Program-made: the position numbers and the translations under genes
Part shown: piece after piece, positions 1 through 64,000 of the stretch
How positions within the stretch are numbered: the first letter of the stretch is position 1
Layout: each line of letters opens with the position of its first letter
NCBI GenBank assembly: GCA_021773035.1
Contig: JAJFKU010000052.1
Location: 8,040 to 72,039 of the forward strand
DNA from: Woeseiaceae bacterium
GTDB lineage: Bacteria > Pseudomonadota > Gammaproteobacteria > Steroidobacterales > Woeseiaceae
Length of the DNA: 64,000 bases
Direction: 5' to 3'
Notes under the pieces: generated by a model
Told to the model about the DNA's origin: nothing
Seen by the model: only the letters and a program-made list of their open reading frames with translations
The model's database searches: none

Positions 1-140
1 CGTACCGGGTGTTGCCCTGGCTCGCTGACGAACTGCGGCTCAGAGCATACCGCAAACACTGCCACGCGCGGAGAATAGCGCGGGGTCACTTGTCGTCGGA
101 CTTAAAAATCAGTTTTCCCGCATGCTAGGCTTGCTTGCCT

Positions 141-2030
141 ATGCCCGATACGATTATCTATCTCGATCCTGAAAGTCCTCTGAATCTGCAAAACCAGATT
201 CGACAGAAGCTCGTCGAAGGTATTCTCTCCGGTGCTCTGCCTCCCGGCCACAAGTTGCCGTCCAGCCGCAAGCTTGCGCTGCAACTGGACGTGGCCCGAA
301 ATACTGTCGTGCTTGCCTATCAGCAATTGATCGCTGAGGGCTACATCGTCAGTCGCGCACGTAGCGGTATCTTCGTTAACGAGGCCATGCTCGAGACCCG
401 CGTGGGATACGGAAGCGACATCGTCCCGGCCAGCGGAGCACGCAATGCGGCCTGGAAAAAACGTACCAAGCGACCAGTGCTCGCCGGACGCGCCGGCGCG
501 CAGGATCTGCCGAACTGGAATCACTATCCCTATCCGTTTATCGACGGCAAGTTCGATTCTTCGCTGTTTCCAATCGCCGAATGGCGAGAAGCAAGTCGCC
601 TCGCGCTAAGCGTTGCCGATGTCAAAGAGTGGTCGACCGGCAGCGGTGACGCCGACGATACGATGCTCGTGGATGAGATTCGCAGCAAGATTCTGACCCG
701 CCGCGGGATACAGGCGCGCTCGGACGAAATACTGATTACGATGGGCACGCAGAACAGCCTGTACCTGATCAGTCGCCTGCTCGCCGACCGCAGCACAAGC
801 GCGGCGATGGAAGAGCCCGGTAATGCCGAGATGCGCGAGTTATTGCGGCAGAGCGGCGCCAGCGTAGTAGCGCAGCCGGTTGACGGTGAGGGCATTGTTG
901 TTAACGGCGATCTGGACGATTGCGATCTTGTTTACGTGACGCCCAGCCATCAGATACCGACAGCCGTGCTGATGTCGCCGTCACGCAGGGAAGCGTTGCT
1001 GAAAGCCGCTGAGGAAAACGAGTTCCTGATTGTTGAGGATGACTACGAGTGCGAGATCAACTATCTCGATCAACCGCAGCCGGCACTTCGCAGCATGGAT
1101 GACAAGGGTCGCGTGATTTATGTCGCGAGCTTCTCGAAAGTTCTGGCACCGGGCATCCGCCTGGGTTACATCGTTGCGGATTCGCAGTTCATTCAGCGTG
1201 CACGTGCACTACGGCGGACGATTATGAATCATCCACCGCTCAACAATCAGCGCACCGCAGCCTTCTTTCTTTCTCTCGGTCACTACGATGCCCTGATGAT
1301 GCGTCTCGGGCGCGTGCTGCAGGAGCGGCGCATGGCGCTGCGCGACGCGCTGAACTGGATGCGGGGCGTGCCGATGGAAATATCGCCGGAAGTTGGTGGT
1401 ACGACATACTGGGTACGGACACCGTCCGATTTTGATGTCGATGCGTTCGCGCGATCGGCCGCACAGCGCGGCATTCTCGTCGAACCGGTCAAGCACTACT
1501 ACGCGCAGGAGGAAACGGCAGAGAACTGTTTCCGGATGGGAGTGACGAGTTTGCCAATCGAGAGAATTCGCGATGGCGTGGCCCGGCTCGTCGACGTCAT
1601 TCGCTCGCAGGTGAAGGAACAGGTAGAGCATCTGGATACGACCACCGGCGACTGGCTCAAGGGTGACGACCTCAAAACGGCGATGGCGGGCTCAACCATT
1701 CTGTATCAGGAAGTCTATGGCGCGCCATGCACGATCAAATACCATCGGGACCGGTCGATGACCGGCGTACTGGGATTCTCGAATGAGGAGCAGGACACCG
1801 GCCGGTGGCGCATCGCCAAGGATCGTTTCTATCGCCAGTGGAGCCGTTGGAACTACGGTGAAGAGATGGGTTATTCCATCGTTATCGACGGTGAGCAGGT
1901 CAAGTTTTTCAATGAGGATGGCCAGATCGTGGATACCGCGTTCTTGTTGCGCGCGGACCCGGGTGATGACACGAAAGGCGAGGATTCGCCGATCTGGTCC
2001 ACAACACAGCGGACAACTGGACCTATGTAG
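141..2030 (+). CDS. MocR/GntR-family transcriptional regulator with PLP-dependent aminotransferase-fold domain and an extra C-terminal region of about 130 aa
   Basis: N-terminal GntR winged HTH (LPSSRKLALQLDVARNTVVLAYQQLIAEGYIVSRARSGIFV) followed by a class I/II aminotransferase-like body (SFSKVLAPGIRLGY). The ORF track starts at a TTG at 135; the first ATG is at 141. Confidence 0.85.
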   Translation: MPDTIIYLDPESPLNLQNQIRQKLVEGILSGALPPGHKLPSSRKLALQLDVARNTVVLAYQQLIAEGYIVSRARSGIFVNEAMLETRVGYGSDIVPASGARNAAWKKRTKRPVLAGRAGAQDLPNWNHYPYPFIDGKFDSSLFPIAEWREASRLALSVADVKEWSTGSGDADDTMLVDEIRSKILTRRGIQARSDEILITMGTQNSLYLISRLLADRSTSAAMEEPGNAEMRELLRQSGASVVAQPVDGEGIVVNGDLDDCDLVYVTPSHQIPTAVLMSPSRREALLKAAEENEFLIVEDDYECEINYLDQPQPALRSMDDKGRVIYVASFSKVLAPGIRLGYIVADSQFIQRARALRRTIMNHPPLNNQRTAAFFLSLGHYDALMMRLGRVLQERRMALRDALNWMRGVPMEISPEVGGTTYWVRTPSDFDVDAFARSAAQRGILVEPVKHYYAQEETAENCFRMGVTSLPIERIRDGVARLVDVIRSQVKEQVEHLDTTTGDWLKGDDLKTAMAGSTILYQEVYGAPCTIKYHRDRSMTGVLGFSNEEQDTGRWRIAKDRFYRQWSRWNYGEEMGYSIVIDGEQVKFFNEDGQIVDTAFLLRADPGDDTKGEDSPIWSTTQRTTGPM

Positions 2031-2076
2031 AAGTGTCGCGCGCGGCTACTGTCATGGATCATCACGGGTGAACACT

Positions 2077-2934
2077 ATGAGCAAGATTGGAATTGCGGGC
2101 CTGCAACTCGAGGCGATCAACGGCGACAACCTCGACTCGATGGAAGCTGAGATCGATGCCGTCGCGCAGCGATTTCCGTGGGTCGACATGGTGGTCCTCG
2201 CCGAACTGAACGGCTACGGTGTCGATCCGGACCGGGCACAGGCGATGCCGGGTCCGTTCGAATCCCGCTTCGCCGAAATAGCCAAGCGCAACGATATCTG
2301 GCTGATTCCAGGCTCCGTCATGGAGCAAGCCGGCAACGACACCTTCAATACCGCACCCGTCATTAATCCCGACGGCGAAGTAATCGCCCGCTATCGGAAA
2401 CAGTTCCCGTGGCTTCCCTACGAGCAGAACGTGACTCCGGGCAAGGACTTTGTCGTGTTCGACGTACCGGGCGTTGGTCGCTTCGGCGTCTCTATCTGTT
2501 ATGACATGTGGTTTCAGGAAACGATTCGTGCGATGAGTTGCATGGGAGCTGAAGTCATTCTGCATCCGTCACTGACGAGTACGATCGATCGCGACGCGGA
2601 AAAATGCATGGTGCGGGCCAGTGGCGCCATGTACCAGTGTTACTTCTTCGACGTGAATGTCGCCGGTCCGCTGGGTGTCGGTCAATCCATCGTCGCCGGT
2701 CCCGGTGGCGAAGTCGTTCACGCGGCGGGCAGGGGCCGGGAGATATTTCCGCTGCGCCTCGATCTTGACTATGTTCGCGACGTTCGCAGCAATGGTTGGC
2801 ATGGGCTTGGCCAGCCGCTGAAGAGTTTTCGCGATAGCTCTGTGCAGTTTCCCCAATACACCGACGGCTATGTCTCAGAGTCGCTGGAGGCGCTGGGCCC
2901 AATGACGAAAGCCGGGAAAATCGCGTCCGACTAG
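2077..2934 (+). CDS. Carbon-nitrogen hydrolase (nitrilase/amidase superfamily)
   Basis: Candidate Glu-Lys-Cys triad contexts: VVLAELNGYG, RYRKQFPW, VSICYDMWF. The ATG at 2077 (MSKIGIAGLQLE) is the plausible start. The upstream 98 codons of ORF 1783..2934 overlap the MocR gene and look non-coding. Confidence 0.85.
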   Translation: MSKIGIAGLQLEAINGDNLDSMEAEIDAVAQRFPWVDMVVLAELNGYGVDPDRAQAMPGPFESRFAEIAKRNDIWLIPGSVMEQAGNDTFNTAPVINPDGEVIARYRKQFPWLPYEQNVTPGKDFVVFDVPGVGRFGVSICYDMWFQETIRAMSCMGAEVILHPSLTSTIDRDAEKCMVRASGAMYQCYFFDVNVAGPLGVGQSIVAGPGGEVVHAAGRGREIFPLRLDLDYVRDVRSNGWHGLGQPLKSFRDSSVQFPQYTDGYVSESLEALGPMTKAGKIASD

Positions 2935-3078
2935 GCGTCGGGGAGTGGTTCGGGCTGGACCAACCCGCAGGTTTCAACTGGCCCTACGGTATCTGCAAAG
3001 GCTGCTGTAACTTGACCTCCACGATCAAGGATTCCACCCAAAAACAACCCGACACATCTTTCGGGGGAGAGATTGACG

Positions 3079-5472
3079 ATGACGACGACGACCAAGAGAT
3101 TCACGATGACGCCGCTGGCGACCGCTGTCGGTTGCATACTGGCTGCCGGCAGCCCGGTGAGCAATGCCCAGCAGGCGGACGATGCCGCCAATCGCCTGGA
3201 AGAAATCGTTGTTACGGCTACGCGCCGCGAGACATCGGTGCTGGATGTGCCCTACAACATTTCGGCGATTTCGGGTCAGGCACTGGCAGACGCGCAGATA
3301 TTCGAAACCGCGGATCTTATGCGGCAGGTGGCCGGCGCTGGCGTGGTGGATCGCGGCCAGCGCAACCAGGGCGTTATCAACTCGATCATGATCCGCGGCC
3401 TTAATATCGACGGTGCTGCTCTCGGCGATTACGCGCTGAACACGGTACCGACCGTCTCGACCTATGTTAACGACACGCCGGTGTTCGCCAATTTCATTCT
3501 TAAAGACGTTGCGCGCGTAGAAGTGCTGCGAGGTCCGCAGGGTACGCTGTACGGTTCCGGATCGCTCGGTGGCACCGTTCGCTACATCATGAACCAGCCG
3601 GACCCAACAGAGTTTAGCGGCACGGCGTTCACCTGGGCCAGCCAAACCGAGGGCTCCGAAGGGACCAATTACGGCGTCGATGTCGTCCTCAACATGCCGC
3701 TGACGGATAACTCCGCCTTTCGTCTGGCCGCCGGCACATTGCAGGGTGCCGGGGTTGTTGATGCCGTCAATGTGTACGAGTTGGACAGCGACGGTATTCC
3801 GGTCGCACCGAATGGTGTGCTCGACCCGGCAGCCAGCTATCGGGTCGTGGAAGATGCCGACGATGCGGACATTCGTTATGCGAGGGCGTCGTTCTACGCC
3901 GAACCTACTGACAGCTTTAACATGCTGCTGTCTTATCAGATGCAGGAAGACGATATCGGCGGTCGCCGCCAACAGACGAACGGTCTGGACGGGTTCGGAG
4001 TGCCCTACGGTGACTACCAAATCGGTTCGGTCCAGTTGGAGCCCTCGTCGCGCGAAGTCGATCTCGTCAGCCTCGAGATGGAGTTCGATCTGGGTTTTGC
4101 GACACTGACTTCAAGTACGTCGTCCTACGATCACGAGGGCGACAGCGTGAGCGAAAACACCGGTTTCTACGCACAAAACAACTGGCTTGTTAACTTTTAC
4201 TACAACTATCCCCGTCCGATGGCGTCGGCAGTACGCACGTATTCCGATGAATCGTTCGTGCAGGAGTTTCGCCTCGTGTCTTCCGGCGAGAGCAACATCG
4301 ACTGGGTTGTCGGCGGCTTTTATCGAGATCAGGATTTGAACGCCACGCAGACCAGTCTGCTGGTTGGTTTCGAGCGATGGGCCGATCTTTTCTTCGGCGA
4401 TCCGGATCTGATTATTCAGGATCAGGACTTCGGTTATGAGCGTGCCGAGAACTTTACCGATCTCGGTTTTTTCGGCGAAGTTACCTGGCATACGAGTGAT
4501 ACGTTTCACCTGACGTTGGGGTTGCGCTGGTTCGAGAACGAGTTCGAAAACAATACCTATATGCAGGTTGGGCCGTGGGACCCTACGATCTTCAATTTTG
4601 AAGACACGGCGCAGTTCTCGGGTAAGGAAGACGACACCCTGTTTAAGGTGAACGCCGCATGGAATGTATCCGACAGTCAGACCGTGTACGCGACGGTGTC
4701 AGAAGGTTACCGGCGCGGTGGCAGTAACGCGGTACCGCTGGTTGGTTTTTTTGCAGAAGACGCAGGTTGGCAGCAGTACGGATCTGACACGGTGATCAAT
4801 TACGAAGTCGGTCTGAAGGGAGCGACGGACAATCTGCAGTATTCGCTGGCGGCCTTTTATGTCGACTGGGACGATGTCCAGCTGAATACGGCGACGACAA
4901 ACTGGGCCTTCTTCGCGGCAGCGAACGGTGACAGCGCAAGGACTAGCGGGCTCGAGGTAGAGCTTGATGGATACATCAGCGACAAGCTGCGCTACAACAT
5001 TGGTTATGCCTATGTCGATGGCGAGGTCACGGGCGATGCGTTCGCGCCGGTCGATCCTACCTACGTCCTGGCAGCGAAGGGGTCGCCCCTGATCGGTACC
5101 GCCGAGCATACATTGAACGCGGCCATCCAGTTCAATCAGGAGGTCGGAAATGGTCTCGGCTGGATGACCCGACTGAATGGCTACTACCAGACCGAAACCA
5201 ACAATGCCTTTGGCGACGGGTTCAGGACGCCGGGAACCTTTACGGCGGAGCTCGACGGCTTTGCGTTGTTTGATCTCGTGACGACATTGTCGGGCGATAG
5301 TTGGCACGCGTCCCTGTATGTCAAGAATCTGACGAACGAGGAAGGCAGCACCGGTTTGTTCAGCGAGCTGTACATGGGAACCGATCCGACACAGAACTAC
5401 TTCGGCAACGGCAGCAAGGAGTTTCTTGCCTTGCCGCGAACCATCGGAGTTGCGTTCACCTACGAGTTTTGA
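3079..5472 (+). CDS. TonB-dependent receptor
   Basis: Signal peptide, plug region (EEIVVTATRRETSVLDVPYNISAISGQAL), long beta-barrel and C-terminal aromatic residue (FTYEF). GGGGGAGA RBS lies 8 nt before the ATG at 3079; the ORF track uses a TTG at 3073. Confidence 0.9.
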   Translation: MTTTTKRFTMTPLATAVGCILAAGSPVSNAQQADDAANRLEEIVVTATRRETSVLDVPYNISAISGQALADAQIFETADLMRQVAGAGVVDRGQRNQGVINSIMIRGLNIDGAALGDYALNTVPTVSTYVNDTPVFANFILKDVARVEVLRGPQGTLYGSGSLGGTVRYIMNQPDPTEFSGTAFTWASQTEGSEGTNYGVDVVLNMPLTDNSAFRLAAGTLQGAGVVDAVNVYELDSDGIPVAPNGVLDPAASYRVVEDADDADIRYARASFYAEPTDSFNMLLSYQMQEDDIGGRRQQTNGLDGFGVPYGDYQIGSVQLEPSSREVDLVSLEMEFDLGFATLTSSTSSYDHEGDSVSENTGFYAQNNWLVNFYYNYPRPMASAVRTYSDESFVQEFRLVSSGESNIDWVVGGFYRDQDLNATQTSLLVGFERWADLFFGDPDLIIQDQDFGYERAENFTDLGFFGEVTWHTSDTFHLTLGLRWFENEFENNTYMQVGPWDPTIFNFEDTAQFSGKEDDTLFKVNAAWNVSDSQTVYATVSEGYRRGGSNAVPLVGFFAEDAGWQQYGSDTVINYEVGLKGATDNLQYSLAAFYVDWDDVQLNTATTNWAFFAAANGDSARTSGLEVELDGYISDKLRYNIGYAYVDGEVTGDAFAPVDPTYVLAAKGSPLIGTAEHTLNAAIQFNQEVGNGLGWMTRLNGYYQTETNNAFGDGFRTPGTFTAELDGFALFDLVTTLSGDSWHASLYVKNLTNEEGSTGLFSELYMGTDPTQNYFGNGSKEFLALPRTIGVAFTYEF

Positions 5473-5493
5473 TTCCAGCATGAGTGCGCTGAG

Positions 5494-5517
5494 AAACCGG
5501 GCCGATGCCCGGTTTTT
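5494..5517 (+). terminator. Rho-independent terminator after the TonB-dependent receptor
   Basis: CCGGGC-cgat-GCCCGG stem-loop (5497-5512) followed by TTTTT (5513-5517). Confidence 0.7.
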
Positions 5518-5536
5518 CGTGTTTGAATAGGGGCCT

Positions 5537-7018
5537 ATGGTCGAGTCACCAAAGTCAACGCTCAATACCTGCTTGCGTGCCAGTCAGGATGCACAAAGGC
5601 GCGGGGACTTCGATGCCATGCTTACCCAGGCCGAAGCCGCCGCAACGGCAGATCCTGGAAACCTGGTTGCGACGTTTCGTCTGCTTGAGTGTCTCCTTTA
5701 CTGCGGTCGGGTGGCACGTGTCCGCGAGATGTTGCCGGCGCTGGAGCGTCGGGCGGGCTCAGACCACAAACTGCTTTGCCGTATCGCGGAATTCCACACC
5801 CACTGCGCCGACCACGAATCGGCGCTACGCCTGTATATGTGTGCGACCGATATGCAGCCGCGAAACGCGGAGTATCTGTTCGCGCTGTCGGCTGCAGAGA
5901 TCGCCGTCGGAAAACTTAAGGCGGCCGAGCAACATCTGACCGCAGCAATCGCACTGAACCCTCAGGACTACGACGCTTACCGAAATCGCTCAACATTAAA
6001 AACCCAGTCCCCGGAAGAGAATCATGTTGACGAAATCGAGACCTTGCTCGACGCCGGCGCGATGACGCCGGCCGGCGAAGTGCAACTCTGTTACGCCCTT
6101 GCGAAGGAGTATGAAGATCTGGGTGAGGATGAAACGTCTTTTCGGTATCTGAAGCGCGGTGCGGATGCACGTCGGGCGATGATGGACTATCGCGTTGACG
6201 GCGATATCGCCGTCATGAAACGTCTGCGTAGCGTTTTCGACAAAGGGCTAATGCAGGATCACGTCGACGGATGTGAAGCCATTGGACCGATATTTGTTAT
6301 TGGATTGCCGCGCAGCGGTACAACGCTGGTCGACCGGATACTGAGCTCTCATTCCGAGGTGGATAGTCTCGGCGAGATCAACAACTTCGCCTATTCGCTG
6401 CTGCATACGATCGGTCAGGGTGGGGACAAGCTCAAACTGGTCGAGCTGTCCGCCGATATCGATTGTGCCGAGCTGGGACAACGCTATTTCGACAGTGTTC
6501 GTTCCTATAGTAAAGCGGGGCCCTGTTTTATCGATAAGACGCCGCTGAACTATCTTTATGTCGGTCTGATCCGGCGCGCGCTGCCGAACGCGCGCATTGT
6601 GCACGTATACCGGAACTCGATGGATAGCTGTTACGGGATGTACCGCGCCCTGTTTCGTGCGGGTTACCCGTTTTCCTACGATATCGATGATCTGGCGCAA
6701 TACTATATCGCCTATCGCCAGCTCATGGATCATTGGCGCGACGTTGCTCCGGGCGGCTTTCTTAACGTCAGTTACGAGGCCCTGGTAGACGACCAGGAAC
6801 GCGTAAGCCGACAGCTTGTCGAGTATTGCGGTCTGCCCTGGGAGCCTGCCTGCCTCGAATTTCACAAGAATCGATCGGCGGTATCGACGGCCAGTTCCGC
6901 CCAGGTTCGCCAGCCCGTGTACCGCGATGCGCTGCAGCGCTGGCGGCGCTATGAAAAGCAATTGCAGCCGCTGGTGGAGACTCTCCGCCGGGAGGGCATC
7001 AATGTCGATGCTTCGTAG
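5537..7018 (+). CDS. TPR repeat-containing sulfotransferase family protein
   Basis: N-terminal half is TPR-like helical repeats. C-terminal half has a PAPS-binding 5'-PSB-like loop (GLPRSGTTLVDRILSSH) and sulfotransferase-like downstream segments (RIVHVYRNSMDS). Confidence 0.8.
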   Translation: MVESPKSTLNTCLRASQDAQRRGDFDAMLTQAEAAATADPGNLVATFRLLECLLYCGRVARVREMLPALERRAGSDHKLLCRIAEFHTHCADHESALRLYMCATDMQPRNAEYLFALSAAEIAVGKLKAAEQHLTAAIALNPQDYDAYRNRSTLKTQSPEENHVDEIETLLDAGAMTPAGEVQLCYALAKEYEDLGEDETSFRYLKRGADARRAMMDYRVDGDIAVMKRLRSVFDKGLMQDHVDGCEAIGPIFVIGLPRSGTTLVDRILSSHSEVDSLGEINNFAYSLLHTIGQGGDKLKLVELSADIDCAELGQRYFDSVRSYSKAGPCFIDKTPLNYLYVGLIRRALPNARIVHVYRNSMDSCYGMYRALFRAGYPFSYDIDDLAQYYIAYRQLMDHWRDVAPGGFLNVSYEALVDDQERVSRQLVEYCGLPWEPACLEFHKNRSAVSTASSAQVRQPVYRDALQRWRRYEKQLQPLVETLRREGINVDAS

Positions 7019-9185
7019 CGCGTTATACGCGATCGTTCTGTTGCCCCTGGCGCCGTGTGTATTTGCCGTGGAAGCGCTTCTGTATGACGATTTTCAGAAG
7101 GGTCTTGCCGAGGGTTGGCAGGCGTTCGGCAGCGGGACGATTGCTGTTACCGAGTACCAGGGAAATGCTTCGCTGCGTCTGACCAAAGATGCGATGGTCG
7201 CAAAACAGGTCGCAACGCTCGATACGAAGCGACTGCGGATAGGTGCTTCGTTCGCCGCATCCGGTCTCGAAACCGGCAAGGCCTGTATCGCTGAGGCTAG
7301 CTTCGACGATGGTGAGAATTGGTACGAAGTATTCAGGCTCATCGATGGTCAGGATGACAGCGTCAGTCTGCATAGTGGTGCTGAATCATGGGATTTGCCG
7401 TCGGAGACTACCCGCGTCTGGTTTCGTGCTCGCGTCCAGGGCGATGATATGGACGATACCTGCTGGCTCGATAACGTGTATGTCATGGCCAGTCCGCGTG
7501 TCCGCAAGGATGCAGGAATTCCCGACGAACGGGTGCTAAGCCGAGCGTTCTTACTCGGCAACTCAGAACTCGTCCAGCCGGTTTTCATGCACGAGTATCG
7601 TGCTCCGGCAAAGGCCGCCGAGGCGCGAACGGGTTTTTCCGGGTCCTTGCGCCTTGTCGGCACGGATCGTGGTGGAAAATTCCGGGCTGTCCACGACGAC
7701 TGGGATCGGGTGACTGAGATCGGCAAGCCGATTACCCATCTGCCGGAATTCGACTTCGAGTTCGTCAGTCGCGCTGGCGATCTGCTGCCGCTGCAGCGCG
7801 GCGTGCAACGCCGCGAGCATCCTTACTGGGAGATCATTCTGCAGCCGGGAAGAGTCTGGAGTGAGGTCGGCGACGGGCGCTGGGCGAGGGCATCGCTGCC
7901 GTTTTCGTTACAGGAGCGCAGCGCAAACTGCACACACAACGGCGTGCTGACCTTCCTGTACGACGGTGAGAGCGTGTCGCGTGTCGCCTACCAGATTACT
8001 AGCGAAACCTGCGGCTATTTCAAGGCAGACCTCTGGGGCGTGCTGGCCGCTGAGTACGGGCCGGCAAACCTGACCGAGAAAGCGGCAGCGCAGGTGACGA
8101 GGTTCGATGCGCATAGGAATAGTCGCCTCCCAGTACGACCGTTATCACAGCTGGCCGACGATTATCCTGGTATAGAGCCCCTGAGTTTCGGCGTTGACGA
8201 CGGCATCAATCCCGGCGACATGACAACACACGGTATGGTCGTTGACGGCGTGCATTACCGCGGTGACTGCAATACGCGATATGGCAGCTATCCGTACTGC
8301 GAATCGCTGCCGATGCCGTCCTATTCGACCGCGAAATCAATATTGGCAGGCATCGCGACGATGCGTATCGAGAAATTGTATCCGGGCACCGTTAACAGGG
8401 CGATTGCTTCCGTTGTCGACGAATGCAACACGAAAAAGTGGCGCGATGTGACGATCGGAAACGCGCTGGATATGGCGACCGGAAACTATCGTTCGAAGAA
8501 GCCTCAGGAAGACGAAGACTCGATCCCGCACTGGCGCTTCCTGTTCTGGGACAAGCATCAGCCAAAGATCGGGTTTGCATGCGATTACTTCAAACGAAAA
8601 TCGCAACCGGGCACGCAGTTCGTCTATCACACGTCCGATACCTATCTGCTCGGTTCCGCGCTGCAAACGACAGTCACTGAGCGACGAGGGCAGGGCGTGG
8701 ACCTCTATCGCTCGGTTCTTCTGGAACCGATCTGGAACGCGTTGAACCTGAGTCCACTTCTCGACGAAACGAAACGGACCTACGATGCAACGGAGCAGAT
8801 GTTTTCCGGTTACGGTCTGACGATAGAAGCCGACGATATCCTGCGTATCGCAATCTGGCTGAGCGAAAACAACGGCGAACTCAACGGAGAGCCGATACTC
8901 GAGCGCCGCATGCTCGACGCTGCGTTGCAGCGCAGCGAAGGTGATCGCGGCTTGGCGACCGGTGTTGCCAACCTCAACTACAACAACGGTTTCTGGGCCT
9001 TCGATGCCGGCCCTTCACTCGGCTGCGAAGCACCTGCGTGGATACCTTTTATGTCGGGTGTCAGCGGCATCACGGTCGCTATGTTTCCGAATGGCGTTAT
9101 TTATTACTACTTCTCCGACAGCTATGTCTTTCGCTGGCAAAGCGCTCGCGAGGCGGCCCATACGATCAGGGAATTGTGCCAATGA
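7002..9185 (+). CDS. Secreted two-domain protein: N-terminal jelly-roll/CBM-like domain plus C-terminal beta-lactamase-fold serine hydrolase
   Basis: Signal peptide (MSMLRSALYAIVLLPLAPCVFA) and an SxxK motif (SYSTAKSILAG). The ATG at 7002 overlaps the sulfotransferase stop; the upstream part of ORF 6816.. is a frame overlap. Confidence 0.7.
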   Translation: MSMLRSALYAIVLLPLAPCVFAVEALLYDDFQKGLAEGWQAFGSGTIAVTEYQGNASLRLTKDAMVAKQVATLDTKRLRIGASFAASGLETGKACIAEASFDDGENWYEVFRLIDGQDDSVSLHSGAESWDLPSETTRVWFRARVQGDDMDDTCWLDNVYVMASPRVRKDAGIPDERVLSRAFLLGNSELVQPVFMHEYRAPAKAAEARTGFSGSLRLVGTDRGGKFRAVHDDWDRVTEIGKPITHLPEFDFEFVSRAGDLLPLQRGVQRREHPYWEIILQPGRVWSEVGDGRWARASLPFSLQERSANCTHNGVLTFLYDGESVSRVAYQITSETCGYFKADLWGVLAAEYGPANLTEKAAAQVTRFDAHRNSRLPVRPLSQLADDYPGIEPLSFGVDDGINPGDMTTHGMVVDGVHYRGDCNTRYGSYPYCESLPMPSYSTAKSILAGIATMRIEKLYPGTVNRAIASVVDECNTKKWRDVTIGNALDMATGNYRSKKPQEDEDSIPHWRFLFWDKHQPKIGFACDYFKRKSQPGTQFVYHTSDTYLLGSALQTTVTERRGQGVDLYRSVLLEPIWNALNLSPLLDETKRTYDATEQMFSGYGLTIEADDILRIAIWLSENNGELNGEPILERRMLDAALQRSEGDRGLATGVANLNYNNGFWAFDAGPSLGCEAPAWIPFMSGVSGITVAMFPNGVIYYYFSDSYVFRWQSAREAAHTIRELCQ

Positions 9186-10378
9186 CAGCTGCCACCGAAT
9201 CTCAAGCAACAAGTGGAATCCGCAAAGCCGACCCGAATAGCCTGGTAGCGCGCACCTTTCTTTCCTTTTTGGCCACGGCGGGCCTGTTCTACGTAAACAT
9301 CATGCCCGCCATCGTCGATGGGTTGATCGAGGGCTTGAGTTTCACTGCCCGGCAGGCTGGTAACGTCGGCTCAGCGAACGTCTATGGTGCGGCTGCCGGA
9401 GCTCTGATCGTGGTGTTCCTGATCAAACGACTGAGTTGGCGGCCAACCGCCTACGCTTTGCTCGCTGGTCTGATCGCGATGGACCTGCTGTCCATGTTGA
9501 TCACTGCTCCGCAGGCGCTGATCGCGTTTCGCTTCTTACACGGCATTATCGGCGGTGCGCTCGTTGGGGTCGGATTTTCGGTGATTGCAAGAACCGTCAA
9601 TCCGGACCGGACGTTTGGTGTATTACTTGTTATACAGTTTGGGCTCGGTGGTCTCGGTAACCTTTACCTGCCGAGGTTGGTACCGCCGTTCGGCGTGAAC
9701 GTGTTATTCGTATCGCTGATCGCGTTCACGGTCGTGACCGCGTTGATGGTCCCGTTTCTCTCCGATTACCCGACAAGAAAAGAAAAAAACGCAGAGGCCG
9801 CCGGGGTTGCGCAGAAGATCAAGATTGTCCCCCTGTCTCTGACGTTGCTGGCGCTGTTCATGTTCCAGGCCGGTAACATGGGTCTGTTCGCGTTCATCAT
9901 CGGACTGGGCAAGTCCTTTAGCCTCGACCTCGACTTCATTACGCTGACACTGGCCGCTTCGGGTTGGATAGGAATCGTCGGCGCCGTCATTGTGATTGCG
10001 TTGTATACCCGATACGGACGCCTTCGGCCGTTGCTTGCGGCAATGACCTTGACCATCATCGGTATTTGGGTTCTTCACTACAGCGACAACCGGACGGTTT
10101 TCTTCATCGCAAATTGCGGTATGGGAATCACCTGGGCGTTCGTTATTCCTTACTTGTTGGGTCTATGTGCCGAGTTTGACAAGGCGGGCCGCATGGCGGC
10201 GCTCGGCGGGTTTGCGTCCAAGATGGGCCTGGCCAGCGGCCCTCTGCTTGCGGGAAAACTGCTCGGCGAGAGCAATTACGCGCTACTGATCAATCTGGGA
10301 GCGATTGCCGTTCTGGTCAGCCTGGTGGCCTGCATTGCCCCGGCGATTCTTCAGGATCGTGTTGCCGTGGATGAATAG
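9182..10378 (+). CDS. MFS-type transporter
   Basis: About 12 predicted hydrophobic helices. The ATG at 9182 overlaps the preceding TGA (ATGA), indicating an operon with 5537-9185. Confidence 0.8.
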   Translation: MTAATESQATSGIRKADPNSLVARTFLSFLATAGLFYVNIMPAIVDGLIEGLSFTARQAGNVGSANVYGAAAGALIVVFLIKRLSWRPTAYALLAGLIAMDLLSMLITAPQALIAFRFLHGIIGGALVGVGFSVIARTVNPDRTFGVLLVIQFGLGGLGNLYLPRLVPPFGVNVLFVSLIAFTVVTALMVPFLSDYPTRKEKNAEAAGVAQKIKIVPLSLTLLALFMFQAGNMGLFAFIIGLGKSFSLDLDFITLTLAASGWIGIVGAVIVIALYTRYGRLRPLLAAMTLTIIGIWVLHYSDNRTVFFIANCGMGITWAFVIPYLLGLCAEFDKAGRMAALGGFASKMGLASGPLLAGKLLGESNYALLINLGAIAVLVSLVACIAPAILQDRVAVDE

Positions 10379-10434
10379 CGCTGCATTAGGCTAAGCTGAC
10401 TGCTCGTGCGTGGCGTGCGCGACAAAAGGGAGCG

Positions 10435-11022
10435 ATGCCTGTGGGTAAACGACAACTTATCGGCTGTCTCGGTTGCACAGTCGCGCTATTCGGATTCGCG
10501 ACTATGTCGCTCGGGACGGCCGAGAGCAGCTCGCCGGACGAGGATACAGATATACCCTGTGACATTGCTGAGCAGACCATGACGGCCGAACGGCTTGCTG
10601 AGCTAATCGTCAGAATTGACGGCGAAGCGGTGCTCGAGGGTTCGGCCTGGTTTTTTCATGTCGAAGGGCTTGAGGTGGCGGTTATCTACGATACCGCCGC
10701 CGATCGCATGCGGATCATGATCCCGATCGGGTCCGCAGACGAACTGGATGAGAAAGGTTTGCTGCGTATGATGCAGGCGAATTTCGACTCCGCACTCGAT
10801 GCGCGTTACGCGGTCGCACAGGGGACGCTCTGGGGTGTATTCATTCACCCACTCGGCACTTTGAGCGCCGATGAGTTCCTGGTCGGGCTCGGTCAGACGG
10901 TAAACGTCGTGACGTCTTACGGATCGGGCTACTCATCGGGTCTTCTTATCTACGGAAGCGGTGACAGCGCCGAGATCGAACGTCAGCGGCTGATTGAGCG
11001 ACTGAGAGAAGCGAATACCTGA
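10435..11022 (+). CDS. Hypothetical protein, YbjN/type III chaperone-like fold suspected
   Basis: AAAAGGGAG RBS and a hydrophobic N-terminus. The acidic body resembles YbjN/CesT-like putative sensory transduction regulator proteins, from weak memory-based similarity only. Confidence 0.5.
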   Translation: MPVGKRQLIGCLGCTVALFGFATMSLGTAESSSPDEDTDIPCDIAEQTMTAERLAELIVRIDGEAVLEGSAWFFHVEGLEVAVIYDTAADRMRIMIPIGSADELDEKGLLRMMQANFDSALDARYAVAQGTLWGVFIHPLGTLSADEFLVGLGQTVNVVTSYGSGYSSGLLIYGSGDSAEIERQRLIERLREANT

Positions 11023-11205
11023 TACTTTCTCTCAGGAGTTCAGCATAAGTCTGTGACGCTGACTTGCCGCCGTAGCGTCGCTGATGCAGAGTGGGGAAGC
11101 CATGTTTCTCTGAAAGTTACGGGTTTCGGGGTTTCGGGAGTCTACTGATACGGGATTCCGGGTTGCTCGCATGCAGCCATGTTGAATGGGACATAATGTA
11201 GCGAT

Positions 11206-11808
11206 ATGAACAGGGACAATGATCGAAAGGCGCGTGATCGCCGCCCGCTATCCGCGGTGACGGCGGCCTTCCTGGAGAACCACGATTTTCTGAAGCGGTT
11301 TTTGTCACGTTTTTTCGCGGACCGCCAGGATATCGAAGACGTGGCACAGGAGGCCTTTCTGCGCGCCTATGTTGCGGAACAGATGAAGGAAATCGAGCAG
11401 CCCAAGGCCTATCTGTTTCGCACCGCCAAGAACCTCGCTTTTACCCAGCTGACGAAAAAATCGAACAAAATCACCGACTATCTTGAGGAATCGGGCGCTT
11501 CCGTAGTTATAGAGTGCGGACCCGGAGCCGATAGCGAGGCGGAAGCCGAGGAATTGCTCGGCTTGTACTGCGAAGCGGTGGCCGGGTTGCCGGACAAATG
11601 CCGCCAGGTGTTCCTGCTTCGCAAGGTTCATGGCTTGCCACATAAGGAAATCGCACAGCGAATGTCATTGTCGGTAAGTTCAGTGGAAAAGTATTTACTC
11701 AGAGGGATTCTGGAGTGCAGCGACTTCGTGCAGGAGCGCGAGGGCAATGCATCCGGGTCGCAGACGTCGACTAAGGTCGCTAGTAGCAAAGGGTCAGGCA
11801 GACGATGA
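11206..11808 (+). CDS. ECF (sigma-70 family, FecI-like) RNA polymerase sigma factor
   Basis: Region 2 (DIEDVAQEAFLRAY) and region 4 HTH (LPHKEIAQRMSLSVSSVEKYL). ATGA overlap with the downstream FecR gene. Confidence 0.9.
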   Translation: MNRDNDRKARDRRPLSAVTAAFLENHDFLKRFLSRFFADRQDIEDVAQEAFLRAYVAEQMKEIEQPKAYLFRTAKNLAFTQLTKKSNKITDYLEESGASVVIECGPGADSEAEAEELLGLYCEAVAGLPDKCRQVFLLRKVHGLPHKEIAQRMSLSVSSVEKYLLRGILECSDFVQEREGNASGSQTSTKVASSKGSGRR

Positions 11809-12926
11809 ACAGGAATATTGTCGAGTTTCCGGACCGCAAAGCCATCGAAGAGGAGGCTGGTGCGTGGCTGGTCAAACTGGATGGCGATACAGCGCCTTCG
11901 GCTGAGGAACTCGCATCGCTGCGCGAGTGGCTTGAGCGTAGCCCGGTGCATCGCGAACAGTTGGCTAAATTCGCCGGACTCTGGGGCAAGATGAACGTGT
12001 TGACAGAGCTTTCCGTTCCGCTCGGTCGCCCGGAAAAAAAAGCAAAGCGCAGTAGCTATGAAAGATTGCGGCATACGATGCCGCAGTTCGTCCGAGTGGG
12101 TGTTTCGATGGCCGTGCTCCTCGTTGGTATCGGTGCGGCGGCGATGTTCTGGTTGCGACCGGACCCGCTATTGAACAGCAATGGTTTCTATTCTACGGCG
12201 GTCGGCCAGCAGGAGTCCACGACGCTTGCTGATGGTTCGGTCGTGCTGCTCAATACCAATAGCCAGATCAAGGTGGATTATGGTGACGAGTACCGGGTCG
12301 TTCGTCTGCTGCAGGGCGAGGCTCACTTTACCGTTGCAGAAAATGCAGAGCGCCCGTTTCAGGTGTACGCTGGCGGTGGCCGCGTGCAGGCTGTCGGCAC
12401 GGCATTTAGCGTCTATCTCAAGGACAATGCAATCGACGTAACGGTGACGGAAGGGAGTGTCGCCGTGTCGTCCGTGCATGGTGGTAATTCGAGTCCTACG
12501 CCGCAGCTGGAGCGAAACCAGTCGTCCGGGGCAACCGCAATTATCGAGAGTGATTTTGTCGAGACTCTGGGTACGGTGAAAGCGGGTGAGAGCGTTACGC
12601 TGCAGGGTACCGATGGTTCCAGCAGCCAGAGTCGGGTCAACGTCATCGAGACGATCGAGGCGCGCGAAATGACGCGCCGACTGTCATGGCGCGGCGGTAT
12701 GCTCACGTTCGCCGGCGATCGCCTCGAAGATGTCGTCAATGAGATCAGCCGTTACACGACCGTTTCGATCGAAATTTCAGATCCTGCCGTCAGAGCCAGG
12801 AGTATCGGCGGGCGGTTCCCGATCGGCGAAACGGATGCCATGTTCGATGCGTTGGAAGCAAACTTCGGCTTACGCGTAGTCCGACTCGGCCATAATCGTG
12901 TATTGGTATCGGCAGCAGAGGAATAG
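11805..12926 (+). CDS. FecR-family anti-sigma factor / transmembrane sensor
   Basis: N-terminal anti-sigma segment (EEAGAWLVKLD...LREWL), one TM helix (VGVSMAVLLVGIGAAAMFWL) and a periplasmic FecR domain (GEAHFTVAENAERPFQVYAGGGRVQAVGTAFSV). Confidence 0.9.
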   Translation: MNRNIVEFPDRKAIEEEAGAWLVKLDGDTAPSAEELASLREWLERSPVHREQLAKFAGLWGKMNVLTELSVPLGRPEKKAKRSSYERLRHTMPQFVRVGVSMAVLLVGIGAAAMFWLRPDPLLNSNGFYSTAVGQQESTTLADGSVVLLNTNSQIKVDYGDEYRVVRLLQGEAHFTVAENAERPFQVYAGGGRVQAVGTAFSVYLKDNAIDVTVTEGSVAVSSVHGGNSSPTPQLERNQSSGATAIIESDFVETLGTVKAGESVTLQGTDGSSSQSRVNVIETIEAREMTRRLSWRGGMLTFAGDRLEDVVNEISRYTTVSIEISDPAVRARSIGGRFPIGETDAMFDALEANFGLRVVRLGHNRVLVSAAEE

Positions 12927-13100
12927 CTTCAACAAGGCAATAATCGTTGGATTTTTGCAGCGCGTGAAAAAAATACAGATTAAAGTCAGTTTTCGTTACG
13001 GACTTTCCCTCGACGTTAGTTATCTATGTGACAAGGCCGCGACGAAAGGACGATCATCATCCTTAATCGCAGGCAGATTGTCGGGGGAATGTAAGTTCGG

Positions 13101-16100
13101 ATGATCCGTGCGATATTCTTGTTTGTCGTTTGGTTTTCGCTAGCCATAGGCGGCCCTGCGTGGGCTGAAAGCGAGGCATTCGATGGACAGGCGTACGACA
13201 TCGACATACCGGCGCTGAATGCTGCCGAGGCTCTGAACCGTCTCGCGGAACAAACCGGCGCAATCATGCTTTTCCCTTACGATCTTGCCGAAGCCCGACA
13301 AGCCAACGCGGTGCTCGGGCGTTACACCCTGGAGGATGCCCTGGGCGAAATGCTCAGGGACTCTGGACTTTCAAGCGGCCTTTCCGATAAACGCGTGATT
13401 CAAATCGCTCTTGACGAGCCGATGAATCGCAATAAAGGGGAAGAGGAAGTGGCTACTGTAAAAGTATCGCGTAAGAAGACAATCGGCACGTTCGTAGCGT
13501 CACTGTTTATAGCAACGGGAGTGAGTGCGCAGCAATCCGCGACGACGGCGGAAGAAGAGGTCGTGGTTGATGAGATCATTATTACCGGCTCAAGGCTGCA
13601 ACGCGATAGTTTCAATGTCTCGACGCCTCTCGTAAGTATTGGGAATGATGTAATCACGGATACAGGTCTCGGCGCATTGTCCGAGATACTGGTTGACGAG
13701 ATACCGTCGCTCTACGAATCGAGCAGTAATACAAACTCGCAATCGCAGATCGGAAATACCGGAGTTTCATCCGTCAACCTGCGCAGACTGGGAAGTAACA
13801 GGACGCTGGCCCTGATCGATGGCCGCCGTACGGTTGCCAACGCCTATGGCGGCAACTTCATCAGCCTCAACACGATTGCAAAGCCGTTCGTTGATCGCGT
13901 CGAGGTTGTTACCGGTGGCTCTTCAGCGGCATACGGTTCGGATGCGGTCGCCGGTGTGCTCAACATCATTACGGAAAAGGACAAGGTCGGTTTCGGTTTT
14001 GAAACACGCGGTGGTTACACGCCCGAAGGCGGTGGCGAAGAATTCACTATTAACGCGGACTACGGCACTACCTTTTCCGACGACCGCGGCTACCTGTTTT
14101 TTGCGGCAACCTTCGATAAACAGTACGGCATAGATCACGCAGATCGTGATCGGGCCAGACTTGAGTCGAACTTCAGCTATGACGACGATCTGATGTGCAA
14201 TGCGATGCAGACAGAGAACGGCGATGAATGCATGCGAGACATTACGCCCGCGGACTGGCGTGATCGCAACGATGGCACCTTCGGCGGCGTGTTCGAAAGC
14301 ACTGAAGGTGAGTACTACTATGACGAAAACGGCCTGCAGACGGGTTGGTCGGAAGAGCGCGACGGTCTGTTCGCCAGGATCTGGGATGTGATCAAGATTC
14401 CGGAGGAACAGACAGCTGCTGCACTCAAGATCGACTACGAGCTGACGGATAGAACCAAAGTGTATTTCCAGCTGCAGTATAGTCGCAACACTTCATTCAA
14501 CTTCAAGTCGTCAGAAAACGAGGCCGAGAATAATTCGGTTGCAACCATCGATCGTATTACAGGTGCGCCCGACCAGATTACGCCCGGGCATATCTCACTT
14601 ACCAACCCGTTTGTTCCCGTGGAGATTGCTACCGATCCGGAATCGATCGATGACGGGCAGATCGACTGGGACCGTCGTTTTCCCGAGGTGGGCAACATTA
14701 CGACCGACAATACGCGCACAACCTGGCGGAGCTGGGCGGGGTTGCAGGGCGACTTGTTCAACAATGAGTGGGAATGGGACGCGTCCATCGGTTTAGGGCG
14801 TTTCGAGCAACTTCAAATCAGGTCGAATGAAATCGATGTCCGCAAGGAGCGACAGGCTCTGGATGCCATCATCGATCCCGTCGACGGAGTCACTATTCGC
14901 TGCGCCGATGACGCGGCTCACGCGGCAGGCTGTGTACCGCTGAACATATTCGGTGTGGGCTCAGTAACACCCGAAATGGCGGATTGGATTCGCGTTAACC
15001 CGATAATCAATCCCGTCCTGACGCAGATCAACGCGCTGGGATACATTTCCGGCGACCTGTTCGAGATGCCGGCCGGACCCGTCGCAACCGTATTCGGTTT
15101 GGAGTATCGTCGCGACGCGATGGACCTCAGAGTCAGTGACGGACCGGCATTCGGCGGCGTAACGTTTAACCTTGTGCCACCGATCGATGGTGATATCGAC
15201 GTCATCGAACTGTTTTCCGAGGCATCATTTCCGCTGGCTGACAGTCTGTCGGCAGACGTGTCGCTGCGCGTTGCCGACTACAGCGCGAAGAACATCGATA
15301 CGGTATTCAGCCACACCGTAGGTCTGGTTTGGGAGCCGGTCGAAGGTTACGTTCTACGTGGCAATGTTGCTCGGGCGCAGCGGGCACCGGATCTCACGGA
15401 ATTGTTGTCCCCACGGCGCGGTGATTTTGATTCAATCAACGATATTTGCGACGGCGTTTCGGCGACTTCAGATGACGCTGGTCACGATAACTGCCGCCTC
15501 GAACCGGGCATTGCCGCGGCAATCGCCGCCGATCCGGCCTTCGTCTTCGAAGACGATAACAACGGTTATTCGCCGAGCGCGGGAAATGAAAACCTGTTTG
15601 AAGAAACCGCCGATACCTATACTTTGGGTTTCAGTATTTCGCCTTCGTTTTTCGAGGGCTTCCGGCTCGCCGTGGATTATTACGACATCACCATCAGCGA
15701 CGCTATCGCCGAGGTGAGCAATGAGGAGATACTGAACCAGTGTTTCGCTTCCTCAATAAGCTTCGGGGACCCCAATCCGTTTTGCGATGATCTTACCCGT
15801 GACAGCGATGGCCAGCTCACGGAGGTATTGCAGCGACAGTTTAATCTTAACGAACTTAGTACGAGCGGAGTCGACGTTGCGTTGGAGTACGTGCGTGACG
15901 TGGGACCGGGGAAAATTGAGCTAAAGACAAACTACACGCACATCAACAAGCACGAAACGATAATCGACGGTGTCGATGGCATCGTGGTTTCCGACGAAAA
16001 CAATCAGCTCGATTTCGGCATCTTCAAGGATGTAGCTACCGCCTCTGTCGCCTGGAAGTCCGAGAACTGGCGGGTTCGATGGCGCACGACCTGGAAGGGT

Positions 16101-16451
16101 CCGATCATCGATCACCAGGAACGTGTCGATGAGTATCTCTCGCTAAAGGCCACGAACGATGGACTGTGTGCGGCGGGTGACCCGGATTGCATAACCAATC
16201 CGGAGGTCCCGGCGTTTCTCTTCTACCCGTCATATCTGAGGCACGACCTGTCGCTTTCCTACGATATGGAATTGGAGAGTGGCGCGAAAATAAACCTCTT
16301 CAGCGGAGTCAGAAATCTGTTCGACAAAGACCCGTTTGTCCCGCGTACCGGCGACAACTTTGAGTCTGGAATTGGCAACTACGACAGCAAGTTCGGGGGC
16401 GGTGTTGGACGTTTCGTATACTTCGGCGCGGAAGTGCGTTTTGACGACTGA
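13101..16451 (+). CDS. TonB-dependent transducer (receptor with N-terminal STN signalling domain)
   Basis: STN domain (IPALNAAEALNRLAEQTGAIMLFPYDLAEARQANAVLGRYTLEDALGEMLRDSGL), plug (IIITGSRLQRDSFNVSTPLVSI) and a large barrel. The C-terminus ends ...AEVRFDD rather than on an aromatic residue. Confidence 0.9.
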   Translation: MIRAIFLFVVWFSLAIGGPAWAESEAFDGQAYDIDIPALNAAEALNRLAEQTGAIMLFPYDLAEARQANAVLGRYTLEDALGEMLRDSGLSSGLSDKRVIQIALDEPMNRNKGEEEVATVKVSRKKTIGTFVASLFIATGVSAQQSATTAEEEVVVDEIIITGSRLQRDSFNVSTPLVSIGNDVITDTGLGALSEILVDEIPSLYESSSNTNSQSQIGNTGVSSVNLRRLGSNRTLALIDGRRTVANAYGGNFISLNTIAKPFVDRVEVVTGGSSAAYGSDAVAGVLNIITEKDKVGFGFETRGGYTPEGGGEEFTINADYGTTFSDDRGYLFFAATFDKQYGIDHADRDRARLESNFSYDDDLMCNAMQTENGDECMRDITPADWRDRNDGTFGGVFESTEGEYYYDENGLQTGWSEERDGLFARIWDVIKIPEEQTAAALKIDYELTDRTKVYFQLQYSRNTSFNFKSSENEAENNSVATIDRITGAPDQITPGHISLTNPFVPVEIATDPESIDDGQIDWDRRFPEVGNITTDNTRTTWRSWAGLQGDLFNNEWEWDASIGLGRFEQLQIRSNEIDVRKERQALDAIIDPVDGVTIRCADDAAHAAGCVPLNIFGVGSVTPEMADWIRVNPIINPVLTQINALGYISGDLFEMPAGPVATVFGLEYRRDAMDLRVSDGPAFGGVTFNLVPPIDGDIDVIELFSEASFPLADSLSADVSLRVADYSAKNIDTVFSHTVGLVWEPVEGYVLRGNVARAQRAPDLTELLSPRRGDFDSINDICDGVSATSDDAGHDNCRLEPGIAAAIAADPAFVFEDDNNGYSPSAGNENLFEETADTYTLGFSISPSFFEGFRLAVDYYDITISDAIAEVSNEEILNQCFASSISFGDPNPFCDDLTRDSDGQLTEVLQRQFNLNELSTSGVDVALEYVRDVGPGKIELKTNYTHINKHETIIDGVDGIVVSDENNQLDFGIFKDVATASVAWKSENWRVRWRTTWKGPIIDHQERVDEYLSLKATNDGLCAAGDPDCITNPEVPAFLFYPSYLRHDLSLSYDMELESGAKINLFSGVRNLFDKDPFVPRTGDNFESGIGNYDSKFGGGVGRFVYFGAEVRFDD

Positions 16452-16465
16452 GGAATCCTGATATT

Positions 16466-18328
16466 TTGAATTCACCAGGATCAGGGCCAGCCCGGTATTT
16501 CGGGCTGACCTTATTACATCGCCGCGTTTTCGCGATGCTGATTTTACTCTGCCTACCGATCACGTCGGCGTTTGCGGACGAATGGCACTTTTCCGGCGTT
16601 GAGCGAGTCGTTGCGATCAGCGACGTTCATGGCGCTTATGACGACATGGTTGCTACGCTGCAGCAGTCAGATGTCCTTGATGAGGAGCGCTCCTGGAGCG
16701 GTGGCGAGACCCATCTCGTTCTCACCGGCGACATGCTGGACCGCGGTGCGGATTCACGGCGTGTTATGGACCTGATGATGCGTATTGAGGCGGAGGCGCT
16801 GAAGACCGGCGGTCGCGTGCATGTACTGCTTGGCAATCACGAAATAATGAACCTCATCGGTGACCTTCGCTATGTTGCCGATGGCGAATACGCTGCGTTT
16901 ATTGACGAAGAATCGGAGGACGAGCGTGACGTCTGGTTCGCGTACTTCATGCGGCATATGGAAGAGGGTCTCGATGAACCTGCTGCTCGCAAGCAGTTCG
17001 ACGAGGCAGCGCCGCCAGGTTTTTTCGGACACCGGAATGCGTTTCGTCGCGACGGCATCTACGGGAAGTGGTTGCTCGAAAAGCCACTGATGATTGTCAT
17101 TAACGATACGGCTTATGTGCATGGAGGACTCCCACCGTACGTTGCGGAACACGGTCTCGCCGGTGTAAACGGCACACTGAAAACCGATGTGCTGGATTAT
17201 ATGAGTACGTCATCGCGCTTACAGAAGGCGGGCATTCTGAGTCCGGTGGATGGTTTCCGGGAGCGTGCGAAGACGCTGCAGAAGAGAATGCAGGGCAGGC
17301 AATTGGGCGATGGGGTCGAGGCGACGGCACGAAAGCTGCTCGAACTCGGTGATTCACCGGTACATGGAATGGAGGGCCCGATGTGGTATCGCGGCTCGTC
17401 GACCTGTAGTGAGCTTGTCGAAGGAGGAGCTCTTAATGAGGCGCTTCAAAAAATCGGCGCAAGCCGCGTTGTGATAGGCCATACGACGACATTCTCACGC
17501 CAGGTGCAGCAGCGCCTCAGCGGCCGCGTTATCGAAATCAATACCGGTATGCTGAAACCAAGTTATGGCGGTAGCGGTTACGCGCTGGTCATCGAGAACG
17601 ATGTGGTATCGGTGGTAAGTCAGGACGGGACGCCGGACTTAACGCCGATCAAACTGCCGAGGCAGGTTGGATACGAATCCGATGCAATTGACGATGACAT
17701 CCTGTCCGGCATTTTAATGAACGGCACGGCCACCGATCTGAACAAGGGCACAGAAGCATGGAAGCTGCTGAGCGTCGCGGCGGACGATACAACGGTTCTC
17801 GCTTATTTCAAACCGCTGCCGACGGAGAAGATATTTATTCCTGAACTCGCCGCCTACAGACTCGATCGAATGCTGGGTCTGGATATGATTCCGGTGACGG
17901 TTCTGCGCGAGATCGAAGGTGAGCCAGGTACATTGCAGTTCGTACCAGTGGAGACCTTGTCCGAGAGCGAGCGGATTAGTGACGACGGTGGGCGCAAGGC
18001 ATCTTGTTCCCTGGAAAAACAGCAGAATGCAATGCATGTTTTCGATGCGCTCATACACAATACCGAACGAGCGCCGTTATCGATGCTGTACAACCCGGAT
18101 GACTGGCAGCTGATACTGATCGTTCACGAGAACTCTTTCGAGGCCGAAGAAGTGCCGTTGTTACGGGTCGGAAAGACCGCCGCGGGTATCGATGGCCAGT
18201 GGCAGACAGCGTTGCTTGAGTTAAGCGATCAGGTGCTGCGCGACAATCTTGGCGATGTCCTCGACGACGCTCGTCTCAAAGCGCTCGCCAGGCGGCGAGA
18301 CGCGCTTATAGAAATTTCCGCACGCTGA
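16466..18328 (+). CDS. Secreted PPP-family metallophosphoesterase fused to a PI3/PI4-kinase-like C-terminal domain
   Basis: PPP signature GDxHG/GDxxDRG/GNHE (SDVHGAY, TGDMLDRGADS, LLGNHE). The C-terminal 200 aa resembles the bacterial PI3/4-kinase-like (SCO1664-type) fold (FKPL..E.AAYRLDRMLGLDMIPVTV...DALIHNTER). TTG start lies 14 nt after the transducer stop; an alternative ATG is at 16535. Confidence 0.75.
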   Translation: MNSPGSGPARYFGLTLLHRRVFAMLILLCLPITSAFADEWHFSGVERVVAISDVHGAYDDMVATLQQSDVLDEERSWSGGETHLVLTGDMLDRGADSRRVMDLMMRIEAEALKTGGRVHVLLGNHEIMNLIGDLRYVADGEYAAFIDEESEDERDVWFAYFMRHMEEGLDEPAARKQFDEAAPPGFFGHRNAFRRDGIYGKWLLEKPLMIVINDTAYVHGGLPPYVAEHGLAGVNGTLKTDVLDYMSTSSRLQKAGILSPVDGFRERAKTLQKRMQGRQLGDGVEATARKLLELGDSPVHGMEGPMWYRGSSTCSELVEGGALNEALQKIGASRVVIGHTTTFSRQVQQRLSGRVIEINTGMLKPSYGGSGYALVIENDVVSVVSQDGTPDLTPIKLPRQVGYESDAIDDDILSGILMNGTATDLNKGTEAWKLLSVAADDTTVLAYFKPLPTEKIFIPELAAYRLDRMLGLDMIPVTVLREIEGEPGTLQFVPVETLSESERISDDGGRKASCSLEKQQNAMHVFDALIHNTERAPLSMLYNPDDWQLILIVHENSFEAEEVPLLRVGKTAAGIDGQWQTALLELSDQVLRDNLGDVLDDARLKALARRRDALIEISAR

Positions 18329-18366
18329 GGGGGGCTTTCGCCCAGGTTGCCGCGCCAGGAACGGTT

Positions 18367-18792
18367 TTAGTTGCCGCTTAGATGAGCAAGCAAGCCGTTC
18401 AGGCAATCTTCCCAGCCATGCCGATGCTGGTCCCGTAGTTCCTCACCTGGAATCTGCTCATGCATCAGGACCAGCTGCGTCCCGGAGTCGTGTGCCTCAA
18501 AGCGAACCGTTACGCGCTCAGTCTCCGCTTCGGTCGTCTCGACGACCCAGGTGTAGATCAACAGCGTGGGTTCCTCAACGGTTTCGAACTCGCCGCGAAT
18601 CCAGAGTATTGCGCCATCCGGAAGCTCGTTCGCGATGCTGTACTGTCCGCCCTGTCTGAGATCGACCTCGGCGGACACGCAGCGAACACCCACAGGCCCC
18701 CACCAGTTGACTAGTTCCTCGGGATTCGTCCAGGCGCGGAACACTCGTTCGGGCGTCGCCGGAATGAGCTTCTGCATTCGCAGGTGTTTCAT
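18367..18792 (-). CDS. SRPBCC/AHSA1-domain protein
   Basis: Motif context RVFRAWTNPEELVNWWGP is typical of Aha1/BPI-like SRPBCC proteins paired with ArsR. The ATG at 18792 avoids overlap with the arsR-like gene upstream. Confidence 0.8.
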   Translation of the reverse strand: MKHLRMQKLIPATPERVFRAWTNPEELVNWWGPVGVRCVSAEVDLRQGGQYSIANELPDGAILWIRGEFETVEEPTLLIYTWVVETTEAETERVTVRFEAHDSGTQLVLMHEQIPGEELRDQHRHGWEDCLNGLLAHLSGN

Positions 18793-18820
18793 GGCCGATT
18801 GGCTTCGAGTTGCTGTCACG

Positions 18821-19195
18821 TCAGCTTCTTTTCCGGGGCTTGCCGCCGTTGTCACGCTGCACGTAGTCACTCAAAGCATCGAGAGTCTCACCCCAGAAAC
18901 GCTGGTAGTGCTGCAGCCAGTCGTCGACCGTTTTCAGTGGCAGGGCGTTGAGCGCACAGCGATGTACGCGGCCGTTGACGGTGCGCGTTATTAAACCGGC
19001 ATTTTCAAGTACCCGCAGGTGTTTGCCGACAGCCGGCAGCGACATGTCAAACGGTTTCGCCAGTTCGGTGACCATAGCGGAACCTGTCGTTAAGCGGGCG
19101 AGAAGCCGGCGACGTGTCCGGTCACCCAGCGCGCGGAACACGAGGTCGAGCTTTTCTTCCTGGAAGCGGGGTTCTGTAGCGGTGCTTGACAGCAT
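18821..19195 (-). CDS. ArsR/SmtB-family transcriptional regulator
   Basis: HTH: FRALGDRTRRRLLARLTTGSAMVTELAKPFDMSLPAVGKHLRVLENAGLI. Confidence 0.9.
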   Translation of the reverse strand: MLSSTATEPRFQEEKLDLVFRALGDRTRRRLLARLTTGSAMVTELAKPFDMSLPAVGKHLRVLENAGLITRTVNGRVHRCALNALPLKTVDDWLQHYQRFWGETLDALSDYVQRDNGGKPRKRS

Positions 19196-19203
19196 GAGAT
19201 TAA

Positions 19204-19225
19204 TAGTAAACCATATGGTTTACTA
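19204..19225. promoter_or_regulatory. Perfect 22-bp palindrome, candidate ArsR operator in a divergent promoter
   Basis: TAGTAAACCAT|ATGGTTTACTA lies between divergent genes 18821-19195 (-) and 19255-19635 (+). Confidence 0.65.
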
Positions 19226-19254
19226 TATCAACGATAGTCCTGACGGGGAACACG

Positions 19255-19635
19255 ATGACGATCAGACAAACGGTGAGTTTCGACAGCAGCCCGGAAACGG
19301 TCTACAAAGCACTGACATCCGCAGACGAATTCAGCAAGGCGACCGGCGCCCCGGCCGAAATAGCCAGCGGCGAAGGCGGTGCGTTTTCCTGCTTTGGTGG
19401 ACAGATCACGGGCCGGCATGTCGAGCTGGTGCCTAACAAGAGAATCGTCCAGGCCTGGCGGGCCGGGCCATGGGATGAAGGTGTGTACTCCGTTGTCAGA
19501 TTCGATATCAGCGCGTCCGGGTCGACGACGACCGTGCTTATGGAGCACGCAGGTTTTCCCGATGGCGCGGCCGAACACCTCGATGGCGGTTGGCACAAAA
19601 TGTACTGGGAACCGCTGAAAGCCTTCCTCGAATAG
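19255..19635 (+). CDS. SRPBCC/AHSA1-domain protein
   Basis: Small protein (126 aa) with SRPBCC-like pattern (ETVYKALTSADEFSKATG...HAGFPDG...GW), divergent from the ArsR gene. Confidence 0.8.
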   Translation: MTIRQTVSFDSSPETVYKALTSADEFSKATGAPAEIASGEGGAFSCFGGQITGRHVELVPNKRIVQAWRAGPWDEGVYSVVRFDISASGSTTTVLMEHAGFPDGAAEHLDGGWHKMYWEPLKAFLE

Positions 19636-19685
19636 GGCGCTAAACGTCTATAATCCCGGGTCTTGCCTCCTGTCCCGAAGCACCT

Positions 19686-20408
19686 ATGCGAATAAATACG
19701 ATCGTCGTCGTCGCCAGTCTTGCGGTGTTGCTGGTGTCGTTCTGGAATCGCAATGCGCTGCCGCGAGCGATTGACTACCTGCCGGAGGTTCTCGTCGAAC
19801 CGCTGCAGACGCCGAGCAGAAAAGCGTCTTTCAGCGCGAGCTATGAGGGTGTCGATTACCTGGTTGAGCCTGAGTACGAGTATGAGCTGGTCGGGATGAT
19901 CGTGTCCTTTCGGCATCATGATGGCGACAGCCGTATGCATCTGCTGGCGAACGACCATCTCAATATGCTCGATGTCTGCGTCATCTGGGGCGATAACACG
20001 CGCAATCCGTGGCTGCACAAGATCGACTTCTGGAACGGTATTTTTACCTGCAACGTGAAGACGCGGGATCAGCAGGCCTGGGACAGCTTCGACATGTACC
20101 AGTTGTCGAACAACCATCTCATCTCGGACGATGACAGAATACGCGACAAGGTGAAGGACGTCAGAGTCGGCGACCAGATTCGCGTTCGCGGTTATCTCGC
20201 AAGCTACAGTAGCCCGGATGGCGGTAAGCGTGGGACGAGTACGACGCGACTCGATACCGGGGACGGTGCCTGCGAAACCCTGTTTGTCGAGGGCTTCGAT
20301 ATCGTACAAGCGGCAAGGAATTACTGGCGCATGTCGATGTGGTTATCGTTGCTGCTGCTGATCGGCGGTCTTGTTGTGCATTTTCGCCGACCGTACCGGC
20401 CGCACTGA
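19686..20408 (+). CDS. Hypothetical membrane-anchored protein
   Basis: N-terminal TM (IVVVASLAVLLVSFW) and C-terminal TM (MSMWLSLLLLIGGLVVHF). No family recognised. Confidence 0.6.
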   Translation: MRINTIVVVASLAVLLVSFWNRNALPRAIDYLPEVLVEPLQTPSRKASFSASYEGVDYLVEPEYEYELVGMIVSFRHHDGDSRMHLLANDHLNMLDVCVIWGDNTRNPWLHKIDFWNGIFTCNVKTRDQQAWDSFDMYQLSNNHLISDDDRIRDKVKDVRVGDQIRVRGYLASYSSPDGGKRGTSTTRLDTGDGACETLFVEGFDIVQAARNYWRMSMWLSLLLLIGGLVVHFRRPYRPH

Positions 20409-20431
20409 CCGCTACGCCCGACTCGATAACG

Positions 20432-21193
20432 CTAATTGCGTCCCGCCATCACACCGCCATCAACATCCCATATCGCGCCGGTTACCCAGTCTGCTTTCTC
20501 CGAGAGCAGGAACGCTATGACATTGCTGACATCTTCGCTCTTGCCGATTCGGCCGATGGGATGGAAGCCATCGAAGGCGGCCAGCGCCGAATCGATTTCC
20601 TCGCTGTCGATAAAGGCCTCATAGATCGGCGTCTTAACGACCGCCGGTGCTACCGCATTGACGCGGATGTTATGGTCGGCCAACTCCATCGCCATGTGCC
20701 GGGTCAGTGCATGCAGTCCTGCCTTCGCCATGGAATAGGCTGATGACGGTGTGGCCTTGATCGCCTGATGTGCCCACATGGAGCCGATGTTCACGATCGA
20801 GCCACCGCCGTGCTGCTGCATGTTCTTCGCGACTGCCTGCGAAACAAAGAACGTCGATTTGTTAATTCCCATGTACGCCTCGTAGTCAGCGTCGGTGTGA
20901 TCGAGAAACGGCGTCGGATTAAAGTATCCGGCGGCGTTTACCAGGTACCTGTAGTGGTCATCTGTATGGGCCAGATGCTGGGCGAGCCTGTCACGATCCA
21001 CTGGTGAATACAGGTCGGCATTGATACCCTGCGCTTTGCCATTAGCAGAGAGCGCCGTGACCGCCGCGTCGAGTTTTTCCGCATTCCTGCCGACGATGTC
21101 GGTATCGATGCCGGAGCGCAGTAGCTGTTCCGCGACTGCGTAGCCCATTCCCGATGAGCCGCCCACTATGAGTGCTTTTGTAGTCTGTTCCAT
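20432..21193 (-). CDS. SDR-family oxidoreductase
   Basis: TGxxxGxG-type loop ([10 protein letters not shown]), catalytic YxxxK (YSMAKAGLH) and C-terminal GAIWDVDGG. Confidence 0.9.
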
Positions 21194-21359
21194 ATCTTAG
21201 TCCTGGTAGATAAGCTGTTCGATATGAAGTAAGTTATGCGAACAGTATCTTGTTGAAAAGTAAGAATAATCCGGTTCAGTAGGTACTTTCTGGTACATCT
21301 TGTTGAAAACTCTCGAAAAGAAATTCGAAAAGAAATCGGCACCGGCACGGTCGGCACGG

Positions 21360-21665
21360 ATGGTTGAAGCCATTTACGGCTGCAAATGGTCACTGACCGT
21401 GTACCAGTTGCTGCATCACGGCATTAACCGGCCCGGCGAAATGGTGCGTAGCGTCGAAGGTCTGTCTACGAAGGTCCTCAATGACTGCTTACGAAAAAAC
21501 ACACAATTCGGCATATTGGAGCGCACCGCTTATCCGGAGTTGCCACCACGGGTCGAGTATCATGTCACCGATTTCGGTCAGAAATTTCTGACCGTTCTTG
21601 GTGCTTTGGAGGAGCTGCAGGACGACTTGTCCGGTGGCGATGAAAATCAAGAGGGTACGGGCTGA
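21360..21665 (+). CDS. HxlR-family transcriptional regulator
   Basis: CKWSLTVYQLLHHGINRPGEMVRSVEGLSTKVLNDCLRKNTQFGILERTAYPELPPRVEYHVTDFG. The ATG at 21360 is preferred; the ORF track begins at a TTG at 21300. Confidence 0.85.
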   Translation: MVEAIYGCKWSLTVYQLLHHGINRPGEMVRSVEGLSTKVLNDCLRKNTQFGILERTAYPELPPRVEYHVTDFGQKFLTVLGALEELQDDLSGGDENQEGTG

Positions 21666-21668
21666 GTC

Positions 21669-24068
21669 ATGCTGACGTTCGAACCGCGCAGGGGACAGCT
21701 GTTGTTAGTAAGAAAGAGTTACCGGCCGTTTGAATTCATGGCTGCGGCCATCGCCCTGTTGTTGCTGGCGTTGCCGCTGGCTGCGCAGGAAACCGTAGTG
21801 GTCGCGGTCGTCGCTGACGGCTCGCCCGATCGGTTGGCCGGCGAGCAGCAGAAGTACGAAGAAGAACTGCTGGCGCTGACAGGAAGCGAGTTCGACATAC
21901 AGTTGAAGCACTTTTCCGGCACATGGGATAAGGACTCCACGATAGCGGCCATAGAGAGTGCTTACTCGGATCCGGAGGTCAATCTTGTGCTCATCACCGG
22001 TTTCGTGGCCAACCAGATTGCGGCCACCCGGCGTGAGTTCCCCAAGCCGACTTTCTTGCCGGTTATCCTGGACACGGGTTTGCTGATGTCCGGAGCCAGC
22101 AACGGCACGTCTGGAATACCCAACCTCAATTACCTGAGCGGTCTGGCAAATTTTTCCGACGACCTGGATACACTGTCACGGTTCATCACTTATAAAAAAC
22201 TCGTATTGTTCGTCGATGAAGGATTGTCGTCGGCCATACCGGAACTGCGTACTGCTGCATTCGCTGCCAGCGAGGAGAAAGGTATCGAGCTGGTTGTGGT
22301 CACGCACGACGGGCTTGATCACCGCCTGATGAATCGTGTGCCGGCCGGCACCGAGGCGATATTCATCGCTGGATTGCCGCGCATGCCACCGTCCGATTTT
22401 GCGCTGTTGGTCGATGCCATCAACGCAGCGAGCCTGCCCAGCTTTAGCTTTGCCGGCGTCGCCGATGTTGAACGCGGCTTGCTAGTGACAGATCGGGAAC
22501 CCCGCGATGTCGATCGTCAGGCGCGGTTGAACGCGCTCAACATGCAGGCGGTCATGCTGGGCGAACGTGCGCAGGACCAGCCGATTGATTCTGCGATCAA
22601 AGAGCAGCTGACCATCAATATGGCGACCGCCAGGAAAATCGGTCTGTCGCCGAGTTTCGATATTATCGCCGACGCAGTACTGCTGAATCGCATTGAGGAA
22701 GTGCATGGTGAGGAATACGGGCTGGTTGAGATCGCCCGCCTGGCGCTGGCACAAAATCAGGACCTGCTGGCCGAAGGTTATGGTGTGCAGGCCGGTCTCG
22801 AGGAAATAGCTCGGGCTCGGGCGAATCTGCTGCCGCAGGTTGGCGCATCAGCGAGCCACACGCTGCGCAAAGATTCGCCGTCGGTAATGGCGGGTCTGCT
22901 GGCGGAGCGTTCCAACGATGCGGCGATCAGCGTAGACCAGCTGATCTACTCTGACGCGGCAACTGCGAATCTGAAGATACAGAAAGAGCTGCAGAGAACA
23001 CGTCTGGCCAGTTTGCAGGAGTTCAGACTCGACGTCGTGCAGGCTGCGACCACGGCGTACTACAGCGTTCTGAATGCGCGTTCGCAACTGGCGGTGCAGG
23101 AAAACAACTTGCGCATCAGTAGAGCGAACCTTGAGCTGGCTGAGAACCGGGTGCGTCTGGGCTCGTCAACTCCCGCGGATGTCTACCGATGGCAGGCCGA
23201 GGTCGCGCGTGCGCAGATATCGGTACTGAATGCCCGGGCCGCCGAGAGACAGTCCTGGGACACGCTGAATCGGATTCTGCACAAGCCACAGGGCGCGCGT
23301 CTTGCTCTCCGGGAAGCGTCATTCAACGAACCTTTTGTCATGACGCGGGAAGAGTTCGATCAGTTGATCGCGAGTCCGGCCGACTATGCGAAATTTTCGC
23401 GCTTTTACATTGACCGTGCGCTGCGCCAGGCGCCCGAACTGGAACAACTGGATGCTCAGATCGCCGCGAAACGGCGCGATCTGATCAGCCGACGGCGCTC
23501 CTACTGGTTGCCGGATTTTTCGATCGGTGGCCGCTACACCAGCAATCTGGACCAGTCCGGTCTGGGGGCTGGGCCGCAGGCCGGTCAGGATCTCAACGAC
23601 TGGAGCGTGGGTGTCCAGGCGACGTTGCCACTGTTCTCCGGTGGCCTCAAAAGAGCGAATGTTTCAAGGGCAAGCTACGAATTGCGGCAACTGGAGGCGC
23701 TGCGAAACTCGACTATCGAGCGCGTGGAAGAGCGTATTCGAAGCCAGTTGCACGCCGCTCAGGCGGCCTATGCGCAGATAGGCCTCTCCGCTGTGGCCGC
23801 AGATGCGTCGCGGAAAAACTTCGACCTCGTCAGCGACGCCTACGCGCGCGGCACGGTGACCGTCATCGAACTGCTGGATGCACAGGATTCCAGCATCACG
23901 GCGGCGGCCGCATCGGCAGAGTCCTTATACGGCTTCCTGACTACCATTATGGCGATGCAGAGAGCAGTCGGTGGCTATGACTACCTGTTAAGCCCTGAAC
24001 AAAGAGACGAGCTCGCGATCGAGTTTCGTCGCTCCATTATAGGAAAGAGCAATGAAACCCAGAACTGA
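21669..24068 (+). CDS. TolC-like outer membrane efflux protein with about 330-aa N-terminal periplasmic-binding-protein-like extension
   Basis: C-terminal 450 aa shows paired OEP repeats (LPQVGASASHTL..., YWLPDFSIGGRYTSN..., ATLPLFSGGLKRANV). The N-terminal part resembles the ABC_sub_bind/PBP type I fold (ETVVVAVVADGSPD...KKLVLFVDEG...). Confidence 0.75.
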   Translation: MLTFEPRRGQLLLVRKSYRPFEFMAAAIALLLLALPLAAQETVVVAVVADGSPDRLAGEQQKYEEELLALTGSEFDIQLKHFSGTWDKDSTIAAIESAYSDPEVNLVLITGFVANQIAATRREFPKPTFLPVILDTGLLMSGASNGTSGIPNLNYLSGLANFSDDLDTLSRFITYKKLVLFVDEGLSSAIPELRTAAFAASEEKGIELVVVTHDGLDHRLMNRVPAGTEAIFIAGLPRMPPSDFALLVDAINAASLPSFSFAGVADVERGLLVTDREPRDVDRQARLNALNMQAVMLGERAQDQPIDSAIKEQLTINMATARKIGLSPSFDIIADAVLLNRIEEVHGEEYGLVEIARLALAQNQDLLAEGYGVQAGLEEIARARANLLPQVGASASHTLRKDSPSVMAGLLAERSNDAAISVDQLIYSDAATANLKIQKELQRTRLASLQEFRLDVVQAATTAYYSVLNARSQLAVQENNLRISRANLELAENRVRLGSSTPADVYRWQAEVARAQISVLNARAAERQSWDTLNRILHKPQGARLALREASFNEPFVMTREEFDQLIASPADYAKFSRFYIDRALRQAPELEQLDAQIAAKRRDLISRRRSYWLPDFSIGGRYTSNLDQSGLGAGPQAGQDLNDWSVGVQATLPLFSGGLKRANVSRASYELRQLEALRNSTIERVEERIRSQLHAAQAAYAQIGLSAVAADASRKNFDLVSDAYARGTVTVIELLDAQDSSITAAAASAESLYGFLTTIMAMQRAVGGYDYLLSPEQRDELAIEFRRSIIGKSNETQN

Positions 24069-25161
24069 GCTTATCGTCTTGCTGATCGCGGCTATAGCCG
24101 TGGCGGGCTGTGGAAAATCCGACGAGGCCGTCGAGGAACGCCTGCGCCCGGTCCGCGTTATAAGCGTGAGTGACGACAGTGTTTTCAGAGATCGAAGTTT
24201 TTCCGGAACATCGAAGTCCAGCCGCGAGTCGCGACTGAGTTTCAAGGTGTCGGGCACCGTCATCAATGTGCCGGTGCAGATCGGCCAGCGGCTCAAAGCC
24301 GGCGACCTGATCGCCGAAATCGATCCGGCGAGCTACAACCTGCAGGTGCAGCAGGCGCAGGCATCGCTGGTTGAGGCACAGGCCAACGATCGCAGGGCGG
24401 CAGCGAATTACGAGCGCACCAAGGGTTTGTACGCGAATGACAATGCGTCCTTAAACGATCTCGACGCGGCGCGCGCGCAGGCGGAGTCGTCCGGAGCGGT
24501 CGTCGCGTCGGCGAGCAAGGCGCTCGAGATTGCACGTCTGAATGCCTCTTATACGAAACTGACGGCCGATGCCGATTGTTCGATTGCGTCGCTCGATATC
24601 GAAGTCAACGAAAACGCCTCGCCCGGTCAGCAGGTCGCTGTGGTGAGTTGCGGCGACGCCTTCGAGGTTACTATCGACCTTCCCGAAAGTCTGATTGGCC
24701 TGGTTGACGAAAGTACGCCGGTAAGCGTTGCTTTCGGTTCCATTCCGGAGCAGAGCTTCGATGGGGATATTTCCGAAATCTCGGTGGCGTCCGCATCCGG
24801 CTCGGCCGGTTTTCCGGTGGTTATCCGGATCGCGGGGAGCCATCCTTCCTTACGATCCGGTCTTGCCGCCGATGTTACGTTTCAGTTCGATGCGGCGGCC
24901 GCGCGCGGTGCCGGCGTCGTTATACCGGTGACGGCGGTGATCAATGATCAGGACGGCACCTTCGTTTTCATCGCTGCGCCAGCCGAAACCGCCGGAGAGG
25001 CGCTCGTTACGCGCCGGCCCGTCACGGTCGGGGAGCTCTCGCAGTTCGGTATCGAAGTGCTTGACGGCCTCGAACTGGGCGACAGGGTCATTACTGCCGG
25101 TGTTTCGGTGATTCGCGATGGTCAGCGGGTCCTCGTTTCGGCCGAGAACCAGGGGCGCTAG
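24052..25161 (+). CDS. Efflux RND periplasmic adaptor (membrane fusion protein), lipoprotein
   Basis: Lipobox (AIAVAGCGKS), barrel-sandwich/hairpin motifs (VSGTVINVPVQIGQRLKAGDLIAEIDP, coiled coil). Overlaps the upstream gene's stop. Confidence 0.9.
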   Translation: MKPRTELIVLLIAAIAVAGCGKSDEAVEERLRPVRVISVSDDSVFRDRSFSGTSKSSRESRLSFKVSGTVINVPVQIGQRLKAGDLIAEIDPASYNLQVQQAQASLVEAQANDRRAAANYERTKGLYANDNASLNDLDAARAQAESSGAVVASASKALEIARLNASYTKLTADADCSIASLDIEVNENASPGQQVAVVSCGDAFEVTIDLPESLIGLVDESTPVSVAFGSIPEQSFDGDISEISVASASGSAGFPVVIRIAGSHPSLRSGLAADVTFQFDAAAARGAGVVIPVTAVINDQDGTFVFIAAPAETAGEALVTRRPVTVGELSQFGIEVLDGLELGDRVITAGVSVIRDGQRVLVSAENQGR

Positions 25162-25166
25162 CAACC

Positions 25167-28100
25167 GTGAACCTTACCGCAGCGGCGATTCAGGGTAACC
25201 GCGTAACACTGACGATCGTGGCCTTGCTGGTTATCGCGGGCAGTTTTGCCTACGAAAGCCTGCCCAAGGCGCAGGACCCGGGGTTCACGATTCGAACGGC
25301 CGTGATTACGACGCGTTTTCCCGGCGCCAGCCCCGAGCGCGTCGAGTTGCTCGTTACCGACAAGATCGAAAAGAAAATCCAGGAAATGCCGGAGATCGAT
25401 TCGATAACGAGTGAGTCTCGTACCGGAATCTCGATCATCAATGCCAATTTCAAGGAAAGCTACAAGATCATGCGGCCGATCTTCGACGATCTGCGCCGTA
25501 AGGTGGATGTGGTCACGGCAGATCTCCCGCAGGGCGCGCAGACACCGGAAGTCAATGACGAGTTCGGCGACGTATTCGGCAGTGTTTATACGTTGGCGGG
25601 CGACGGTTTTTCCTATGCGGAACTGAAGACGGTCGCCGACGAATTGCGTGACGAACTTCTGAAGGAGCCCGATATCGGCAAGGTGTCGATTCACGGTGCG
25701 CAGCAGGAAGTGATTTTCGTCGAGTACAATAACTCCCGCCTCGCAGAACTCGGCTTGTCACCGCAACAGCTTTCGGCATCGCTTGCCAGTGTCAACATCC
25801 TGCTGTCCGGAGGCGATATTGTCAGCGGGCGCGAACGCATTACCCTTGAACCGACCGGCAACTTCGAGTCCGTCGAAGACCTGCAGCGCACCGTCATCCA
25901 GCTGCCGGGCGGTGACCTCGTGACGCTCGAAGATATCGTCGATATCTATCGCGGTTACAAGGATCCGCCGCAGAGTATCAGTCGCGTCAACGGCGAGCCG
26001 ACGCTGGCCATCGCGATTTCGATGCGTGAGGGCGGCGACATACTCAAGCTTGGTGAACGCCTGGACGTGCTGATGCCGGAACTCATCGATCGTTACCCGT
26101 GGGGTATTGCGATCGACAAAGTCTGGTTTCAGGCAGATCTTGTCGACGATGTCGTGCAGTCTTTTACGTCGAGCCTGATCCAGGCGATCGTTATCGTCAT
26201 CCTCGTAATGATTGCCTTCCTGGGTCTGCGCATCGGGCTCGTTGTCGGTTCGCTGATTCCGACGACTATGGTGGCGTCGTTTTTCGTGATGCAGCTGTTC
26301 GATATCACGATCAACCAGATATCGCTGACCGCGCTGATTATTGCCCTCGGCCTGCTGGTCGACAACGCGATCGTCGTCGTGGAGTCCATTCTTGTCAAAC
26401 GCGAGAACGGGCAGGACGCGGTTACGGCGGCTATAGAGTCCGGGAAGGAACTCAAGACGCCGTTGCTGATCTCGTCATTGACGACAGCCGCTGCATTCAT
26501 GCCGATAGCAATGGCGAAATCGGCTGTCGGCGAGTATACGTCCGACATTTTTTACGTTGTTGGCATAGCGTTGCTGATGTCGTGGCTGCTGGCGATGACG
26601 TTTGTACCGCTGCTGTCTACCGTTACGTTGAAAACTCCGTCGCAGCAACGTGACGACGATAGCGAGCCGTTCGCTGGGCGCTGGTATGCTTACTACCGCA
26701 ATCTGCTGACCTTGTCCCTGCACCACCGGACCTCTTTTGTGGCCATAATTCTTGCGTTATTCGCTATTGCCATGGTCGGCATGGGTTTGGTGCGCCAGGA
26801 ATTCATCGCACCGTCCGAAGACCCGGTGTTCTCCGCCAAGCTGGAGCTACCGCTCGGCACGTCTATCGAAGCGAGTCAGGAGGTGATTGCCGATATCGAT
26901 CGCTTCATTGAGGAGACCTACTTTGCGCCGGCGACGGGTGAGCCACGTTTGCGTAACTGGCTGACGTTCATTGGCGAGGGTGGACCCAGGTTTCAGCTAA
27001 GCCTGAACCCGCCTAACCCGAATCCGGCGAATTCCTTTCTGGTTGCAAACACGTTAAGCGGTAAAGATGTCACCGACGTAATCGCCGGTATCGAAAAATA
27101 CGTTCGTGAGAATCACCCGGATCTCGCGGCGCAGGTGAAGCGCCTCGACAATGGGCCGCCCGTCGATTTTCCGATCATCGTGCGAGTTTCCGGGCACGAC
27201 TTCGACAGCCTGTATTCGATCGCGGATCAGATCACCGAGTTTCTTTACGGGTTGCCGGAGGTATCCGAGGTTCAGAACTCCTGGGGTCTGCAGACTAAGA
27301 AACTGCTGGTCAGCGTCGATCAGGAGCTGGCGCGGCGTTCCGGGGTTACGAGCGAAGACGTTGCCTATTCGTTGCAGGCCGGCTTAACCGGGATCGAGCT
27401 GACGCAGTATCGTGAGGACGATGAGCTGATACCTGTGACGCTGCGGACGATTGCTGCCGACAGACAGGATTTCAGCAAACTCGACGGTCTTAGCGTTTAT
27501 TCGCAAAGTACTGGCAGCAACGTGCCGCTGAAACAGGTAGCGAACGTTACGCTGACTTTTGAGGCGGGTGTTATCAAGCGCCGCGACCGCGACAGAACCT
27601 TGTCGCTCAATGTCCAGTTACGCCCAGGCGCGACGGCAGCCGAAACTGCATCGGTGCTGAAGCCGTGGCTGGCGGAAGCCGTGGCGAGCTGGCCGGAAGG
27701 TCATGAATATGAAGTAGGCGGTGAAACGGAGGAGTCCGGTGACGCCAATGCGTCAATCGCCGCGGAACTGCCAATGGCCGGCATGCTGATCCTGTTGCTG
27801 CTGGTCGGTCAGTTCAATTCGCTGCGCCGCCCGGCGATTATCCTCTCGACGATACCGCTCGGCTTAATCGGCGTCACATTCGGCCTGCTGGTTGCCGACT
27901 CGTCGTTCGGCTTCTTTACGATTCTTGGTTTGATCTCACTGTCGGGAATCATCATCAACAATGCGATCGTGCTGTTGGACAGAATCGCGATCGAAATTCG
28001 CGATTTCGGTCGCAGCCAGGCCGATGCCGTCATGACTGCGTGTCAGCAACGACTAAGACCGATTCTCCTGACCACAGCAACAACCGTCCTGGGAATGACG

Positions 28101-28241
28101 CCGCTGCTTTGGGGCGGTACGGCAATGTTCAAGCCGATGGCTATCACGATCATTTTCGGCCTGGCATTTGCTACAGCTTTGACGCTGCTGGTTGTACCGG
28201 TGCTGTATGCGGTGTTTTTCCGCGTATCGTTCGAAGACTAA
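25167..28241 (+). CDS. Efflux RND transporter permease (AcrB/HAE family)
   Basis: 1024 aa with 12-TM, two-large-loop architecture and conserved TM4 segment (ALGLLVDNAIVVVESI). GTG start. Confidence 0.92.
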   Translation: MNLTAAAIQGNRVTLTIVALLVIAGSFAYESLPKAQDPGFTIRTAVITTRFPGASPERVELLVTDKIEKKIQEMPEIDSITSESRTGISIINANFKESYKIMRPIFDDLRRKVDVVTADLPQGAQTPEVNDEFGDVFGSVYTLAGDGFSYAELKTVADELRDELLKEPDIGKVSIHGAQQEVIFVEYNNSRLAELGLSPQQLSASLASVNILLSGGDIVSGRERITLEPTGNFESVEDLQRTVIQLPGGDLVTLEDIVDIYRGYKDPPQSISRVNGEPTLAIAISMREGGDILKLGERLDVLMPELIDRYPWGIAIDKVWFQADLVDDVVQSFTSSLIQAIVIVILVMIAFLGLRIGLVVGSLIPTTMVASFFVMQLFDITINQISLTALIIALGLLVDNAIVVVESILVKRENGQDAVTAAIESGKELKTPLLISSLTTAAAFMPIAMAKSAVGEYTSDIFYVVGIALLMSWLLAMTFVPLLSTVTLKTPSQQRDDDSEPFAGRWYAYYRNLLTLSLHHRTSFVAIILALFAIAMVGMGLVRQEFIAPSEDPVFSAKLELPLGTSIEASQEVIADIDRFIEETYFAPATGEPRLRNWLTFIGEGGPRFQLSLNPPNPNPANSFLVANTLSGKDVTDVIAGIEKYVRENHPDLAAQVKRLDNGPPVDFPIIVRVSGHDFDSLYSIADQITEFLYGLPEVSEVQNSWGLQTKKLLVSVDQELARRSGVTSEDVAYSLQAGLTGIELTQYREDDELIPVTLRTIAADRQDFSKLDGLSVYSQSTGSNVPLKQVANVTLTFEAGVIKRRDRDRTLSLNVQLRPGATAAETASVLKPWLAEAVASWPEGHEYEVGGETEESGDANASIAAELPMAGMLILLLLVGQFNSLRRPAIILSTIPLGLIGVTFGLLVADSSFGFFTILGLISLSGIIINNAIVLLDRIAIEIRDFGRSQADAVMTACQQRLRPILLTTATTVLGMTPLLWGGTAMFKPMAITIIFGLAFATALTLLVVPVLYAVFFRVSFED

Positions 28242-28269
28242 GGTCGCGGCTTACAGCCCGCGACCTTTT
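28241..28269. terminator. Bidirectional stem-loop between convergent genes
   Basis: AGGTCGCGG-cttacagc-CCGCGACCT followed by TTTT. It overlaps the stop region of the minus-strand gene 28251-28724. Confidence 0.55.
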
Positions 28270-28724
28270 GCGCTACCGACCAGCTTGTTGGTATCCATAT
28301 CGTAAATGGCGCAAACCACCTCACGGTCGTCCTGTTGCCAGCTTTGTGCGGTTGGATACATCGTCAGAATCTCCAGCGACGACGACTCGTAGTCCTTGCC
28401 GACGAAGGCTTCAAACTTCGTCATGCAGGAGTCGTAGGCCAGTTCTTCTATGCCATCGCCCGCCGGATAGTCCGCTACCGTGAGATCGATGACGGCGAAA
28501 GTCTCGTTATCGTGCGGCTCGGAGCAGGGTACGCCCGGTACGCTGGTGACCTCTTCCTCATAGGCGCTGGTGTCGTCAAAGCAATCGCCGACTCTCATCT
28601 GAAATGCATCGACGCGTCCTTCACCGACAATAGCGCCGGAGTCGTCCCGGTCGACTTTGGTAGCCGCGCCGTAGATGAAGAAACCCAGTGCCGCCGCAAT
28701 GTAAATACCCCAACTTTTCATCAA
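28251..28724 (-). CDS. Membrane-anchored Cys-containing protein, septum-formation (PF13845-like) domain suspected
   Basis: N-terminal TM (WGIYIAAALGFFIYGAA). Pattern VGDCFDD...VPCSEPHDNETFAV...YDSC...VVCAIYD is recalled for that family. Confidence 0.6.
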   Translation of the reverse strand: MMKSWGIYIAAALGFFIYGAATKVDRDDSGAIVGEGRVDAFQMRVGDCFDDTSAYEEEVTSVPGVPCSEPHDNETFAVIDLTVADYPAGDGIEELAYDSCMTKFEAFVGKDYESSSLEILTMYPTAQSWQQDDREVVCAIYDMDTNKLVGSAKGRGL

Positions 28725-28820
28725 GTTCTCCCGAAGGCTGTCTGTGCCTTATTCAGCGTCAGAGTCTGCTTGAAAAGGCTGTTCAAACAAGGGCACAGGT
28801 CTCGATTTTTGCAGGAAACG

Positions 28821-29405
28821 TCAGTCGTCAAGGGCGTTACGGGTCATCTTTTCCAGCCTGGGTAGCAGTGATTTCGCAAACCAGGGATTCTTCTTCAGCC
28901 AGATATTGTTACGTGGACTGGGGTGGGGAAGGGGTATGACTGCGGGACCGTAGCTTCGCCATGCGCGGACCGTTTCAGTCAGATTCTTATCCTTGTCGTC
29001 AAGATGCCAGCGTTGCGCGAACTGGCCAATAAGCAAGGTCAGCCGGATGCGCGGCAGCACGTCGAGAAGTTGTTGTCGCCATTCTTTGGCGCACTCCGGC
29101 CGTGGCGGCAGGTCGCCTGATTTCCCCGTTCCGGGAAAGCAAAAGCCCATTGGCAGGATTGCAATTTTGCCGGCGTCGTAGAAGGTGTCTTTCGATATGC
29201 CCATCCAATCGCGCAGCCGGTCGCCGCTGGGGTCGTCAAACGGCACGCCGCTTTCGTGAACGCGCCGACCGGGCGCCTGGCCCGCGATCAGGATTCTGGC
29301 CTGTGGATCAATCTGAACGACCGGGCGCGGACCGTGCGGTAGTGATGCCTCGCATAGTCGGCATTGGCGAACGGCCGTCACGAGCTGAGAGAACTGTTTG
29401 CTCAT
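28821..29405 (-). CDS. Uracil-DNA glycosylase superfamily protein
   Basis: Motifs IAGQAPG...DPSGDRL and LPHPSPRN. The start at ATG 29405 (MSKQFSQL...) is preferred over the longer ORF. Confidence 0.8.
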   Translation of the reverse strand: MSKQFSQLVTAVRQCRLCEASLPHGPRPVVQIDPQARILIAGQAPGRRVHESGVPFDDPSGDRLRDWMGISKDTFYDAGKIAILPMGFCFPGTGKSGDLPPRPECAKEWRQQLLDVLPRIRLTLLIGQFAQRWHLDDKDKNLTETVRAWRSYGPAVIPLPHPSPRNNIWLKKNPWFAKSLLPRLEKMTRNALDD

Positions 29406-29464
29406 GCCGTTGACTATCTCATATAGATCGCTACTGTTGCAGCAAAGCACGATGGAGAAACGCT

Positions 29465-30319
29465 GTGCGTAACCTAATTGCCGCCATTGGACTGCTGCCG
29501 ATAGTCTCTGTGCTCTGCGCCATTGGGGGCCATGTATCTGCTGAGCCGACTGACAGCACGTCGGGCAAGCGGATTGCGCTGTCGTTCGACGATGCGCCAA
29601 AAGGCCCGGGTCCGGCGTTTAGCGGTGATGCGCGCACCGTCCGGCTCACCGGGGCACTGGAGGCTGCGGACACCGGGCCGGTGGTTTTCTTCGTAACGAC
29701 GTCTCGTTTCAAGAAGGCGGGTGGCAGGGAGCGCGTGGCCTCTTACGCTGAAGCCGGCCACCTGATCGCGAATCATTCACACTCTCACACCTGGCTGAAA
29801 CGTACGGATACCGATCTGTACATTGCGGACATCGACGAAGCGGAGAGCTTGTTGACCGACTTCGAGAACCGGCGCTCGTGGTTTCGGTTTCTGTTCCTGG
29901 ACGAAGGAGCGCCGCTGGAGAAGCGCGATGCGGTTCGAGTGGCTTTGCGCGAACGTGGCCTGCTGAATGGCTATGTCACGATCGACAACTACGATTGGTA
30001 CCTCGATATGAAGTGGAAGCAGGCGGTCGATGCCGGTCACAGCGTCGATATTGACGCGTTGCGGAACATCTATGTCGAGATGTTGCTGGATGCCGCTGCT
30101 TTTTACGACAGTCTGGCGACGGAATACATCGGTACATCGCCTGTGCACATGTTGCTGTTGCATGAGAACGACGTTGCCGCACTTGCAATCGAAGTGGGCC
30201 TGGACCCGCGCCGCCTGAGCCATCTGGCAATCGAGGAATCCCAGATCGATGCACTGCTGGTCGAGCGGGGCGTGTTCGACGATTCGGATGAGGGATCACC
30301 GGGCGCTAGTGATCAATAA
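29465..30319 (+). CDS. Polysaccharide deacetylase (NodB-homology) family protein
   Basis: Signal peptide, then KRIALSFDDAPKG (NodB motif 1) and IANHSHSHTWL (His motif). GTG start with GGAG 8 nt upstream. Confidence 0.8.
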   Translation: MRNLIAAIGLLPIVSVLCAIGGHVSAEPTDSTSGKRIALSFDDAPKGPGPAFSGDARTVRLTGALEAADTGPVVFFVTTSRFKKAGGRERVASYAEAGHLIANHSHSHTWLKRTDTDLYIADIDEAESLLTDFENRRSWFRFLFLDEGAPLEKRDAVRVALRERGLLNGYVTIDNYDWYLDMKWKQAVDAGHSVDIDALRNIYVEMLLDAAAFYDSLATEYIGTSPVHMLLLHENDVAALAIEVGLDPRRLSHLAIEESQIDALLVERGVFDDSDEGSPGASDQ

Positions 30320-30791
30320 GACTGCCATCGATAGCAACATACTGTCGTGCTCTGATACCCGTGCCGGCCTGGGCGGGTACGCCTGACAGCCGTATGGCGA
30401 CTGACTGTGCGCCGCCGGTTGTTTGTTGGTCACGTCTACCTGCACGGACTTCTACCAGCATCCCGAGGCTTTTGAAAAGTAAGGACTGATCAAAACCGTT
30501 ACTCCTCGAGCCGACGAATTGCCGTCTGTTGACGAAGCAGGTTTTGCTGCCATCGGCCAGCGTCGCAAAACACTCCGAGTAACGCATCGGAGTCTCGACG
30601 AAGTAGGTCGTGACGTCGGCATGACTTGCATTCCGCAGCGGGATAAGCTGGTCAAGAATACATGCGAAGTTCTGCAGCTCACGGCGCCTGGTTCGTCGTG
30701 AACCCTGCTCGCCGGGGAGCGGCAGGCGCGGATTGCTGTGCGCCGCTGCGTTTCGAATCTCCGTGCTGCTTTCGGTCAAGGTCATATTCAT
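30306..30791 (-). CDS. Hypothetical protein (weak call)
   Basis: 161-aa ORF directly downstream of the isocitrate lyase remnant. Arg-rich, no recognisable motif, and overlaps the convergent deacetylase stop by 14 nt. Confidence 0.35.
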   Translation of the reverse strand: MNMTLTESSTEIRNAAAHSNPRLPLPGEQGSRRTRRRELQNFACILDQLIPLRNASHADVTTYFVETPMRYSECFATLADGSKTCFVNRRQFVGSRSNGFDQSLLFKSLGMLVEVRAGRRDQQTTGGAQSVAIRLSGVPAQAGTGIRARQYVAIDGSLIDH

Positions 30792-30819
30792 CTTGAGGTC
30801 CTCTTCTGCTTGATTGCTA

Positions 30820-31041
30820 TCAGGCTACGAACTGTTCTTCCTCGGTACTGCCGGCAAACTCTTTTTTCTGCAGCTTCTTGAACGACGATGAGCAGTTGTA
30901 GGCCAGCAATTGATCGGGGTACATCACCGACCCGCGCAAGCGAACAGCGTCTGCGGTGCTATAGCTGCGGCTCGTTCCCTTCCAGCGCGGGCTGTCTGCC
31001 CATTCGGCGGTGAGTGCTGCGATCTCGTTCTGCTGTGCCAT
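30820..31041 (-). pseudogene. aceA: Isocitrate lyase remnant: 73-aa in-frame mini-ORF
   Basis: Retains the ICL N-terminus (EIAALTAEWADSPRWKGTSRSYSTADAVRLRGSV, cf. E. coli AceA IEELQKEWTQPRWEGITRPYSAEDVVKLRGSV). It also keeps MYPDQ, LLAYNCSSSF (cf. LLAYNCSPSF) and the C-terminal GSTEEEQF, while the catalytic core is missing. Confidence 0.75.
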
Positions 31042-31118
31042 TCCTGTGCGCTCCGGAGTCGATATCTGAACATGGGTGATATTTGTATCCGAAGCGCTAT
31101 ACTACGACTGATCAGAGA

Positions 31119-31158
31119 TAAATTTCACAATAAAAACTTCACAGTGTAAATTTCACAA
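31119..31158. promoter_or_regulatory. Direct repeats in the divergent aceA-remnant/regulator promoter
   Basis: TAAATTTCACAA at 31119-31130 and 31147-31158, with a third TTCACA at 31138-31143. The three half-sites are phased 14 nt apart and end 10 nt before the regulator's AAGGAGAG RBS. Confidence 0.5.
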
Positions 31159-31167
31159 GGAGAGATC

Positions 31168-32721
31168 ATGAGCACGCGATCAGGGTTGCGCCGTAAAGCG
31201 CACTTTCTGGGCACAAAAATCAAGACTCTTCGCAAACGCAACAACCTGACGCTGGACGATCTTTCGGTGCGCTGTATTCAGATAGATGCGGAGGCCGGGC
31301 CGTCGGTTTCCTACCTGTCGATGATCGAAAACGGCAAGCGCGTGCCGTCGGAGCGCCTGTTAGGAATTGTTGCCGACATCTTCCAGAAAGACGTGGACTG
31401 GTTTTTCGACGAAGCGCTGGACGACGACGCGATCGATACGGCACCGTCGGCGGCCGTCGGCGGTATGCCGCTGGAACCGGGGTTCCTGTTTTCCGAGTCC
31501 TTGTTGCAGCTGGCGATTCCGGAGTTATTGGCGCAGACGGGAACGACGGGACGGCAGTTTGCACACCTGTTGATTCGTGCGCATCAGGAATCAAATCACA
31601 ATTCCTTCCCGGATCTTGAGCGAGCCGCGGAGCGTGTCGGCAACAAACAGTTTCCGCTGCATGTCGATGACGTTCTGCAGATCGCGGCAAAGCTGGGCTT
31701 GAAAATCCAGTGGTTCGATAACTCGACGTTCAAGGACAAAGGTGAAACCGACAAACCGCTCAACACCCTTGTTCGATCATTCTTCGACGCGCCGCGGACT
31801 GTCTACCTGAACCGGGCGCTGGAGAAGAACCCGGCGCGCCTCAAGTACGATCTCGCCAATCACATTGCTCACCAGGTCCTGCATGATGGCGACGGTGCTC
31901 GCGCACCGCAGGTTTCGGGTGGTCGCGTGTCAGGGCGCCGGCACGATGCGGATTCTCTGAACGTCGATGCCAAAGACATACTGTACGCGTGGCGCGATTT
32001 CGAATGCAGTTATTTTGCGGCTGCATTGCTGGCGCCAAAAACACCGTTTCGACAATTCCTGGGCAAGCAATCCTATTCCATCAGCGCCGGTGACAAGATC
32101 GACCTGACGCGAACACTGGTGATGCGCCGTATGTCCAGTGTGTCACCCTACAAGCACTGGCACTACTTCGATGCCTATCCGCCGGGAAATCTGCGTGCTG
32201 TGTATCGCGGCAATGGCATCCCACTACCGTGGGGGAACATGACGATGATCTCCGACCCCTGCCAGCACTGGGCGGTGTTCCGTATGCTCAATACGCAGTC
32301 CACAAAACCGTCGGCGCAGATTTCCGTGTTACGCAGTGGCGACGATGCGCGACTCTATTGCTGCGAGTCGATCCGCAGTCGCGATGCCGCGGGCAATCCG
32401 CACGTTCTCTGCGCCGGTGTCGACTTGTCACCGGCGCTGTATGCGCAGAACATCGACCCGCGAAAAACCATTGATATGATTGAGGCCAGCTGCAATCGCA
32501 GCGGCGGCTCAGGCGTCATACCGACAGAAGCAAGAGAGCAACTGGAGAGTATCGGCAAGATACTGAACATAGGCTGGATCGCAGAAGGGGCAGCAAAAGA
32601 CGCGACGATCATCTGCCAGAGAAGCAGCAGTTGTCCGCGTGACAAACACTGCCTGGGAAAGGCACCTCCAAAGCTGAAATCACAAATAGACGAAATCAGA
32701 TCGTCGGTGGTTGGCGCCTAG
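31168..32721 (+). CDS. XRE-family regulator of the ScfR/RamB/PrpR type (HTH + ImmA/IrrE-like peptidase + DUF2083)
   Basis: N-terminal Cro/C1 HTH (LGTKIKTLRKRNNLTLDDLS...SYLSMIENGKRVPS) and a long C-terminal domain ending in a Cys-rich segment. Its divergent position next to an isocitrate lyase gene is classic for this family. Confidence 0.8.
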   Translation: MSTRSGLRRKAHFLGTKIKTLRKRNNLTLDDLSVRCIQIDAEAGPSVSYLSMIENGKRVPSERLLGIVADIFQKDVDWFFDEALDDDAIDTAPSAAVGGMPLEPGFLFSESLLQLAIPELLAQTGTTGRQFAHLLIRAHQESNHNSFPDLERAAERVGNKQFPLHVDDVLQIAAKLGLKIQWFDNSTFKDKGETDKPLNTLVRSFFDAPRTVYLNRALEKNPARLKYDLANHIAHQVLHDGDGARAPQVSGGRVSGRRHDADSLNVDAKDILYAWRDFECSYFAAALLAPKTPFRQFLGKQSYSISAGDKIDLTRTLVMRRMSSVSPYKHWHYFDAYPPGNLRAVYRGNGIPLPWGNMTMISDPCQHWAVFRMLNTQSTKPSAQISVLRSGDDARLYCCESIRSRDAAGNPHVLCAGVDLSPALYAQNIDPRKTIDMIEASCNRSGGSGVIPTEAREQLESIGKILNIGWIAEGAAKDATIICQRSSSCPRDKHCLGKAPPKLKSQIDEIRSSVVGA

Positions 32722-33666
32722 GAATGCGGCGATCTCGTCCATCGAAAGATCGGCCTCGGGAACTTCGTAGTACCACTCGAACGAATGCCACATTCCTTCC
32801 CACACGTGCAATCGGACGTCGATTCCCGCCTGTCGCATTTTCATCGAAAGACGGGCGGAGTCGCTTAAAAAACCTTCTCGCGTACCGGTTGTGATCAGCG
32901 TCGGTGGAAATCCTCTGTCGAAGTCGGCGTACAACGGGGAAACAACCGGGTCCTTCTGGTCGTAGCGGCCGGAATAGGCTGCAGCTGGTTCCCTGAGGTG
33001 ACATTGATAGTCCATGGACGGATCGAAACCTGCCGGTTGCTGCTGCGACTCGCCCGACGGCGTTAAGTCGCACCAGGGCGATATTAGTGCCACGGCTGCC
33101 GGCACCGGCGCCCCGAGTTCCTGGGCGCGCAGCACGACCGCGAGTGTCAGGTTCCCGCCGGCAGACTCTCCGGCCATCACAAGTCGATCGGCCGGGTAGG
33201 AAGCCAGCAGCACCTGGTAGACAGCGAAACCGTCATCGATGGCAGCCGGGCAGGGATGTTCCGGTGCGCGCCGATAGAACGGTGCGAAAACCCTGATGCC
33301 GAGCCTCGTGGCCAGGCGCGCGATAATCGGCAGGTCGGCATAGGGGCTGCCAACGACATAGGCACCACCGAAGAAAAACACGGCGGCACGATCGTCGTTA
33401 CGCGTATCGTAGCCGCGCGGTGTGACCGTCAGGGTCCAGACGCCACCAATGTCGACTTCCTGTAAGGATTCAACATGGTTTTCGATGATCGGTCCGTTGA
33501 TATCCAGCTGCGCATCGTGTTCGGCGCGAAGTTGCTCGATGTTTTCCAACGACCACGGTTGGTGTGGTTCGGCGTTGGCATAGAATTGTTTGGCTTCGTC
33601 GCTGATTGTTTGTGGGATTTTCATTGTCGTGCCTGGAACCTCGAGAAATCGCTTAGTGCCGCCCAT
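32680..33666 (-). CDS. Alpha/beta hydrolase (HSL-type esterase/lipase family)
   Basis: Oxyanion-hole region (FFFGGAYVVG) and nucleophile elbow GESAGG (VMAGESAGGNL). An alternative ATG is at 33624. Confidence 0.85.
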   Translation of the reverse strand: MGGTKRFLEVPGTTMKIPQTISDEAKQFYANAEPHQPWSLENIEQLRAEHDAQLDINGPIIENHVESLQEVDIGGVWTLTVTPRGYDTRNDDRAAVFFFGGAYVVGSPYADLPIIARLATRLGIRVFAPFYRRAPEHPCPAAIDDGFAVYQVLLASYPADRLVMAGESAGGNLTLAVVLRAQELGAPVPAAVALISPWCDLTPSGESQQQPAGFDPSMDYQCHLREPAAAYSGRYDQKDPVVSPLYADFDRGFPPTLITTGTREGFLSDSARLSMKMRQAGIDVRLHVWEGMWHSFEWYYEVPEADLSMDEIAAFLGANHRRSDFVYL

Positions 33667-34698
33667 CTATTTCGAACCAAAACGCGGGTCGATAAACTGC
33701 CCGAAGTCGGAGTGGGTAGCGAGAATATGCGACAGCAGTCTGGTGGATTCCGTGATGTGCATTTTTTCCTGCGCGGGCGACGTTACTTTCGTGCGGTGAA
33801 TCCAGGCGACATCGAGTGCCGGGATCACCAGGATCATCTGTTCGCCGGTTCCGCGCGCCGAGTAAGTGCCATCCGCGAACCGTAGCCGCGGCAGGTGGTC
33901 CCCGTGCTGCGCAACCCACCAGCTTAAACCGTAGCCACCGAACATACCGAGGTCGGTGTGCGCGCTCGTAATGCGCCGAATCCAATCGGCCGGAACAACT
34001 TCGTGTCCATTGGCCTTGCCTTCGTTCATCATCAGTACGGCGAACTTCGCGAGGTCGCTGGCGGAGAATCGGAACGTGACGGCCGGGTGACTGGATGCGT
34101 CCTCCACGACATAGGATACATCGTCAATTTCGAAGTCCTGCATTCCTGTGGGATCGGCGATCCCTGCCTTGAACGCGGGGCCAACACTGTGTCCGCTCAA
34201 CTGTTCGAAAATGGTGTTGAGCGCATTGTAATCCCAGTTGTTATAAAACCAGTGGGTACCGGGCAGGTGTGCGCCCCGCGCCGGCCGGTCGCGCCGCATT
34301 TTCGGTGTTTCGTAGGCGGCCGGATGGTAGACGCCGGATTTAGCCGCGAGCAGGTCGGCTATCGTTGCGGTTTTCTCACTGTCGGACAGCGCCTGTTTAT
34401 CATCGATCGACAACTCCCCGAGCGTGGCGTTCATGTTGACCTGGTTCTCGGCGATAAGCAGACCGAACATAGTACTCAGGACACTTTTTCGCATCGAGAA
34501 GATTTCGAGTTTCTCGTCGAGATCGCCCCAGGACCAGAGAACCCTGCCATCTTTGCCGACCAGCAGCGTGGAGTGGGTCATGTAGCCCATCTGCTGAGGG
34601 TCAATTTCACCGAGTGCGTCGAAATCCCAGCGACCGTTCTCAGCAAAGGCCGCGACGCTCAACAGTGGCAACAGCGCAAGAACGATCAGGCTGCGCAT
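33667..34698 (-). CDS. Secreted beta-lactamase-fold serine hydrolase
   Basis: Signal peptide (MRSLIVLALLPLLSVAAFA) and SxxK (FSMRKSVLSTMFGLL). Confidence 0.8.
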   Translation of the reverse strand: MRSLIVLALLPLLSVAAFAENGRWDFDALGEIDPQQMGYMTHSTLLVGKDGRVLWSWGDLDEKLEIFSMRKSVLSTMFGLLIAENQVNMNATLGELSIDDKQALSDSEKTATIADLLAAKSGVYHPAAYETPKMRRDRPARGAHLPGTHWFYNNWDYNALNTIFEQLSGHSVGPAFKAGIADPTGMQDFEIDDVSYVVEDASSHPAVTFRFSASDLAKFAVLMMNEGKANGHEVVPADWIRRITSAHTDLGMFGGYGLSWWVAQHGDHLPRLRFADGTYSARGTGEQMILVIPALDVAWIHRTKVTSPAQEKMHITESTRLLSHILATHSDFGQFIDPRFGSK

Positions 34699-34769
34699 CT
34701 CAGGCTTCCCGGCGATAATGTGATTAGATGCTGCTTACCCCGGCTAAGGTTTAAACAGTGGGGTTTACA

Positions 34770-34798
34770 AACTAATAGTACGAATAGTACTATTAGTT
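34770..34798. promoter_or_regulatory. 12-bp perfect inverted repeat abutting the padR start codon (candidate PadR operator)
   Basis: AACTAATAGTAC-gaata-GTACTATTAGTT ends at the base before the ATG at 34799. Confidence 0.6.
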
Positions 34799-35368
34799 AT
34801 GACTTCCAGTTCTGAAAAGCCGCGTGGTCTTACCGACCTCGAAGCGGTAACCATTGCCTACATACTGCGAAGAGGTCCGTGCACGCCCTACCAGGTGCGC
34901 TCGAGTTTCACAAAGTCGATAACAAAGCGCTTTAGCAGCAGCGCCGGTTCGATCTATCCGCTGATGCGGCGACTGCACGAGCGTGGCGACCTGAAACTGG
35001 CTGACACACCGTCCGATGGCCGCGGATCACGGCAGTACCTGACATCCAAACGGGGTCGCCTGAAAGTACGTCGCTGGATCGCCGATCTCAGCGATCCGGC
35101 GGCCATCGGCATCTACGATCCAATTCGCACGCGCCTGCTGAACCTGAGCCTGCTGGCAGCTCCCGATCAGTTGCAATGGCTCGAAGCGACGATCGAACTC
35201 GTCGTGCAGCAGCAGGAAGTTATCCGCGTCTATGAAACACAGGAGTTCGTTGGTGACAACAGACTCTACGAAATATCGCGAGATGCGATGTGGCAGGAAA
35301 ACGAACTCAGGCTGGGTTATCTGCGGCGCGCGCTGGCCGCTTTAAAGGAGGATCCCGATGCGTCGTGA
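34799..35368 (+). CDS. PadR-family transcriptional regulator
   Basis: Winged HTH pattern (EAVTIAYILRRGPCTPYQVRSSF...GSIYPLMRRLHERGDL). Confidence 0.8.
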   Translation: MTSSSEKPRGLTDLEAVTIAYILRRGPCTPYQVRSSFTKSITKRFSSSAGSIYPLMRRLHERGDLKLADTPSDGRGSRQYLTSKRGRLKVRRWIADLSDPAAIGIYDPIRTRLLNLSLLAAPDQLQWLEATIELVVQQQEVIRVYETQEFVGDNRLYEISRDAMWQENELRLGYLRRALAALKEDPDAS

Positions 35369-36428
35369 CTACAAGCCGCTGATCGCAATCAGCGCTGTTC
35401 TTTTTGTTTCTTTCCTTATGATGTCGGCGCAGGGCCGCGCGGGGCAGGACAGCCGGGAGGCTGCTGAAGCGGCGATTCGTGAGCTCGAACTGGAGGGTTT
35501 CTCCGGCTCGGTACTCGTCGCGAGAGACGGCATCGTTCAGTTCTCGCGCGATGCCGGTTTTGACAGCGATCAGTCCACGACACCCTCCTACTGGATCGCG
35601 TCGATTACCAAGCAGTTTGCGGCCGCCGCTGCTTTGCTGCTGCAGGAACAGGGCAAACTGGATATTCACGAGTCCATTGCCAGCTATCTTCCGGAGGTTC
35701 CCGCGGACAAGTCCGCCATCACGGTTTTTCAGCTTCTGACACACACATCCGGCTTGCAGCAACACTATGCCGCGGACGGAATCACGAACCGGGAAGCTGC
35801 TCTGGAGGCGCTGCTGGCCCCCGCCCTGGAGTCGACTCCGGGTGAAACTTTTTCCTACGCCAACGACAACTACAATATTCTCGCCATCGTGTTGGAAATC
35901 TGTTCCGGTAAAACGTACGAAGATCTTCTGCGAGACGCAGTATTCGGCGTTGCTCAGATGCGACACACGGAATTCTGGGGCATGCCGATTGAGGATGGAA
36001 CGTTTGTGCCGCCGGTCGCTACGCCGATCGGGCAACAGTTCCTCGCTCCGAACTGGGGGTTTCGGGGCGCGACCGGAATGCGTGCCTCGGTGCAGGACCT
36101 GTATGCATTCATAGAGTCACTGCGAGCTGGCGAACTCATCAGTGAAGACAGCGTTGCGCTGCTAATGGGAAACCATATTCAGACGCCCGGAGGCACAGAG
36201 ATCGGCTTCAACTGGTTTGCTCGACGAATGGAAGACGGTCAGTACGCAAGATTTTCCAGGGGTAACGAGAGTTTCGGCGGAAATGCCGTGATTTACTACT
36301 ATCCCGAAAGCGAACTAACGATCATTACGGCGACCAACGCCGGTCCCGCAGAAATCGGCGACGGCCCGGTGAAGGGTTGGTCTCGCGTTACGCACGAAGT
36401 CCTTGCGGACATTTATCTTAATGAGTAG
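35358..36428 (+). CDS. Secreted beta-lactamase-fold serine hydrolase
   Basis: Signal peptide, SxxK (IASITKQFAAAAALLL) and YAN motif (FSYANDNYNIL). AAGGAGG RBS; overlaps the padR stop. Confidence 0.85.
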   Translation: MRRDYKPLIAISAVLFVSFLMMSAQGRAGQDSREAAEAAIRELELEGFSGSVLVARDGIVQFSRDAGFDSDQSTTPSYWIASITKQFAAAAALLLQEQGKLDIHESIASYLPEVPADKSAITVFQLLTHTSGLQQHYAADGITNREAALEALLAPALESTPGETFSYANDNYNILAIVLEICSGKTYEDLLRDAVFGVAQMRHTEFWGMPIEDGTFVPPVATPIGQQFLAPNWGFRGATGMRASVQDLYAFIESLRAGELISEDSVALLMGNHIQTPGGTEIGFNWFARRMEDGQYARFSRGNESFGGNAVIYYYPESELTIITATNAGPAEIGDGPVKGWSRVTHEVLADIYLNE

Positions 36429-36461
36429 TGGTACACGGCTTGCGGCGGATCACAATCGTCG

Positions 36462-37031
36462 CTAGGAGCTGTTTCTCGCCTGTCGTAACGCGCTCGCGTA
36501 CCACTCGTATTCGTCCAGGAACTTCGTGGCTCGTTTGTCGTAGGATGCTTCGAGCGCGTTGCCGGTATCGTCGAAGGCGTGCTGTACCTGCGATACCGGA
36601 AAGGCGCTGGGAATGCTCGGAGTACCGAGCTCCGCGAGAATGGCGCGCAAATTGATCAGCGCACGAACGCCGCCGAACGGGCCGGCCGAATAGGTGACGA
36701 TCGCACTCGGCTTGTAGAGGTATTCGCTCTGGAAGTGATCGAGGAGATTTTTTAAGGCCGCCGGTATGCTGTGATTGTACTCGGCACTGACGATGACAAA
36801 ACCATCGGCGGCACTGAGTATCGCGCCCACTGCCGCCATGGCTGCCGGCGCACTCGTGGCATCGTATTCCTTGAGCATCTTGTCGAGCAGCGGCAGCGGG
36901 TAGTCCTGTGAATCGACGAGCGTGACCTCGTGGCCGCGTTCTTCGAGCTTGTTCGCAACAAAGCGCGCCGCTTTAATTCCCTGGCGCTCGCTGCGCGCGC
37001 TACCGTAAATGACGGCAGTGTTAAGACTCAT
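36462..37031 (-). CDS. NAD(P)H-dependent FMN reductase family oxidoreductase
   Basis: Flavodoxin-like N-terminus (VIYGSARSERQGIKAARFV) and EYNHSIPAALKN motif. Confidence 0.85.
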   Translation of the reverse strand: MSLNTAVIYGSARSERQGIKAARFVANKLEERGHEVTLVDSQDYPLPLLDKMLKEYDATSAPAAMAAVGAILSAADGFVIVSAEYNHSIPAALKNLLDHFQSEYLYKPSAIVTYSAGPFGGVRALINLRAILAELGTPSIPSAFPVSQVQHAFDDTGNALEASYDKRATKFLDEYEWYASALRQARNSS

Positions 37032-37053
37032 GGTATCTCCCCCTCGACAGCTG

Positions 37054-37103
37054 CTGATTCTAGCAGAATCAATGCTTTGTCAGTATTCAACTAAAAAGTT
37101 GAA
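37054..37103. promoter_or_regulatory. Two inverted repeats in the divergent promoter upstream of the second arsR-like gene
   Basis: TGATTCT-agc-AGAATCA (37054-37070) and ATTCAAC-taaaaa-GTTGAAT (37084-37103). Confidence 0.5.
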
Positions 37104-37135
37104 TAGGTCGGCCGATCAACGTACACTGCTGCCGC

Positions 37136-37465
37136 ATGAGCGCCGCATCTTCCGCACAACTGGACCGGGTTTTCTCGGCGCTGTCGCATCCGGTTCGGCG
37201 TGCGATTCTCGAACAGTGCGGGTCGCAGAATCGCACCGTTGTCGAATTGGCGAAGCCGCATGCGATGTCGCTCAACGCTATTTCAAAACACATCAAGAAG
37301 CTCGAAAGCGCCGGGCTGATACAGCGTCGACTCGACGGCAACTTCCACCGCATTTCGATCGACGTGGATACGCTGCAGCCGGCGATCGGCTGGCTGGCGC
37401 ATCACCAGCAATTATGGAGTGACAGCCTCATGAAGCTAAAGGCAAACCTGGAGCAGGGTGTGTGA
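37136..37465 (+). CDS. ArsR/SmtB-family transcriptional regulator
   Basis: VFSALSHPVRRAILEQCGSQNRTVVELAKPHAMSLNAISKHIKKLESAGLI. Confidence 0.9.
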   Translation: MSAASSAQLDRVFSALSHPVRRAILEQCGSQNRTVVELAKPHAMSLNAISKHIKKLESAGLIQRRLDGNFHRISIDVDTLQPAIGWLAHHQQLWSDSLMKLKANLEQGV

Positions 37466-37893
37466 CTCGGCTGAGTATCGATATCTCGGTGCACATCGAG
37501 AAACCGGCCGCAGACGTTTTTTCGGCCTGGAGCAGTGCCGACGCGCTGGCGAGCTGGTTTTCGCCCAATGCCGCAGTACCTCCCGATGTGAGCATGGATT
37601 TCTCCGTTGGCGGCCAGTACGAAATCGTGACCCGGTTCGCCGATGGCGGTATGTGTACGACGAGAGGCGAGTTTCAGGAAATCGTCACGGCGGAGAGAAT
37701 CGTCATGACCTGGCACTGCGATGCTTTTCCGGACCCGGTCTCGCGGGTAATCGTGAGTTTTTCGAGCACCGAAACCGGGACCGTTGTACGCGTGCTCCAT
37801 GAAGGCTTCGAATCGGAACAGACCTGCGCCAACCACTACGGCGGTTGGGAAGGCTGCCTTGAAAAACTTTCAAGCGTGCTGATGGCTGCCTGA
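37462..37893 (+). CDS. SRPBCC/AHSA1-domain protein
   Basis: ADVFSAWSSADALASWFSP...GWEGCLEKL. GTG start overlaps the arsR stop. Confidence 0.85.
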   Translation: MTRLSIDISVHIEKPAADVFSAWSSADALASWFSPNAAVPPDVSMDFSVGGQYEIVTRFADGGMCTTRGEFQEIVTAERIVMTWHCDAFPDPVSRVIVSFSSTETGTVVRVLHEGFESEQTCANHYGGWEGCLEKLSSVLMAA

Positions 37894-37925
37894 GGCGGCA
37901 GGGATTCATTAACCGGGGGCTGACT

Positions 37926-38390
37926 ATGAAGTATCTCTACATTGGAATTGCCGTGATTCTCGTCCTCGTCGCAGGTTTCGCGACGATCAAGAAAGTTTCT
38001 CCAGTGAGCTGGGGAGTATGGGGGTCAACCAATACGTCGGGTGGCGTCGCATTGCGCGGCTATGATCCGGTTTCATATTTCAACGAAGGTGCGCCGCTTC
38101 AAGGCAGCGGCGAACACGTATTCAACGGGTCAGATGCGACCTGGCACTTTTCCAGTGCGGCGAACCGCGATCAATTCGCGGCAAACCCCGAACGTTTTGC
38201 GCCGCAGTTCGGCGGTTTCTGCGCCTTCGCCGTGAGCAAGGGGTTTACCGCCGATCCCGACCCGGAGGCATGGCACATTAACGACGGTGCGCTTTTCGTG
38301 TTTGCCGATACGAAAGTCCGGGACGATTGGCTGGCGGGCCTGGAAGACGGCTCGTTGCAGCAATCGCAGACCAACTGGGCGAAACGTTAG
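37926..38390 (+). CDS. YHS-domain-like membrane-anchored protein
   Basis: N-terminal TM, then ALRGYDPVSYF...FAANPERFAPQFGGFCAFAVS, typical of YHS/TRASH-related proteins. Confidence 0.75.
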   Translation: MKYLYIGIAVILVLVAGFATIKKVSPVSWGVWGSTNTSGGVALRGYDPVSYFNEGAPLQGSGEHVFNGSDATWHFSSAANRDQFAANPERFAPQFGGFCAFAVSKGFTADPDPEAWHINDGALFVFADTKVRDDWLAGLEDGSLQQSQTNWAKR

Positions 38391-38428
38391 AGACGGCCCG
38401 GGAGAACTCCGACGCTCTTTAGGATTTA

Positions 38429-38869
38429 CTACCCGTCGCCGCTATCGAAAGTTGCGTGATCATCAATCTGTACGCCGCGGGCCAGGGTCTTGTGGACCGG
38501 GCATCGCTGTGCGATTTGCGCCAGGCGTTTTCGCTGTGACTCGCTGAAGTCGCCCTCGATGTGCACGTTGCTGGTGATCTGTTCGATGAGGCCCTTGTCG
38601 GGCGCATCGCATTCTTCGCAGTCGTCGGCATGCACGCGCGAAAAATCATAGCGGGTACTCACGGATTCCAGTGCCAGACCTTTGTGGCGGCAGTAGCCGG
38701 CTATCGTCACGCAGGTGCAGGCGGCGAGTGAACTCAAAAGCAGTTCGTAGGGGTTTGGCCCGGTATCGCTGCCGCCGGCCGTCAGCGGTTCGTCGGCAAG
38801 CCATTCATGACGTCCATTGCTTATCTTCACGGCCATGCCTGTTGTAAGTGTCGCGGTAATACGTGCCAT
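38429..38869 (-). CDS. OsmC-family peroxiredoxin-like protein
   Basis: GSDTGPNPYELLLSSLAACTCVT...RCPVHKTL (the two conserved Cys contexts). The ATG at 38869 has a GGAGAG RBS; the longer ORF extension looks non-coding. Confidence 0.85.
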   Translation of the reverse strand: MARITATLTTGMAVKISNGRHEWLADEPLTAGGSDTGPNPYELLLSSLAACTCVTIAGYCRHKGLALESVSTRYDFSRVHADDCEECDAPDKGLIEQITSNVHIEGDFSESQRKRLAQIAQRCPVHKTLARGVQIDDHATFDSGDG

Positions 38870-39044
38870 CTTGCTCTCCGGTTTCCCTCCAATATTGCAC
38901 GTATAACGGCGCAAAAAAAGGACTAGCGAAATCGAGTGCTGGAACTGCTTTTTTTGCATAAGGACTGAACGCCGCCTTACGGCTGCCGGTTTGTTGCTAC
39001 AATCGGAGCAGATTTTCGTTTCTGACAGAGGCAACAGGGGCGGC

Positions 39045-40301
39045 ATGAAAACACAGTTATCTGACCACGGCGGGATATGCACCCAGGCTCTGCGAGGCAC
39101 GCTACTGGTGTTCGTTATCACATCGAGTGTTTTCCCCGCAACCGCCGACGGCGCGACACCGAACACGCAAGCAGAACCGACGCATATGTCAGAGGCACAG
39201 CGTTCTGCAGTTAAAAAACTGGTCGTCCTGCCGACCGAGACGCCCCCGGAAGGCGTCGTGACCGGTACCTTCCAGAAGGAAACTTACGGCGTACTCGATG
39301 GTATGGATGATGGTCGCAAGTACGGCAGAGGTATCTCAACCGATGTCGGCGGGGTCCGTGTTAGCTATCCGATTCCGATATTAACGTTGCCCGGCATGCT
39401 GCTCGGCGGGCTGACCGGTGGTACCAAGCGTGCGATCCAGGATTTTCGTGACGAGCTCACGGAGGATCTGGCGGAAGCGGCAGGACGCACGCTGACCAAC
39501 GATGCGCTGGCATCTGACGTCTTCTGGGGGCTGCGCAATGTCCCCACCCTGGATTCAAAGATATTCGCTCTGACGACACCGATTCCCGAAGACGTCGACG
39601 CCGTTTTGTTTGTCAGCATGACGGGCATACAGATTGAGGTGCAGGACAAGGAAGCTATAATCACCACGACCGGCAATGGCACGTTGCGCCGTATCAGCGA
39701 TGGGCAGGATATCTACACCGCCAGTGTATTTTACGAGGATAGAGATACGCTGGTCGACTGGACCAGGAACGATAATGCGGCGTGGCACGACTACGCTCAG
39801 TTCGCCCGGCACTATATCGGTCGTGAGATATCGGCCCAGATCGCGGAACGGGTCGACCTCAATCGGGATATGAAACCGATAGAATCCGAGAATGTCGATA
39901 CGGTCAAGAAGAACGACTGGCAGGGTGTCAGCAAAAACAGGATGCCTACGCTCGCCTGGCAGCACCAGCTACTGGGCGGTGATGCGAACGGTGTCCAGGC
40001 GGACGAGATCGGCGCATCAGATGTTTCCTACGAGATTGAAATATACGATTTGCATCAGCCCGTTTATTCAGCGAAAAACCTGCCTGAGGCCAAGCATGTG
40101 CTCCCCGTGGAACTGGACTGCAAGACCTATCGCTGGTCGGTACGGCCGGCATACCGTATTGACGGCGTCATGCAGTACGGTGACTGGATGAGATTCGATT
40201 CGGAGGCCGGAGGAAACGGCAATGTCGGTAGCAAAGCGTCCGAGCTGCCGGCCTATATCCGGGATTTCGCATCGCTGGAGATCAAATGCCGACGCCGCTA
40301 G
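39045..40301 (+). CDS. Hypothetical secreted protein
   Basis: Signal-like N-terminus (LRGTLLVFVITSSVFPATADG). No family recognised. Confidence 0.55.
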   Translation: MKTQLSDHGGICTQALRGTLLVFVITSSVFPATADGATPNTQAEPTHMSEAQRSAVKKLVVLPTETPPEGVVTGTFQKETYGVLDGMDDGRKYGRGISTDVGGVRVSYPIPILTLPGMLLGGLTGGTKRAIQDFRDELTEDLAEAAGRTLTNDALASDVFWGLRNVPTLDSKIFALTTPIPEDVDAVLFVSMTGIQIEVQDKEAIITTTGNGTLRRISDGQDIYTASVFYEDRDTLVDWTRNDNAAWHDYAQFARHYIGREISAQIAERVDLNRDMKPIESENVDTVKKNDWQGVSKNRMPTLAWQHQLLGGDANGVQADEIGASDVSYEIEIYDLHQPVYSAKNLPEAKHVLPVELDCKTYRWSVRPAYRIDGVMQYGDWMRFDSEAGGNGNVGSKASELPAYIRDFASLEIKCRRR

Positions 40302-40339
40302 TCGTTGACAGACGCCTGGCATAATCGACATATATTGAA

Positions 40340-41248
40340 GTGATCGAACGTCTTCCTTATCAGTTGTGTACGTTTTTCCGGCTGCGTTCCGGGAAGGGTG
40401 AGTCCCTGGCTTTGATCACGGTGCTCGAAACTGAAGGTTCGACCTACAGCAAGGCCGGCAGTCAGATGCTGGTTGATGAGAACGGCGATTTCCAGGGCAT
40501 GCTGTCTGGCGGTTGTCTTGAAGGCGACCTGGCGGAGCGCTCGGCAACGATCATGGCGAGCGGTGTTGCCGAAGTCATCACCTATGACCTGCGTTCCGAC
40601 GATGACGTATTCGGTCTTGGCGTTGGCTGTGAGGGAGTCCTGCGAATTCTGATCCAGCCCATCGTTGCCGCCGCCAGCTACGAACCTTTCGCCGGACTCG
40701 TTCGTGAGCTCGAACATGCGCGGAGCGTGGACTTCGTGCTTAACTGCGGTGCTACCGAGGTGGGTCATGCGCAGATTCTCGCGCCGCTGCGTCTGCTGAT
40801 ACTCGGTGCAGGGCAGGACGTCGAGCCGCTGCTGGCATTTACCGCCGCGCTTGGCTGGGAGGTTGCGATCTCCGATCACCGCCCGGCAGCGATCGCGCGG
40901 CTGGAAGCCGGCGCGTCGGCTTCGCTAGCCTGTGTCGCCGTTGACGAGATCGATTCGCATTTCGACCTGGGTCGATACGATGCGGTGATCGTCATGAGTC
41001 ATAACCTCAGCGCCGACAGAAGCTACCTCAGGACCCTGGCGAGGTCGCCGGTCGACTACATCGGTCTTCTGGGCCCGCCGCATCGACGCGACAGGCTCCT
41101 GGGGGAACTGGGCGAGGACGCACGGAAGCTGGATGGGCGACTGCACGGTCCTGTGGGAAGGCAAATCGGCGGTCGGGGTCCGGCGGCTATCGCACTGGAA
41201 ATCGCGGCGGAACTGCAGGCACGATTCTCACCCCCCGATCAACGTTGA
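40340..41248 (+). CDS. XdhC/CoxI-family molybdoenzyme maturation protein
   Basis: N-terminal XdhC_CoxI segment (ALITVLETEGSTYSKAGSQMLVDENGDFQGMLSGGCLE) and C-terminal Rossmann part (LLILGAGQDVEPL...GLLGP..R). GTG start. Confidence 0.85.
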   Translation: MIERLPYQLCTFFRLRSGKGESLALITVLETEGSTYSKAGSQMLVDENGDFQGMLSGGCLEGDLAERSATIMASGVAEVITYDLRSDDDVFGLGVGCEGVLRILIQPIVAAASYEPFAGLVRELEHARSVDFVLNCGATEVGHAQILAPLRLLILGAGQDVEPLLAFTAALGWEVAISDHRPAAIARLEAGASASLACVAVDEIDSHFDLGRYDAVIVMSHNLSADRSYLRTLARSPVDYIGLLGPPHRRDRLLGELGEDARKLDGRLHGPVGRQIGGRGPAAIALEIAAELQARFSPPDQR

Positions 41249-41841
41249 TGCAGGCGCCGTAAATCCTCCGGCGTGTCCACGTCGTAGCGGGCAAGAGGGG
41301 ATTTCACCGGGCGGACCGTGAATTCGTCGTTGCTCAACAATTGTTTCGCACCTGCGTCGCCGCTGAGCTGGCGAAGAGCGTCGAACGCCTTCGAGGGAAA
41401 CAGAATCGGAGGGCCGAGTACGTCATCGAACGACGATGCGACGATTTCGTCGTCCGCCCCCGACCACGCGTCGACGAGGTCATTCAGGTGAGATGCGTTG
41501 ATTCGCGGCTGGTCGCCAAGCAGGATAAGGATTGCATCCGAATCGTTCCGGCGGGCGTTGACGCCGATGGCAATACTGCTCCCGATGCCATCCCGGTAGT
41601 CGTCGTTGAGGATAATATTATCGCCAAGGTCTGCTGCCGCCGCGATGATCGCATCCCGGTCATGCCCGACAACGAGCGTTACGGCACCTGGAGAAATACC
41701 CTGAGCGGCTATCAGGGCGTGCTGCAGTAGCGGCTTTCCGTGCAGTTCCTGCGTGAGTTTCGTGGCGCCAAAGCGCCGCGAGCTTCCCGCGGCGAGCACA
41801 ATTGCGCTGATTACCGGTTTTGTCGCCTGCTTACTCTTCAT
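41239..41841 (-). CDS. MobA/MocA-like nucleotidyltransferase (molybdenum cofactor cytidylyl/guanylyl-transferase family)
   Basis: AIVLAAGSSRRFGATKL...LLGDQP motif set. The ATG at 41841 is preferred over the 279-aa ORF. Confidence 0.8.
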   Translation of the reverse strand: MKSKQATKPVISAIVLAAGSSRRFGATKLTQELHGKPLLQHALIAAQGISPGAVTLVVGHDRDAIIAAAADLGDNIILNDDYRDGIGSSIAIGVNARRNDSDAILILLGDQPRINASHLNDLVDAWSGADDEIVASSFDDVLGPPILFPSKAFDALRQLSGDAGAKQLLSNDEFTVRPVKSPLARYDVDTPEDLRRLHQR

Positions 41842-41953
41842 GACGGTAAATTCTGTCTTACGTCGGTGCGTCCTGTCCATCGAAACCTGGGGCCTCAATT
41901 GTGTAGAATCCTCAGGCTGTGCCCTGAACACCTCTACGACATAAGGAATCCCA

Positions 41954-42862
41954 ATGAGTATCAGACTGGATGGCCAGGTGGCGATCGTCACCGGCGCGGG
42001 TCGCGGTCTCGGCCGTAGCCACGCAATAGCGCTCGCCGAACGCGGTGCAAAGGTCGTTGTTAACGATCTCGGCGACAACGCCGGTCAGTCGGAAAACGCC
42101 CTGGCTGTGGTGAAGGAAATCGAGGCCGCCGGCGGCGAGGCGATAGCCAACGGCGCCAATGTCGCCAGCTACGAGCAGGTCGAGAACATGGTGAAAACCG
42201 CCATGGAGAAGTGGAGCCGGGTAGATATCCTGATAAACAACGCCGGCATACTGCGTGACAAGACTTTTCAGAAAATGTCGATGGATGACTTCCGCCTCGT
42301 AATCGACGTGCACCTGATCGGCTCGGCGAACTGCAGCAAAGCGGTTTGGGAAATCATGCGCGAACAGCACTATGGTCGCATCGTCTTCACGACTTCGAGC
42401 TCCGGTCTGTACGGTAACTTCGGGCAGTCCAACTACGGCGCCGCCAAAATGGCAATGGTCGGATTGATGAATACGCTGCATCTCGAGGGCGCAAAGTACG
42501 ATATCCGAGTGAACTGCCTGGCGCCGACGGCCGGAACCGCCATGACCGAAAGTCTGTATCCTGGAGCCATACTGGAACTGATGGCGCCCGAAGCCGTTAG
42601 CCCCGGCGTTGTTTTTCTATCCGGTCCCGACGCGCCGAGCCGCAAAGTGCTGAGCGCCGGTGGCGGGAGCTTCGCGATCTTCAAGGGCGTGGAAACGGAG
42701 GGTCTGAATCTGGCACCTGACGACGTGACGCCCGAGGGTATTGCAGCCGCATGGGACAGCATCGACAATGAGGCCGGCATGCGGGAGCTTAAGAGCGGCT
42801 TCGAGCAGCCGACCAAGTTTGCCGCGCAGGCTGCGAAAAAGCTCGGTCTTGACCTTACCTGA
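41954..42862 (+). CDS. SDR-family 3-hydroxyacyl-CoA dehydrogenase-like protein (MFE-2 type)
   Basis: VAIVTGAGRGLGRSHAIALAERGAKVVVNDLG, catalytic YGAAK, and ILINNAGILRD. Confidence 0.85.
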   Translation: MSIRLDGQVAIVTGAGRGLGRSHAIALAERGAKVVVNDLGDNAGQSENALAVVKEIEAAGGEAIANGANVASYEQVENMVKTAMEKWSRVDILINNAGILRDKTFQKMSMDDFRLVIDVHLIGSANCSKAVWEIMREQHYGRIVFTTSSSGLYGNFGQSNYGAAKMAMVGLMNTLHLEGAKYDIRVNCLAPTAGTAMTESLYPGAILELMAPEAVSPGVVFLSGPDAPSRKVLSAGGGSFAIFKGVETEGLNLAPDDVTPEGIAAAWDSIDNEAGMRELKSGFEQPTKFAAQAAKKLGLDLT

Positions 42863-42883
42863 TCACCGAATAGAGAGTTCGCC

Positions 42884-44065
42884 ATGAGACAAGCAGTTAT
42901 CGTATCGACCGCACGCACACCGATCGGCAAAGCCTATCGCGGTGCATTCAACAATACCGAGGCACCGACGCTCGGCGGGCATGCCGTTAAGCACGCCGTC
43001 GAACGTGCGGGAGTTGATCCCGCCGAGATCGACGATGTGATCATGGGATGTGCGATGCCGCAGGGGTCCCAGGGTGGCAACGTAGCGCGCCAGATCGCGC
43101 TTGCCGCCGGGCTGCCGGTAACGACGGCCGGGATGACGGTCGACCGACAGTGTTCATCGGGGATGATGGCCATCGCGCTTGCGGCGAAAACTGTCATCGC
43201 CGACGGCGTGGATATCATGGTTGGCGGTGGACTGGAGTCGATCAGCCTGGTGCAAAACGAGCACATGAACACTTTTCGAGCCAAGGATCCCCGTTTGCTC
43301 GAGCGTCATGAGCATATGTATATGCCCATGATCGATACAGCCGAAGTCGTAGCAGAGCGCTACAAGATTTCGCGCGAGGCGCAGGACGAGTACGCGCTGC
43401 AAAGCCAGCAGCGCACGGCAGCCGGCCAGGAAGCAGGCCGATTCGACGCAGAGATCGCGGCGATGCCGTCTGTGAAGGGCGTCATGGACAAAGAAAGCAA
43501 GGAAATCAGTTTCGAGGACGTTGTTCTCGAAAAGGACGAGGGCAATCGTCCCGGCACCAGTCTTGACGGGCTTGCTTCGCTGAATCCGGTCCGCGAAGGC
43601 GGTTTTATTACCGCCGGTAACGCGAGCCAGTTGTCGGATGGTGCCTCCGCCTGCGTGGTCATGGAAGCCGGTGTCGCCGAAAAACGCGGCTTGTCGCCGC
43701 TGGGGGTTTATCGCGGTACGGCAGTGGCAGGATGCGAGCCCGATGAGATGGGTATCGGGCCGGTTTTCGCTGTGCCCAAATTGCTGCAGCGCAACGGCTT
43801 GAGCATGAGTGATATCGATCTGTGGGAACTGAACGAAGCGTTTGCCGTGCAGGTATTGTACTGCCGTGACACGCTCGGTGTTCCGGATGACAGGCTCAAT
43901 GTCGACGGCGGCGCCATTTCCATTGGCCACCCGTACGGCATGTCCGGTGCGCGTATGGTGGGTCACGCGCTGATCGAGGGCAGGCGGCGCGGCGCTCGTT
44001 ACGTGGTCTGCACAATGTGCATCGGTGGCGGACAAGGTGCGGCGTCGCTGTTCGAAATCGCCTGA
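42884..44065 (+). CDS. Acetyl-CoA C-acyltransferase (thiolase)
   Basis: Active-site Cys context ([12 protein letters not shown]) and C-terminal thiolase signatures ([30 protein letters not shown]). Confidence 0.93.
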
Positions 44066-45054
44066 TGAAGGCACTGCTTTGCAAGCAATACGGCCCACCC
44101 GAAACACTTGTCATTGAAGAACAGGATGAACCTTCAGCGGCTGCCGGACAGGTATTGATTGATGTTGCAGCAGCTGGAATCAACTTCCCCGATGTTCTGG
44201 CGATCGCCGGCAAGTACCAGGTCAGGACGCCACCGCCATTCATTCCGGGAAACGAGGCCGCCGGAATCGTTGCAGGCGTTGGTGCCGGCGTAACGAGATT
44301 CGCCGTGGGTGATAAGGTCATCGTCTATTCCTCAGGCGCCGCGTTTGCCGAAAAGTGTGTCGCCGATGAAAGCGCGACGACGCCTCTGCCTGAAGGGCTG
44401 AGCTTTGAACAGGGTGCCGGTCTCACCGTTACCTATGGCACCAGCTATCATGCGCTGTCGCAACGCGCCGATTTGCAGGCTGGTGAAACGGTACTGGTTC
44501 TGGGCGCTGCCGGCGGTGTCGGTATTACGGCGGTCGAGATCGCCAAGGCCATGGGCGCTCGGGTCATCGCGGCTGCCAGCAGCGACGAAAAACTGGAATT
44601 CGCCAAGCAGGCTGGCGCCGACGACCTCGTTAATTATTCCACACAGCCGCTGAAGGAAACCGTCAAGGAACTCACTGCCGGTAACGGGGCCGACGTTGTT
44701 TACGATCCGGTGGGCGGCGAACTGGCGGACCAGGCGTTTCGAGCGACGGCGTGGCAGGGCCGCTACCTGGTCGTCGGTTTTGCCAGCGGCGATATTCCCG
44801 AATTTCCGGCGAATATTGCGCTACTGAAAGAAGCGAGCATCGTCGGCGTCTGGTGGGGGACATGGGCGGCGAAGAATCCGCAGCTGCAGGCCGCTAATAT
44901 GCAGGCGCTGACTGCATTGCTTGCCAAGGGGGTAGTGACACCGCGGGTGACCGAGTCTTATGCGCTGGAGGATTTTCGGCAGGCGTTCGCCGCGATTACC
45001 GAGCGGCGTGCGCGCGGTAAGGTCATCCTGCGTTTCGCTGATTCCGCCGCCTGA
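44065..45054 (+). CDS. NADPH:quinone oxidoreductase / MDR-family zinc-type dehydrogenase
   Basis: INFPDVLAIAGKYQ...PFIPGNEAAGIV and LVLGAAGGVGITAV Rossmann loop. The ATG at 44065 overlaps the thiolase TGA. Confidence 0.88.
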   Translation: MKALLCKQYGPPETLVIEEQDEPSAAAGQVLIDVAAAGINFPDVLAIAGKYQVRTPPPFIPGNEAAGIVAGVGAGVTRFAVGDKVIVYSSGAAFAEKCVADESATTPLPEGLSFEQGAGLTVTYGTSYHALSQRADLQAGETVLVLGAAGGVGITAVEIAKAMGARVIAAASSDEKLEFAKQAGADDLVNYSTQPLKETVKELTAGNGADVVYDPVGGELADQAFRATAWQGRYLVVGFASGDIPEFPANIALLKEASIVGVWWGTWAAKNPQLQAANMQALTALLAKGVVTPRVTESYALEDFRQAFAAITERRARGKVILRFADSAA

Positions 45055-45128
45055 CTGTTACTTGCAAAACGAAAGCAATGTGACTAGGATTAAATTACTT
45101 GCAAAATAAAAGCAAATAAGGGGCTGCA

Positions 45129-45752
45129 ATGTTTCGCTTATACGGGTTTTATACACAGAACTCTCTGAAGACACTGTATGTGCTGGAGGAGTGCGGGGGG
45201 GAATACGAATTCGAGTTCGTGAATCTGTCAAAGGGCGAGCAGAGGAGCGACGCGTTCAGGGAGAAAACGCCGGTCGGCAAAGTACCGGTGCTGGAACACG
45301 AGGGTGAAACCCTCTTCGAGTCCGGCGCTATCTGTCGCTACGTCGCGAATGTCACTGATTCAGCGCTTTATCCGGCAGACAAAATGCAGCGGGCGCAGGT
45401 CGATCAGTGGATGGATTTTTTCTCTTGTCATCTCGGACGCTGGCTGACGAAACTCTATTTCGAGGCGGTCATCAAGCCGAACTTCGATCTCGGCGGGCCG
45501 GATGAGAGCGGCATCGAGGAAGCGAAAAAGTTCGCCGCTCAGCAATTGCGCATGCTGAATCGTCTTTTGGAGAATACCGACTGGGTTGCCAACGATAGTT
45601 TATCCATCGCCGACCTGTTCGCTTTTGCCTACGTCGAGCAGTGTCGGGCGGTCGATTTTTCGCTGGCCGAATACCCCAATGTTCAGGCTTGGTTTGAGCG
45701 TATCGAATCGCGGGACAGTATCGCTAAAGCGCGTGCGCGTTTGCCGCAGTGA
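45129..45752 (+). CDS. Glutathione S-transferase
   Basis: Thioredoxin-like N-domain (GKVPVLEHEGETLFESGAICRYV) plus a helical C-domain. Confidence 0.88.
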   Translation: MFRLYGFYTQNSLKTLYVLEECGGEYEFEFVNLSKGEQRSDAFREKTPVGKVPVLEHEGETLFESGAICRYVANVTDSALYPADKMQRAQVDQWMDFFSCHLGRWLTKLYFEAVIKPNFDLGGPDESGIEEAKKFAAQQLRMLNRLLENTDWVANDSLSIADLFAFAYVEQCRAVDFSLAEYPNVQAWFERIESRDSIAKARARLPQ

Positions 45753-46189
45753 ACACGCGTTTCTACATGTCGGTTGCTGGATACTTCGTCGTTACGATGG
45801 CGCTGGCATATCCCTGGCACATGGTATTTTTTCATGAGCAGTATCTCGCGATGGGAGCGTTCACCCGCGGCACACCGATAATGCCGTTCGGTATGCTGTC
45901 GGTCATTTTGCAGGCTATCGTCTTCGCCTATTTTTTTCCGCTCTTCCTGAAGCACAAGGGCGGTGGCAATACGCTTGTGCGTGGTATTCAGTTCAGTCTG
46001 TTTCTCGGGCTGACGGTGTATACGGTGATGGTGTTTGCGACGGCAGCGAAGTTCCTGATCGAGCCGGTAACGGACTTCGTGCTGTTCGGAACGGCATTCC
46101 AGTTTCTGCAATTTCTCTTCGTTGGCATAGTATTCGGAGTGATCCACAAACAAAAGGGGTCAGAGCCCTTTTTAGAAAAAGGGCTCTGA
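45749..46189 (+). CDS. Hypothetical 4-TM membrane protein
   Basis: Four hydrophobic helices. GTG start overlaps the GST stop. The last ~12 codons lie inside the hairpin element at 46152-46197. Confidence 0.65.
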   Translation: MNTRFYMSVAGYFVVTMALAYPWHMVFFHEQYLAMGAFTRGTPIMPFGMLSVILQAIVFAYFFPLFLKHKGGGNTLVRGIQFSLFLGLTVYTVMVFATAAKFLIEPVTDFVLFGTAFQFLQFLFVGIVFGVIHKQKGSEPFLEKGL

Positions 46190-46197
46190 CCCCTTTT
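46152..46197. terminator. Perfect 22-bp-arm hairpin between convergent genes (bidirectional terminator / REP-like element)
   Basis: AAAAGGGGTCAGAGCCCTTTTT-ag-AAAAAGGGCTCTGACCCCTTTT with A/T runs on both sides. A 16-nt piece recurs at 53693-53708. Confidence 0.75.
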
Positions 46198-47108
46198 CAC
46201 GACGGTGTCGTTCCCAGAAACTCGTTTTCGCGTGCTGCGAACGACTCAGACAGGAACTTTCTAAAAGCTCGATGCCTTGCGGCATCCCGCAGGTCCGGGT
46301 GCGAAAGCATCCAGATGTCGTAGTTTGCGAAGGGTTCGATGCCGGGAATACGGATGACGCCCGGTATCCTGTCACCGACGAAACAGGGCAGGGAAGCAAT
46401 GCCGATACCTGCCTGTACGCTGAACGCCTGCAGCATTGCGTTGTTGAAATGTCCATGGGCTGGTACATGCGAAAATGCTGATTCCTTCACCCACCAGGGG
46501 AAGGGCTCGTCGTCGTGCCACCCGATCCAGCGGGCGCTGGTGTTCTTTGACCAGGGGTCGTGCTTTTGTAAGTAGGATTCGGTCGCGTAGTAGCAGCTCG
46601 ACACGTTGACCAGCTTGCGGCCGACGAGGTCTTCCGGCGGATTCCGGCCATTGCCGATGAACCTCAGCGCGACATCGGCCTCGTGCCGGCTTAAATCGAA
46701 GACATCGTAGGAAATGGAGATTCGAAACTCGATTTCCGGGTACAGCTCGCTGAAGTTCGTGAGTTCCGTTGTCAGAAAATAGTTGGCGAGTATGTCCGAT
46801 GTCGTCACGTGAACACTGCCGGTCAGCCGGGCATCCTGGCCGTGTAAGCGGCGATTGGCGGTCAGAATGGCTTCTTCGGCAGCGAGCGCGGAAGCCATCA
46901 GGGTTTCGCCCGCCTCGGTGGGTCGGTAGCCTGTGAAGTCGCGATCGAAGAGTCGCACGCCCAGATCCTTTTCCAGCCGTTCGACACGGCGAACGACGGT
47001 TGAATGGCTCATCTTCATGGTGGTTGCCGCCGAGCGCGCGGAACCGTTGCGAACGAGCTCAAGAAACAAGCGCAGGTCGCCCCAGCGCATGGTCGAATTT
47101 TGCACCAA
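46197..47108 (-). CDS. LysR-family transcriptional regulator
   Basis: N-terminal HTH (LRLFLELVRNGSARSAATTMKMSHSTVVRRVERLEKDLGVRLFDR). An alternative ATG is at 47090. Confidence 0.9.
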   Translation of the reverse strand: MVQNSTMRWGDLRLFLELVRNGSARSAATTMKMSHSTVVRRVERLEKDLGVRLFDRDFTGYRPTEAGETLMASALAAEEAILTANRRLHGQDARLTGSVHVTTSDILANYFLTTELTNFSELYPEIEFRISISYDVFDLSRHEADVALRFIGNGRNPPEDLVGRKLVNVSSCYYATESYLQKHDPWSKNTSARWIGWHDDEPFPWWVKESAFSHVPAHGHFNNAMLQAFSVQAGIGIASLPCFVGDRIPGVIRIPGIEPFANYDIWMLSHPDLRDAARHRAFRKFLSESFAARENEFLGTTPS

Positions 47109-47186
47109 TATGTCTCCTTTAATGGTCTGGTGGTGGAGTATTAGTCCATGTACCGTTGGCTTTCGTCAAGTCACTGAGGCAGGCAT

Positions 47187-47591
47187 ATGGCAGCCGTTCG
47201 CGGTCCGGCCCCCGGGTTTCATCGTCACCCGGATCACAGCATCCGCATCCACAAGGCCACCGGGCGCTGGCGTGCCCTGGATGGCGACAGGCTGCTGGCG
47301 GAGTCGCACAATGCCCGAATTCTGGAAGAGTCCGGCTATGGCGCGGTCGTCTATTTTCCAGGTTCGGATGTCCGGGATGAAGCGTTGGCTGTCAGTCCGT
47401 CGGAGACAAGCTGCCCTTTCAAGGGACGGGCGCGCTATTTCCGTTCTGTTGCCAATCCCGGTGGCCCCGACATCGCCTGGAGCTACCCCGGCACCTACGA
47501 GGAAGTCGTCGACATAGAGGGCTTTATTGCTTTTTACGCCGATCGTATTTCGCTCGAACACACTAAACCTGAAGCACCTGAGGACAGTTAA
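47187..47591 (+). CDS. DUF427-domain protein
   Basis: Pattern ...VVYFPGSDV...TSCPFKGRARYF...IAWSYP...IEGFIAFY matches my recollection of DUF427. Confidence 0.75.
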   Translation: MAAVRGPAPGFHRHPDHSIRIHKATGRWRALDGDRLLAESHNARILEESGYGAVVYFPGSDVRDEALAVSPSETSCPFKGRARYFRSVANPGGPDIAWSYPGTYEEVVDIEGFIAFYADRISLEHTKPEAPEDS

Positions 47592-48064
47592 TGGCCAAGC
47601 TAATTCTGAGTAAGCGAGTCAATGCAACAATCGAAGACGTCTGGAATAGCTGGAACGACTTCGGAAACATCTACAAATACAATCCCGCTCTGCGCGCATC
47701 GAGGTTGCTGGGCAACCCGGACGTGGCGACGCGAGTTGGGACGCAGCGCCAGTGTGATATGGCAGACGGCAGGAACTGGATACGCGAGGAGATTATCGAT
47801 TACCGGCGAGGCGAACTGATCAAGCTCGATGTTTACGATGGCACGATGCCGTTGAAATCAATGGTGGTCGATATCGAGTTCGAGGAGATTTCGACGCTTC
47901 GCACGAGGGTTCGATTTACCGCGGAGTTCGAGCCGAAGTTCGGTCTCGTGGGGAGGCTCATGGCGCCTCTGATGAAGCGTCAGTTCGAACCGATGCTGCA
48001 GGCGCTGCTGGATGCCAATGCCGACTACGTTGAGAATGGCAAAGAGGTGGCCATGGCCGCGTAA
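47591..48064 (+). CDS. SRPBCC (polyketide cyclase/dehydrase-like) family protein
   Basis: 157-aa protein; VEDVWNSWNDFGNIYKYNP pattern. TAATG overlap with the DUF427 gene. Confidence 0.75.
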   Translation: MAKLILSKRVNATIEDVWNSWNDFGNIYKYNPALRASRLLGNPDVATRVGTQRQCDMADGRNWIREEIIDYRRGELIKLDVYDGTMPLKSMVVDIEFEEISTLRTRVRFTAEFEPKFGLVGRLMAPLMKRQFEPMLQALLDANADYVENGKEVAMAA

Positions 48065-48106
48065 GCAGGTAATATCGGGTATTCGCCGACACTCTGGGAA
48101 TACCCG

Positions 48107-49411
48107 ATGACAACCGCGCAAGACGGGATCATAGCGAGAGCCGTAAAAACGCTTTCCGAAGTAGAACCGAACGAACTGAAGGCAACCCTGGTTTCAACGG
48201 CGTTCGCCTTCATTCTGATGGCATCGTATTACATTCTGCGCCCCGTCCGGGATGCCATGGCAAGTGACTGGAGCGACTCGGAAGTCAGCTTTCTGTGGAC
48301 GCTCAATTTTTTTATCAGCGCGGTTATCGTCGCGGTTTACGGTTTCGCCGTATCGCGCACGAAATTGCGCAACATCGTTCCGGCAGTCTATGGTTTTTTT
48401 GCACTGTCGTTCATCGGCTTCTACTTCGGCATCACCCTGCTTAACGACAGGGTGCTGGTCGACAAGGCCTTCTATCTCTGGGTCAGCGTGTTCGCCCTGT
48501 TCAACACGTCGGTTTTCTGGACCCTGATGGCCGATACTTTCAGCAGGGGACAGGCAAAGCGCCTCTTTGCCATCATTGCCGCGGGAGCGAGCGCGGGTGT
48601 ACTGATCGGCCCGGCGATTCCGGCATTGTTTGCCGATGTGCTCGGTGTCGATACCTTAATGCTGATGGCATCGATCGTTCTGATGCTGGTGGTTCCGCTG
48701 GTGTTTTACCTCTACTACCTGAAAGCTTCCGAGTTAGGGAATGCAGATCTGCAGGCGGACACTTCCGAGGCGGCGATGGGCGGTAATTGGTGGCAGGGCT
48801 TCCAGTCGTTTGCAACCAATCCCTATTTACTCGCGATCGCGGCCTTTATTCTGCTGTATGTATTCATCGGGTCGTTCGTTTATTTTGAGCAAAAGAACCT
48901 GCTGGCCGATTTTTCGCGTGCGGAGCGTACGCAGATCCTCGGTAGCATCGACTGGCTGGTCAACCTGCTTACCTTCGGTATGGCGTTCTTCGTCACCGGA
49001 AGAATTGTCGGCAAGCTTGGCATGCCGGTCGCGTTGGCATTGATGCCCGTCCTGATCTGCGGCGGCCTGTTGATTTTAGCGTTCGCCCCGATCCTGACGG
49101 TGCTGTTGGCGCTGCAGGTGTTCCGGCGCGGCGGCAACTACGGACTCACACGGCCGGCGCGGGAGATGTTGTATACCAAAGTCACGCGGGAAGAGCGCTT
49201 CAAGGCGAAGCCGGTTATCGATATTGTGGTCTATCGCGGCGGGGATGCGGTCAGCGCCGAGTTGTTTGCGTTCCTGACCGAGGGGATCGGCCTTGGTCTT
49301 GCTGCCGTGGCTGTCGTAGGATCGGCAATAGCCGCTATCTGGGCCGGGGTCGGTATGTGGCTGGGTAAGCGATTTGACGGGCGCAAACTTTCGGGGGATA
49401 GCAATGAATAA
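48107..49411 (+). CDS. Multi-pass transporter, MFS/TLC (ATP:ADP antiporter-like) family
   Basis: About 11-12 TM helices. The N-terminal LKATLVSTAFAFILMASYYILRPVRDAM resembles the TLC/Npt family N-terminus (Y.ILR..KD). Confidence 0.7.
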   Translation: MTTAQDGIIARAVKTLSEVEPNELKATLVSTAFAFILMASYYILRPVRDAMASDWSDSEVSFLWTLNFFISAVIVAVYGFAVSRTKLRNIVPAVYGFFALSFIGFYFGITLLNDRVLVDKAFYLWVSVFALFNTSVFWTLMADTFSRGQAKRLFAIIAAGASAGVLIGPAIPALFADVLGVDTLMLMASIVLMLVVPLVFYLYYLKASELGNADLQADTSEAAMGGNWWQGFQSFATNPYLLAIAAFILLYVFIGSFVYFEQKNLLADFSRAERTQILGSIDWLVNLLTFGMAFFVTGRIVGKLGMPVALALMPVLICGGLLILAFAPILTVLLALQVFRRGGNYGLTRPAREMLYTKVTREERFKAKPVIDIVVYRGGDAVSAELFAFLTEGIGLGLAAVAVVGSAIAAIWAGVGMWLGKRFDGRKLSGDSNE

Positions 49412-51032
49412 ACCTTGGTTCGATCAGTACGATTCCTGGGTGCCGCAGGAAATCGATGCGGATAGTTACAGCAGTGTCGTCGAAATGATGCTGGAAGCCG
49501 GCGAACGTTTTCAGGATCGCGTCGCCTTCAGTAGTTTCGGCGCGACCATAAGCTATGCCGAGGTGCTGTCCCTGTCTCGCGATTTCGCGGCCTATCTGCA
49601 AAACGAGCTGGGAGTTCGCAAAGGCGACCGCGTTGCCCTGATGGCACCGAATATGATGGCGTTTCCGATCGCGATGCTCGGTATTCTTCGAGCCGGCGGC
49701 GTTCAGGTCAACGTGAATCCGATGTACACCGAGCGGGAGCTTGAGCATCAGCTGAACGATGCCGACGTCGAGACTATTGTCGCTTTCTCGGGTTCGACAG
49801 TAACGCTGGCCGACGTTATTGAACACACGAGTATCAAGAACATCATCGTTGCCGATCTGGATGACCTGCTCGATATTGAATTACCGTCACCGCCCGTGCA
49901 CGACGACCTGAAGAGCTTTGTCGCATTTACCGATGCGATCGCGGCCGGCAGCGACATGGAGCTTTCCGATGTGGATTTGGTCGGTGACGATCTGATCTAT
50001 CTGCAATACACGGGTGGCACGACCGGCCTTTCGAAGGGCGCCATGCTGACGCACCGAAACCTGATCGCCAATGTCTTACAGTTCGAGAGCTTCGCGGGCG
50101 ACTATATCAAGCACGGTGAAGACGTCGTCATGACGGCTATTCCGATGTATCACATCTTCGCCCTGATGGTGAATACGCTGTCTTACTTCAAATTCGGCGG
50201 CACCAACGTCCTGATTACCGACCCTCGCAAGATGCCGGCGTTCGTGGCGGAGTGGTCGAAATGGAAAGTGTCGGTATTTACAGGAGTGAATACGCTCTAC
50301 AACGGCTTGCTGCATACACCCGGATTCTCCGAGCTCGACTTTTCGAGCCTCGGCTTCAGCATGGGCGGCGGTGCGCCGGTGCAAAAAGCGGTGTCGGATA
50401 AATGGAAGGAAGTGACCGGCAAGCACATCAAAGAAGGTTACGGCCTGTCCGAGACGTCACCGGTACTCACTGTCAACCCGTTCGGTATGCATGACTTCAA
50501 AAGCAGCATCGGCGTTCCTGTACCGTCTACCGATATTTCGCTGCGCGATGACGATGGCAATGAGGTTGCGCAGGGCGAGCGTGGCGAATTGTGTGCCAAG
50601 GGACCGCAGGTTATGAAGGGTTATTGGCGGCGCGACGATGCCACCGCCGAATCGATGACAGACGACGGTTATTTTTGCACCGGCGATATCGCGATCATGG
50701 ACGAAACCGGTTTCTTTCGTATCGTCGATCGTAAGAAAGACATGATCCTGGTGTCTGGATTCAACGTCTTTCCGAACGAAATCGAGGCGGAAGTCGCCGC
50801 GATGGATGGTGTTCTTGAGTGCGCCTGTATTGGTGTGCCGGATGAAAAATCCGGTGAAGCGGTGAAGGTCTTTATCGTGAAGTCCGATGAGTCACTGACG
50901 CGTGAGGATGTTCGTGCGCATTGCAAGGAGCGCCTGACCGGCTACAAGGTGCCGGACCATATCGTCTTCATCGATGAGCTGCCGAAGTCGACGGTTGGTA
51001 AAATACTGCGACGGGAGCTTAGAGACTACTAA
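49404..51032 (+). CDS. fadD: Long-chain-fatty-acid--CoA ligase
   Basis: AMP-binding signature (LQYTGGTTGLSKGAMLTHRNL), GYGLSETSP, TGDIAIMDETGFFRIVDRKKDMI and C-terminal GKILRREL. The ATG at 49404 overlaps the upstream stop. Confidence 0.92.
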   Translation: MNKPWFDQYDSWVPQEIDADSYSSVVEMMLEAGERFQDRVAFSSFGATISYAEVLSLSRDFAAYLQNELGVRKGDRVALMAPNMMAFPIAMLGILRAGGVQVNVNPMYTERELEHQLNDADVETIVAFSGSTVTLADVIEHTSIKNIIVADLDDLLDIELPSPPVHDDLKSFVAFTDAIAAGSDMELSDVDLVGDDLIYLQYTGGTTGLSKGAMLTHRNLIANVLQFESFAGDYIKHGEDVVMTAIPMYHIFALMVNTLSYFKFGGTNVLITDPRKMPAFVAEWSKWKVSVFTGVNTLYNGLLHTPGFSELDFSSLGFSMGGGAPVQKAVSDKWKEVTGKHIKEGYGLSETSPVLTVNPFGMHDFKSSIGVPVPSTDISLRDDDGNEVAQGERGELCAKGPQVMKGYWRRDDATAESMTDDGYFCTGDIAIMDETGFFRIVDRKKDMILVSGFNVFPNEIEAEVAAMDGVLECACIGVPDEKSGEAVKVFIVKSDESLTREDVRAHCKERLTGYKVPDHIVFIDELPKSTVGKILRRELRDY

Positions 51033-51081
51033 GACTCCCGCCGCAGCGCCTGCTTACAGCGAAACGGTTGCGACCGGTTGC

Positions 51082-53142
51082 CTAGAAGTGATAGCTGATG
51101 CCGACCTTGAGTGTTCGCTCAGCACCGTAAAGCCGTGTCCCAACGGCGATATCGGAACCCATGGCGCGATTGATACCGGCCAGATGGTCCTGATACGTGG
51201 TATCGAACAGATTTTCGACATGGGCTTCGAGCTGAACCGAGGAGGCAGGCGACCAGGAAAACCCGAGGTTAAATATTTCGTATGCTTCGGTCTGCTGTTC
51301 TGCATTGAACGCAGAAACGTCTTTCTGGCTGGCATAGGCAACAAAGCGCGTGTTCAGCGACCAGGTATCGGCGTTGTAAACCAGGCCCAGGCTGCCGTTA
51401 AAGGGCGCAAGCCGGTAGAGGTTGTCCGAAACATCCGTGCGGCGTCCTCGCGAGTAGTTCGCGATACCGTCCAGCTTCAGTCGCTCGGAAATGTCGAAAG
51501 TCCAGGCCACGTCCACGCCCCAGATGTCGGCATCGGTGTTTGCGAACTGTAGTGCGGGCTGCCCGGTCATCATGGTCGAAACCATGTTGGCCATTGCATT
51601 AGTGGCGGGAACGCCCTGTATGAAACCATCGATCCGTTTGAAATAGATCTGCGGCGCCAGGTTGAAGCGCCCGATCGAGGCAAACAAGCCGATGTTCACT
51701 TCGTGCGCCTTCTCGGAATCGAGCGTCAGGTCGCCGATGTACGTCCGTCCATCGGCCAGCCCGCCGGTTGCCTGCAGTGGTAACCATAAATACAGCTCCT
51801 GGTAAGACGGTGCTCGTGATTTTTGTCCGAGTTCGAATTGCCATTCAAGTTCACTGCTGGTCCGGTAACTGTATTTGACGACAGCATCGATATCGTCGAA
51901 ATCCAGGTCGCGTGTGGCGGCGTTGAACATCGTGGCCAGGTTCTGCGGCCCGGCATTCATCATTCCGCTTACCCCGACATCGCCGGCGTCGCTGCTTACG
52001 CGTTTGAACCTGAGCCCGAGTTCGATATCTGACGATTGCCCCTCGAGTGTCCACTCGCCAAATGCGCTGATGAGGTCTCTCTGCACGTCCGAGAAGTTGA
52101 TGACCCGGAACGCTGCATTGTTGGGATTGGTGATGATCGAATCATGTTCGGCGAAAACCCCGTCAAGACCGACCTTCAGCGATGACGACTCCAGATCGAC
52201 GGTCCCGGCCAGGGTCAGTGTTTCACCGCTGCCCGTGGCTCTATTCTGGCGATACATCATCGGCATGGGTGCCTGGCGATAGGAGAAGTTGTCCATTAGA
52301 TGGTCAACGTCGTTTACCGAGAGGCGACCCTCGATTGTCAGCGCTGGCGATAGCGCGTACTGGAAATGGCCACCGGCGAGGTCGGTCTCGATGAAAAGAA
52401 TGTCCATCGGTAGCGCCGGGGTTCCGGAATCCACCGTGTCCAGCCTTCCTGCGAAAACTACGAGATGATTGTCACCGGCGGCATACGCGTAGCTCAAATC
52501 GTAGCGCTTCCGGTCAACTCCCGAAGGGCGGATAGTTCCGGCTGGCGTCTCTATATCGGAACCGGAATCCACCTCCGAGATTGCAGAGATACGATGGGAC
52601 TGATTGGACAAAGTCAGCCGGCCGGCGGACGTCCCGACGTCTCCATTCTGCGAATAGCGTGAGCCGAGAAACCCGGACAGCTCGAAGTCGCTAGCAGCGA
52701 ATTCGCCACGCGCCATGCTGGTTCTGATGTGACCGCCGATGGACTCAGCGGCCGAAGTGACGCTCGCAATGCCGCGCTCGACTTGCAGCGATTCCGTAAT
52801 CATCGGTGAGACGTAGCTAATCGGCGCGTCCATCGCGTTCGGACCACCGGAGACGATTGCGTGGTTGTCGATCGTGATTGCTACACGGTCGCCAAACATG
52901 CCGCGGTATTGAGCGATACCGGTAATCGGACCGTTGCTATTGACGTTTGCGCCGGGCAGGTTCTTGAGCGCAGCCGCGGTGTCGACGAGTAACTCTTGCT
53001 CGACGTTGATATCTAGTGCGCGCGTCGTGACGGAATGTCCGGCGACGATGATTTCGTCAATCGTTTCCTTCGATTCTTCGGCCGACACGCCGATAGGGCA
53101 GACAACGAGCAGCGCGACCGCTGCTTTCATTGGCAGTTTCAT
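51082..53142 (-). CDS. TonB-dependent receptor (metal, possibly copper, by context)
   Basis: Signal peptide, plug (DEIIVAGHSVTTRALD), barrel and terminal ...GISYHF. Lies downstream of a DUF2946-like His-rich gene. Confidence 0.88.
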   Translation of the reverse strand: MKLPMKAAVALLVVCPIGVSAEESKETIDEIIVAGHSVTTRALDINVEQELLVDTAAALKNLPGANVNSNGPITGIAQYRGMFGDRVAITIDNHAIVSGGPNAMDAPISYVSPMITESLQVERGIASVTSAAESIGGHIRTSMARGEFAASDFELSGFLGSRYSQNGDVGTSAGRLTLSNQSHRISAISEVDSGSDIETPAGTIRPSGVDRKRYDLSYAYAAGDNHLVVFAGRLDTVDSGTPALPMDILFIETDLAGGHFQYALSPALTIEGRLSVNDVDHLMDNFSYRQAPMPMMYRQNRATGSGETLTLAGTVDLESSSLKVGLDGVFAEHDSIITNPNNAAFRVINFSDVQRDLISAFGEWTLEGQSSDIELGLRFKRVSSDAGDVGVSGMMNAGPQNLATMFNAATRDLDFDDIDAVVKYSYRTSSELEWQFELGQKSRAPSYQELYLWLPLQATGGLADGRTYIGDLTLDSEKAHEVNIGLFASIGRFNLAPQIYFKRIDGFIQGVPATNAMANMVSTMMTGQPALQFANTDADIWGVDVAWTFDISERLKLDGIANYSRGRRTDVSDNLYRLAPFNGSLGLVYNADTWSLNTRFVAYASQKDVSAFNAEQQTEAYEIFNLGFSWSPASSVQLEAHVENLFDTTYQDHLAGINRAMGSDIAVGTRLYGAERTLKVGISYHF

Positions 53143-53210
53143 TATTGGATCTCCTGAACAAACAGTATGCGGTGCAGCAGGCGCTGCACCTGTCTTTGTT
53201 TAACGTCCGT

Positions 53211-53612
53211 TCAGGCAGGCGGGGCGCGGGATCGATAGGCGGATGGGACGGTGCCGGGTGTTGCTACGACAATGGGGAGTATGGGTTGCTGAGTTATTGC
53301 TGTTGCGCTGACGATGCCGTCACCGTCATCGGTGGGCATTGCGGAAAACAGCAGATGACCGAACTGGCACAGGTCGGCTCCGGCCGCAGCTTGCAAACTG
53401 TCGCCGTCGTTATGGTGGTGATGATGCTCGTGGGCTGAACTGTCGGCGCCCGGCAATACGTATCCCGGCGGCAGCTGGTCCGGACATAGCTCGAACAACA
53501 GTCCGCTGCCGGCACTGGCCGGCATGTAGCCAAGCGGTGTTACGGCACGCAGTGCCAGCCCAAACAACAGGGTTGGCAACAGCAGGTATCTGTAGACAGG
53601 CCGTAACATCAC
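53211..53612 (-). CDS. DUF2946-like His-rich small secreted/membrane protein
   Basis: N-terminal TM/signal, LFELCPDQ..., a HEHHHHHNDGD run and LCQFGHLL. DUF2946 proteins typically precede TonB-dependent copper receptors. Confidence 0.65.
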   Translation of the reverse strand: MMLRPVYRYLLLPTLLFGLALRAVTPLGYMPASAGSGLLFELCPDQLPPGYVLPGADSSAHEHHHHHNDGDSLQAAAGADLCQFGHLLFSAMPTDDGDGIVSATAITQQPILPIVVATPGTVPSAYRSRAPPA

Positions 53613-53733
53613 ATCGTGAAGGATACCGGTTCGACCTGGCTACGGGAAATAGGTGAAAACCGGGTCCTTATGGGGTCTTGGCGCCAGAATTCAAAAAGGG
53701 CTCTGACCTGTTTTTGTTTTGCGCGTAGTGCGG

Positions 53734-54309
53734 CTAGTAGGTGGATTGCTCGAGAAAGGCGGCCAGATCGGACTTTGCCGACGCCTGTTTGTCCCAGGGC
53801 TCATACGACTCTGGCCGGGTCCCGGTCGTCTGCACGCGTACTTCCGTAGCGGCAGCAACGAGCCGGAGCTGATCGATGGTCACCTCGTAATAGGCATCGG
53901 CCGCTGACGCGACAGGCTGAGTATACACGCGCTCGCTGGCGCCAATAGCATCGGCGGTCCAGCCGGATACCTGCAGCGGCAATGGCTCACCATCGGCGTA
54001 AATGACGATGGACTGGAAGCCATCACGCAGTGCCGGCGACTCCGCTGCGACCATCGTGTTCCAGATGCCCAGCCACAGGTAGTAGCGATAGTCGCCCATG
54101 CGGTTGATCTCCAGTGGGCCCAGATACAGATAGTCTCTCGCGAATGCCGCTCTGCCGGATTCGTCACGGTAGAAAACAAGAGGTGTCTGGCTATAGGTGA
54201 TGGTTACCGCGGTCGCCGGATCGAGCTTATTTCTGGTAATGCCGCCATCGTTCGCGCAGCCGCTCAGAAGCAGCGCAATTGCCGCAGCGTTAACGGCGGC
54301 GATTCTCAA
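53734..54309 (-). CDS. Lipoprotein, last gene of the multiheme cytochrome operon
   Basis: Lipobox (IALLLSGCANDG). The TTG start overlaps the upstream TGA (TTGA). No family recognised. Confidence 0.7.
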   Translation of the reverse strand: MRIAAVNAAAIALLLSGCANDGGITRNKLDPATAVTITYSQTPLVFYRDESGRAAFARDYLYLGPLEINRMGDYRYYLWLGIWNTMVAAESPALRDGFQSIVIYADGEPLPLQVSGWTADAIGASERVYTQPVASAADAYYEVTIDQLRLVAAATEVRVQTTGTRPESYEPWDKQASAKSDLAAFLEQSTY

Positions 54310-56759
54310 AAGAACACCTGGTAGCCGAGGTTGATGAAATGGGATTCACGATCCAGATCGTTCCCCTGTATTTCCTGCTGTGAAAACTGTTTTCCCGTTT
54401 CGAGGTCTATGCGGAATTTCTGGCTACGACGGTATTGTAGGCGAAAACCTGGTGTGTAAAGCCATTCATAGCCTGAGTTGCCCAACCGTTCCCGGCGATC
54501 AACGCGCAGTCTCGGGTTGATACGCCAGGATTTCCCGAAAGGAAAGCGGCTGTCGAAAGACAGCGATGCTACTCGAGAGGTATCAGAGTTTGAATAACGC
54601 ACGGTAATGATCGACACATCGCCTTCTTTCAAAAGGCTGCTGGCAACGATGCTGCCCGAGTAGTAGTTGTAGGAAGTTGCCGGAGTATCGAGCACGCCAC
54701 CCGATGCCGGCGTGCCGTCCGTCGTCGATTGGGTCATGTCTGCATTGATCTGCAATTTGGGTGACAGGGGGTAGGACATGCCTATCGTATAAGATGTCGA
54801 TTGTGCAGTACGATCCTGGCCGAGCTGCCGCAGTTCATGCTCGCTGAAAATCGCTGTGAGTTCTGTGAACGACACGACCGGTTGACCGATCATCGCGTTC
54901 CCCGCGCTCAAGAACGGGTTTCCGCGCCGGTCGACAAGCGCATGAATGGAAAGGCGGGAATCGAAACGCCAGCTGCCTTGCAGGAAAGCACTGGCAAGTT
55001 CGCCAAAACCCAGATCGTAGTCAATTTGCGCCCAGAGGTTGCGATTCGTACCAAAGTAACGCAGTTCGCCGCCGACGGCCCGGCGGTCCTGAATACCCTC
55101 AATATTCTGCTCTATAAAGAACAAACCGAGATCGAGTCCGTCGAAAACAGGCCCGTAGTTCAGACTGGCACCGTAAAAAGTTCGTTCGTCATCGATGCTG
55201 TCCGACGACGAGTACGCCGGCTTTCCCGCGACAGCGTTGACGAGGATTCTCTCATTGAGCTCATAGCCGAGGTTCAATCCGTCGAAGCGGCCGAGGACAC
55301 CGCCAGTGTTCCGGGACTGGCGCCCGATTCGACCGCGCAGTCCGGTTACGGCGTCTGCCAGATCGGCGTACGCATACGAGATTCGTGTGCTATTGCCGGA
55401 ACTGGTCGTACTATCCAGAAAATCATTGCGATAACCGGCAGACAGCCGACTGCTGAAGTCAAAGCGGTCACCGCGCCGGCGGGCGTCGAAATTAATGTCG
55501 GAATACAATGCCGATTGACTGATGATTTCTTGCTGATCGTTCTGCTGGTTCGCATCCCGTCGGTAGTATTGCGAGAAGAATGTCTGGATTCGCCAGTCGC
55601 TGCGCTGAGCAGCTCGAGAATTCCCGGCAGCCGGAGATGAGCCCGTCGCACCGCTTTGTCTGCCGCTGGAGAGCAGCGCGGCGAGTCGCTGGCGGACCCG
55701 GTTCGCACCTTCGCTATCGGGGTAGAGTGAGAGATAGCGCTCATACTCTGCTTTTGCGTGTGCGGTTTGCCCTTTCTTTTCTCTCGCCAGGGCCAGGTAT
55801 TCCTGAGCTTCCGCCTGGCGTGGATGCTCCGGTAACTGCAGAATCTTCGTGTAGATTTGTACGGCCCTGGATGTGTCTCCGGCGATCATCGTCTTACGGG
55901 CATCCTCCATCAAAACGTCGATCCTCGAACCCGCGCTGACTCCCTCAGCGACGTCTTCAGTCTGCGTCGTCTGCTTCGACGTAGCGATAGTGGTTGAAAC
56001 TGCGTCGCCGTCCTCCCGGTCAATCCAGGCGCCGGGGAACGTCGCCGTCAGGGCGGCCAGCGCTCTATTGGCAGCGTCGGCCGAAGCGAAGTCGCCGAAC
56101 CGCAGCCGATACCAGGCAATCCCGTCAATGACCACCTCCTTGTAGAAAAGGCGTTGTCCGTCCTCAAGTTGCAGGTCGAGGGCATCAGCCAGCGTCGGCG
56201 TGCGTCGCAACGATGCCAGATTAATCACCCAGTTAACCGTCGCTATCGGCGCTTGCAGAACCTGCCGATGAAGGATGTCCGATTCACGCCCGGTTTCGGC
56301 CTTGCCGGACGACTGCCCGGCCTCCGGCCTGACGTGTACAACAAGTTCAAATGACAGCGCCGCCATATCGATGTCAAATTCGACTGGCTCGCTGAATATC
56401 AGCGTCAATACGGAGCCCGCGGCCGATTCACCATCGTATTCAAGTTCGAGCAGATGAGCGTTGTCCGAATTGAACGGTCGTAGCCGGGTTTTCGATCTGG
56501 CGACGGTTGGCGACACGCCGTTGCAGATGCTGCTCGGTTCGAGGAAAACGCGCAGGCGATCGCCGCCGCCGAGTGGTTCATGTCGCAGGTATTGTGTTTT
56601 GCAGTTGAACCGAACGTGGATGTCGGCATCAGCAGGTTCGCCCGACTCCGCTGTCGAGACTCGCGAACTGCCGATAAAACCGGGGGCGGCAATGGCGAGC
56701 GACGCCATCTGGATGAGTAGCGCACCACCAAACCACAGAGCAAACCGCCGAGCTACCAT
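54306..56759 (-). CDS. Outer-membrane protein: signal peptide + SPOR-like domain + TPR + about 430-aa C-terminal beta-barrel
   Basis: Signal (LWFGGALLIQMASLAIAAPG), SPOR-like stretch (WVINLASLRR...IAWYRLRFGDFASADAANRALAALTATFPGAWI) and TPR (AVQIYTKILQL...EYERYLSLYPDS). The C-terminal half has alternating amphipathic strands and ends ...NLGYQVFF. Confidence 0.8.
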   Translation of the reverse strand: MVARRFALWFGGALLIQMASLAIAAPGFIGSSRVSTAESGEPADADIHVRFNCKTQYLRHEPLGGGDRLRVFLEPSSICNGVSPTVARSKTRLRPFNSDNAHLLELEYDGESAAGSVLTLIFSEPVEFDIDMAALSFELVVHVRPEAGQSSGKAETGRESDILHRQVLQAPIATVNWVINLASLRRTPTLADALDLQLEDGQRLFYKEVVIDGIAWYRLRFGDFASADAANRALAALTATFPGAWIDREDGDAVSTTIATSKQTTQTEDVAEGVSAGSRIDVLMEDARKTMIAGDTSRAVQIYTKILQLPEHPRQAEAQEYLALAREKKGQTAHAKAEYERYLSLYPDSEGANRVRQRLAALLSSGRQSGATGSSPAAGNSRAAQRSDWRIQTFFSQYYRRDANQQNDQQEIISQSALYSDINFDARRRGDRFDFSSRLSAGYRNDFLDSTTSSGNSTRISYAYADLADAVTGLRGRIGRQSRNTGGVLGRFDGLNLGYELNERILVNAVAGKPAYSSSDSIDDERTFYGASLNYGPVFDGLDLGLFFIEQNIEGIQDRRAVGGELRYFGTNRNLWAQIDYDLGFGELASAFLQGSWRFDSRLSIHALVDRRGNPFLSAGNAMIGQPVVSFTELTAIFSEHELRQLGQDRTAQSTSYTIGMSYPLSPKLQINADMTQSTTDGTPASGGVLDTPATSYNYYSGSIVASSLLKEGDVSIITVRYSNSDTSRVASLSFDSRFPFGKSWRINPRLRVDRRERLGNSGYEWLYTPGFRLQYRRSQKFRIDLETGKQFSQQEIQGNDLDRESHFINLGYQVFF

Positions 56760-59536
56760 TCTTTGTCGCTGATTCTATGGCAGCCGCTGCTGGCACAGTT
56801 CAGATCGTTTGCCAGACCGTTGTGATCGTCCTTGTCAGCTTTGTAATCTCTCGCATGGCATCCGGCACAGGTTGGCTGATAACCCGGCGAGGACCAGCTT
56901 ACGACTTCCGTGTTGCTGCGATGGCAGTCCGTACAGGCAAAGTTCCCGCGATGATCGAGCGGTTCGTAGGTGAGCCCGCTATGACTGTAGTCGGCGGGTG
57001 TCCAGGCGTTGGGACTGTGACATAAACCACAGTCCTGGCTGGTGTTGAAGTGTCCCGGGTTCTGTCCCGTCGCCTGGATTCCATTGTGGCAGGATGAGCA
57101 GGAGCCGAGCACCTGGTTGTGGTCGACGGCCACAACGGGAATCCAGACGGTCGGACTGTGACAGTCTTCGCAGACGTTCGTCGTTTGCACGTGAGCCGGT
57201 CCTTTGCCGGTCGCGTCGCTGCCGTTGTGGCAGCTTGAACAGTTGTCCACGATATTCGTATGGTCGAAATTAGCCGGTGTCCACGCGACTGTCGTGTGAC
57301 AGTCGTCGCAGTTGTTGCCGCTCGCGATATGTGTCGGATGTTTGCCGATGGCAAGCGTGCCGTTGTGGCAGGAGCTACAGGCGCCGAGAACCTGCGTGTG
57401 GTCAACCGTGTAGGGTGGAATCCAGGTATTCGGTGTATGACAGTCTTCGCAGACGGTGCTCGTCTGAATGTGATTCGGGTTTTTGCCCGTTGCATCGGTG
57501 CCGTTGTGGCAATTCGCGCAGTTGCCGGTGATATTGATGTGATCGAAATTGGCGGGCAGCCAGGCTGTCGTTGCATGGCAATCGTCACAGTTATTGCCGC
57601 TGCTAATGTGGGTTGGATTCTTACCGGTAGCCTCGACGCCATTGTGGCAGCTGACGCAATTACCCGTGATGCCGACATGGTCGAAATTGGCCGGCAGCCA
57701 GGCAACGGTGGAGTGGCAGTCATCACAGCTGTTGCCGCTCGTGATGTGCGCCGGATGTTTGCCGGTCGCGCTTACGCCATCGTGGCAGGAGCCGCAGGAG
57801 CCAAGCACCTGGGTATGGTCGACGTTGATAGCGGGCGCCCAGGTATTGCTGCTGTGGCAGTCTTCGCAGACATTGCTGGTCTGGATGTGTGCCGGGTTTT
57901 TGCCGGTGGCGTCGACACCGTTGTGACAGCTGACGCAATTGCCGGTGATGCCAACGTGGTCGAAGGTCGCCGGCCGCCAGGCAACAGTGGAATGGCAGTC
58001 GTCGCAGGTATTCGGGCTTGTGATATGTGTAGGATGCTTGCCGATTGCGGTAATGCCATCGTGACAGGAGTTACAGGTGCCGATGACCTGTGTGTGATCG
58101 ACGGTAAAGGCCGGCGCAAATACGTTCGTGTTGTGACAGTCTTCGCAGACATTACTGGTCTGGATATGTGCCGGGTTTTTGCCGGTCACGTCGACACCGT
58201 TGTGGCAGTCGACACAGTTCCCGGTGATGTTGAGGTGATCGAAGTTCGCCGGTAACCAGCCAAGGGTTGAATGGCAGTCATCGCAGGTGTCGCCGCTGTT
58301 GATATGATCCGGCGTCTTGCCGCTTGCGGTCAGGCCATCGTGGCAGGAGCCGCAGGCACCGATGACCTGCGTGTGATCGACCGTATCTGCCGGCACGAAG
58401 ACGTTGGTGTTGTGGCAGTCCTCGCAGGTAGCCGTCGTCTGAATATGAGAGGGGTTCTTGCCGGTCACGTCGACACCGTTGTGACAATTGACACAATTGC
58501 CGGTGATTTCCGAATGGTTGAAATTCGCGGGCAGCCAGGCAAGCGTCGAGTGACAATCGTCACAATTCGTGCCACTCGGGATATGTGTGGGGTTCTTGCC
58601 TTCAGCGGTGATTCCGTCATGGCAGGAGCCGCAACTTCCGAGGGCCTGCGTATGATCAACGGTGAGTGCTGGCGCCCATACATTCGGGTTATGACAATCC
58701 TCGCAAACATCGGTAGTCAAAACGTGTGTCGGGTTCTTTCCAGTGGCTTCAACGCCGTTGTGGCAGCTGACACAGTTTCCCGTGATATTCACATGATCGA
58801 AGTTGGCGGGCAGCCAGCCGACTGTCGAGTGGCAATCGTCGCACTGATCACCGCTGCTGAGATGGGTTGCATGTTTACCGGCCGCGGATACGCCGTTGTG
58901 GCAGGATCCGCAGGTTCCCAGTACCTGCGTATGGTCAACGGTGAACGCCGGTTCAAAAGTGATCGTACTATGACAGTCTTCGCAAACATTCGTCGTTTGC
59001 ACGTGCGATGGACTCTTGCCGACTGCAGTCAGCCCATTGTGGCAGCTCACGCAATTGCCGCTGATACCCGCATGGTCGAATGTAGCCGGTGTCCATCCGC
59101 TCGTGGTATGGCAGTCGTCGCACTGATCGGTTGACGAAATGTGGGCCGGTGTTTTGCCGCTTGCCTGAACCCCGTTGTGGCAGCTGACGCAGTTGCCGGT
59201 CAGCGACGAATGATCGACATAGGTGACAATGCTCCAGGCTGCGGTGATATGACAGTCCGAACATTCTCCAACCGTCGAGACGTGATTCGATGGTTTCGAC
59301 GATGCGCGTACCAGGCTGCTCTGAGAGTGACAACTGGTGCAGGTCGAATTGGTGGGGCCAAACGTGCCGCTGACATGGCAGCCCTCGCAAGTGACGTTGG
59401 TATGCGCGCCATCTAGAACGAAGCCGGTACTGAAATGGTCGAAGCTGGTTTGTGAGAGCGCGTCAGTGGATACGAACAGTCCAGACAACATGATGGCCAG
59501 GATTAGAGCGCCGCTACCTAAAACAGTGGTCTTCAT
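56753..59536 (-). CDS. Giant secreted multiheme c-type cytochrome (37 CXXCH + 1 CX4CH)
   Basis: Sec signal (MKTTVLGSGALILAIMLSGLFVSTDALSQ). I counted 37 CXXCH plus a terminal CASSGCH. From motif 5 to motif 35 the spacers are 18 or 19 residues, each carrying one conserved His (FDH/VDH or GK.P.H). Confidence 0.9.
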   Translation of the reverse strand: MKTTVLGSGALILAIMLSGLFVSTDALSQTSFDHFSTGFVLDGAHTNVTCEGCHVSGTFGPTNSTCTSCHSQSSLVRASSKPSNHVSTVGECSDCHITAAWSIVTYVDHSSLTGNCVSCHNGVQASGKTPAHISSTDQCDDCHTTSGWTPATFDHAGISGNCVSCHNGLTAVGKSPSHVQTTNVCEDCHSTITFEPAFTVDHTQVLGTCGSCHNGVSAAGKHATHLSSGDQCDDCHSTVGWLPANFDHVNITGNCVSCHNGVEATGKNPTHVLTTDVCEDCHNPNVWAPALTVDHTQALGSCGSCHDGITAEGKNPTHIPSGTNCDDCHSTLAWLPANFNHSEITGNCVNCHNGVDVTGKNPSHIQTTATCEDCHNTNVFVPADTVDHTQVIGACGSCHDGLTASGKTPDHINSGDTCDDCHSTLGWLPANFDHLNITGNCVDCHNGVDVTGKNPAHIQTSNVCEDCHNTNVFAPAFTVDHTQVIGTCNSCHDGITAIGKHPTHITSPNTCDDCHSTVAWRPATFDHVGITGNCVSCHNGVDATGKNPAHIQTSNVCEDCHSSNTWAPAINVDHTQVLGSCGSCHDGVSATGKHPAHITSGNSCDDCHSTVAWLPANFDHVGITGNCVSCHNGVEATGKNPTHISSGNNCDDCHATTAWLPANFDHINITGNCANCHNGTDATGKNPNHIQTSTVCEDCHTPNTWIPPYTVDHTQVLGACSSCHNGTLAIGKHPTHIASGNNCDDCHTTVAWTPANFDHTNIVDNCSSCHNGSDATGKGPAHVQTTNVCEDCHSPTVWIPVVAVDHNQVLGSCSSCHNGIQATGQNPGHFNTSQDCGLCHSPNAWTPADYSHSGLTYEPLDHRGNFACTDCHRSNTEVVSWSSPGYQPTCAGCHARDYKADKDDHNGLANDLNCASSGCHRISDKEW
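57030..59120. repeat. Diverged tandem coding repeat, about 279-bp (93-aa, 4-heme) period, about 7.5 copies
   Basis: Repeating protein unit CDDCH-x18-CV(S/N/D)CH-x18-CEDCH-x19-C(G/N/S)SCH-x18. Nucleotide copies appear roughly 75-85% identical by eye, e.g. around 57640-57720 versus 57910-57990. Confidence 0.8.
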
Positions 59537-61104
59537 TGCAGCGTTCTCACTTCTCTGAACGATTCGGCTGTGTGGCAGCGGCCACAGTCGGAGCCGAATT
59601 CATCGTCATGCACATCATCAGCGCGATGACAGCTCCCACAGCTACCGTCGATGGTCTTCATCCGGTCCAGTGAGCTGCGGTGACAGTCACTGCAGGCGAC
59701 CGTCGTATGGGCACCTTGCAGCGGGAAAGCGGTTTGCTCCTTATGATCGAAAATCCACAGCTCCCATCCCACCGGGTTGTGGCAGGAGCCGCAGCGCTGC
59801 GGGAAGTTGCCGCGGTGTGGGTCGTCATCGATATGGCAGGACGTGCAGTCACTCTCGGCGTTGGCGAAAGCCTGCGTTTCATGGCAGTCCTCGCATTCGT
59901 TGCCACGATGTGCGCCAAGTAGCGGAAACCGCGTGAGATCGTGATCGAAGAAGATCGGGTCCTGCCAGGTTACTTCCGTGTGGCAGCTCTCACACAGGGT
60001 ACCCAGCGTGCCCTCGTGAACATCATCGTCGATATGGCAGGACTCACAGCCAGTCGTTAACGTTACTTCGAAGATGGGTTCGACGTGGCAGTCGTTACAC
60101 GCCACCTCCGCATGTGCACCAAGAATCTCATAGTCCGTGTCCTGGTTGTGGTCGAAGCCCGGCTCTGACCAGGCATCGTTGTTGTGACAGGTATCGCATT
60201 GATCGCCGTTATGCCCGCCATGGTCGTCGTCCTCGAGGTGACAGGAGACGCAGGCCATGTCCATAACGTCCTCGAACGGCGTTTCCGAATGACAGTCATT
60301 GCAGGAAAGCTCGGCATGCCTGCCGAGCAGTTCGAAATCGGTATCGCGGGCGTGATCGAAACTCGAGTCGTGCCAGTCACCGGGATTGTGGCAGTTTCCG
60401 CAATCATTGCCGCTGCGACCGTTATGGGCATCGTCTTCGGCATGGCAGTCGAAGCAGGCGCTCGCCGGAGCCGGCAGAAATGTCCTGTCTTCATGACAGT
60501 CCAGGCATGCGGCCTCGCGGTGTTGTCCGAGCAGGGGGTAGTCCGTCGTGTCATGGTCGAATTCTGCGTCCAGCCACTCAACCGGCCGGTGGCAGGTAGC
60601 GCAATCAGTCGCCATTGTGTCCTGATGTGGCTCGTCCTCGCTATGGCAATCGACGCAATCCGAGGCGACCGCGCGGTGCTTTTCTCCGCGGTCATGACAA
60701 TCACCGCAGTCGGCATCTTTGTGAGCACCGAGAAGTTCAAAGTCAGTAAAGGCGTGATCGAACGAATCTTCGTCGAGAATGACGACGATCGCGTCTCGCC
60801 CCTCGTGTTCCGTATGACATGACGAACACTGTTCAATGCTTGCCTCGGTATGCAGGCCATGAAAACCGAAGCTGTCGTTGACGTCTGCAGCGACATCCTC
60901 ATGGCAGTCAAGGCACAGCTCGCGTTGCGCCTGTTTGTCGAACATTTTGTGGCACGAAGAACATTCGTTTTCCAGCTCTGCGTGTCCGACAATGACCTTG
61001 CCGGGCATGACCAGGGTTTCAATATCCTGAGCGGATGCCTTTTCTGATGTCATGAACGTCGTCATTAGGATTAATCCAAACGATATATATCGCCACAAAA
61101 TCAT
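59533..61104 (-). CDS. Secreted 21-heme c-type cytochrome built from seven c7-like triheme units
   Basis: Signal (FGLILMTTFMTSEKASAQD). I counted 21 CXXCH. They repeat as a triplet unit C..CH-x11/12-C..CH-x13-C..CH-x26/27, with FDH..T.F.L.G.H between units (doubled-CXXCH / cytochrome c7 style). Confidence 0.9.
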   Translation of the reverse strand: MILWRYISFGLILMTTFMTSEKASAQDIETLVMPGKVIVGHAELENECSSCHKMFDKQAQRELCLDCHEDVAADVNDSFGFHGLHTEASIEQCSSCHTEHEGRDAIVVILDEDSFDHAFTDFELLGAHKDADCGDCHDRGEKHRAVASDCVDCHSEDEPHQDTMATDCATCHRPVEWLDAEFDHDTTDYPLLGQHREAACLDCHEDRTFLPAPASACFDCHAEDDAHNGRSGNDCGNCHNPGDWHDSSFDHARDTDFELLGRHAELSCNDCHSETPFEDVMDMACVSCHLEDDDHGGHNGDQCDTCHNNDAWSEPGFDHNQDTDYEILGAHAEVACNDCHVEPIFEVTLTTGCESCHIDDDVHEGTLGTLCESCHTEVTWQDPIFFDHDLTRFPLLGAHRGNECEDCHETQAFANAESDCTSCHIDDDPHRGNFPQRCGSCHNPVGWELWIFDHKEQTAFPLQGAHTTVACSDCHRSSLDRMKTIDGSCGSCHRADDVHDDEFGSDCGRCHTAESFREVRTLQ

Positions 61105-61122
61105 ATTGCTCGTTCTGTCCGC

Positions 61123-62028
61123 TTAGTACATGTGCACTGCGAGCACGTGAAAGAGGGCGGATATAACAAGAAGAATAAACAGTGGCATGTGAAAAATGTG
61201 CCACAGCGAAAACAGGCGTTCGTAAAACGCCAGCTGCGCGACCTGCCGCATTAGCCCGGTTTGTTGGGCTGCGTAAGCATTCGCAGTTTTTCGGAGGTGT
61301 CTGGTATTGCTCATTACCACTTCGGATACGGCTGCTTTTTCACGCAGCTCCTTGTTAATCTGGACGTATAGGCGCAGCCGGACGATGTAGTACCTGAACG
61401 TCCAGGACAGGCTGTGCCGCAGGCTGATCGAGCGTGTAATTTCGTCGCCCGTCAACCTGGACGAAACCTTATGTAACTCGTGGATGAAACCCGGCATGAT
61501 CGCCGCCAGCCCACGGCTGTTGCCAAGGGCGTCGGCTATTTCTTCGCGCAGCTCTTCTATGCTGGCTCGCTTACCGTACAGACCACGGTGGATTCGGGTG
61601 TAGAAGTAGCGACCGACGATGCCGCTTATTGTGACGGCCAGCATACTGTACAAGGCAACCTTGCTGTTCAGCGCGTCGACACTGAAATTACAATGATAGA
61701 GAATCAGTGCCGGACCCACGAGTCCGAAAATCATGTGGATGCGAAACCAGTGTTTGACCAGGCCAAGTCGCCGCAGTATCGATGACTTCTTTCCGGCTGG
61801 ATAAAGAAGCAGAAGCAACATCAGCGAGCCACCAACGATTCCGAGCCAGTAACCGACGCCCTCTTCGGGATTGACCAGCTCGGTTTCGCGCAGGAACCAG
61901 CCGGCAACGACGGTGATGGCCAATAACAGGTAGCCATAGACACCTCGCCCTGACCGTTTACGAGATACTTTGCCAGCATCAACTTTCGCTTGCGTCGCAG
62001 CTACTTCGCTTACCGTCGTATCGATCAT
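61123..62028 (-). CDS. His-rich 5-TM inner-membrane protein (candidate b-type cytochrome / quinol-interacting module)
   Basis: TM helices YLLLAITVVAGWFL, WLGIVGGSLMLLLLLY, HWFRIHMIFGLVGPALILYH, LYSMLAVTISGIVGRYFY and LFSLWHIFHMPLFILLVISALFHVLAVH, with a soluble loop of about 110 aa. Conserved-looking intramembrane His pairs are present. Confidence 0.7.
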   Translation of the reverse strand: MIDTTVSEVAATQAKVDAGKVSRKRSGRGVYGYLLLAITVVAGWFLRETELVNPEEGVGYWLGIVGGSLMLLLLLYPAGKKSSILRRLGLVKHWFRIHMIFGLVGPALILYHCNFSVDALNSKVALYSMLAVTISGIVGRYFYTRIHRGLYGKRASIEELREEIADALGNSRGLAAIMPGFIHELHKVSSRLTGDEITRSISLRHSLSWTFRYYIVRLRLYVQINKELREKAAVSEVVMSNTRHLRKTANAYAAQQTGLMRQVAQLAFYERLFSLWHIFHMPLFILLVISALFHVLAVHMY

Positions 62029-62825
62029 TTACTGTATTCGTCTTGTTCTATTATCAGCGTCAGATGTTGGTTCTCGGCGACTCTGACGACCTCCGACTTC
62101 GCCTCGAGCCCCTGCAGGGTGGCAGTGGCGTCCCCGGATCGCGTGATTCGTGCCGTAACGATGACTTCCTCGACGTCGGAGAGCTTCATGTCGGCAGTCA
62201 TTGCCTGGCTATCATTCAGCGAGAAGTCGATCGGCAGCTCGGCTGCAGGTCGTTTCAGAACGGCTACGGGCATTGGCGATCCGTTGACGGCACGGGCAAA
62301 GATAAAAACCGTATCGGTCGGATTAACGAAACTCCTGGCTTCCGGCGCCAGGCTGACGTTACCGGATATCTGCGCGGCGGACGTGCCTGTCACGTTTTCC
62401 CCAGAGTTCAGCGCCGCCAACTCCGCATCAACCTGTCCCAGCGCGGCTGCTTTTGCATAGGCGTCGACGGCTTCGTCGAGTCGTCCGAGATGTCGATAGG
62501 AGCGCGCCAGCAGTAGCCAGCTGCCGCCATCGTTCGGATCGTCCTGCAGGCGTGCAGCCAGGCCGTCGACCATGCTCGCGACAGAGGCGATCTTTGTGTT
62601 GTTCGGTGCATTCGACGCGGTGTTTGACGGCAGGTGGGGTGGCTCGCCGGCCGTGCCTGAGCCTGGCGAGCCGAGTTTCATGTAGATCCCGAAGGCGACT
62701 ACCGGCAGCGATACGCAGACCACGAGCAACAAGGGCTTGCGATTCTCCTTAAGCAACGGCATTGCAATAAAGCCCAGCGCCACCGCTGCCATTACCGCTA
62801 CTAAAACCCAAAACAATCCGGCCAT
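62025..62825 (-). CDS. ccmI: CcmI/CycH-like c-type cytochrome biogenesis (apocytochrome chaperone) protein
   Basis: Two N-terminal TMs (FWVLVAVMAAVALGFIAMPLL; LLLVVCVSLPVVAFGIY) and TPR (GGSWLLLARSYRHLGRLDEAVDAYAKAAAL). The C-terminal region (VFIFARAVNGSPMPVAVLKRPAAELPIDFSLNDSQAM...VTARITRSGDA) is typical of CcmI. Confidence 0.65.
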   Translation of the reverse strand: MAGLFWVLVAVMAAVALGFIAMPLLKENRKPLLLVVCVSLPVVAFGIYMKLGSPGSGTAGEPPHLPSNTASNAPNNTKIASVASMVDGLAARLQDDPNDGGSWLLLARSYRHLGRLDEAVDAYAKAAALGQVDAELAALNSGENVTGTSAAQISGNVSLAPEARSFVNPTDTVFIFARAVNGSPMPVAVLKRPAAELPIDFSLNDSQAMTADMKLSDVEEVIVTARITRSGDATATLQGLEAKSEVVRVAENQHLTLIIEQDEYSK

Positions 62826-63272
62826 ATTCAGAACGCCTCAATTTCATCATCTGTTTGCGCGTTGAAAACTCATTATTATCAACACGTAAATCGAACGGGA
62901 AAGGTTCCGCTTTTTGCGAGAAAGTTTTCCCGATTCGTTGTTGGCTGGCGACGCGCTGATCATCCGCGCACGAACTACTGCAATAGTTCGACAATTGTCG
63001 AAAAAGAGGGTCCGGCTGTCGCCAATTGCAGACACACTGCGAACACCTTTCCAGCTTGGGAAACTACAGTATTTTCCAAATGCTGATATGGGGGGTTTCC
63101 TCTACTTTTCGCCTGCTCGCGGGTGGCCGGCGGTAGCCGGATAGGACGGCCGAAAGGCGCTTGTGTAAGAATTGTCTGAATTTCGGTGTTCCTGGCAGTA
63201 TTCCGAACCTTGATATGGACGTCGGGTATTCGTGAGTTTCAGATTTGCCGAAAGTACGCTGAAACAGAGATG

Positions 63273-63288
63273 TGTGAGATGAATCACA
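63273..63288. promoter_or_regulatory. Perfect CRP-type site TGTGA-N6-TCACA
   Basis: TGTGAgatgaaTCACA is centred about 77 nt upstream of the ATG at 63358, inside the 532-bp divergent intergenic region shared with the cytochrome operon. Confidence 0.6.
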
Positions 63289-63357
63289 TTAGTTCCTCTG
63301 TTTGGCCTTAGTCTCAGTCGCTAGTTGCGCAAGAAACAGGATGATTCGAAGTAAATC

Positions 63358-64000
63358 ATGTTCGACAGTGTTGTTAATTTTCTACTCTATGCGGTGCCGA
63401 TTCTGTTGATCCTGGCCTGGTATATCCGGCGTCATTCGAGTACTGAAACGAGCAGTCTGGAAACCCTGAAAACGGCTAAGGAAGAGGGCCTGATGGAGCC
63501 CCCGACTTTGCACCCCGAGATCGATCATCAACTCTGTATTGGCTGCACAAATTGTGTCGCGGCCTGCCCGGAACAAGGCGCGCATCAGGTGCTGGGGATG
63601 ATCAGAAAGAAGGCCAACCTGGTTGGGCCGACCAACTGCATTGGCCACGGCGCCTGTAAAACGGTCTGTCCGGTCAATGCGATCACCCTGGTTTTCGGAA
63701 CGGCGCAACGCGGTGTTGATATTCCGCGGGTCGATCCGAATTTCCAGACCAATGTGCCGGGCATTTTTATCGCCGGAGAACTAGGGGGCATGGGTCTGAT
63801 CAGGAATGCGGTGGAACAAGGTCGCCAGGCGATGCAGTCGATAAAGGAACTGGTGCGCACTCCGCATCGAAACGAACTGGACGTAGTCATCATAGGTGCC
63901 GGCCCGGCGGGTTTTTCCGCGACCTTGTCTGCAACAGAAGCGAAGCTTCGACATACGACGGTTGAGCAGGAAGAGTTGGGAGGAACCGTTGCCCACTTTC
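63358..64000 (+). CDS. Membrane-anchored 4Fe-4S ferredoxin domain fused to an FAD/NAD(P)-binding (thioredoxin-reductase-like) oxidoreductase, 3' end off window
   Basis: My own translation: MFDSVVNFLLYAVPILLILAWYI..., two Cys clusters (CIGCTNCVAACP and CIGHGACKTVCP), then DVVIIGAGPAGFSA dinucleotide fold. The frame is open to the window end and is absent from the ORF track because it has no stop. Confidence 0.8.
   Translation, partial: MFDSVVNFLLYAVPILLILAWYIRRHSSTETSSLETLKTAKEEGLMEPPTLHPEIDHQLCIGCTNCVAACPEQGAHQVLGMIRKKANLVGPTNCIGHGACKTVCPVNAITLVFGTAQRGVDIPRVDPNFQTNVPGIFIAGELGGMGLIRNAVEQGRQAMQSIKELVRTPHRNELDVVIIGAGPAGFSATLSATEAKLRHTTVEQEELGGTVAHF

Follow-up and report, generated by a model that had tools for sequence, protein, structure and literature searches.

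The locus analysed here, six minus-strand genes at positions 53734-62825 of the window (the whole 64,000-nucleotide stretch of DNA from Woeseiaceae bacterium), is, on the evidence of its sequence, a Woeseiaceae-type member of PCC3, the gene cluster of He et al. 2017 (PMC5566968), and not a new kind of system, a reading to which we assign a probability of roughly 95%. PCC3 was described from genomes and proposed to provide envelope-wide electron wiring, was the subject of a survey of Gallionellaceae (Hoover et al. 2023, PMC10734462) and was still termed functionally unverified in 2025, so that "uncharacterised", the word used in the preliminary description of this DNA, is fair. The envelope-spanning conduit of porin and multihaem cytochromes claimed there, and its resemblance to PCC3, are borne out at the level of homology and synteny and not of function. 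The additions made here to the published PCC3 picture are a conserved flavoprotein, a CcmI-like gene that recurs, a barrel modelled with 22 strands and a conserved, predicted promoter of the ECF type.

All six open reading frames (g1 to g6) were confirmed together with their coordinates and junctions, which consist of overlaps of 4, 4, 7 and 4 nt and a single 18-nt gap, as had been claimed. Every gene has same-order orthologues with 46-76% identity in Woeseiaceae-type loci, and the complete order is identical in 15 of the 19 such loci, these being the ones that reach far enough; the six genes are taken as an operon on account of this conserved order and of the overlaps of 4-7 nt. The proposed list of parts, namely a CcmI-like protein, a His-rich protein with five transmembrane (TM) helices, two multihaem cytochromes, an outer-membrane protein and a lipoprotein, is likewise supported by Pfam, motifs and AF2 models.

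Membership of PCC3 is indicated above all by the order inner-membrane protein (IMP), periplasmic cytochrome, extracellular cytochrome and porin, which is identical to that of Slit_1446-1449 in Sideroxydans lithotrophicus ES-1, one of the examples given by He et al. (PMC5566968) along with Leptothrix cholodnii SP-6 and the Riftia pachyptila endosymbiont. When g2-g5 were compared with a Gallionellaceae locus, E-values of 3e-58 (IMP), 9e-136 and 2e-96 (the two cytochromes) and 5e-56 (outer-membrane protein) were obtained, and all four core proteins have homologues in loci of Gallionellaceae, Methylophilaceae, Nitrospira and Alphaproteobacteria; in loci of Deltaproteobacteria and Nitrospinaceae the IMP and both cytochromes were found, and a barrel match was absent within the fetched sequence. 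The proteins agree as well: the IMP has about 300 aa, five TM helices, SGXXG and two copies of WX3HX13H; the periplasmic cytochrome carries its 21 haems on seven repeats, each some 66 aa long; the larger cytochrome has one haem for every 25 aa or so; and the outer-membrane protein is roughly 730-870 aa in length. The present locus differs in its host, which belongs to the Woeseiaceae-type marine Gammaproteobacteria, in having a short CcmI-like gene ahead and a lipoprotein gene behind within one operon, in the SPOR domain detectable by Pfam on its barrel protein and in its ECF-type promoter and CRP-type box.

The IMP, g2 (61123-62028, minus strand, 301 aa), matched no Pfam family in the profile search. 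It contains 12 His, two WX3HX13H motifs (H98/H112 and H280/H294) and SGXXG on TM4; the four motif His, both Trp (W94 and W276) and S135-G136-G139 do not vary in sets of 14 and 34 divergent homologues, and their agreement with the IMP motif of He et al. places the protein in PCC3. Both the AF2 model (pLDDT 77) and the loop charges agree with five TM helices, the charges putting the N-terminus and residues 144-272, which include a helical domain of about 125 residues, in the cytoplasm, while in the model the His pairs are stacked on the parallel helices TM3 and TM5. Judging from these motifs, g2 is predicted to bind haem b and to act as a trans-membrane di-haem b relay. This arrangement of two His pairs 13 residues apart on parallel TM helices, with two haems b predicted to be stacked across the membrane, is that of the FRD proteins (NOX/FRE/STEAP, MsrQ), from which g2 nevertheless differs in having five TM helices instead of six and in the lack of a significant match in sequence or fold: the AF2 model gave no significant Foldseek match to NOX/FRD or any solved protein, and IMP homologues showed weak but recurrent matches to DUF4405 and Ni_hydr_CYTB, none of them above the Pfam threshold.

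Recounting gave exactly the cytochrome motifs previously reported, that is, 21 CXXCH in g3 (59533-61104, minus strand, 523 aa) and 37 CXXCH plus one CX4CH at residue 914 in g4 (56753-59536, minus strand, 927 aa). Both are predicted to be Sec-exported, correspond to the "periplasmic" and "extracellular" cytochromes of PCC3 respectively, match Cytochrome_C7, Cytochrom_c3_2 and Paired_CXXCH and, at about 25 aa per haem, are wire-like; with 46 His for 21 sites in g3 and 80 His for 38 sites in g4, bis-His ligation is possible throughout. In g3 (Cytochrome_C7, 1e-23), trihaem modules of the c7 type, each of about 67 aa, are repeated seven times; no close solved relative was found for it in the structure search, and it scored 20 bits against NCBIfam TIGR04257 (nanowire_3heme, cut-off 40). 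Its tandem modules are of the kind present in the c7-type "polymer" cytochromes of Geobacter (the dodecahaem GSU1996, and GSU2210), proteins that have been proposed as periplasmic wires or capacitors; the Geobacter genes, however, are not known to have barrel, IMP and flavoprotein partners. Orthologues of g3 in 53 loci (34-72% identity) carry 21, 24 or 27 haems, and the PCC3 cytochrome of the Riftia symbiont has 21 haems in seven repeats of 66 aa. In g4 (Cytochrome_C7, 5e-58, 16 stretches) the haem motifs are spaced 23-24 residues apart, and the C-terminal CX4CH is kept in Woeseiaceae-type, Gallionellaceae and Methylotenera orthologues. A tandem repeat of 279 bp (93 aa, four haems; 3.8 copies, 74% matches) was located within the gene at 57618..58663 by Tandem Repeats Finder and is the likely source of the differences in haem number among orthologues, which range from 23 to 39 in the Woeseiaceae type and reach 64 in Methylotenera.

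These numbers do not set the locus apart from PCC3, contrary to what the preliminary description had supposed, since the medians of He et al. (PMC5566968) are 21 (periplasmic) and 34 (extracellular) haems, and 21+39 haems occur both in the Riftia symbiont PCC3 reported there and in 13 Woeseiaceae-type loci; a total of about 59, thought exceptional, is typical for this clade. The statement that no part looks like Mtr holds only approximately, because g4 exceeds the whole-protein cut-off of the MtrC/MtrF domain II/IV model (66 bits against 30, with no single stretch passing) while falling short of that of the DmsE/MtrA decahaem model (140 against 192 bits). Apart from this likeness of haem domains, a periplasmic multihaem cytochrome and an outer-membrane barrel are shared with Mtr, Mto and Pio, and an outer cytochrome with Mtr. 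The differences are larger: 21 and 38 haems here as opposed to 10 and 10, an outer cytochrome that is not a lipoprotein, an inner partner that is a helical His-pair protein and not a CymA/NapC tetrahaem quinol dehydrogenase, and a barrel with 22 modelled strands as opposed to the 26 of MtrB (PDB 6R2Q).

The barrel protein g5 (54306-56759, minus strand, 817 aa) consists of a signal peptide, a beta-sandwich (29-145), a SPOR-like region (177-260; PF05036, 31.8 bits, cut-off 21), five TPR helices (276-364), also matched by Pfam, and a C-terminal half modelled as a beta-barrel (389-816) into which a helical segment (620-649) is inserted and whose 22 strands are well over the limit of about 16 set beforehand as too few. 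The pLDDT of the AF2 model is 77, the barrel blocks being mostly at 80-96, and Pfam gave no MtrB_PioB match. In 30 loci the g5 orthologue comes after the large cytochrome gene. The supposed departure from PCC3 by a SPOR/TPR-barrel fusion is, SPOR apart, not real: outer-membrane proteins with TPR and barrel (727-869 aa) occur in the scanned PCC3 loci of Alpha-, Beta- and Gammaproteobacteria and Nitrospira, and the Gallionellaceae protein, although without a Pfam match, aligns to g5 residues 34-817, whereas the SPOR call is confined to Woeseiaceae-type proteins among the scanned loci. The small lipoprotein g6 (53734-54309, minus strand, 191 aa, TTG start), with no Pfam or PDB relatives found, carries a signal of 17 residues followed by the lipobox LLSG-C, with Ala at +2, and is translationally coupled to g5, with a 4-nt overlap; its orthologue comes after the barrel gene in 16 loci of the Woeseiaceae type and, at 33% identity, in one further locus (L021).

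At the other end of the operon, g1 (62025-62825, minus strand, 266 aa) is a short CcmI/CycH-like apocytochrome chaperone, with Ig_CycH (PF23892, 2e-31) as the only model passing in addition to TPR, the scores of TPR_CcmH_CycH and TIGR03142 being below their own cut-offs. It shares with CcmI/CycH an N-terminal hairpin of two TM helices (hydrophobic segments 1-27 and 29-53), one TPR stretch and the CycH Ig-like domain, but has 266 aa as against about 400-430 and is missing most TPR repeats; like dedicated chaperones of the NrfG type, it is encoded alongside its likely client cytochromes. It is kept in all 19 Woeseiaceae-type loci (46-67% identity), and would presumably assist the Ccm machinery in loading 59 haems onto two giant repetitive apocytochromes. 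An embedded ccmI is not a departure from PCC3 either, as a CcmI-like gene or ccmABC-E genes adjoin PCC3 in Nitrospira (where the CcmI-like genes are full-length), Methylophilaceae and many metagenome loci.

Divergently from g1 there begins a flavoprotein gene (63358..64000, plus strand) of which 214 codons lie in the window and which continues beyond its end. Its translation starts with a TM helix followed by RRH, CxxCxxCxxxCP, Cx5Cx3CP and GAGPAG; full-length orthologues (425-438 aa) combine Fer4 with Pyr_redox_3/Pyr_redox_2 of the TrxR/YpdA-like type, without a CxxC redox disulfide, and the anchor with its flanking charges puts the enzyme in the cytoplasm. Of 54 loci seeded on the IMP, 42 have this gene in the fetched flanks of ±10 kb, and only four with enough flank lack it; reciprocally, 52 of 54 informative flavoprotein-seeded loci carry PCC3 genes (49 carry the IMP), and in Nitrospira it is co-directional with the genes for the multihaem cytochrome, outer-membrane protein and CcmI. 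We propose that this FeS flavoprotein, which the published four-gene description omits, is a fifth conserved component of PCC3; whether it is also coupled to the conduit we regard as evenly balanced, and it could serve a separate, merely co-regulated purpose.

The locus probably encodes a multihaem-cytochrome conduit across the cell envelope, in which g3 would bridge the periplasm between g2 and the barrel, g5 would be tethered to peptidoglycan and sheathe a cytochrome contact, and g4 would conduct electrons on the cell exterior, as its published prediction as "extracellular" implies. The gene neighbourhood suggests that g2 has the membrane-anchored flavoprotein as its partner on the cytoplasmic side, and a conserved cytoplasmic flavoprotein next door favours an NAD(P)H-side link over the "quinol-side module" first envisaged. 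This suggests a NOX-like inner-membrane step running from NAD(P)H through FAD, FeS and the inner to the outer haem b, which would resemble a split NADPH-oxidase/ferric-reductase and not a quinol dehydrogenase. The MsrQ/Fre two-component system and bacterial NOX provide precedent for such a split design (PMC12525009, PMC5676040, PMC11031084), a separately encoded cytoplasmic flavin/NAD(P)H enzyme being the donor in MsrQ/Fre as well; here, however, the partner is not FNR-type but TrxR/YpdA-like, and it has a TM anchor of its own as well as a ferredoxin domain, and electrons would pass on to a cytochrome c with 21 haems. Among the best 150 representatives no protein fusing IMP and flavoprotein was found, which speaks against such a coupling. 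If the step is NOX-like, outward flow is likelier, as it is favoured by redox potential and membrane potential, and we tentatively suggest net transfer with humics, O2 or Fe(III)/Mn(IV) minerals as acceptors. Against an outward, NAD(P)H-driven flow stands the lifestyle of many hosts, which oxidise Fe(II) or nitrite as aerobic lithotrophs and for which the expense of NAD(P)H looks costly. A further point against the conduit reading is that PCC3 expression in Sideroxydans is modest, without a clear tie to Fe(II) or magnetite oxidation.

The opposite direction is that of the published model, in which Fe(II) or reduced minerals outside the cell would supply electrons to the quinone pool, with the IMP as a quinone-reactive cytochrome b and the flavoprotein outside the electron path. 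He et al. (PMC5566968) proposed it noting PCC3 in Fe(II) oxidisers, and it agrees with the presence of Gallionellaceae and other lithotrophs among the hosts, with the fact that eight IMP homologues out of 34 weakly match Ni_hydr_CYTB, whose members are quinone-reactive di-haem cytochromes b, and with the increase of the IMP of PCC3 copy 2 in Fe-oxidising Sideroxydans CL21 cells. We nevertheless consider uptake unlikely: the linkage of flavoprotein and IMP, seen in both neighbourhood directions and in five phyla or classes, would be hard to understand if the flavoprotein were irrelevant, most carriers found here are without known Fe(II) oxidation, and in ES-1 on Fe(II)/magnetite PCC3 proteins were low or undetected while Mto proteins were up. 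From established bioenergetics, inward transfer via a trans-membrane di-haem chain would also oppose the membrane potential, with little driving force to be had from the Fe(II)/ubiquinone couple.

A system confined to the periplasm, with the giant cytochromes as an electron store (capacitor) or periplasmic reductases and the TPR/SPOR barrel as a peptidoglycan-anchored scaffold or a TPR-porin exporter of other cargo, appears quite improbable, even though the Sec signal of g4 is an ordinary one, neither a lipobox nor any known signal for surface export being present, and a capacitor role is mentioned by Hoover et al. (PMC10734462). Periplasmic TPR N-terminal to an outer-membrane barrel is indeed the architecture of the exopolysaccharide exporters BcsC, PgaA, PelB and AlgK/AlgE, and AlgE and PelBC were among the Foldseek matches of g5; these matches, however, were all to generic outer-membrane barrels with TM-scores of 0.53 or less. 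The exporter barrels have 16-18 strands, fewer than the 22 modelled for g5, which moreover has only about five TPR helices and extra SPOR and beta-sandwich regions. No polysaccharide-synthesis genes were found nearby, and the barrel gene instead invariably follows the large cytochrome gene across phyla, here with a start/stop overlap. An accidental neighbourhood, or an artefact of calling reading frames in repetitive Cys/His-rich sequence, deserves practically no credence: it is refuted by the same-order orthologues in Woeseiaceae-type loci, by at least 4033 relatives of the IMP and 1148 of the outer-membrane protein, and by strong domain matches.

The intergenic region shared by the operon and the flavoprotein gene contains three candidate regulatory elements. 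An inverted repeat, TGTC-N10-GACA (63017..63034), is a possible operator whose GTC...GACA core is kept in the alignment of nine orthologous intergenic regions, the repeat alone being no rarer than chance in the window (3 found, 1.2 expected). The operon itself appears to be transcribed from a predicted ECF-sigma-type promoter (GGAACC-N16-CGTGT; 62882..62908, minus strand) which begins 83 nt ahead of the start codon of g1 and is the sole match in the window (0.06 expected), no sigma-70 promoter having been found by scanning the minus strand; GGAAC and CGTGT are invariant in the same nine regions, and in 18 of 19 Woeseiaceae-type sequences the motif precedes the CcmI-like gene by 70-131 nt. A CRP-type palindrome, TGTGA-N6-TCACA (63273..63288), lies some 70 nt ahead of the start of the flavoprotein gene and is again the sole match in the window (0.05 expected); with at most one mismatch it recurs in 16 of 19 intergenic regions of the Woeseiaceae type and in 33 divergent loci out of 77, all of them gammaproteobacterial-type.

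A preliminary description of the window had placed six minus-strand genes at 53734–62825, and six open reading frames were indeed found there, encoding a CcmI-like protein (g1), an inner-membrane protein (g2), a 21-CXXCH protein (g3), a 37-CXXCH protein (g4), a barrel protein (g5) and a lipoprotein (g6), which are joined by overlaps of 4, 4, 7 and 4 nt and by one 18-nt gap, with uniform G+C content over the operon region. Translation returned exactly the reported CXXCH counts, 21 in g3 (523 aa) and 37 plus one CX4CH in g4 (927 aa), and both proteins hold enough spare histidines for bis-His ligation at every haem. This anatomy stands as described, while the novelty claimed for it was overstated.

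Porin-cytochrome c complex 3 (PCC3), as defined by He et al. 2017 (PMC5566968), consists of four genes encoding an inner-membrane protein (IMP), a periplasmic multihaem cytochrome (MHC), an extracellular MHC and a porin, the IMP being about 300 aa long with five TM helices, WX3HX13H on TM3 and TM5 and SGXXG on TM4, and the two MHCs having medians of 21 and 34 haems. The 301-aa g2 reproduces these motifs exactly (W94-x3-H98-x13-H112, S135-G-x-x-G139 and W276-x3-H280-x13-H294). The operon follows the order IMP, MHC, MHC, porin of Sideroxydans ES-1 (Slit_1446 IMP, 1447, 1448 and 1449 porin), and g3 and g4 are essentially the pair found in the PCC3 of the Riftia symbiont, where a 39-haem protein is paired with one that has 21 haems in seven 66-aa repeats (PMC5566968). 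With a Gallionellaceae MAG locus (L024) standing in for the reference PCC3 proteins, g2 aligned to the IMP with 35% identity (3e-58), g3 and g4 to the first and second MHC with 41% (9e-136) and 34% (2e-96), and g5 to the outer-membrane protein with 26% across residues 34–817 (5e-56). The IMP motifs, the ES-1 gene order, the Riftia-type haem pair and the homologous loci therefore identify the locus, on sequence grounds, as a genuine and well-conserved PCC3 cluster. Its role as an extracellular electron transfer conduit is putative, as it is for every PCC3, and the expression data available for Sideroxydans are ambiguous.

In two alignments, of 14 and of 34 divergent homologues, the motifs of g2 never vary, and its AF2 model (pLDDT 77) has five TM helices, consistent with the loop charges. 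The predicted topology is N-in and C-out, which would place a 125-residue Lys/Arg-rich helical domain in the cytoplasm, and by model and loop charges H98 and H280 lie near the inner face of the membrane and H112 and H294 near the outer face. Such a geometry would be that of a trans-membrane di-haem relay, the haem b sites being predicted from motif and topology. No Pfam match, including FRD (PF01794), was obtained for g2, and sub-threshold matches among its homologues were to DUF4405 (24/34) and Ni_hydr_CYTB (8/34); a PDB profile search returned only spurious matches to cytochrome b562 (BRIL) fusions in the cytoplasmic loop, and Foldseek found nothing at E<0.1, NOX and STEAP structures included. 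Membership of g2 in the FRD/NOX family was dropped because there is neither a sequence nor a fold match. Some IMP homologues are longer, at 449–687 aa (9545–10888 in loci L028 and L054, and P0254, P0255, P0286 and P0300–P0315), with long and presumably cytoplasmic extensions ahead of TM1 that are TPR-like, SPOR-like or of unrecognised sequence.

In HMM scans g3 and g4 resolved into cytochrome c7/c3-type units, and against solved structures they gave only weak c3/c7 matches. With 21 CXXCH sites in seven repeats of about 67 aa, beginning 18 nt downstream of g2, g3 corresponds to the periplasmic MHC of PCC3, while g4, with 38 sites in 927 aa or about 24 aa per haem, corresponds to the larger, repeat-rich MHC, for which the PCC3 description gives about 25–30 aa per haem; by class it is the "extracellular" one, its surface location being putative. 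The preliminary description had held the haem counts to be unlike those of PCC3, a view that the comparison does not bear out: 21+39 sites occur in thirteen Woeseiaceae-type loci and 27+64 in one Methylotenera locus, and the counterparts of g3 in related loci carry 21, 24 or 27 haems, in agreement with the PCC3 survey of Gallionellaceae by Hoover et al. 2023 (PMC10734462). Within g4 a 279-bp tandem repeat, equal to 93 aa and four haems, is the probable reason why orthologues differ in haem number, and the C-terminal CX4CH is conserved out to Gallionellaceae and Methylotenera. Compared with MtrCAB, MtoAB and PioAB, g3, g4 and g5 fall outside the MtrA, MtrB and OmcA/MtrC families: for TIGR03508 (MtrA/DmsE decahaem) g4 scored 140.5 bits and g3 17 bits, both below the cut-off of 192.2, and for TIGR03507 (OmcA/MtrC) g4, which has no lipobox, scored 23 bits against 209. 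For Pfam PF22113 (MtrC/MtrF domain II/IV) g4 passes at the whole-protein level (66 vs 30 bits), with no single stretch passing.

The AF2 model of g5 (pLDDT 77) comprises a signal peptide, a beta-sandwich at residues 29–145, a SPOR-like mixed strand-helix domain at 177–260, five TPR helices at 276–364 and a porin-like region at 389–816 with 22 strands and a helical insert at 620–649, well over the roughly 16 strands below which the preliminary description would have given up its conduit. HMM scanning likewise found SPOR above threshold (PF05036, 31.8 bits vs cut-off 21, residues 176–246) followed by TPR. The fusion of SPOR and TPR to a barrel had been thought to differ from PCC3, and this holds for SPOR, which is carried by most close g5 homologues, had no match in the distant barrel proteins of PCC3 that were scanned and is confined to the Woeseiaceae type, but not for TPR, which precedes the barrel in the scanned Alpha-, Beta- and Gammaproteobacterial and Nitrospira proteins (727–869 aa). 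The Gallionellaceae barrel protein has no Pfam match, yet aligns to g5 residues 34–817. All Foldseek matches of g5 were generic outer-membrane barrels with TM-scores of at most 0.53, MtrB being absent from the top 50, and no MtrB_PioB Pfam match was obtained at E<=0.01. The TPR-porin exporters BcsC, PgaA and PelB combine a long TPR superhelix with a 16-strand porin and are encoded with a polysaccharide synthase, whereas in g5 the TPR helices number about five and the barrel has 22 strands, and its gene lies among those for cytochromes; an Mtr-like or polysaccharide-export barrel was rejected for reasons of strand count, context and the absence of specific matches. The lipoprotein g6 has a lipobox, and no relatives of it were found in Pfam, NCBIfam or the PDB.

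Searching with g2 in one genome per species yielded 54 loci. The gene order of g1–g6 is shared by all 19 of the closest, from Woeseiaceae and unclassified gammaproteobacterial MAGs, at 46–76% identity; 15 of these are long enough to show all six genes, the other four being cut by a contig end or having fragmented cytochrome genes. With Woeseiaceae MAGs as the best matches, the window most likely comes from a Woeseiaceae-related gammaproteobacterium. The IMP, the 21/24/27-haem cytochrome, the large cytochrome and the barrel protein are retained in Gallionellaceae, Methylophilaceae, Nitrospira and Alphaproteobacteria, and in Nitrospinaceae and Deltaproteobacteria the IMP and both cytochromes are present, with no barrel match within the sequence fetched. 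PCC3 is widespread: when clustered at 90% identity its IMPs number at least 4033, and at 50% there are 3319 representatives. None of the papers found to pair Woeseia with multihaem cytochromes describes the g1–g6 cluster; one of them mentions 'mtrCAB' in Woeseiaceae MAGs from sediment, with no link to the present locus established.

Several individual loci deserve mention. A 5.6-kb contig labelled Acidobacteriota (JAJCXL010000524.1) carries a Woeseiaceae-type PCC3 fragment at 55–86% identity to the proteins of that type, and its label is likely a binning error. Cytochrome genes split into several short CXXCH-rich ORFs in two MAG loci (L014, 10666–14901; L019, 11365–15031) are probably frameshift errors in repetitive sequence and not real pseudogenes. 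In a variant gammaproteobacterial PCC3 (L021, 12398–18627) the second cytochrome has only 158 aa and 5 haems and is followed by the barrel, a g6-like lipoprotein and a lipobox-bearing cytochrome of 830 aa and 26 haems, an MtrC-like lipoprotein solution for the outer cytochrome.

The first gene of the operon, g1, contains the CycH Ig-like domain PF23892 (residues 154–260, 108 bits vs cut-off 27, 2e-31) and a TPR stretch; it scored below the curated thresholds for the CcmH/CycH TPR domain (PF23914, 32.9 vs 42 bits) and for the N-terminal membrane domain of CcmI (TIGR03142, 26 vs 29.3), and its PDB matches were all to TPR structures of a generic kind. By its sequence it is a truncated CcmI/CycH relative. 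An embedded ccmI had been taken to set the locus apart from PCC3, which proved incorrect, cytochrome-maturation genes recurring beside PCC3: in five Nitrospira loci a full-length CcmI (425–427 aa, above cut-off in both Pfam models) adjoins the barrel gene, and a CcmI-like gene lies between the IMP gene and that of the flavoprotein described below in 19/45 divergent metagenome loci. Two Methylophilaceae loci (L033, 18070–20765; L043, 14232–14873) have ccmA, ccmB, ccmC and ccmE-like genes directly 3' of the barrel gene, as judged from N-terminal sequences, which would cover the haem-export and chaperone steps in cytochrome c maturation. This linkage is not mentioned in the published PCC3 accounts consulted.

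Divergent from g1, a plus-strand gene starting at 63358 and cut by the window end encodes a membrane-anchored flavoprotein, its translation showing a TM anchor, a ferredoxin-like Cys domain and a GxGxxG fold. Full-length orthologues (425–438 aa) combine Fer4 with Pyr_redox_3/Pyr_redox_2 and are nearest to YpdA and thioredoxin-reductase models, without the redox disulfide. The flavoprotein was present within the fetched ±10 kb in 42/54 of the IMP-seeded loci at 52–86% identity, is better conserved than any cytochrome of the cluster, and was missing from only four of the loci with enough flank. In most loci its gene and the IMP gene are transcribed divergently, and in Nitrospira it stands last in the gene string MHC-OMP-CcmI-flavoprotein (OMP, the barrel protein). 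A metagenome scan seeded on the flavoprotein gave 588 relatives, and among the loci of the best 80, of which 54 had at least 1.5 kb upstream, PCC3 genes were found in 52/54 and the IMP in 49/54. Such a two-way neighbourhood link, spanning several phyla, argues for membership of the flavoprotein in the PCC3 system. He et al. noted an Fe-S gene adjoining the IMP of PCC4, or annotated as fused with it, and nothing of this kind for PCC3 (PMC5566968). An entry in Table 1 of PMC10734462 might correspond to the flavoprotein, a link which the paper itself does not make. IMP-flavoprotein fusions were absent from the best 150 representatives, the long IMPs carrying other N-terminal extensions, and IMP-CcmI fusions, also sought among the IMP homologues, were not found.

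The flavoprotein is accordingly placed, as a neighbour with the right cofactor folds and two-way neighbourhood conservation and with no fusion to the IMP, as the candidate cytoplasmic dehydrogenase partner of g2, and MsrQ/Fre and bacterial NOX offer precedents for such a two-component, NOX-like arrangement. Beyond the parts list, its conservation and the coupling of the genes, which the sequences show, we infer a path in which electrons would pass from NAD(P)H to FAD, to the FeS centre, to the inner and then the outer haem b, through the 21-haem periplasmic chain and the barrel to the 38-site cytochrome; g1 would serve as a dedicated apocytochrome chaperone, and SPOR and TPR would anchor the barrel to peptidoglycan and connect it with its cytochrome partner. 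PCC3 would then be a split NOX/ferric-reductase-like machine, in which a membrane-anchored NAD(P)H-oxidising flavoprotein feeds a di-haem b protein, some 60 c-type haems and a 22-strand barrel leading outside, and not a quinone-linked conduit for Fe(II) oxidation; we regard this as a tentative proposal, with a probability of about 0.3.

The published model, quinone-linked electron uptake through PCC3, is a serious rival, and it stays in play because the lack of a fusion protein, the lack of a fold match and the many lithotroph hosts, for which exporting reductant seems wasteful, all count against NAD(P)H as the donor. Redox span and membrane potential would both favour outward transfer, as a matter of general bioenergetics, and inward transfer to NAD(P)+, or from Fe(II) to ubiquinone, would be uphill. 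Should the split machine prove true, a direct route from cytoplasmic reductant to an extracellular acceptor would exist in Woeseiaceae, nitrite oxidisers, methylotrophs and iron oxidisers, with anoxic redox balancing, reductive Fe/Mn mobilisation and extracellular O2 reduction as possible uses. The flavoprotein and the CcmI-like chaperone provide testable handles and challenge the quinone-linked model, centred on Fe(II) oxidation, that is used for PCC3 annotation.

Among the bacterial lineages of marine sediments, Woeseiaceae rank with the most abundant. That at least 19 Woeseiaceae-type genomes possess a complete, conserved PCC3 suggests that this lineage has a hard-wired route for extracellular electron transfer, with a bearing on Fe/Mn cycling and on how the cells survive when oxygen fluctuates. 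PCC3 itself is already known; what is added here is the conserved candidate flavoprotein partner, the recurrent CcmI link, the model of a 22-strand SPOR/TPR barrel and the putative promoter.

The two divergent operons share a 532-bp non-coding region between g1 and the flavoprotein gene (62826–63357). It contains GGAACC-N16-CGTGT, a motif unique in the window that begins 83 nt before the start codon of g1, which is invariant in a nine-locus alignment, occurs in 18/19 Woeseiaceae-type sequences and has the form of a putative ECF-sigma promoter. Some 70 nt ahead of the flavoprotein gene lies TGTGA-N6-TCACA, also unique in the window and matching the CRP consensus, which is found in 16/19 Woeseiaceae-type sequences and in 33/77 divergent loci overall, all 33 being of gammaproteobacterial type; a TGTC-N10-GACA inverted repeat is present as well. 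No cognate sigma factor or regulator was identified within the window, FNR and Fur boxes were absent from the intergenic regions, Rfam had no match in the window, and a sigma-70 scan of the operon strand was negative.

Directly downstream of g6 is a minus-strand gene with a weak match to DUF2946 (53211–53612), followed on the same strand by a TonB-dependent receptor (51082–53142) whose best model is a copper receptor (171 bits vs cut-off 472), and the same pair lies 3' of the PCC3 operon in 7 Woeseiaceae-type loci. Ten ORFs scanned farther on, at 41954–51032, included no ccm or further cytochrome genes; this stretch encodes an SDR, a thiolase, a Zn-dependent dehydrogenase, a GST, a LysR regulator, a polyketide-cyclase-like protein, an MFS transporter and an AMP-dependent ligase, functions of ordinary heterotroph metabolism.

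Follow-up and report, generated by a model that had tools for sequence, protein, structure and literature searches.

A probable PCC3-type outer-membrane barrel with predicted SPOR and TPR domains, encoded next to two giant multiheme cytochromes in a Woeseiaceae bacterium

Introduction

PCC3 clusters, predicted by He et al. (2017, PMC5566968), are a type of electron-conduit operon built around giant cytochromes. They occur widely and are candidate systems by which bacteria and minerals could exchange electrons, and their outer-membrane protein has been drawn as a very large porin. The PCC3 inner-membrane protein is ~300 residues long, with five transmembrane helices, an SGxxG motif in helix 4 and WX3HX13H motifs in helices 3 and 5 (PMC5566968). 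[quoted passage not shown] In Sideroxydans lithotrophicus, Slit_1446-1449 encode, in this order, the inner-membrane protein, the periplasmic cytochrome, the extracellular cytochrome and the porin. The extracellular site of the second cytochrome is a published software prediction. Fe(II) does not induce either of the two PCC3 clusters of S. lithotrophicus ES-1, and proteomics of this species detected the PCC3 porin, the inner-membrane protein and the periplasmic cytochrome, with the “extracellular” cytochrome undetected. Published accounts treat the outer-membrane protein as a plain porin with “up to 42” transmembrane regions (PRED-TMBB), and He et al. give 22 strands for that of Leptothrix cholodnii SP-6 (PMC5566968).

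The SPOR domain is known from proteins with roles in division or morphogenesis (PMC6895207). Its glycan-binding face is formed by a Gln in beta1, a Ser/Ala three residues on, and an aromatic residue and an Arg in beta3 (PMC6895207). Here, we describe a barrel protein from a Woeseiaceae bacterium in which an SPOR domain is predicted to be fused to an outer-membrane barrel. We found no mention of SPOR or TPR domains in the PCC3 outer-membrane protein in the literature on these systems, and the periplasmic domain architecture of a PCC3-type barrel appears to be undescribed.

A giant-cytochrome operon with the features of PCC3

The window, by which we mean the whole stretch of DNA analyzed (64,000 nt; positions 8,040-72,039 of contig JAJFKU010000052.1, assembly GCA_021773035.1), contains a six-gene operon on the minus strand (Table 1). 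The 301-residue protein fits the definition of the PCC3 inner-membrane component: five hydrophobic segments are accompanied by WX3HX13H motifs at residues 94 (WFRIH..13..H) and 276 (WHIFH..13..H), and by an SGxxG motif (SGIVG) at residue 135. The heme counts are also those of a PCC3 cluster, with 21 and 37 CxxCH motifs and a seven-fold repeat of ~68 residues in the smaller protein, which in both heme number and repeats agrees with its counterpart in the Riftia endosymbiont. There are 24.9 residues per heme in the 21-heme cytochrome and 25.1 in the 37-heme cytochrome. The gene order equals that of Slit_1446-1449, and the 22 strands predicted for the barrel equal the figure given for the L. cholodnii porin. 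The window operon and the PCC3 examples share the order of four genes, the inner-membrane motifs, a 21-heme cytochrome of 7 repeats, a second many-heme cytochrome and a barrel of ~22 strands. Judged by architecture, motifs and gene order, the 817-residue protein is most likely a PCC3-type outer-membrane component, the comparison with named PCC3 porins being one of description only. It differs from the published picture of that porin in that about half of it is predicted to be periplasmic and its barrel has only ~22 strands. A preliminary description of this DNA did not identify the gene set as belonging to PCC3 (He et al. 2017, PMC5566968).

Table 1 Features of the operon and of the 817-residue barrel protein (coordinates in the window).
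Feature	Coordinates	Strand	Basis or remark
CcmI/CycH-like protein (TPR + Ig_CycH)	62025..62825	-	Pfam/NCBIfam; first gene of the operon
301-aa inner-membrane protein, putative di-heme b	61123..62028	-	Five hydrophobic segments, PCC3 motifs
523-aa multiheme cytochrome, 21 CxxCH, 7 triheme units of ~68 aa	59533..61104	-	Counterpart of the PCC3 “periplasmic” cytochrome
927-aa multiheme cytochrome, 37 CxxCH, spacing 23-24 aa	56753..59536	-	Counterpart of the PCC3 “extracellular” cytochrome
Barrel-protein ORF, 817 aa	54306..56759	-	ATG start; signal peptide, beta-sandwich, SPOR, TPR, barrel
Sec signal peptide, aa 1-24 (MVARRFALWFGGALLIQMASLAIA then AP; AIA/AP)	56688..56759	-	Read from sequence
Periplasmic beta-sandwich, aa 29-145	56325..56675	-	AlphaFold2 strands, pLDDT 77-89
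SPOR domain, aa 176-260	55980..56234	-	Pfam PF05036 match, aa 176-246
TPR-like helical module, aa 276-364, five helices, ~2.5 repeats	55668..55934	-	AlphaFold2 pLDDT 85-90
C-terminal beta-barrel, aa 389-817, ~22 strands, ends FF	54309..55595	-	AlphaFold2 DSSP, Foldseek
Most conserved motif of the family, RIGRQSRNTGGVLGRFDG, aa 477-494	55278..55331	-	End of strand 5, loop, start of strand 6
Conserved helical insert, aa 614-652, between barrel strands 13 and 14	54804..54920	-	AlphaFold2
191-aa lipoprotein, lipobox LSGC, without known family	53734..54309	-	Directly downstream of the barrel gene

Domain architecture of the 817-residue protein

The preliminary description had called the ORF exactly and had read it as an SPOR stretch and TPR helices followed by a C-terminal barrel; this domain composition is confirmed. 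The AlphaFold2 model begins with a helix at residues 2-18. Since its overall pTM is 0.45, the model does not define the placement of the domains relative to one another. The beta-sandwich, SPOR and TPR parts make up the predicted periplasmic half. The N-terminal beta-sandwich (residues 29-145) and the insert in the barrel (residues 614-652) are two conserved parts that had previously been overlooked. Cys53 and Cys79 of the beta-sandwich are invariant in close relatives. This domain has no match in Pfam or the PDB; among 25 members of the family, one gave a weak AMIN-like match (E 0.011).

PF05036 matched residues 176-246 (nt 56022-56234) with an E-value of 1.8e-7 and a score of 31.8 bits, against a curated cut-off of 21, at the stretch where the SPOR domain had been noted. 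A profile of the family's SPOR segments matches the solved DamX SPOR domain (2lfv, E 2.8e-6) and aligns N180 and S183 with DamX Q351 and S354. Of the 92 segments that align at the Q351 position, 88 have Asn or Gln, and Asn replaces the key Gln in most family members, this protein included; at the S354 position, 81 of 92 have Ser or Thr. S183, W216, R218 and R220 are conserved, and the WYRLRxGxF strand is almost invariant. Apart from the exchange of Gln for Asn, the alignments point to family-wide conservation of the predicted SPOR binding face. From this face it is reasonable to infer that the protein would anchor the heme wire to peptidoglycan, as the preliminary description had suggested. 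The fold family is shared with FtsN, DamX, DedD and RlpA, and the predicted beta-sheet face for denuded glycan is largely kept. Those proteins are inner-membrane-anchored or lipoproteins (PMC6895207), whereas here the SPOR domain is fused to an outer-membrane barrel and encoded in a cytochrome operon.

For the TPR helices placed ahead of the barrel, about ten TPR-type Pfam models match residues 284-360, each below its gathering score (the best, TPR_9, scoring 24.8 bits where 35 is required). The five modeled helices and a match of the CpoB TPR domain (6g5s, E 2.4e-5) are consistent with a TPR-like module, and a family profile searched against PDB sequences retrieved CpoB (6.8e-5) and BamD (2.6e-4) for this module.

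The barrel, which ends in GYQVFF as previously noted, is predicted to comprise 22 beta-strands over residues 389-815, with pLDDT mostly 75-92. Its Foldseek matches were outer-membrane barrels only, and Pfam gave a weak OMP_b-brl match. In the most conserved motif, whose placement in a loop is taken from the AlphaFold2 model, G479, R480, Q481, G487, D493 and G494 do not vary among 128 diverse members. The insert contains helices at residues 619-623, 631-637 and 640-649 in the AlphaFold2 model, and, within the family, P615, N621, G625, Q626, L634 and R650 each reach 90% conservation or more.

The MtrCAB, MtoAB and PioAB systems share the proposed logic of a periplasmic multiheme cytochrome and a barrel, with an extracellular cytochrome added in MtrCAB. 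Their components differ from those in the window: the 817-residue protein has no match to the MtrB_PioB family at E-values up to 1 (Pfam, NCBIfam), and Mtr-type cytochromes have 10 hemes, against 21 and 37 here. MtrB is a 26-strand, barrel-only protein without periplasmic domains, and we know of no peptidoglycan-binding module in Mtr.

Conservation of the protein and of its gene neighborhood

A word-indexed search retrieved more than 1,100 full-length homologs of the 817-residue protein, and an exhaustive search gave 2,335 family clusters at 50% identity; the architecture is therefore not a chance fusion. We counted domains in 128 sampled representatives. TPR and barrel occur together in all 128, the SPOR domain in 100 (one to four copies) and the beta-sandwich in 92. 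The protein had been singled out as unusual, and so it is when set against MtrB, PioB and OmbB; within its own PCC3-type family this premise finds no support, because TPR and barrel are universal and SPOR is the majority state.

The barrel ORF shares its first 7 nt with the end of the 37-heme cytochrome gene and its last 4 nt with the beginning of the lipoprotein gene, and throughout the six genes neighbors either overlap by 4-7 nt or are separated by 18 nt. As read from these junctions, the operon genes are translationally coupled, barrel and lipoprotein included. We compared the 80 closest loci from a scan of a genome collection, among which the named matches were Thiogranum longum, a Solemya symbiont and Hyphococcus luteus. 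Where enough flanking sequence is available, the barrel gene is preceded by genes for the membrane protein, a 21-heme cytochrome and a second one with 5-57 hemes; in the Solemya symbiont, a 69-heme cytochrome is encoded directly upstream. This linkage spans Woeseiaceae, Sedimenticola, Chromatiaceae, Thiogranum, Ectothiorhodospiraceae, Nitrospirota, Desulfuromonadaceae and Hyphococcus, the sole exception being locus L060, a barrel paralog away from any cytochrome gene. The functional tie between barrel and giant cytochromes that had been suggested from the window is borne out by gene coupling and by an arrangement kept in nearly every related locus with enough flank.

Proposed role and alternative readings

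We propose that the barrel protein is probably the outer-membrane sheath or port of a PCC3-type heme wire, tethered by its SPOR domain and offering a docking site in its TPR module. The CcmI-like protein would help cytochrome maturation, and the 301-residue membrane protein, with two predicted b-type hemes, would link the wire to the quinone pool. The 21-heme cytochrome could be long enough to cross the periplasm, and the ~22-strand barrel would form the insulated passage or port that takes the wire through the outer membrane. The N-terminal half may be suspended in the periplasm by flexible linkers. Directly under the barrel, the TPR module would probably dock a partner protein, either a cytochrome or the lipoprotein; the SPOR domain, further in, would bind denuded (peptide-free) glycan strands of peptidoglycan; and the beta-sandwich would be the innermost domain. 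Binding by SPOR could fix the conduit to the wall, or site it at openings made by amidases that let a long, rigid cytochrome pass. We infer that electrons move across the envelope, and likewise infer the direction and substrate of that transfer, which cytochrome is lodged in the barrel, and the binding of peptidoglycan.

Much of the same evidence could be read as a barrel that mainly exports or assembles the giant second cytochrome in an usher- or Slam-like manner, with no permanent sheath. The TPR module would pick up this cytochrome in the periplasm, already folded and carrying its hemes, and pass it to the cell surface by way of the barrel, with the SPOR domain steadying the port at the wall. 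A cytochrome of variable size (5-69 hemes) is always encoded immediately upstream of the barrel gene, as would suit a port and its cargo, and the 37-heme protein carries only a plain Sec signal, without a lipobox. No type II secretion genes adjoin the operon in the 64-kb window, though such genes may lie outside it. TPR-plus-barrel architecture is that of Slam and of polysaccharide export barrels, and the pilus ushers FimD and PapC were among the top Foldseek matches. The usher likeness is however generic, at TM-scores of 0.2-0.3 and RMSD values above 12 Å, and Pfam and NCBIfam gave no match to Slam/DUF560 or usher families at E-values up to 1. This export reading shares ground with the sheath model, and the two cannot be told apart from sequence alone; we consider it unlikely as an account of the barrel's main function. 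Export of a polysaccharide has next to no probability. BcsC, PgaA, PelB and Slam do resemble the present protein in placing a periplasmic N-terminal TPR region before an outer-membrane barrel in one polypeptide, and PgaA (4y25), AlgE and PelBC appeared among the Foldseek matches, yet with TM-scores as low as those of ordinary porins, ushers and TonB-dependent receptors. In those proteins, the barrel is of 14-18 strands and the TPR array is long, compared with ~22 strands and ~2.5 repeats here, and to our knowledge they contain no SPOR domain. They are encoded near synthases or surface-lipoprotein/receptor pairs, whereas the conserved neighbors here are cytochromes. The BcsC, PgaA and PelB families went unmatched at E-values up to 1 (Pfam, NCBIfam), and the family profile found no barrel relative among PDB sequences, including BcsC/PgaA/PelB and MtrB/PioB. 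Glycosyltransferase and synthase genes are absent from the surroundings of the operon in the window and from related loci. A barrel is predicted, and neither exporter homology nor nearby polysaccharide genes were found; a polymer-exporting operon of the BcsC/PgaA/PelB type is contradicted. The earlier idea that the operon might export something else fails in this form, and the idea of a recruited secretion-type barrel of the BcsC/PgaA/PelB kind finds no support.

A further reading keeps the cytochromes wholly periplasmic, as an electron store or wire, and makes the SPOR-TPR-barrel protein an organizer of the envelope or of uptake, in the manner of CpoB and Tol-Pal, or a solute channel. The division or morphogenesis roles of known SPOR proteins (PMC6895207) speak for it, as does the closeness of the TPR module to CpoB/YbgF and BamD. 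Expression of PCC3 in Sideroxydans does not track Fe(II) oxidation, and the orphan paralog at L060 has no cytochromes nearby. Against this stand the translationally coupled genes for the membrane protein and both cytochromes, linked to the barrel gene almost universally across phyla, and a barrel far bigger than a solute channel needs, in which conservation peaks at an inter-strand loop and a helical insert rather than a generic porin eyelet. No division or Tol-Pal genes were found near the operon or in the related loci checked. We regard a purely periplasmic role as improbable.

Taking the sheath or port model further, PCC3 conduits may perhaps be wall-anchored machines in general, an idea that we put forward tentatively and with more doubt than confidence. 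One to four SPOR domains would find or hold patches opened by amidases while the TPR module docks the 21-heme wire, and conduits would form at openings in the wall, possibly at a septum or a new pole. OmpA, with its C-terminal domain, and the PilQ secretin, with AMIN, likewise combine an outer-membrane channel with a wall-binding module of their own, giving a trans-envelope machine fixed relative to peptidoglycan as proposed here. Their modules are OmpA-like or AMIN rather than SPOR and their channel folds differ too; the AMIN likeness of our beta-sandwich is a weak hint only. If true, wall anchoring would be the first SPOR role beyond division or morphogenesis, and it would make PCC3 the first porin-cytochrome system to have its own means of taking a rigid ~20 nm heme wire across the sacculus. 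Should about half of the protein be a wall-binding and docking module, the structural model of the PCC3 porin changes to ~22 strands, not 40. The new model predicts that SPOR binds amidase-treated sacculi, that TPR binds a cytochrome and that conduits may sit at septa or poles. Woeseiaceae are a cosmopolitan sediment family, among the most abundant bacteria of marine sediments, and the conservation of a PCC3-type cluster in them makes it worth asking whether electrons pass between these bacteria and solid phases.

Accompanying genes

The window operon includes the CcmI-like and lipoprotein genes, which are absent from the listed PCC3 components. The CcmI-like gene keeps its position in Woeseiaceae and in some distant loci. 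A lipoprotein homolog lies directly downstream in nearly all Woeseiaceae-type loci that reach past the barrel gene, and occurs in about one third of distant loci (16 among L039-L083).

Domain architecture of the barrel protein

The barrel protein is encoded by a genuine open reading frame of 817 amino acids, the fifth of six minus-strand genes that overlap by 4-7 nt or are spaced by 18 nt. The preliminary description had read from it a SPOR domain, TPR helices and a large C-terminal barrel, and all of these were borne out. The Pfam SPOR model matches residues 176-246 (E = 1.8e-7; 31.8 bits, the curated cut-off being 21), in exact coincidence with the nucleotide stretch originally proposed. About ten TPR-type Pfam models match residues 284-360, every score lying under the gathering threshold, and the solved TPR domain of CpoB matches the same stretch with an E-value of 2.4e-5. 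The protein was modeled with AlphaFold2 using 38 homologues (mean pLDDT 75.9, pTM 0.45). The model has five helices in the TPR stretch and 22 strands in the barrel. Searched against the PDB with Foldseek, it returned outer-membrane barrels only. The chain ends in ...GYQVFF.

The model also revealed an N-terminal beta-sandwich that was absent from the preliminary description. Nothing significant was found for this domain when 25 members were compared with Pfam or when a profile was compared with PDB sequences; one AMIN-like match (E = 0.011) among the 25 members is a hint only. Cysteine residues 53 and 79, both in the beta-sandwich, are invariant across the 38 close homologues, and some members of the wider family have them too, which suggests a putative periplasmic disulfide. 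Two segments of the barrel are the most conserved: the motif RxGRQSxxxGGVLGRFDG (residues 477-494), whose center is the strand 5-6 loop, and the helical insert (residues 614-652). These are candidate cytochrome contacts.

Features of the operon and predicted domains of the barrel protein
Feature	Position	Strand	Details
CcmI/CycH-like gene	62025-62825	-	First gene of the operon; TPR_CcmH_CycH and Ig_CycH domains
301-aa membrane protein	61123-62028	-	Five hydrophobic segments; WX3HX13H at aa 94 and aa 276; SGIVG at aa 135
523-aa cytochrome		-	Third gene; 21 CxxCH; seven triheme units of ~68 aa
927-aa cytochrome		-	Fourth gene; 37 CxxCH; heme every 23-24 aa
Barrel gene	54306-56759	-	Fifth gene
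191-aa lipoprotein	53734-54309	-	Lipobox LSGC; translationally coupled to the barrel gene
Signal-peptide helix	N-terminus of barrel protein	-	AlphaFold2
Beta-sandwich	aa 29-145; window 56325-56675	-	AlphaFold2
SPOR fold	aa 177-260	-	AlphaFold2
TPR stretch, five helices	aa 276-364	-	AlphaFold2
Barrel, 22 beta-strands	aa 389-815	-	AlphaFold2
Three short helices	Within barrel, between strands 13 and 14	-	AlphaFold2
Linkers	aa 146-176 (low confidence), 261-275, 365-388	-	AlphaFold2

SPOR, TPR and barrel form the normal state of a large family

Close homologues align over the full length at 59-68% identity. Their sources are Woeseiaceae and gammaproteobacterial metagenome bins without further classification, and the only labels they bear are "SPOR domain-containing protein" and "TPR repeat protein". 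An exhaustive profile search extended the family to 2,335 clusters at 50% identity (E ≤ 1e-3), with 1,088 at E ≤ 1e-30; tblastn gave no plasmid match. We counted domains in 128 near-full-length representatives with models made from the close homologues. The TPR module and barrel were present in all 128, SPOR in 100 (one to four copies each) and the N-terminal beta-sandwich in 92. Thus, the combination of SPOR, TPR and barrel is the normal state of the family, not a peculiarity of the window.

We inspected the SPOR residues in 119 segments from 99 family members; 92 of these segments aligned at the Gln and Ser positions described below. The SPOR family profile aligns its motif N-L-x-S to Q351-L-S-S354 of DamX. 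The equivalent Gln (Q270 in RlpA, Q251 in FtsN) makes the key contact with the lactyl carboxylate of glycan lacking peptides, the Ser position makes a backbone contact, and W283 in beta3 of FtsN provides a further contact (Alcorlo et al., PMC6895207). Asn occupies the Gln position in 75 of the 92 aligned segments and Gln in 13; at the Ser position, 81 of the 92 have Ser or Thr. The sequence of beta3 is W-Y/H-R-L-R-x-G-F-F, and of all 119 segments, 90 have the Trp, 116 the second Arg and 118 the Gly. Conservation at these positions indicates that the putative glycan-binding face is under selection, although Asn replaces the canonical Gln. Since known SPOR proteins all act in division or morphogenesis (PMC6895207), a cytochrome-operon barrel is an unusual context for this domain.

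The operon matches PCC3

PCC3, a predicted type of porin-cytochrome cluster, was defined through comparative genomics (He et al. 2017, PMC5566968). Its four parts are a porin, two cytochromes termed "extracellular" (median 34 hemes) and "periplasmic" (median 21), and an inner-membrane protein of ~300 residues, which has five helices with SGxxG in helix 4 and WX3HX13H in helices 3 and 5 (PMC5566968). In the PCC3 of the Riftia endosymbiont, 21 hemes are arranged in seven 66-aa repeats and the other cytochrome carries 39 hemes ~23 aa apart (supplementary figure, PMC5566968). The window operon has the same 21 hemes in seven repeats, of ~68 instead of 66 residues, and 37 hemes against 39; its gene order is identical to that of Slit_1446-1449 from Sideroxydans lithotrophicus. 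The operon therefore matches PCC3 by architecture, membrane-protein motifs, heme counts and gene order, the features that set the assignment. Among the matches from the groundwater-member homology search and cluster look-ups, Thiogranum longum and the Solemya symbiont were present, the others being metagenome proteins, and Sideroxydans and Leptothrix sequences were not.

Judged by architecture, motifs and gene order, the barrel protein is a typical member of a known, predicted system, and its periplasmic architecture is what is added here. This architecture appears to be undescribed: in the searchable literature, we found no paper linking SPOR or TPR to PCC3 or to porin-cytochrome systems, or peptidoglycan to PCC3. 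A comparative study of Woeseiaceae reported mtrCAB-type genes and did not report PCC3. PRED-TMBB gave PCC3 porins "up to 42" transmembrane regions, the Riftia symbiont having 40 and L. cholodnii 22 (PMC5566968, including supplementary figure 1). AlphaFold2 places ~22 strands in the barrel here, so the published counts of 40-42 are probably over-counts, the beta-rich periplasmic domains (beta-sandwich and SPOR) likely having been scored as membrane strands. As for expression, PCC3 clusters of S. lithotrophicus are not Fe(II)-induced, and proteomics detected the porin, inner-membrane protein and periplasmic cytochrome but not the extracellular cytochrome. In Sideroxydans CL21, both PCC3 copies are expressed above the mean.

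Two genes of the operon lie outside the four PCC3 parts. The CcmI/CycH-like gene, which we did not find listed as a component in the PCC3 literature, keeps this place both in the loci of Woeseiaceae and at several distant loci (L051, L063, L065, L075, L078 and L080 of the related loci L001-L084). Its product may serve the giant cytochromes as a dedicated apocytochrome chaperone. For the 191-aa lipoprotein, neither Pfam, NCBIfam nor the PDB yielded a relative. Nearly all loci of Woeseiaceae type that reach past the barrel gene have a homologue immediately downstream of it, as do about a third of the distant loci (16 of L039-L083). The lipoprotein may be a fifth or sixth PCC3 component.

Genomic context and a proposed role of the barrel

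The preliminary description had likened the protein to polysaccharide exporters and suggested a recruited barrel of that type. This was not supported. The MtrB/PioB, BcsC, PgaA and Slam models in Pfam and NCBIfam gave no match at E up to 1. A family profile built from 32 diverse members and searched against all PDB sequences found only SPOR (DamX, weakly DedD) and TPR (CpoB, BamD, YbgF) matches, with no barrel relative. Foldseek of the full model against the PDB yielded generic barrels at low TM-scores and no specific relative, and MtrB was not among the best 50. PgaA, AlgE and PelBC were present (query TM-scores 0.13-0.26) but did not outscore Campylobacter MOMP, the ushers FimD and PapC, general porins or the OprC receptor. 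Neither the window neighborhood nor the related loci inspected contain a glycosyltransferase or polysaccharide synthase. From the absent family matches and the cytochrome neighborhood, we rejected both the exporter reading and the label "BamD" that some databases give to family members. None of the outcomes that the preliminary description had named as refuting it turned up, neither whole-protein homology to a characterized exporter with polysaccharide synthesis genes nearby nor the lack of a predicted barrel.

We surveyed the context of the closest 80 loci in species-representative genomes. The taxa include Woeseiaceae, Sedimenticola, Chromatiaceae, Thiogranum, Ectothiorhodospiraceae, Thiohalobacterales, Nitrospirota, Desulfuromonadaceae bins and the isolate Hyphococcus luteus. 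Wherever the flank suffices, with the exception of locus L060, the barrel gene is immediately preceded by those for the membrane protein, the 21-heme cytochrome and a second cytochrome; the genes flanking the operon vary by locus and have ordinary metabolic functions. Across L001-L084, the first cytochrome has 21 hemes in almost every locus and the second has 5 to 57. This suggests that a fixed unit spans the periplasm and is joined by an outer unit that can be adjusted. The second cytochrome of the Solemya pervernicosa gill symbiont (L084, 2897-7981) reaches 69 hemes in 1,694 residues. L060, the only orphan among loci with enough flanking DNA, encodes a 971-aa TPR-plus-barrel paralogue (9353-12268, CP070738.1) with no cytochrome genes within 9 kb; beside it lie genes for a beta-CASP RNase, a LuxR regulator and FtsH.

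The domain order, its conservation and the linkage to cytochrome genes are observed directly; beyond this, we infer a role in a trans-envelope heme wire. The wire would start at the putative di-heme-b membrane protein and cross the outer membrane through the C-terminal barrel. The periplasmic half would be strung on the three flexible linkers. The TPR module would sit closest to the barrel and act as a docking platform, SPOR would come next, roughly level with the peptidoglycan layer, and the beta-sandwich would be innermost. The SPOR tether could fix the conduit to the wall, or could site it at patches opened by amidases, which would let a long, rigid cytochrome pass the sacculus. The main rival reading is that the barrel would chiefly be an export port for the variable second cytochrome, and the sequence is compatible with both. 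The periplasmic architecture of the PCC3 outer-membrane component yields testable predictions.

A TonB-dependent receptor gene (window 51082-53142, -) lies just downstream of the operon; its nearest model is a copper receptor, with a score under the cut-off. Some Woeseiaceae loci share this neighbor (L006, L007, L013, L017, L020, L025 and L038), which is outside the conserved core. Elsewhere in the window, the products of two large ORFs, 6816-9185 (+; 789 aa) and 38991-40301 (+; 436 aa), matched no Pfam model at E up to 1e-5, and 13101-16451 (+) encodes a 1,116-aa TonB-dependent receptor with an unusually long N-terminal extension, its plug beginning at residue 174.

Follow-up and report, generated by a model that had tools for sequence, protein, structure and literature searches.

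A probable PCC3-type electron conduit with a highly regular 38-heme-motif cytochrome in a Woeseiaceae-like gammaproteobacterium

The PCC3 conduit and the related gene cluster

The PCC3 type of porin-cytochrome conduit was described by He, Barco, Emerson & Roden in 2017 (PMC5566968) as a set of four components, an inner-membrane protein (IMP), a periplasmic multiheme cytochrome (pMHC), an extracellular multiheme cytochrome (eMHC) and a barrel outer-membrane protein (OMP). In that description (PMC5566968) the IMP has about 300 aa, with two WX3HX13H motifs in TM3 and TM5 and an SGXXG motif in TM4, while the pMHC carries a median of 21 hemes (21, 24 or 27 in Gallionellaceae); the examples include Sideroxydans lithotrophicus ES-1 (Slit_0868 and Slit_1448) and Leptothrix cholodnii SP-6, and for the eMHC Amphritea atlantica (63 hemes) and Agromonas oligotrophica S58 (85 hemes). 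The PCC3 eMHC is heme-dense (22-39 aa per heme, median 26), and its repeats, its low ratio of amino acids to heme and the hypothesis of a wire were all put forward in 2017, together with the proposal that PCC3 is fed from the quinone pool (PMC5566968). The published assignment of the long cytochrome to the outside of the cell is a prediction. Both PCC3 clusters of Sideroxydans ES-1 are down-regulated on Fe(II), and IMP, pMHC and porin were detected in its proteome, the extracellular MHC being absent from the detections.

We analysed a stretch of 64,000 nucleotides (hereafter the window) from a Woeseiaceae bacterium of marine sediment, in which a translationally coupled operon, running on the minus strand from 62825 to 53734 with gene overlaps of 4-7 bp, encodes a CcmI-like protein, an IMP, a 21-heme pMHC, a long multiheme cytochrome, an OMP and a lipoprotein, in this order (Table 1). 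The long cytochrome gene corresponds to the eMHC of PCC3, and its product is probably the long outer cytochrome of a PCC3-type conduit in a Woeseiaceae-like gammaproteobacterium. This assignment is based on the operon layout, on the size and the motifs of the IMP, on the number of hemes in the pMHC (exactly 21), on the density, repeats and composition of the eMHC (38 motifs, 24.4 aa per heme, 93-aa repeat), on the beta-barrel of the OMP as seen in the predicted structure, and on homology, since all four proteins match those of a Gallionellaceae MAG (L083) and of Paucibacter (L001) with the order kept. The same layout was found in 80 related loci, with those of Woeseiaceae being the closest, and the gene order is kept in 50 of the 52 loci with enough flank. 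The original prediction had recognized a genuine multiheme cytochrome, which stands, but had missed this cluster context, already described in 2017.

The motifs of the IMP (W94x3H98x13H112, S135GIVG139 and W276x3H280x13H294) are invariant in a 4-sequence alignment and make up the PCC3 IMP signature, pointing to a putative di-heme b protein; a ferric-reductase-like nature is a proposal from these motifs. No Pfam match of the IMP was obtained even at E 10, the profile search of PDB gave no meaningful match, and the homology search returned mainly sequences about 64-76% identical to the IMP of this locus. The pMHC is composed of seven triheme c7-like modules with spacers of 12/13/28, and 21 hemes are present in 60 of its 66 complete homologues. 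The OMP consists of a beta-sandwich (residues 29-145), a SPOR-like domain (177-260), a TPR domain (276-364) and a predicted 22-strand beta-barrel (389-816); its AlphaFold2 model (pLDDT 80.4) shows all 22 strands over residues 389-816 and gave 339 PDB matches at E<1e-3 in Foldseek, the top 50 listed being all outer-membrane barrels.

The CcmI-like gene is the first of the operon, and the lipoprotein gene lies 3' of OMP in 35 of the 52 loci with enough downstream flank. The divergent neighbour encodes a product of 439 aa with an N-terminal TM helix, a 2x[4Fe-4S] domain and an FAD/NAD(P)-binding domain; it adjoins 52 of 56 PCC3 clusters and is more conserved than every other component. Promoter and terminator scans gave no signal above the shuffled background, the Rfam scan of the window gave no matches, and elsewhere in the window, where RND efflux, fatty-acid and redox enzymes and regulators are encoded, nothing connected with electron transfer or secretion was found.

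Table 1. Coordinates of the PCC3-type cluster and of the segments of its eMHC gene (positions in the window)
Feature	Position	Strand	Remarks
Lipoprotein, 191 aa	53734..54309	-	lipobox LSGC; no family match
OMP, 817 aa	54306..56759	-	signal peptide; overlaps eMHC stop by 7 bp
eMHC, 927-aa multiheme cytochrome c	56753..59536	-	37 CXXCH + 1 CX4CH; ATG start
eMHC C-terminal cap	56756..57031	-	3 CXXCH (spacers 18/27/17) and the conserved atypical CX4CH
eMHC terminal CX4CH (CASSGCH)	56777-56797	-	
eMHC periodic array, residues 139-835	57032..59122	-	15 two-heme half-units = 7.5 four-heme modules
eMHC deletion junction	57608..57631	-	in-frame; 47 aa (one B half-unit, 2 hemes) missing relative to 39-heme orthologues
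eMHC N-terminal cap	59123..59452	-	4 CXXCH, spacers 11/21/19; kept in all Woeseiaceae-type orthologues
eMHC Sec-type signal peptide, residues 1-28 (...DALS/QT)	59453..59536	-	read from sequence; cleavage site inferred
pMHC, 523-aa cytochrome	59533..61104	-	21 CXXCH; stop overlaps eMHC start by 4 bp
IMP, 301-aa inner-membrane protein	61123..62028	-	
CcmI/CycH-like cytochrome c maturation chaperone paralogue	62025..62825	-	TPR + Ig_CycH; overlaps IMP start by 4 bp
Divergent Fe-S/FAD gene	63358..64000	+	5' part, cut by window end

Heme motifs, repeats and copy number of the long cytochrome

As a test of the heme number originally predicted for the eMHC, the motifs were counted by regular expression, and the count of 37 CXXCH plus one CX4CH (CASSGCH, residues 914-920) agreed with the prediction; CX3CH and CXXCK were absent in this count. 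After shuffling with the composition preserved, a mean of 0.53 CXXCH and a maximum of 5 in 2000 sequences were obtained. Each spacer of the periodic part carries the predicted His, exactly 6 residues ahead of the next Cys, and four spacers contain a second one (GKH..H). In total 42 non-motif His are available for 38 hemes, in agreement with the stoichiometry claimed for bis-His ligation, and both Met residues of the protein lie within the signal peptide; the mature protein is therefore Met-free, leaving His-His ligation as the sole option. The columns of Cys, His and spacer His are conserved at 90% or more across 63 homologues. The statement that heme-attachment Cys make up about 4% of the residues turned out to be wrong, because Cys accounts for 76 of 927 residues (8.2%) and the value of 4.1% is the density of motifs. 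The protein is indeed ultra-dense in heme, but it is not exceptional for its family, in view of the range known for PCC3.

The eMHC is Sec-exported and strongly acidic, without a lipobox Cys (Cys first occurs at residue 50), and its only conserved features are the 38 heme-attachment motifs and at least 38 distal His; the commonest residues besides Cys and His are T, S, G, N, D, V and A. Family profiles place it in the cytochrome c7-like multiheme superfamily, as judged from PF14522 (Cytochrome_C7; 193.3 bits over 16 stretches, gathering cut-off 24.8) and TIGR04257 (triheme domain, 'nanowire_3heme'; 80.2 bits, cut-off 40). Two other families were tried and rejected: the DmsE/MtrA family (TIGR03508), for which the score of 140.5 bits, spread over 7 partial stretches, stays below the cut-off of 192.2 and the hemes number 38, not 10, and the OmcA/MtrC lipoproteins (TIGR03507), for which 23 bits were obtained against a cut-off of 209.3, with the lipobox absent and no Cys before residue 50.

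When PDB was searched with the eMHC by sequence and by profile, only marginal matches were obtained, with no solved relative among them: a c7-like chain of alternative complex III at E 3e-4, followed by MtrC, GSU1996, MtrA and NrfH at E 0.004 or worse. The AlphaFold2 model, built from a 63-sequence alignment and without hemes, has almost no secondary structure (pLDDT 61.8, pTM 0.27), and Foldseek with this low-confidence model found no match below E = 3.6 in PDB. The model being of low confidence and heme-free, a linear geometry of the protein stays a proposal.

The spacers between heme motifs rotate as 18/18/18/19 from motif 5 (residue 139) to motif 35 (residue 836), confirming the rotation claimed for this segment, with a sole break of five consecutive 18s at motifs 25-29. 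A four-heme unit of 93 aa present in 7.5 copies had been proposed; the number of units is correct, but the smallest repeating element is a half-unit with two hemes and a length of 46 or 47 aa, which alternates between type A (CDDCH..CVSCH) and type B (CEDCH..CGSCH). The array is built of 8 A-type half-units of 46 aa and 7 B-type half-units of 47 aa, with identities of 61-83% between A units, 49-77% between B units and 38-55% between A and B. The 93-aa unit is therefore an A+B super-repeat, and the absence of one B half leaves the array at 7.5 units. At the DNA level, TRF detected periods of 279 nt (74-77% matches) and 138 nt (65%).

In order to examine the growth of the array, we compared the complete orthologues of Woeseiaceae type, and found that 27 of 29 fit a rule of 7+4n CXXCH (15, 19, 23, 27, 31, 39, 47 or 51), as expected from the predicted tandem growth of a four-heme module. 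Within these orthologues (range 15-51) the mode is 39 hemes; across the related loci the eMHC has 11 to 89 hemes, and relatives reach 129-131 CXXCH. The only length difference of this eMHC from the 39-heme orthologues (78% identity) is a single in-frame deletion of 47 aa, with its junction at residues ~636-643 inside the repeated ATGKNPTH motif. The gene thus reads as the 39-heme form minus one B unit, and the half-unit at motifs 25-26, for which unequal recombination had been suggested, is a real recombination scar. The end modules behave as positional orthologues while the interior modules are interchangeable, supporting, at the level of sequence comparison, a gain and loss of hemes through module copy number.

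Electron route, cellular location and alternative readings

A mechanism can be proposed in which the hemes of the eMHC would be attached by the Ccm system to form one continuous bis-His chain, of about 30-38 nm if the spacing of ~0.8-1 nm per heme is taken by analogy with MtrA. The periplasm would be bridged by the 21-heme pMHC (~17-21 nm), which would also reach into the barrel, and the 38-heme eMHC would extend the chain past the outer membrane. This would allow the cell to exchange electrons with insoluble or distant partners, such as Fe/Mn minerals, further redox-active particles and other cells. The length of the wire would change by unequal recombination between repeats, each step adding or removing two or, more often, four hemes. 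A pMHC fixed at 21 hemes beside an eMHC of 11-89 hemes is what would be expected if the pMHC bridges a gap of constant width and the eMHC reaches out into open space. The extracellular location of the eMHC and electron transfer across the envelope are predictions.

As a further proposal, possible but doubtful, the Woeseiaceae PCC3 would be a length-tunable extracellular heme wire made of a single polypeptide and fed by a split NOX-like module, not by the quinone pool. The reach of such a wire may be under genetic control, changing by two hemes at a time and differing between close relatives over a range of 15 to 51 hemes, and the split module may consist of the membrane-anchored cytoplasmic NAD(P)H/FAD/2x[4Fe-4S] protein and the di-heme-b IMP. 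If true, cytoplasmic pyridine nucleotides and extracellular solids would be connected by a route independent of quinones.

The main alternative to an exiting wire is that both cytochromes are periplasmic, the 38-heme eMHC serving as an electron store (capacitor), a role suggested by Hoover et al., or as a periplasmic buffer. It would agree with the export features of the eMHC, which has a Sec signal peptide only, without the lipobox of MtrC/OmcA or any recognizable export signal, with the absence of type II secretion genes from the window, and with the failure to detect the extracellular MHC in ES-1 proteomes. This location is nevertheless unlikely, in view of the pMHC of fixed size and periplasmic length and of the dedicated outer-membrane barrel in the cluster; an eMHC of 11-89 hemes, if linear, is also hard to fit into a gap of ~20-25 nm. 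For a protein extending beyond the outer membrane, the heme density together with the predicted site outside the cell could also indicate polymerization into a cytochrome filament similar to those of OmcS, OmcZ or OmcE. The PDB sequence and profile searches detected no similarity of the eMHC to any of these three, one eMHC chain contains enough His for its 38 hemes, and its length is set by the number of modules within the gene, making polymerization unnecessary; we regard such a filament as highly improbable. An MtrA/MtrC-type decaheme-family cytochrome (MtrCAB/MtoAB), the assignment given to sediment Woeseiaceae by iron-gene annotation pipelines, is hardly less improbable. The partial profile matches (TIGR03508 as above, and 66 bits for the Pfam MtrC/MtrF domain II/IV) and the mtrCAB reported in sediment Woeseiaceae MAGs by a 2025 study would speak for it, but the OMP barrel is not MtrB-like in the Foldseek ranking and the cluster carries the PCC3-specific IMP.

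To the possibility that the array arose by repeat collapse or expansion in assembly, or that the gene is a decaying pseudogene, we attach next to no weight. Tandem repeats are a common source of misassembly, the eMHC genes of several related MAG loci (L019, L032, L042, L074 and L080) are fragmented, and the exact 927-aa sequence gave no match in the protein collection. The repeats are, however, only 64-83% identical in DNA, so that reads can be placed uniquely, and an independent Logan assembly of SRR15505513 agrees at 100% identity over 13.3 kb, the whole eMHC gene included. A length difference of one exact in-frame half-unit also argues against an artefact, and decay is contradicted by the intact frame and by dN/dS of ~0.06 (pN 0.13-0.14, pS 0.72-0.81) against four orthologues. 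These sequence comparisons confirm the eMHC as a genuine, selected and ultra-dense multiheme cytochrome, not an assembly artefact.

Among the bacteria of marine sediments, Woeseiaceae have been described as one of the most abundant groups. Extracellular electron transfer in this family has so far been inferred from 'mtrCAB' annotations, and a complete and unusually regular PCC3 cluster is now placed in Woeseiaceae-type bacteria. Judging from the genome scans, PCC3 is widespread: a scan of 185,579 species genomes with the IMP profile identified 463 relatives, and 1,169 protein clusters are defined by the heme module. The eMHC lengths form a natural allelic series (15 to 51 hemes, plus half-unit variants) on a constant 21-heme partner, and both the conserved terminal CX3-4CH heme and the cluster's own CcmI-like chaperone offer experimental handles. 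The conserved Fe-S/FAD neighbour could alter the model of electron entry or exit at the inner membrane. With regard to protein engineering, loss of a di-heme unit in register is tolerated, as the array with its two-heme deletion shows.

Comparison with known multiheme systems

The cluster resembles MtrCAB/MtoAB of Shewanella and Sideroxydans in combining a periplasmic bis-His multiheme wire, an outer-membrane barrel and an outer cytochrome, and the eMHC has weak profile similarity to MtrA/DmsE and to MtrC domains. It differs in the heme numbers (38 and 21 here, 10 and 10 there), in the eMHC being no lipoprotein, in the predicted OMP barrel (22 strands preceded by SPOR and TPR domains; MtrB, with 26 strands, is wider), and in the inner-membrane partner, which is not a tetraheme protein of CymA/NapC type. 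GSU1996 of Geobacter sulfurreducens (PDB 3OV0/3OUE; 318 aa, 12 hemes, by our own calculation ~26.5 aa per heme) is likewise a single polypeptide of tandem small multiheme modules (c7-type in GSU1996), with weak profile matches to the eMHC (E 0.013-0.03) and a triheme periodicity in common with the pMHC. The eMHC is 3x longer, has modules of two or four hemes instead of three, belongs to an outer-membrane conduit, and must have all its hemes bis-His ligated because of the Met-free mature protein. With OmcS, OmcE and OmcZ it would share long-range electron transport along a continuous extracellular heme chain; these, however, are polymers of one subunit each, with 4-8 hemes at 30-70 aa per heme, whereas the length of the eMHC lies within one gene.

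The closest likeness is to published PCC3, with which the eMHC shares a Thr/Ser/Gly/Ala-rich, low-complexity and internally repeated sequence. The present cluster stands apart in its Woeseiaceae-type host, for which no link to PCC3 was found in the literature searched, in the unusual regularity of the Woeseiaceae subfamily (7+4n hemes, strict 18/18/18/19 spacing), in the half-unit deletion of this eMHC, and in the CcmI-like, lipoprotein and divergent Fe-S/FAD genes, which lie outside the published description. What these comparisons would add to the known PCC3 is the 7+4n heme rule with its half-unit deletion, and the Fe-S/FAD gene that flanks nearly every cluster.

Heme motifs and integrity of the eMHC gene

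The eMHC gene, encoding the predicted extracellular multiheme cytochrome, was found by regular-expression count to carry 37 CXXCH motifs and a single CX4CH at its terminus (CASSGCH, residues 914-920), in full agreement with the original prediction for this 927-codon ORF, while neither CX3CH nor CXXCK was present in the window eMHC. In 2000 trials with shuffled eMHC composition, the number of CXXCH was 0.53 on average and 5 at maximum. The predicted regular spacing with one His per spacer was confirmed for motifs 5 to 35, in which the spacer lengths rotate as 18, 18, 18 and 19 and the spacer His is located exactly 6 residues N-terminal to the following Cys, but the content of Cys, proposed to be about 4%, was 8.2% of all residues. 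The protein contains 42 non-motif His versus 38 hemes; both of its two Met are within the signal peptide (Sec type, without lipobox), leaving His/His as the only ligation open to the hemes. eMHC is an acidic protein of 94 kDa (Asp plus Glu 85 versus Lys plus Arg 25), the heme load would add about 23 kDa, and c7-type profiles match it above the cut-offs. Long ORFs (275-331 aa) in other frames and on the opposite strand also cross the repeat array (window positions 56899-59134); these are by-products of the periodic GC-rich repeat sequence and not genes.

As a test of the possibility that the repeat array is an artefact of assembly, the two alternating two-heme half-units of the array, A and B, were compared at the DNA level. 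Like half-units share 64-83% identity, a divergence too great for repeat collapse, and an independent Logan contig (run SRR15505513) matches the window at 100% identity over 13,278 bp, with the same 927-aa product encoded in it, indicating that the array is not an artefact. Against four orthologues, the non-synonymous difference was 0.13-0.14 and the synonymous difference, near saturation in this comparison, 0.72-0.81 (dN/dS about 0.06), and the columns of Cys, His and spacer His are at least 90% conserved among 63 homologues. The exact eMHC sequence was not found in a collection of 15 billion proteins, nor did the first homology search return a self match, but the neighbouring 817-aa predicted barrel protein (OMP) and 301-aa inner-membrane protein (IMP) do occur in it (NCBI and Logan); a stop codon in the reference or a filter against repetitive proteins may account for this absence. 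At five related MAG loci (L019, L032, L042, L074 and L080), eMHC, and sometimes IMP or the periplasmic partner cytochrome pMHC, is split into fragments of different frames, which could reflect sequencing or assembly errors in repeats or real pseudogenes.

A PCC3 operon and its conserved neighbours

The genes of the minus-strand operon overlap by 4-7 bp, except for a gap of 18 bp between the IMP and pMHC genes. The porin-cytochrome cluster PCC3 was described by He et al. [quoted passage not shown] Since the IMP motifs and the 21-heme cytochrome are the hallmarks of PCC3, the window operon was identified as PCC3. The PCC3 MHCs (22-39 aa per heme) were reported to be rich in Thr, Ser, Ala and Gly and to carry internal repeats, with a median of 34 hemes for the extracellular and 21 for the periplasmic MHC (He et al. 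2017); the window eMHC belongs to this already described kind, in which it is not extreme. Identity of eMHC as MtrA or MtrC was rejected, the family cut-offs being missed.

Features of the window operon and its divergent neighbour
Feature	Position	Strand	Remarks
CcmI/CycH-like protein	62025-62825	-	paralogue of a cytochrome c maturation chaperone; first operon gene; 4-bp overlap with IMP gene
IMP, 301-aa membrane protein	61123-62028	-	W-x3-H-x13-H twice; SGIVG
pMHC, 523-aa cytochrome	59533-61104	-	exactly 21 CXXCH; seven triheme modules (spacers 12/13/28)
eMHC ORF	56753-59536	-	ATG start; 927 codons
OMP, 817 aa	54306-56759	-	predicted barrel
Lipoprotein, 191 aa	53734-54309	-	lipobox LSGC
Fe-S/FAD protein gene, 5' part	63358-64000	+	cut by window end; full gene at related locus L084:2083-3402 (-)

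Using the IMP profile, 463 loci were detected in 185,579 species genomes, and one and the same gene order was observed in all of the best 80. The closest loci among these 80 are from Woeseiaceae MAGs (IMP identity 66-73%, eMHC up to 78%), and more distant loci are from Paucibacter, Steroidobacteraceae, Chromatiaceae, Gallionellaceae, Nitrospirales, Thermodesulfobacteriota and Omnitrophota. The closest Woeseiaceae MAGs also share the genes directly downstream (window positions 51082-53612, minus strand) for a DUF2946 protein rich in His (HEHHHHHNDGD) and a TonB-dependent receptor whose closest model is that of copper receptors; kept after the cluster only in these closest loci, this is probably a separate copper-uptake pair.

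Three conserved neighbours, the CcmI-like gene, the lipoprotein gene and the divergent Fe-S/FAD gene, are not in the published PCC3 cluster. The most striking is the Fe-S/FAD gene, which neither of the two main PCC3 papers describes as belonging to the cluster. Of 56 loci with enough flank, from several phyla, 52 carry it next to the IMP gene, mostly divergently (at about 0.2-2.4 kb in most carrying loci, further in a few). Its product of 439 aa combines a TM helix at the N-terminus with a 2x[4Fe-4S] domain and an FAD/NAD(P)-binding domain of the TrxR/YpdA-like type; full-length homologues share 53-81% identity across loci, and the protein is better conserved than IMP. This conserved position beside IMP suggests that a pair of NOX-like flavoprotein and di-heme-b protein, rather than quinones, may pass electrons into or out of the conduit, the Fe-S/FAD protein possibly being the cytoplasmic partner of IMP as the putative di-heme-b protein. 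Of 56 loci with enough upstream flank, 30 carry the CcmI-like gene upstream of IMP; the whole ccmABCDEFGHI operon abuts the cluster in Paucibacter (L001), and ccmFGHI does so at locus L003. The CcmI-like protein may serve giant apocytochromes, or the terminal CX3-4CH site, as a dedicated chaperone. The lipoprotein could be assigned to no family of Pfam or NCBIfam, even at E 10. Of 52 loci with enough downstream flank, 35 have its gene after that of OMP, and the lipoprotein is therefore likely a fifth or sixth conserved component.

Repeat units and variation of heme number

The array was originally described as a repeated four-heme unit, CDDCH/CVSCH/CEDCH/CGSCH. The corresponding period of 279 nt was indeed detected in eMHC DNA by TRF, together with one of 138 nt, but the basic repeat is the two-heme half-unit, which alternates between A (CDDCH...CVSCH, 46 aa) and B (CEDCH...CGSCH, 47 aa), with identities of 61-83% for A-A, 49-77% for B-B and 38-55% for A-B. 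Orthologues of the Woeseiaceae type share a common layout of an N-cap with four hemes (spacers 11/21/19), n copies of the A+B module, and a C-cap with three CXXCH (spacers 18/27/17) plus CX3CH or CX4CH. The number of CXXCH equals 7+4n in 27 of 29 complete genes of this type, with values of 15, 19, 23, 27, 31, 39 (14 loci), 47 and 51, strongly supporting the proposed growth by duplication of modules. End modules are positional orthologues across species and interior modules are interchangeable, indicating that the copy number changes in the array interior.

Aligned with three 39-heme orthologues (78% identity), the window eMHC differs in length only by a single missing B half-unit of 47 aa. The junction falls in ATGKNPTH, a sequence present at both ends of that segment in the related locus L015. 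The predicted origin of the half-unit by recombination was thus borne out: as judged from the sequence, the B half-unit was lost by deletion between direct repeats. Together with the 7+4n rule and the di-heme unit, this half-unit deletion gives a finer description of what was noted as 'sequence repeats' in 2017.

Among the candidates scored, more than 2,900 were homologues of eMHC at E<1e-10, many of them longer (up to 1,611 aa), and in 1.84 billion representatives the profile of the 93-aa module matched 1,169 clusters (50% identity) at E<=1e-10. The maximum quoted for PCC3 in 2017, 85 hemes, is exceeded by the 2,148-aa homologue from Omnitrophota (L053:12767-19213) with 89 CXXCH, and by three putative giants with the eMHC heme module (P0361, P0363 and P0463; 3,274-3,949 aa) with 120, 129 and 131 CXXCH in the gene models as in the database. 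With relatives carrying up to 131 CXXCH, the window eMHC is mid-sized for the family; its heme density (24.4 aa per heme), predicted to be comparable to or higher than that of characterised nanowire cytochromes, is typical of the Woeseiaceae orthologues (24.1-27.6) and not extreme in the family. In contrast to eMHC, which varies from 11 to 89 hemes between loci, pMHC is constant at 21 hemes in all but 6 of the 66 complete loci (60 of 66), which indirectly supports the published PCC3 topology with pMHC inside and eMHC outside: pMHC would have to fit the fixed distance of periplasm plus barrel, and eMHC would be free to vary in length because it would project outward.

The proposed conduit in comparison with known systems

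The reading of eMHC as a 'heme wire', published before as a hypothesis for PCC3, is plausible. The hemes would form a continuous bis-His chain along the protein, of about 30-38 nm if the rise per heme is like that of MtrA (about 100 Angstrom for 10 hemes, as quoted by He et al. 2017), and electrons would be exchanged with extracellular solids via the 21 hemes of pMHC and the barrel. The PCC3 MHCs were modelled by Hoover et al. as long and mostly linear. Our AlphaFold2 model of eMHC was of low confidence, and the PDB search for related solved structures gave only marginal matches (MtrC, MtrA, GSU1996 and NrfH). As to expression, the PCC3 genes were down-regulated on Fe(II) in Sideroxydans ES-1 and are expressed above average in Sideroxydans CL21; the PCC3 extracellular MHC was never detected in ES-1 proteomes, and its neighbours were.

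No link between PCC3 and Woeseiaceae was found in the literature searched. For Woeseiaceae MAGs from sediment, mtrA, mtrB and mtrC were reported in a comparative study in 2025 (PMC12175321). Since PCC3 cytochromes match the MtrA/DmsE profile below threshold (140 bits for eMHC versus the cut-off of 192), some of these mtr calls may be PCC3. The main value of the window locus lies in the natural series of eMHC lengths, the Woeseiaceae setting and the conserved flavoprotein neighbour.

In the AlphaFold2 model of OMP (pLDDT 80.4), the 22-strand barrel is preceded by a periplasmic beta-sandwich, a SPOR-like (peptidoglycan-binding) domain and TPR helices; a helical insert lies at residues 619-649. 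The best 50 of its 339 Foldseek matches were all outer-membrane barrels, among them the FimD usher, porins, AlgE, PelB and BcsC. In the predicted layout and the helical insert, OMP resembles the TPR-barrel exopolysaccharide exporters (BcsC, PelB and AlgE) more than MtrB.
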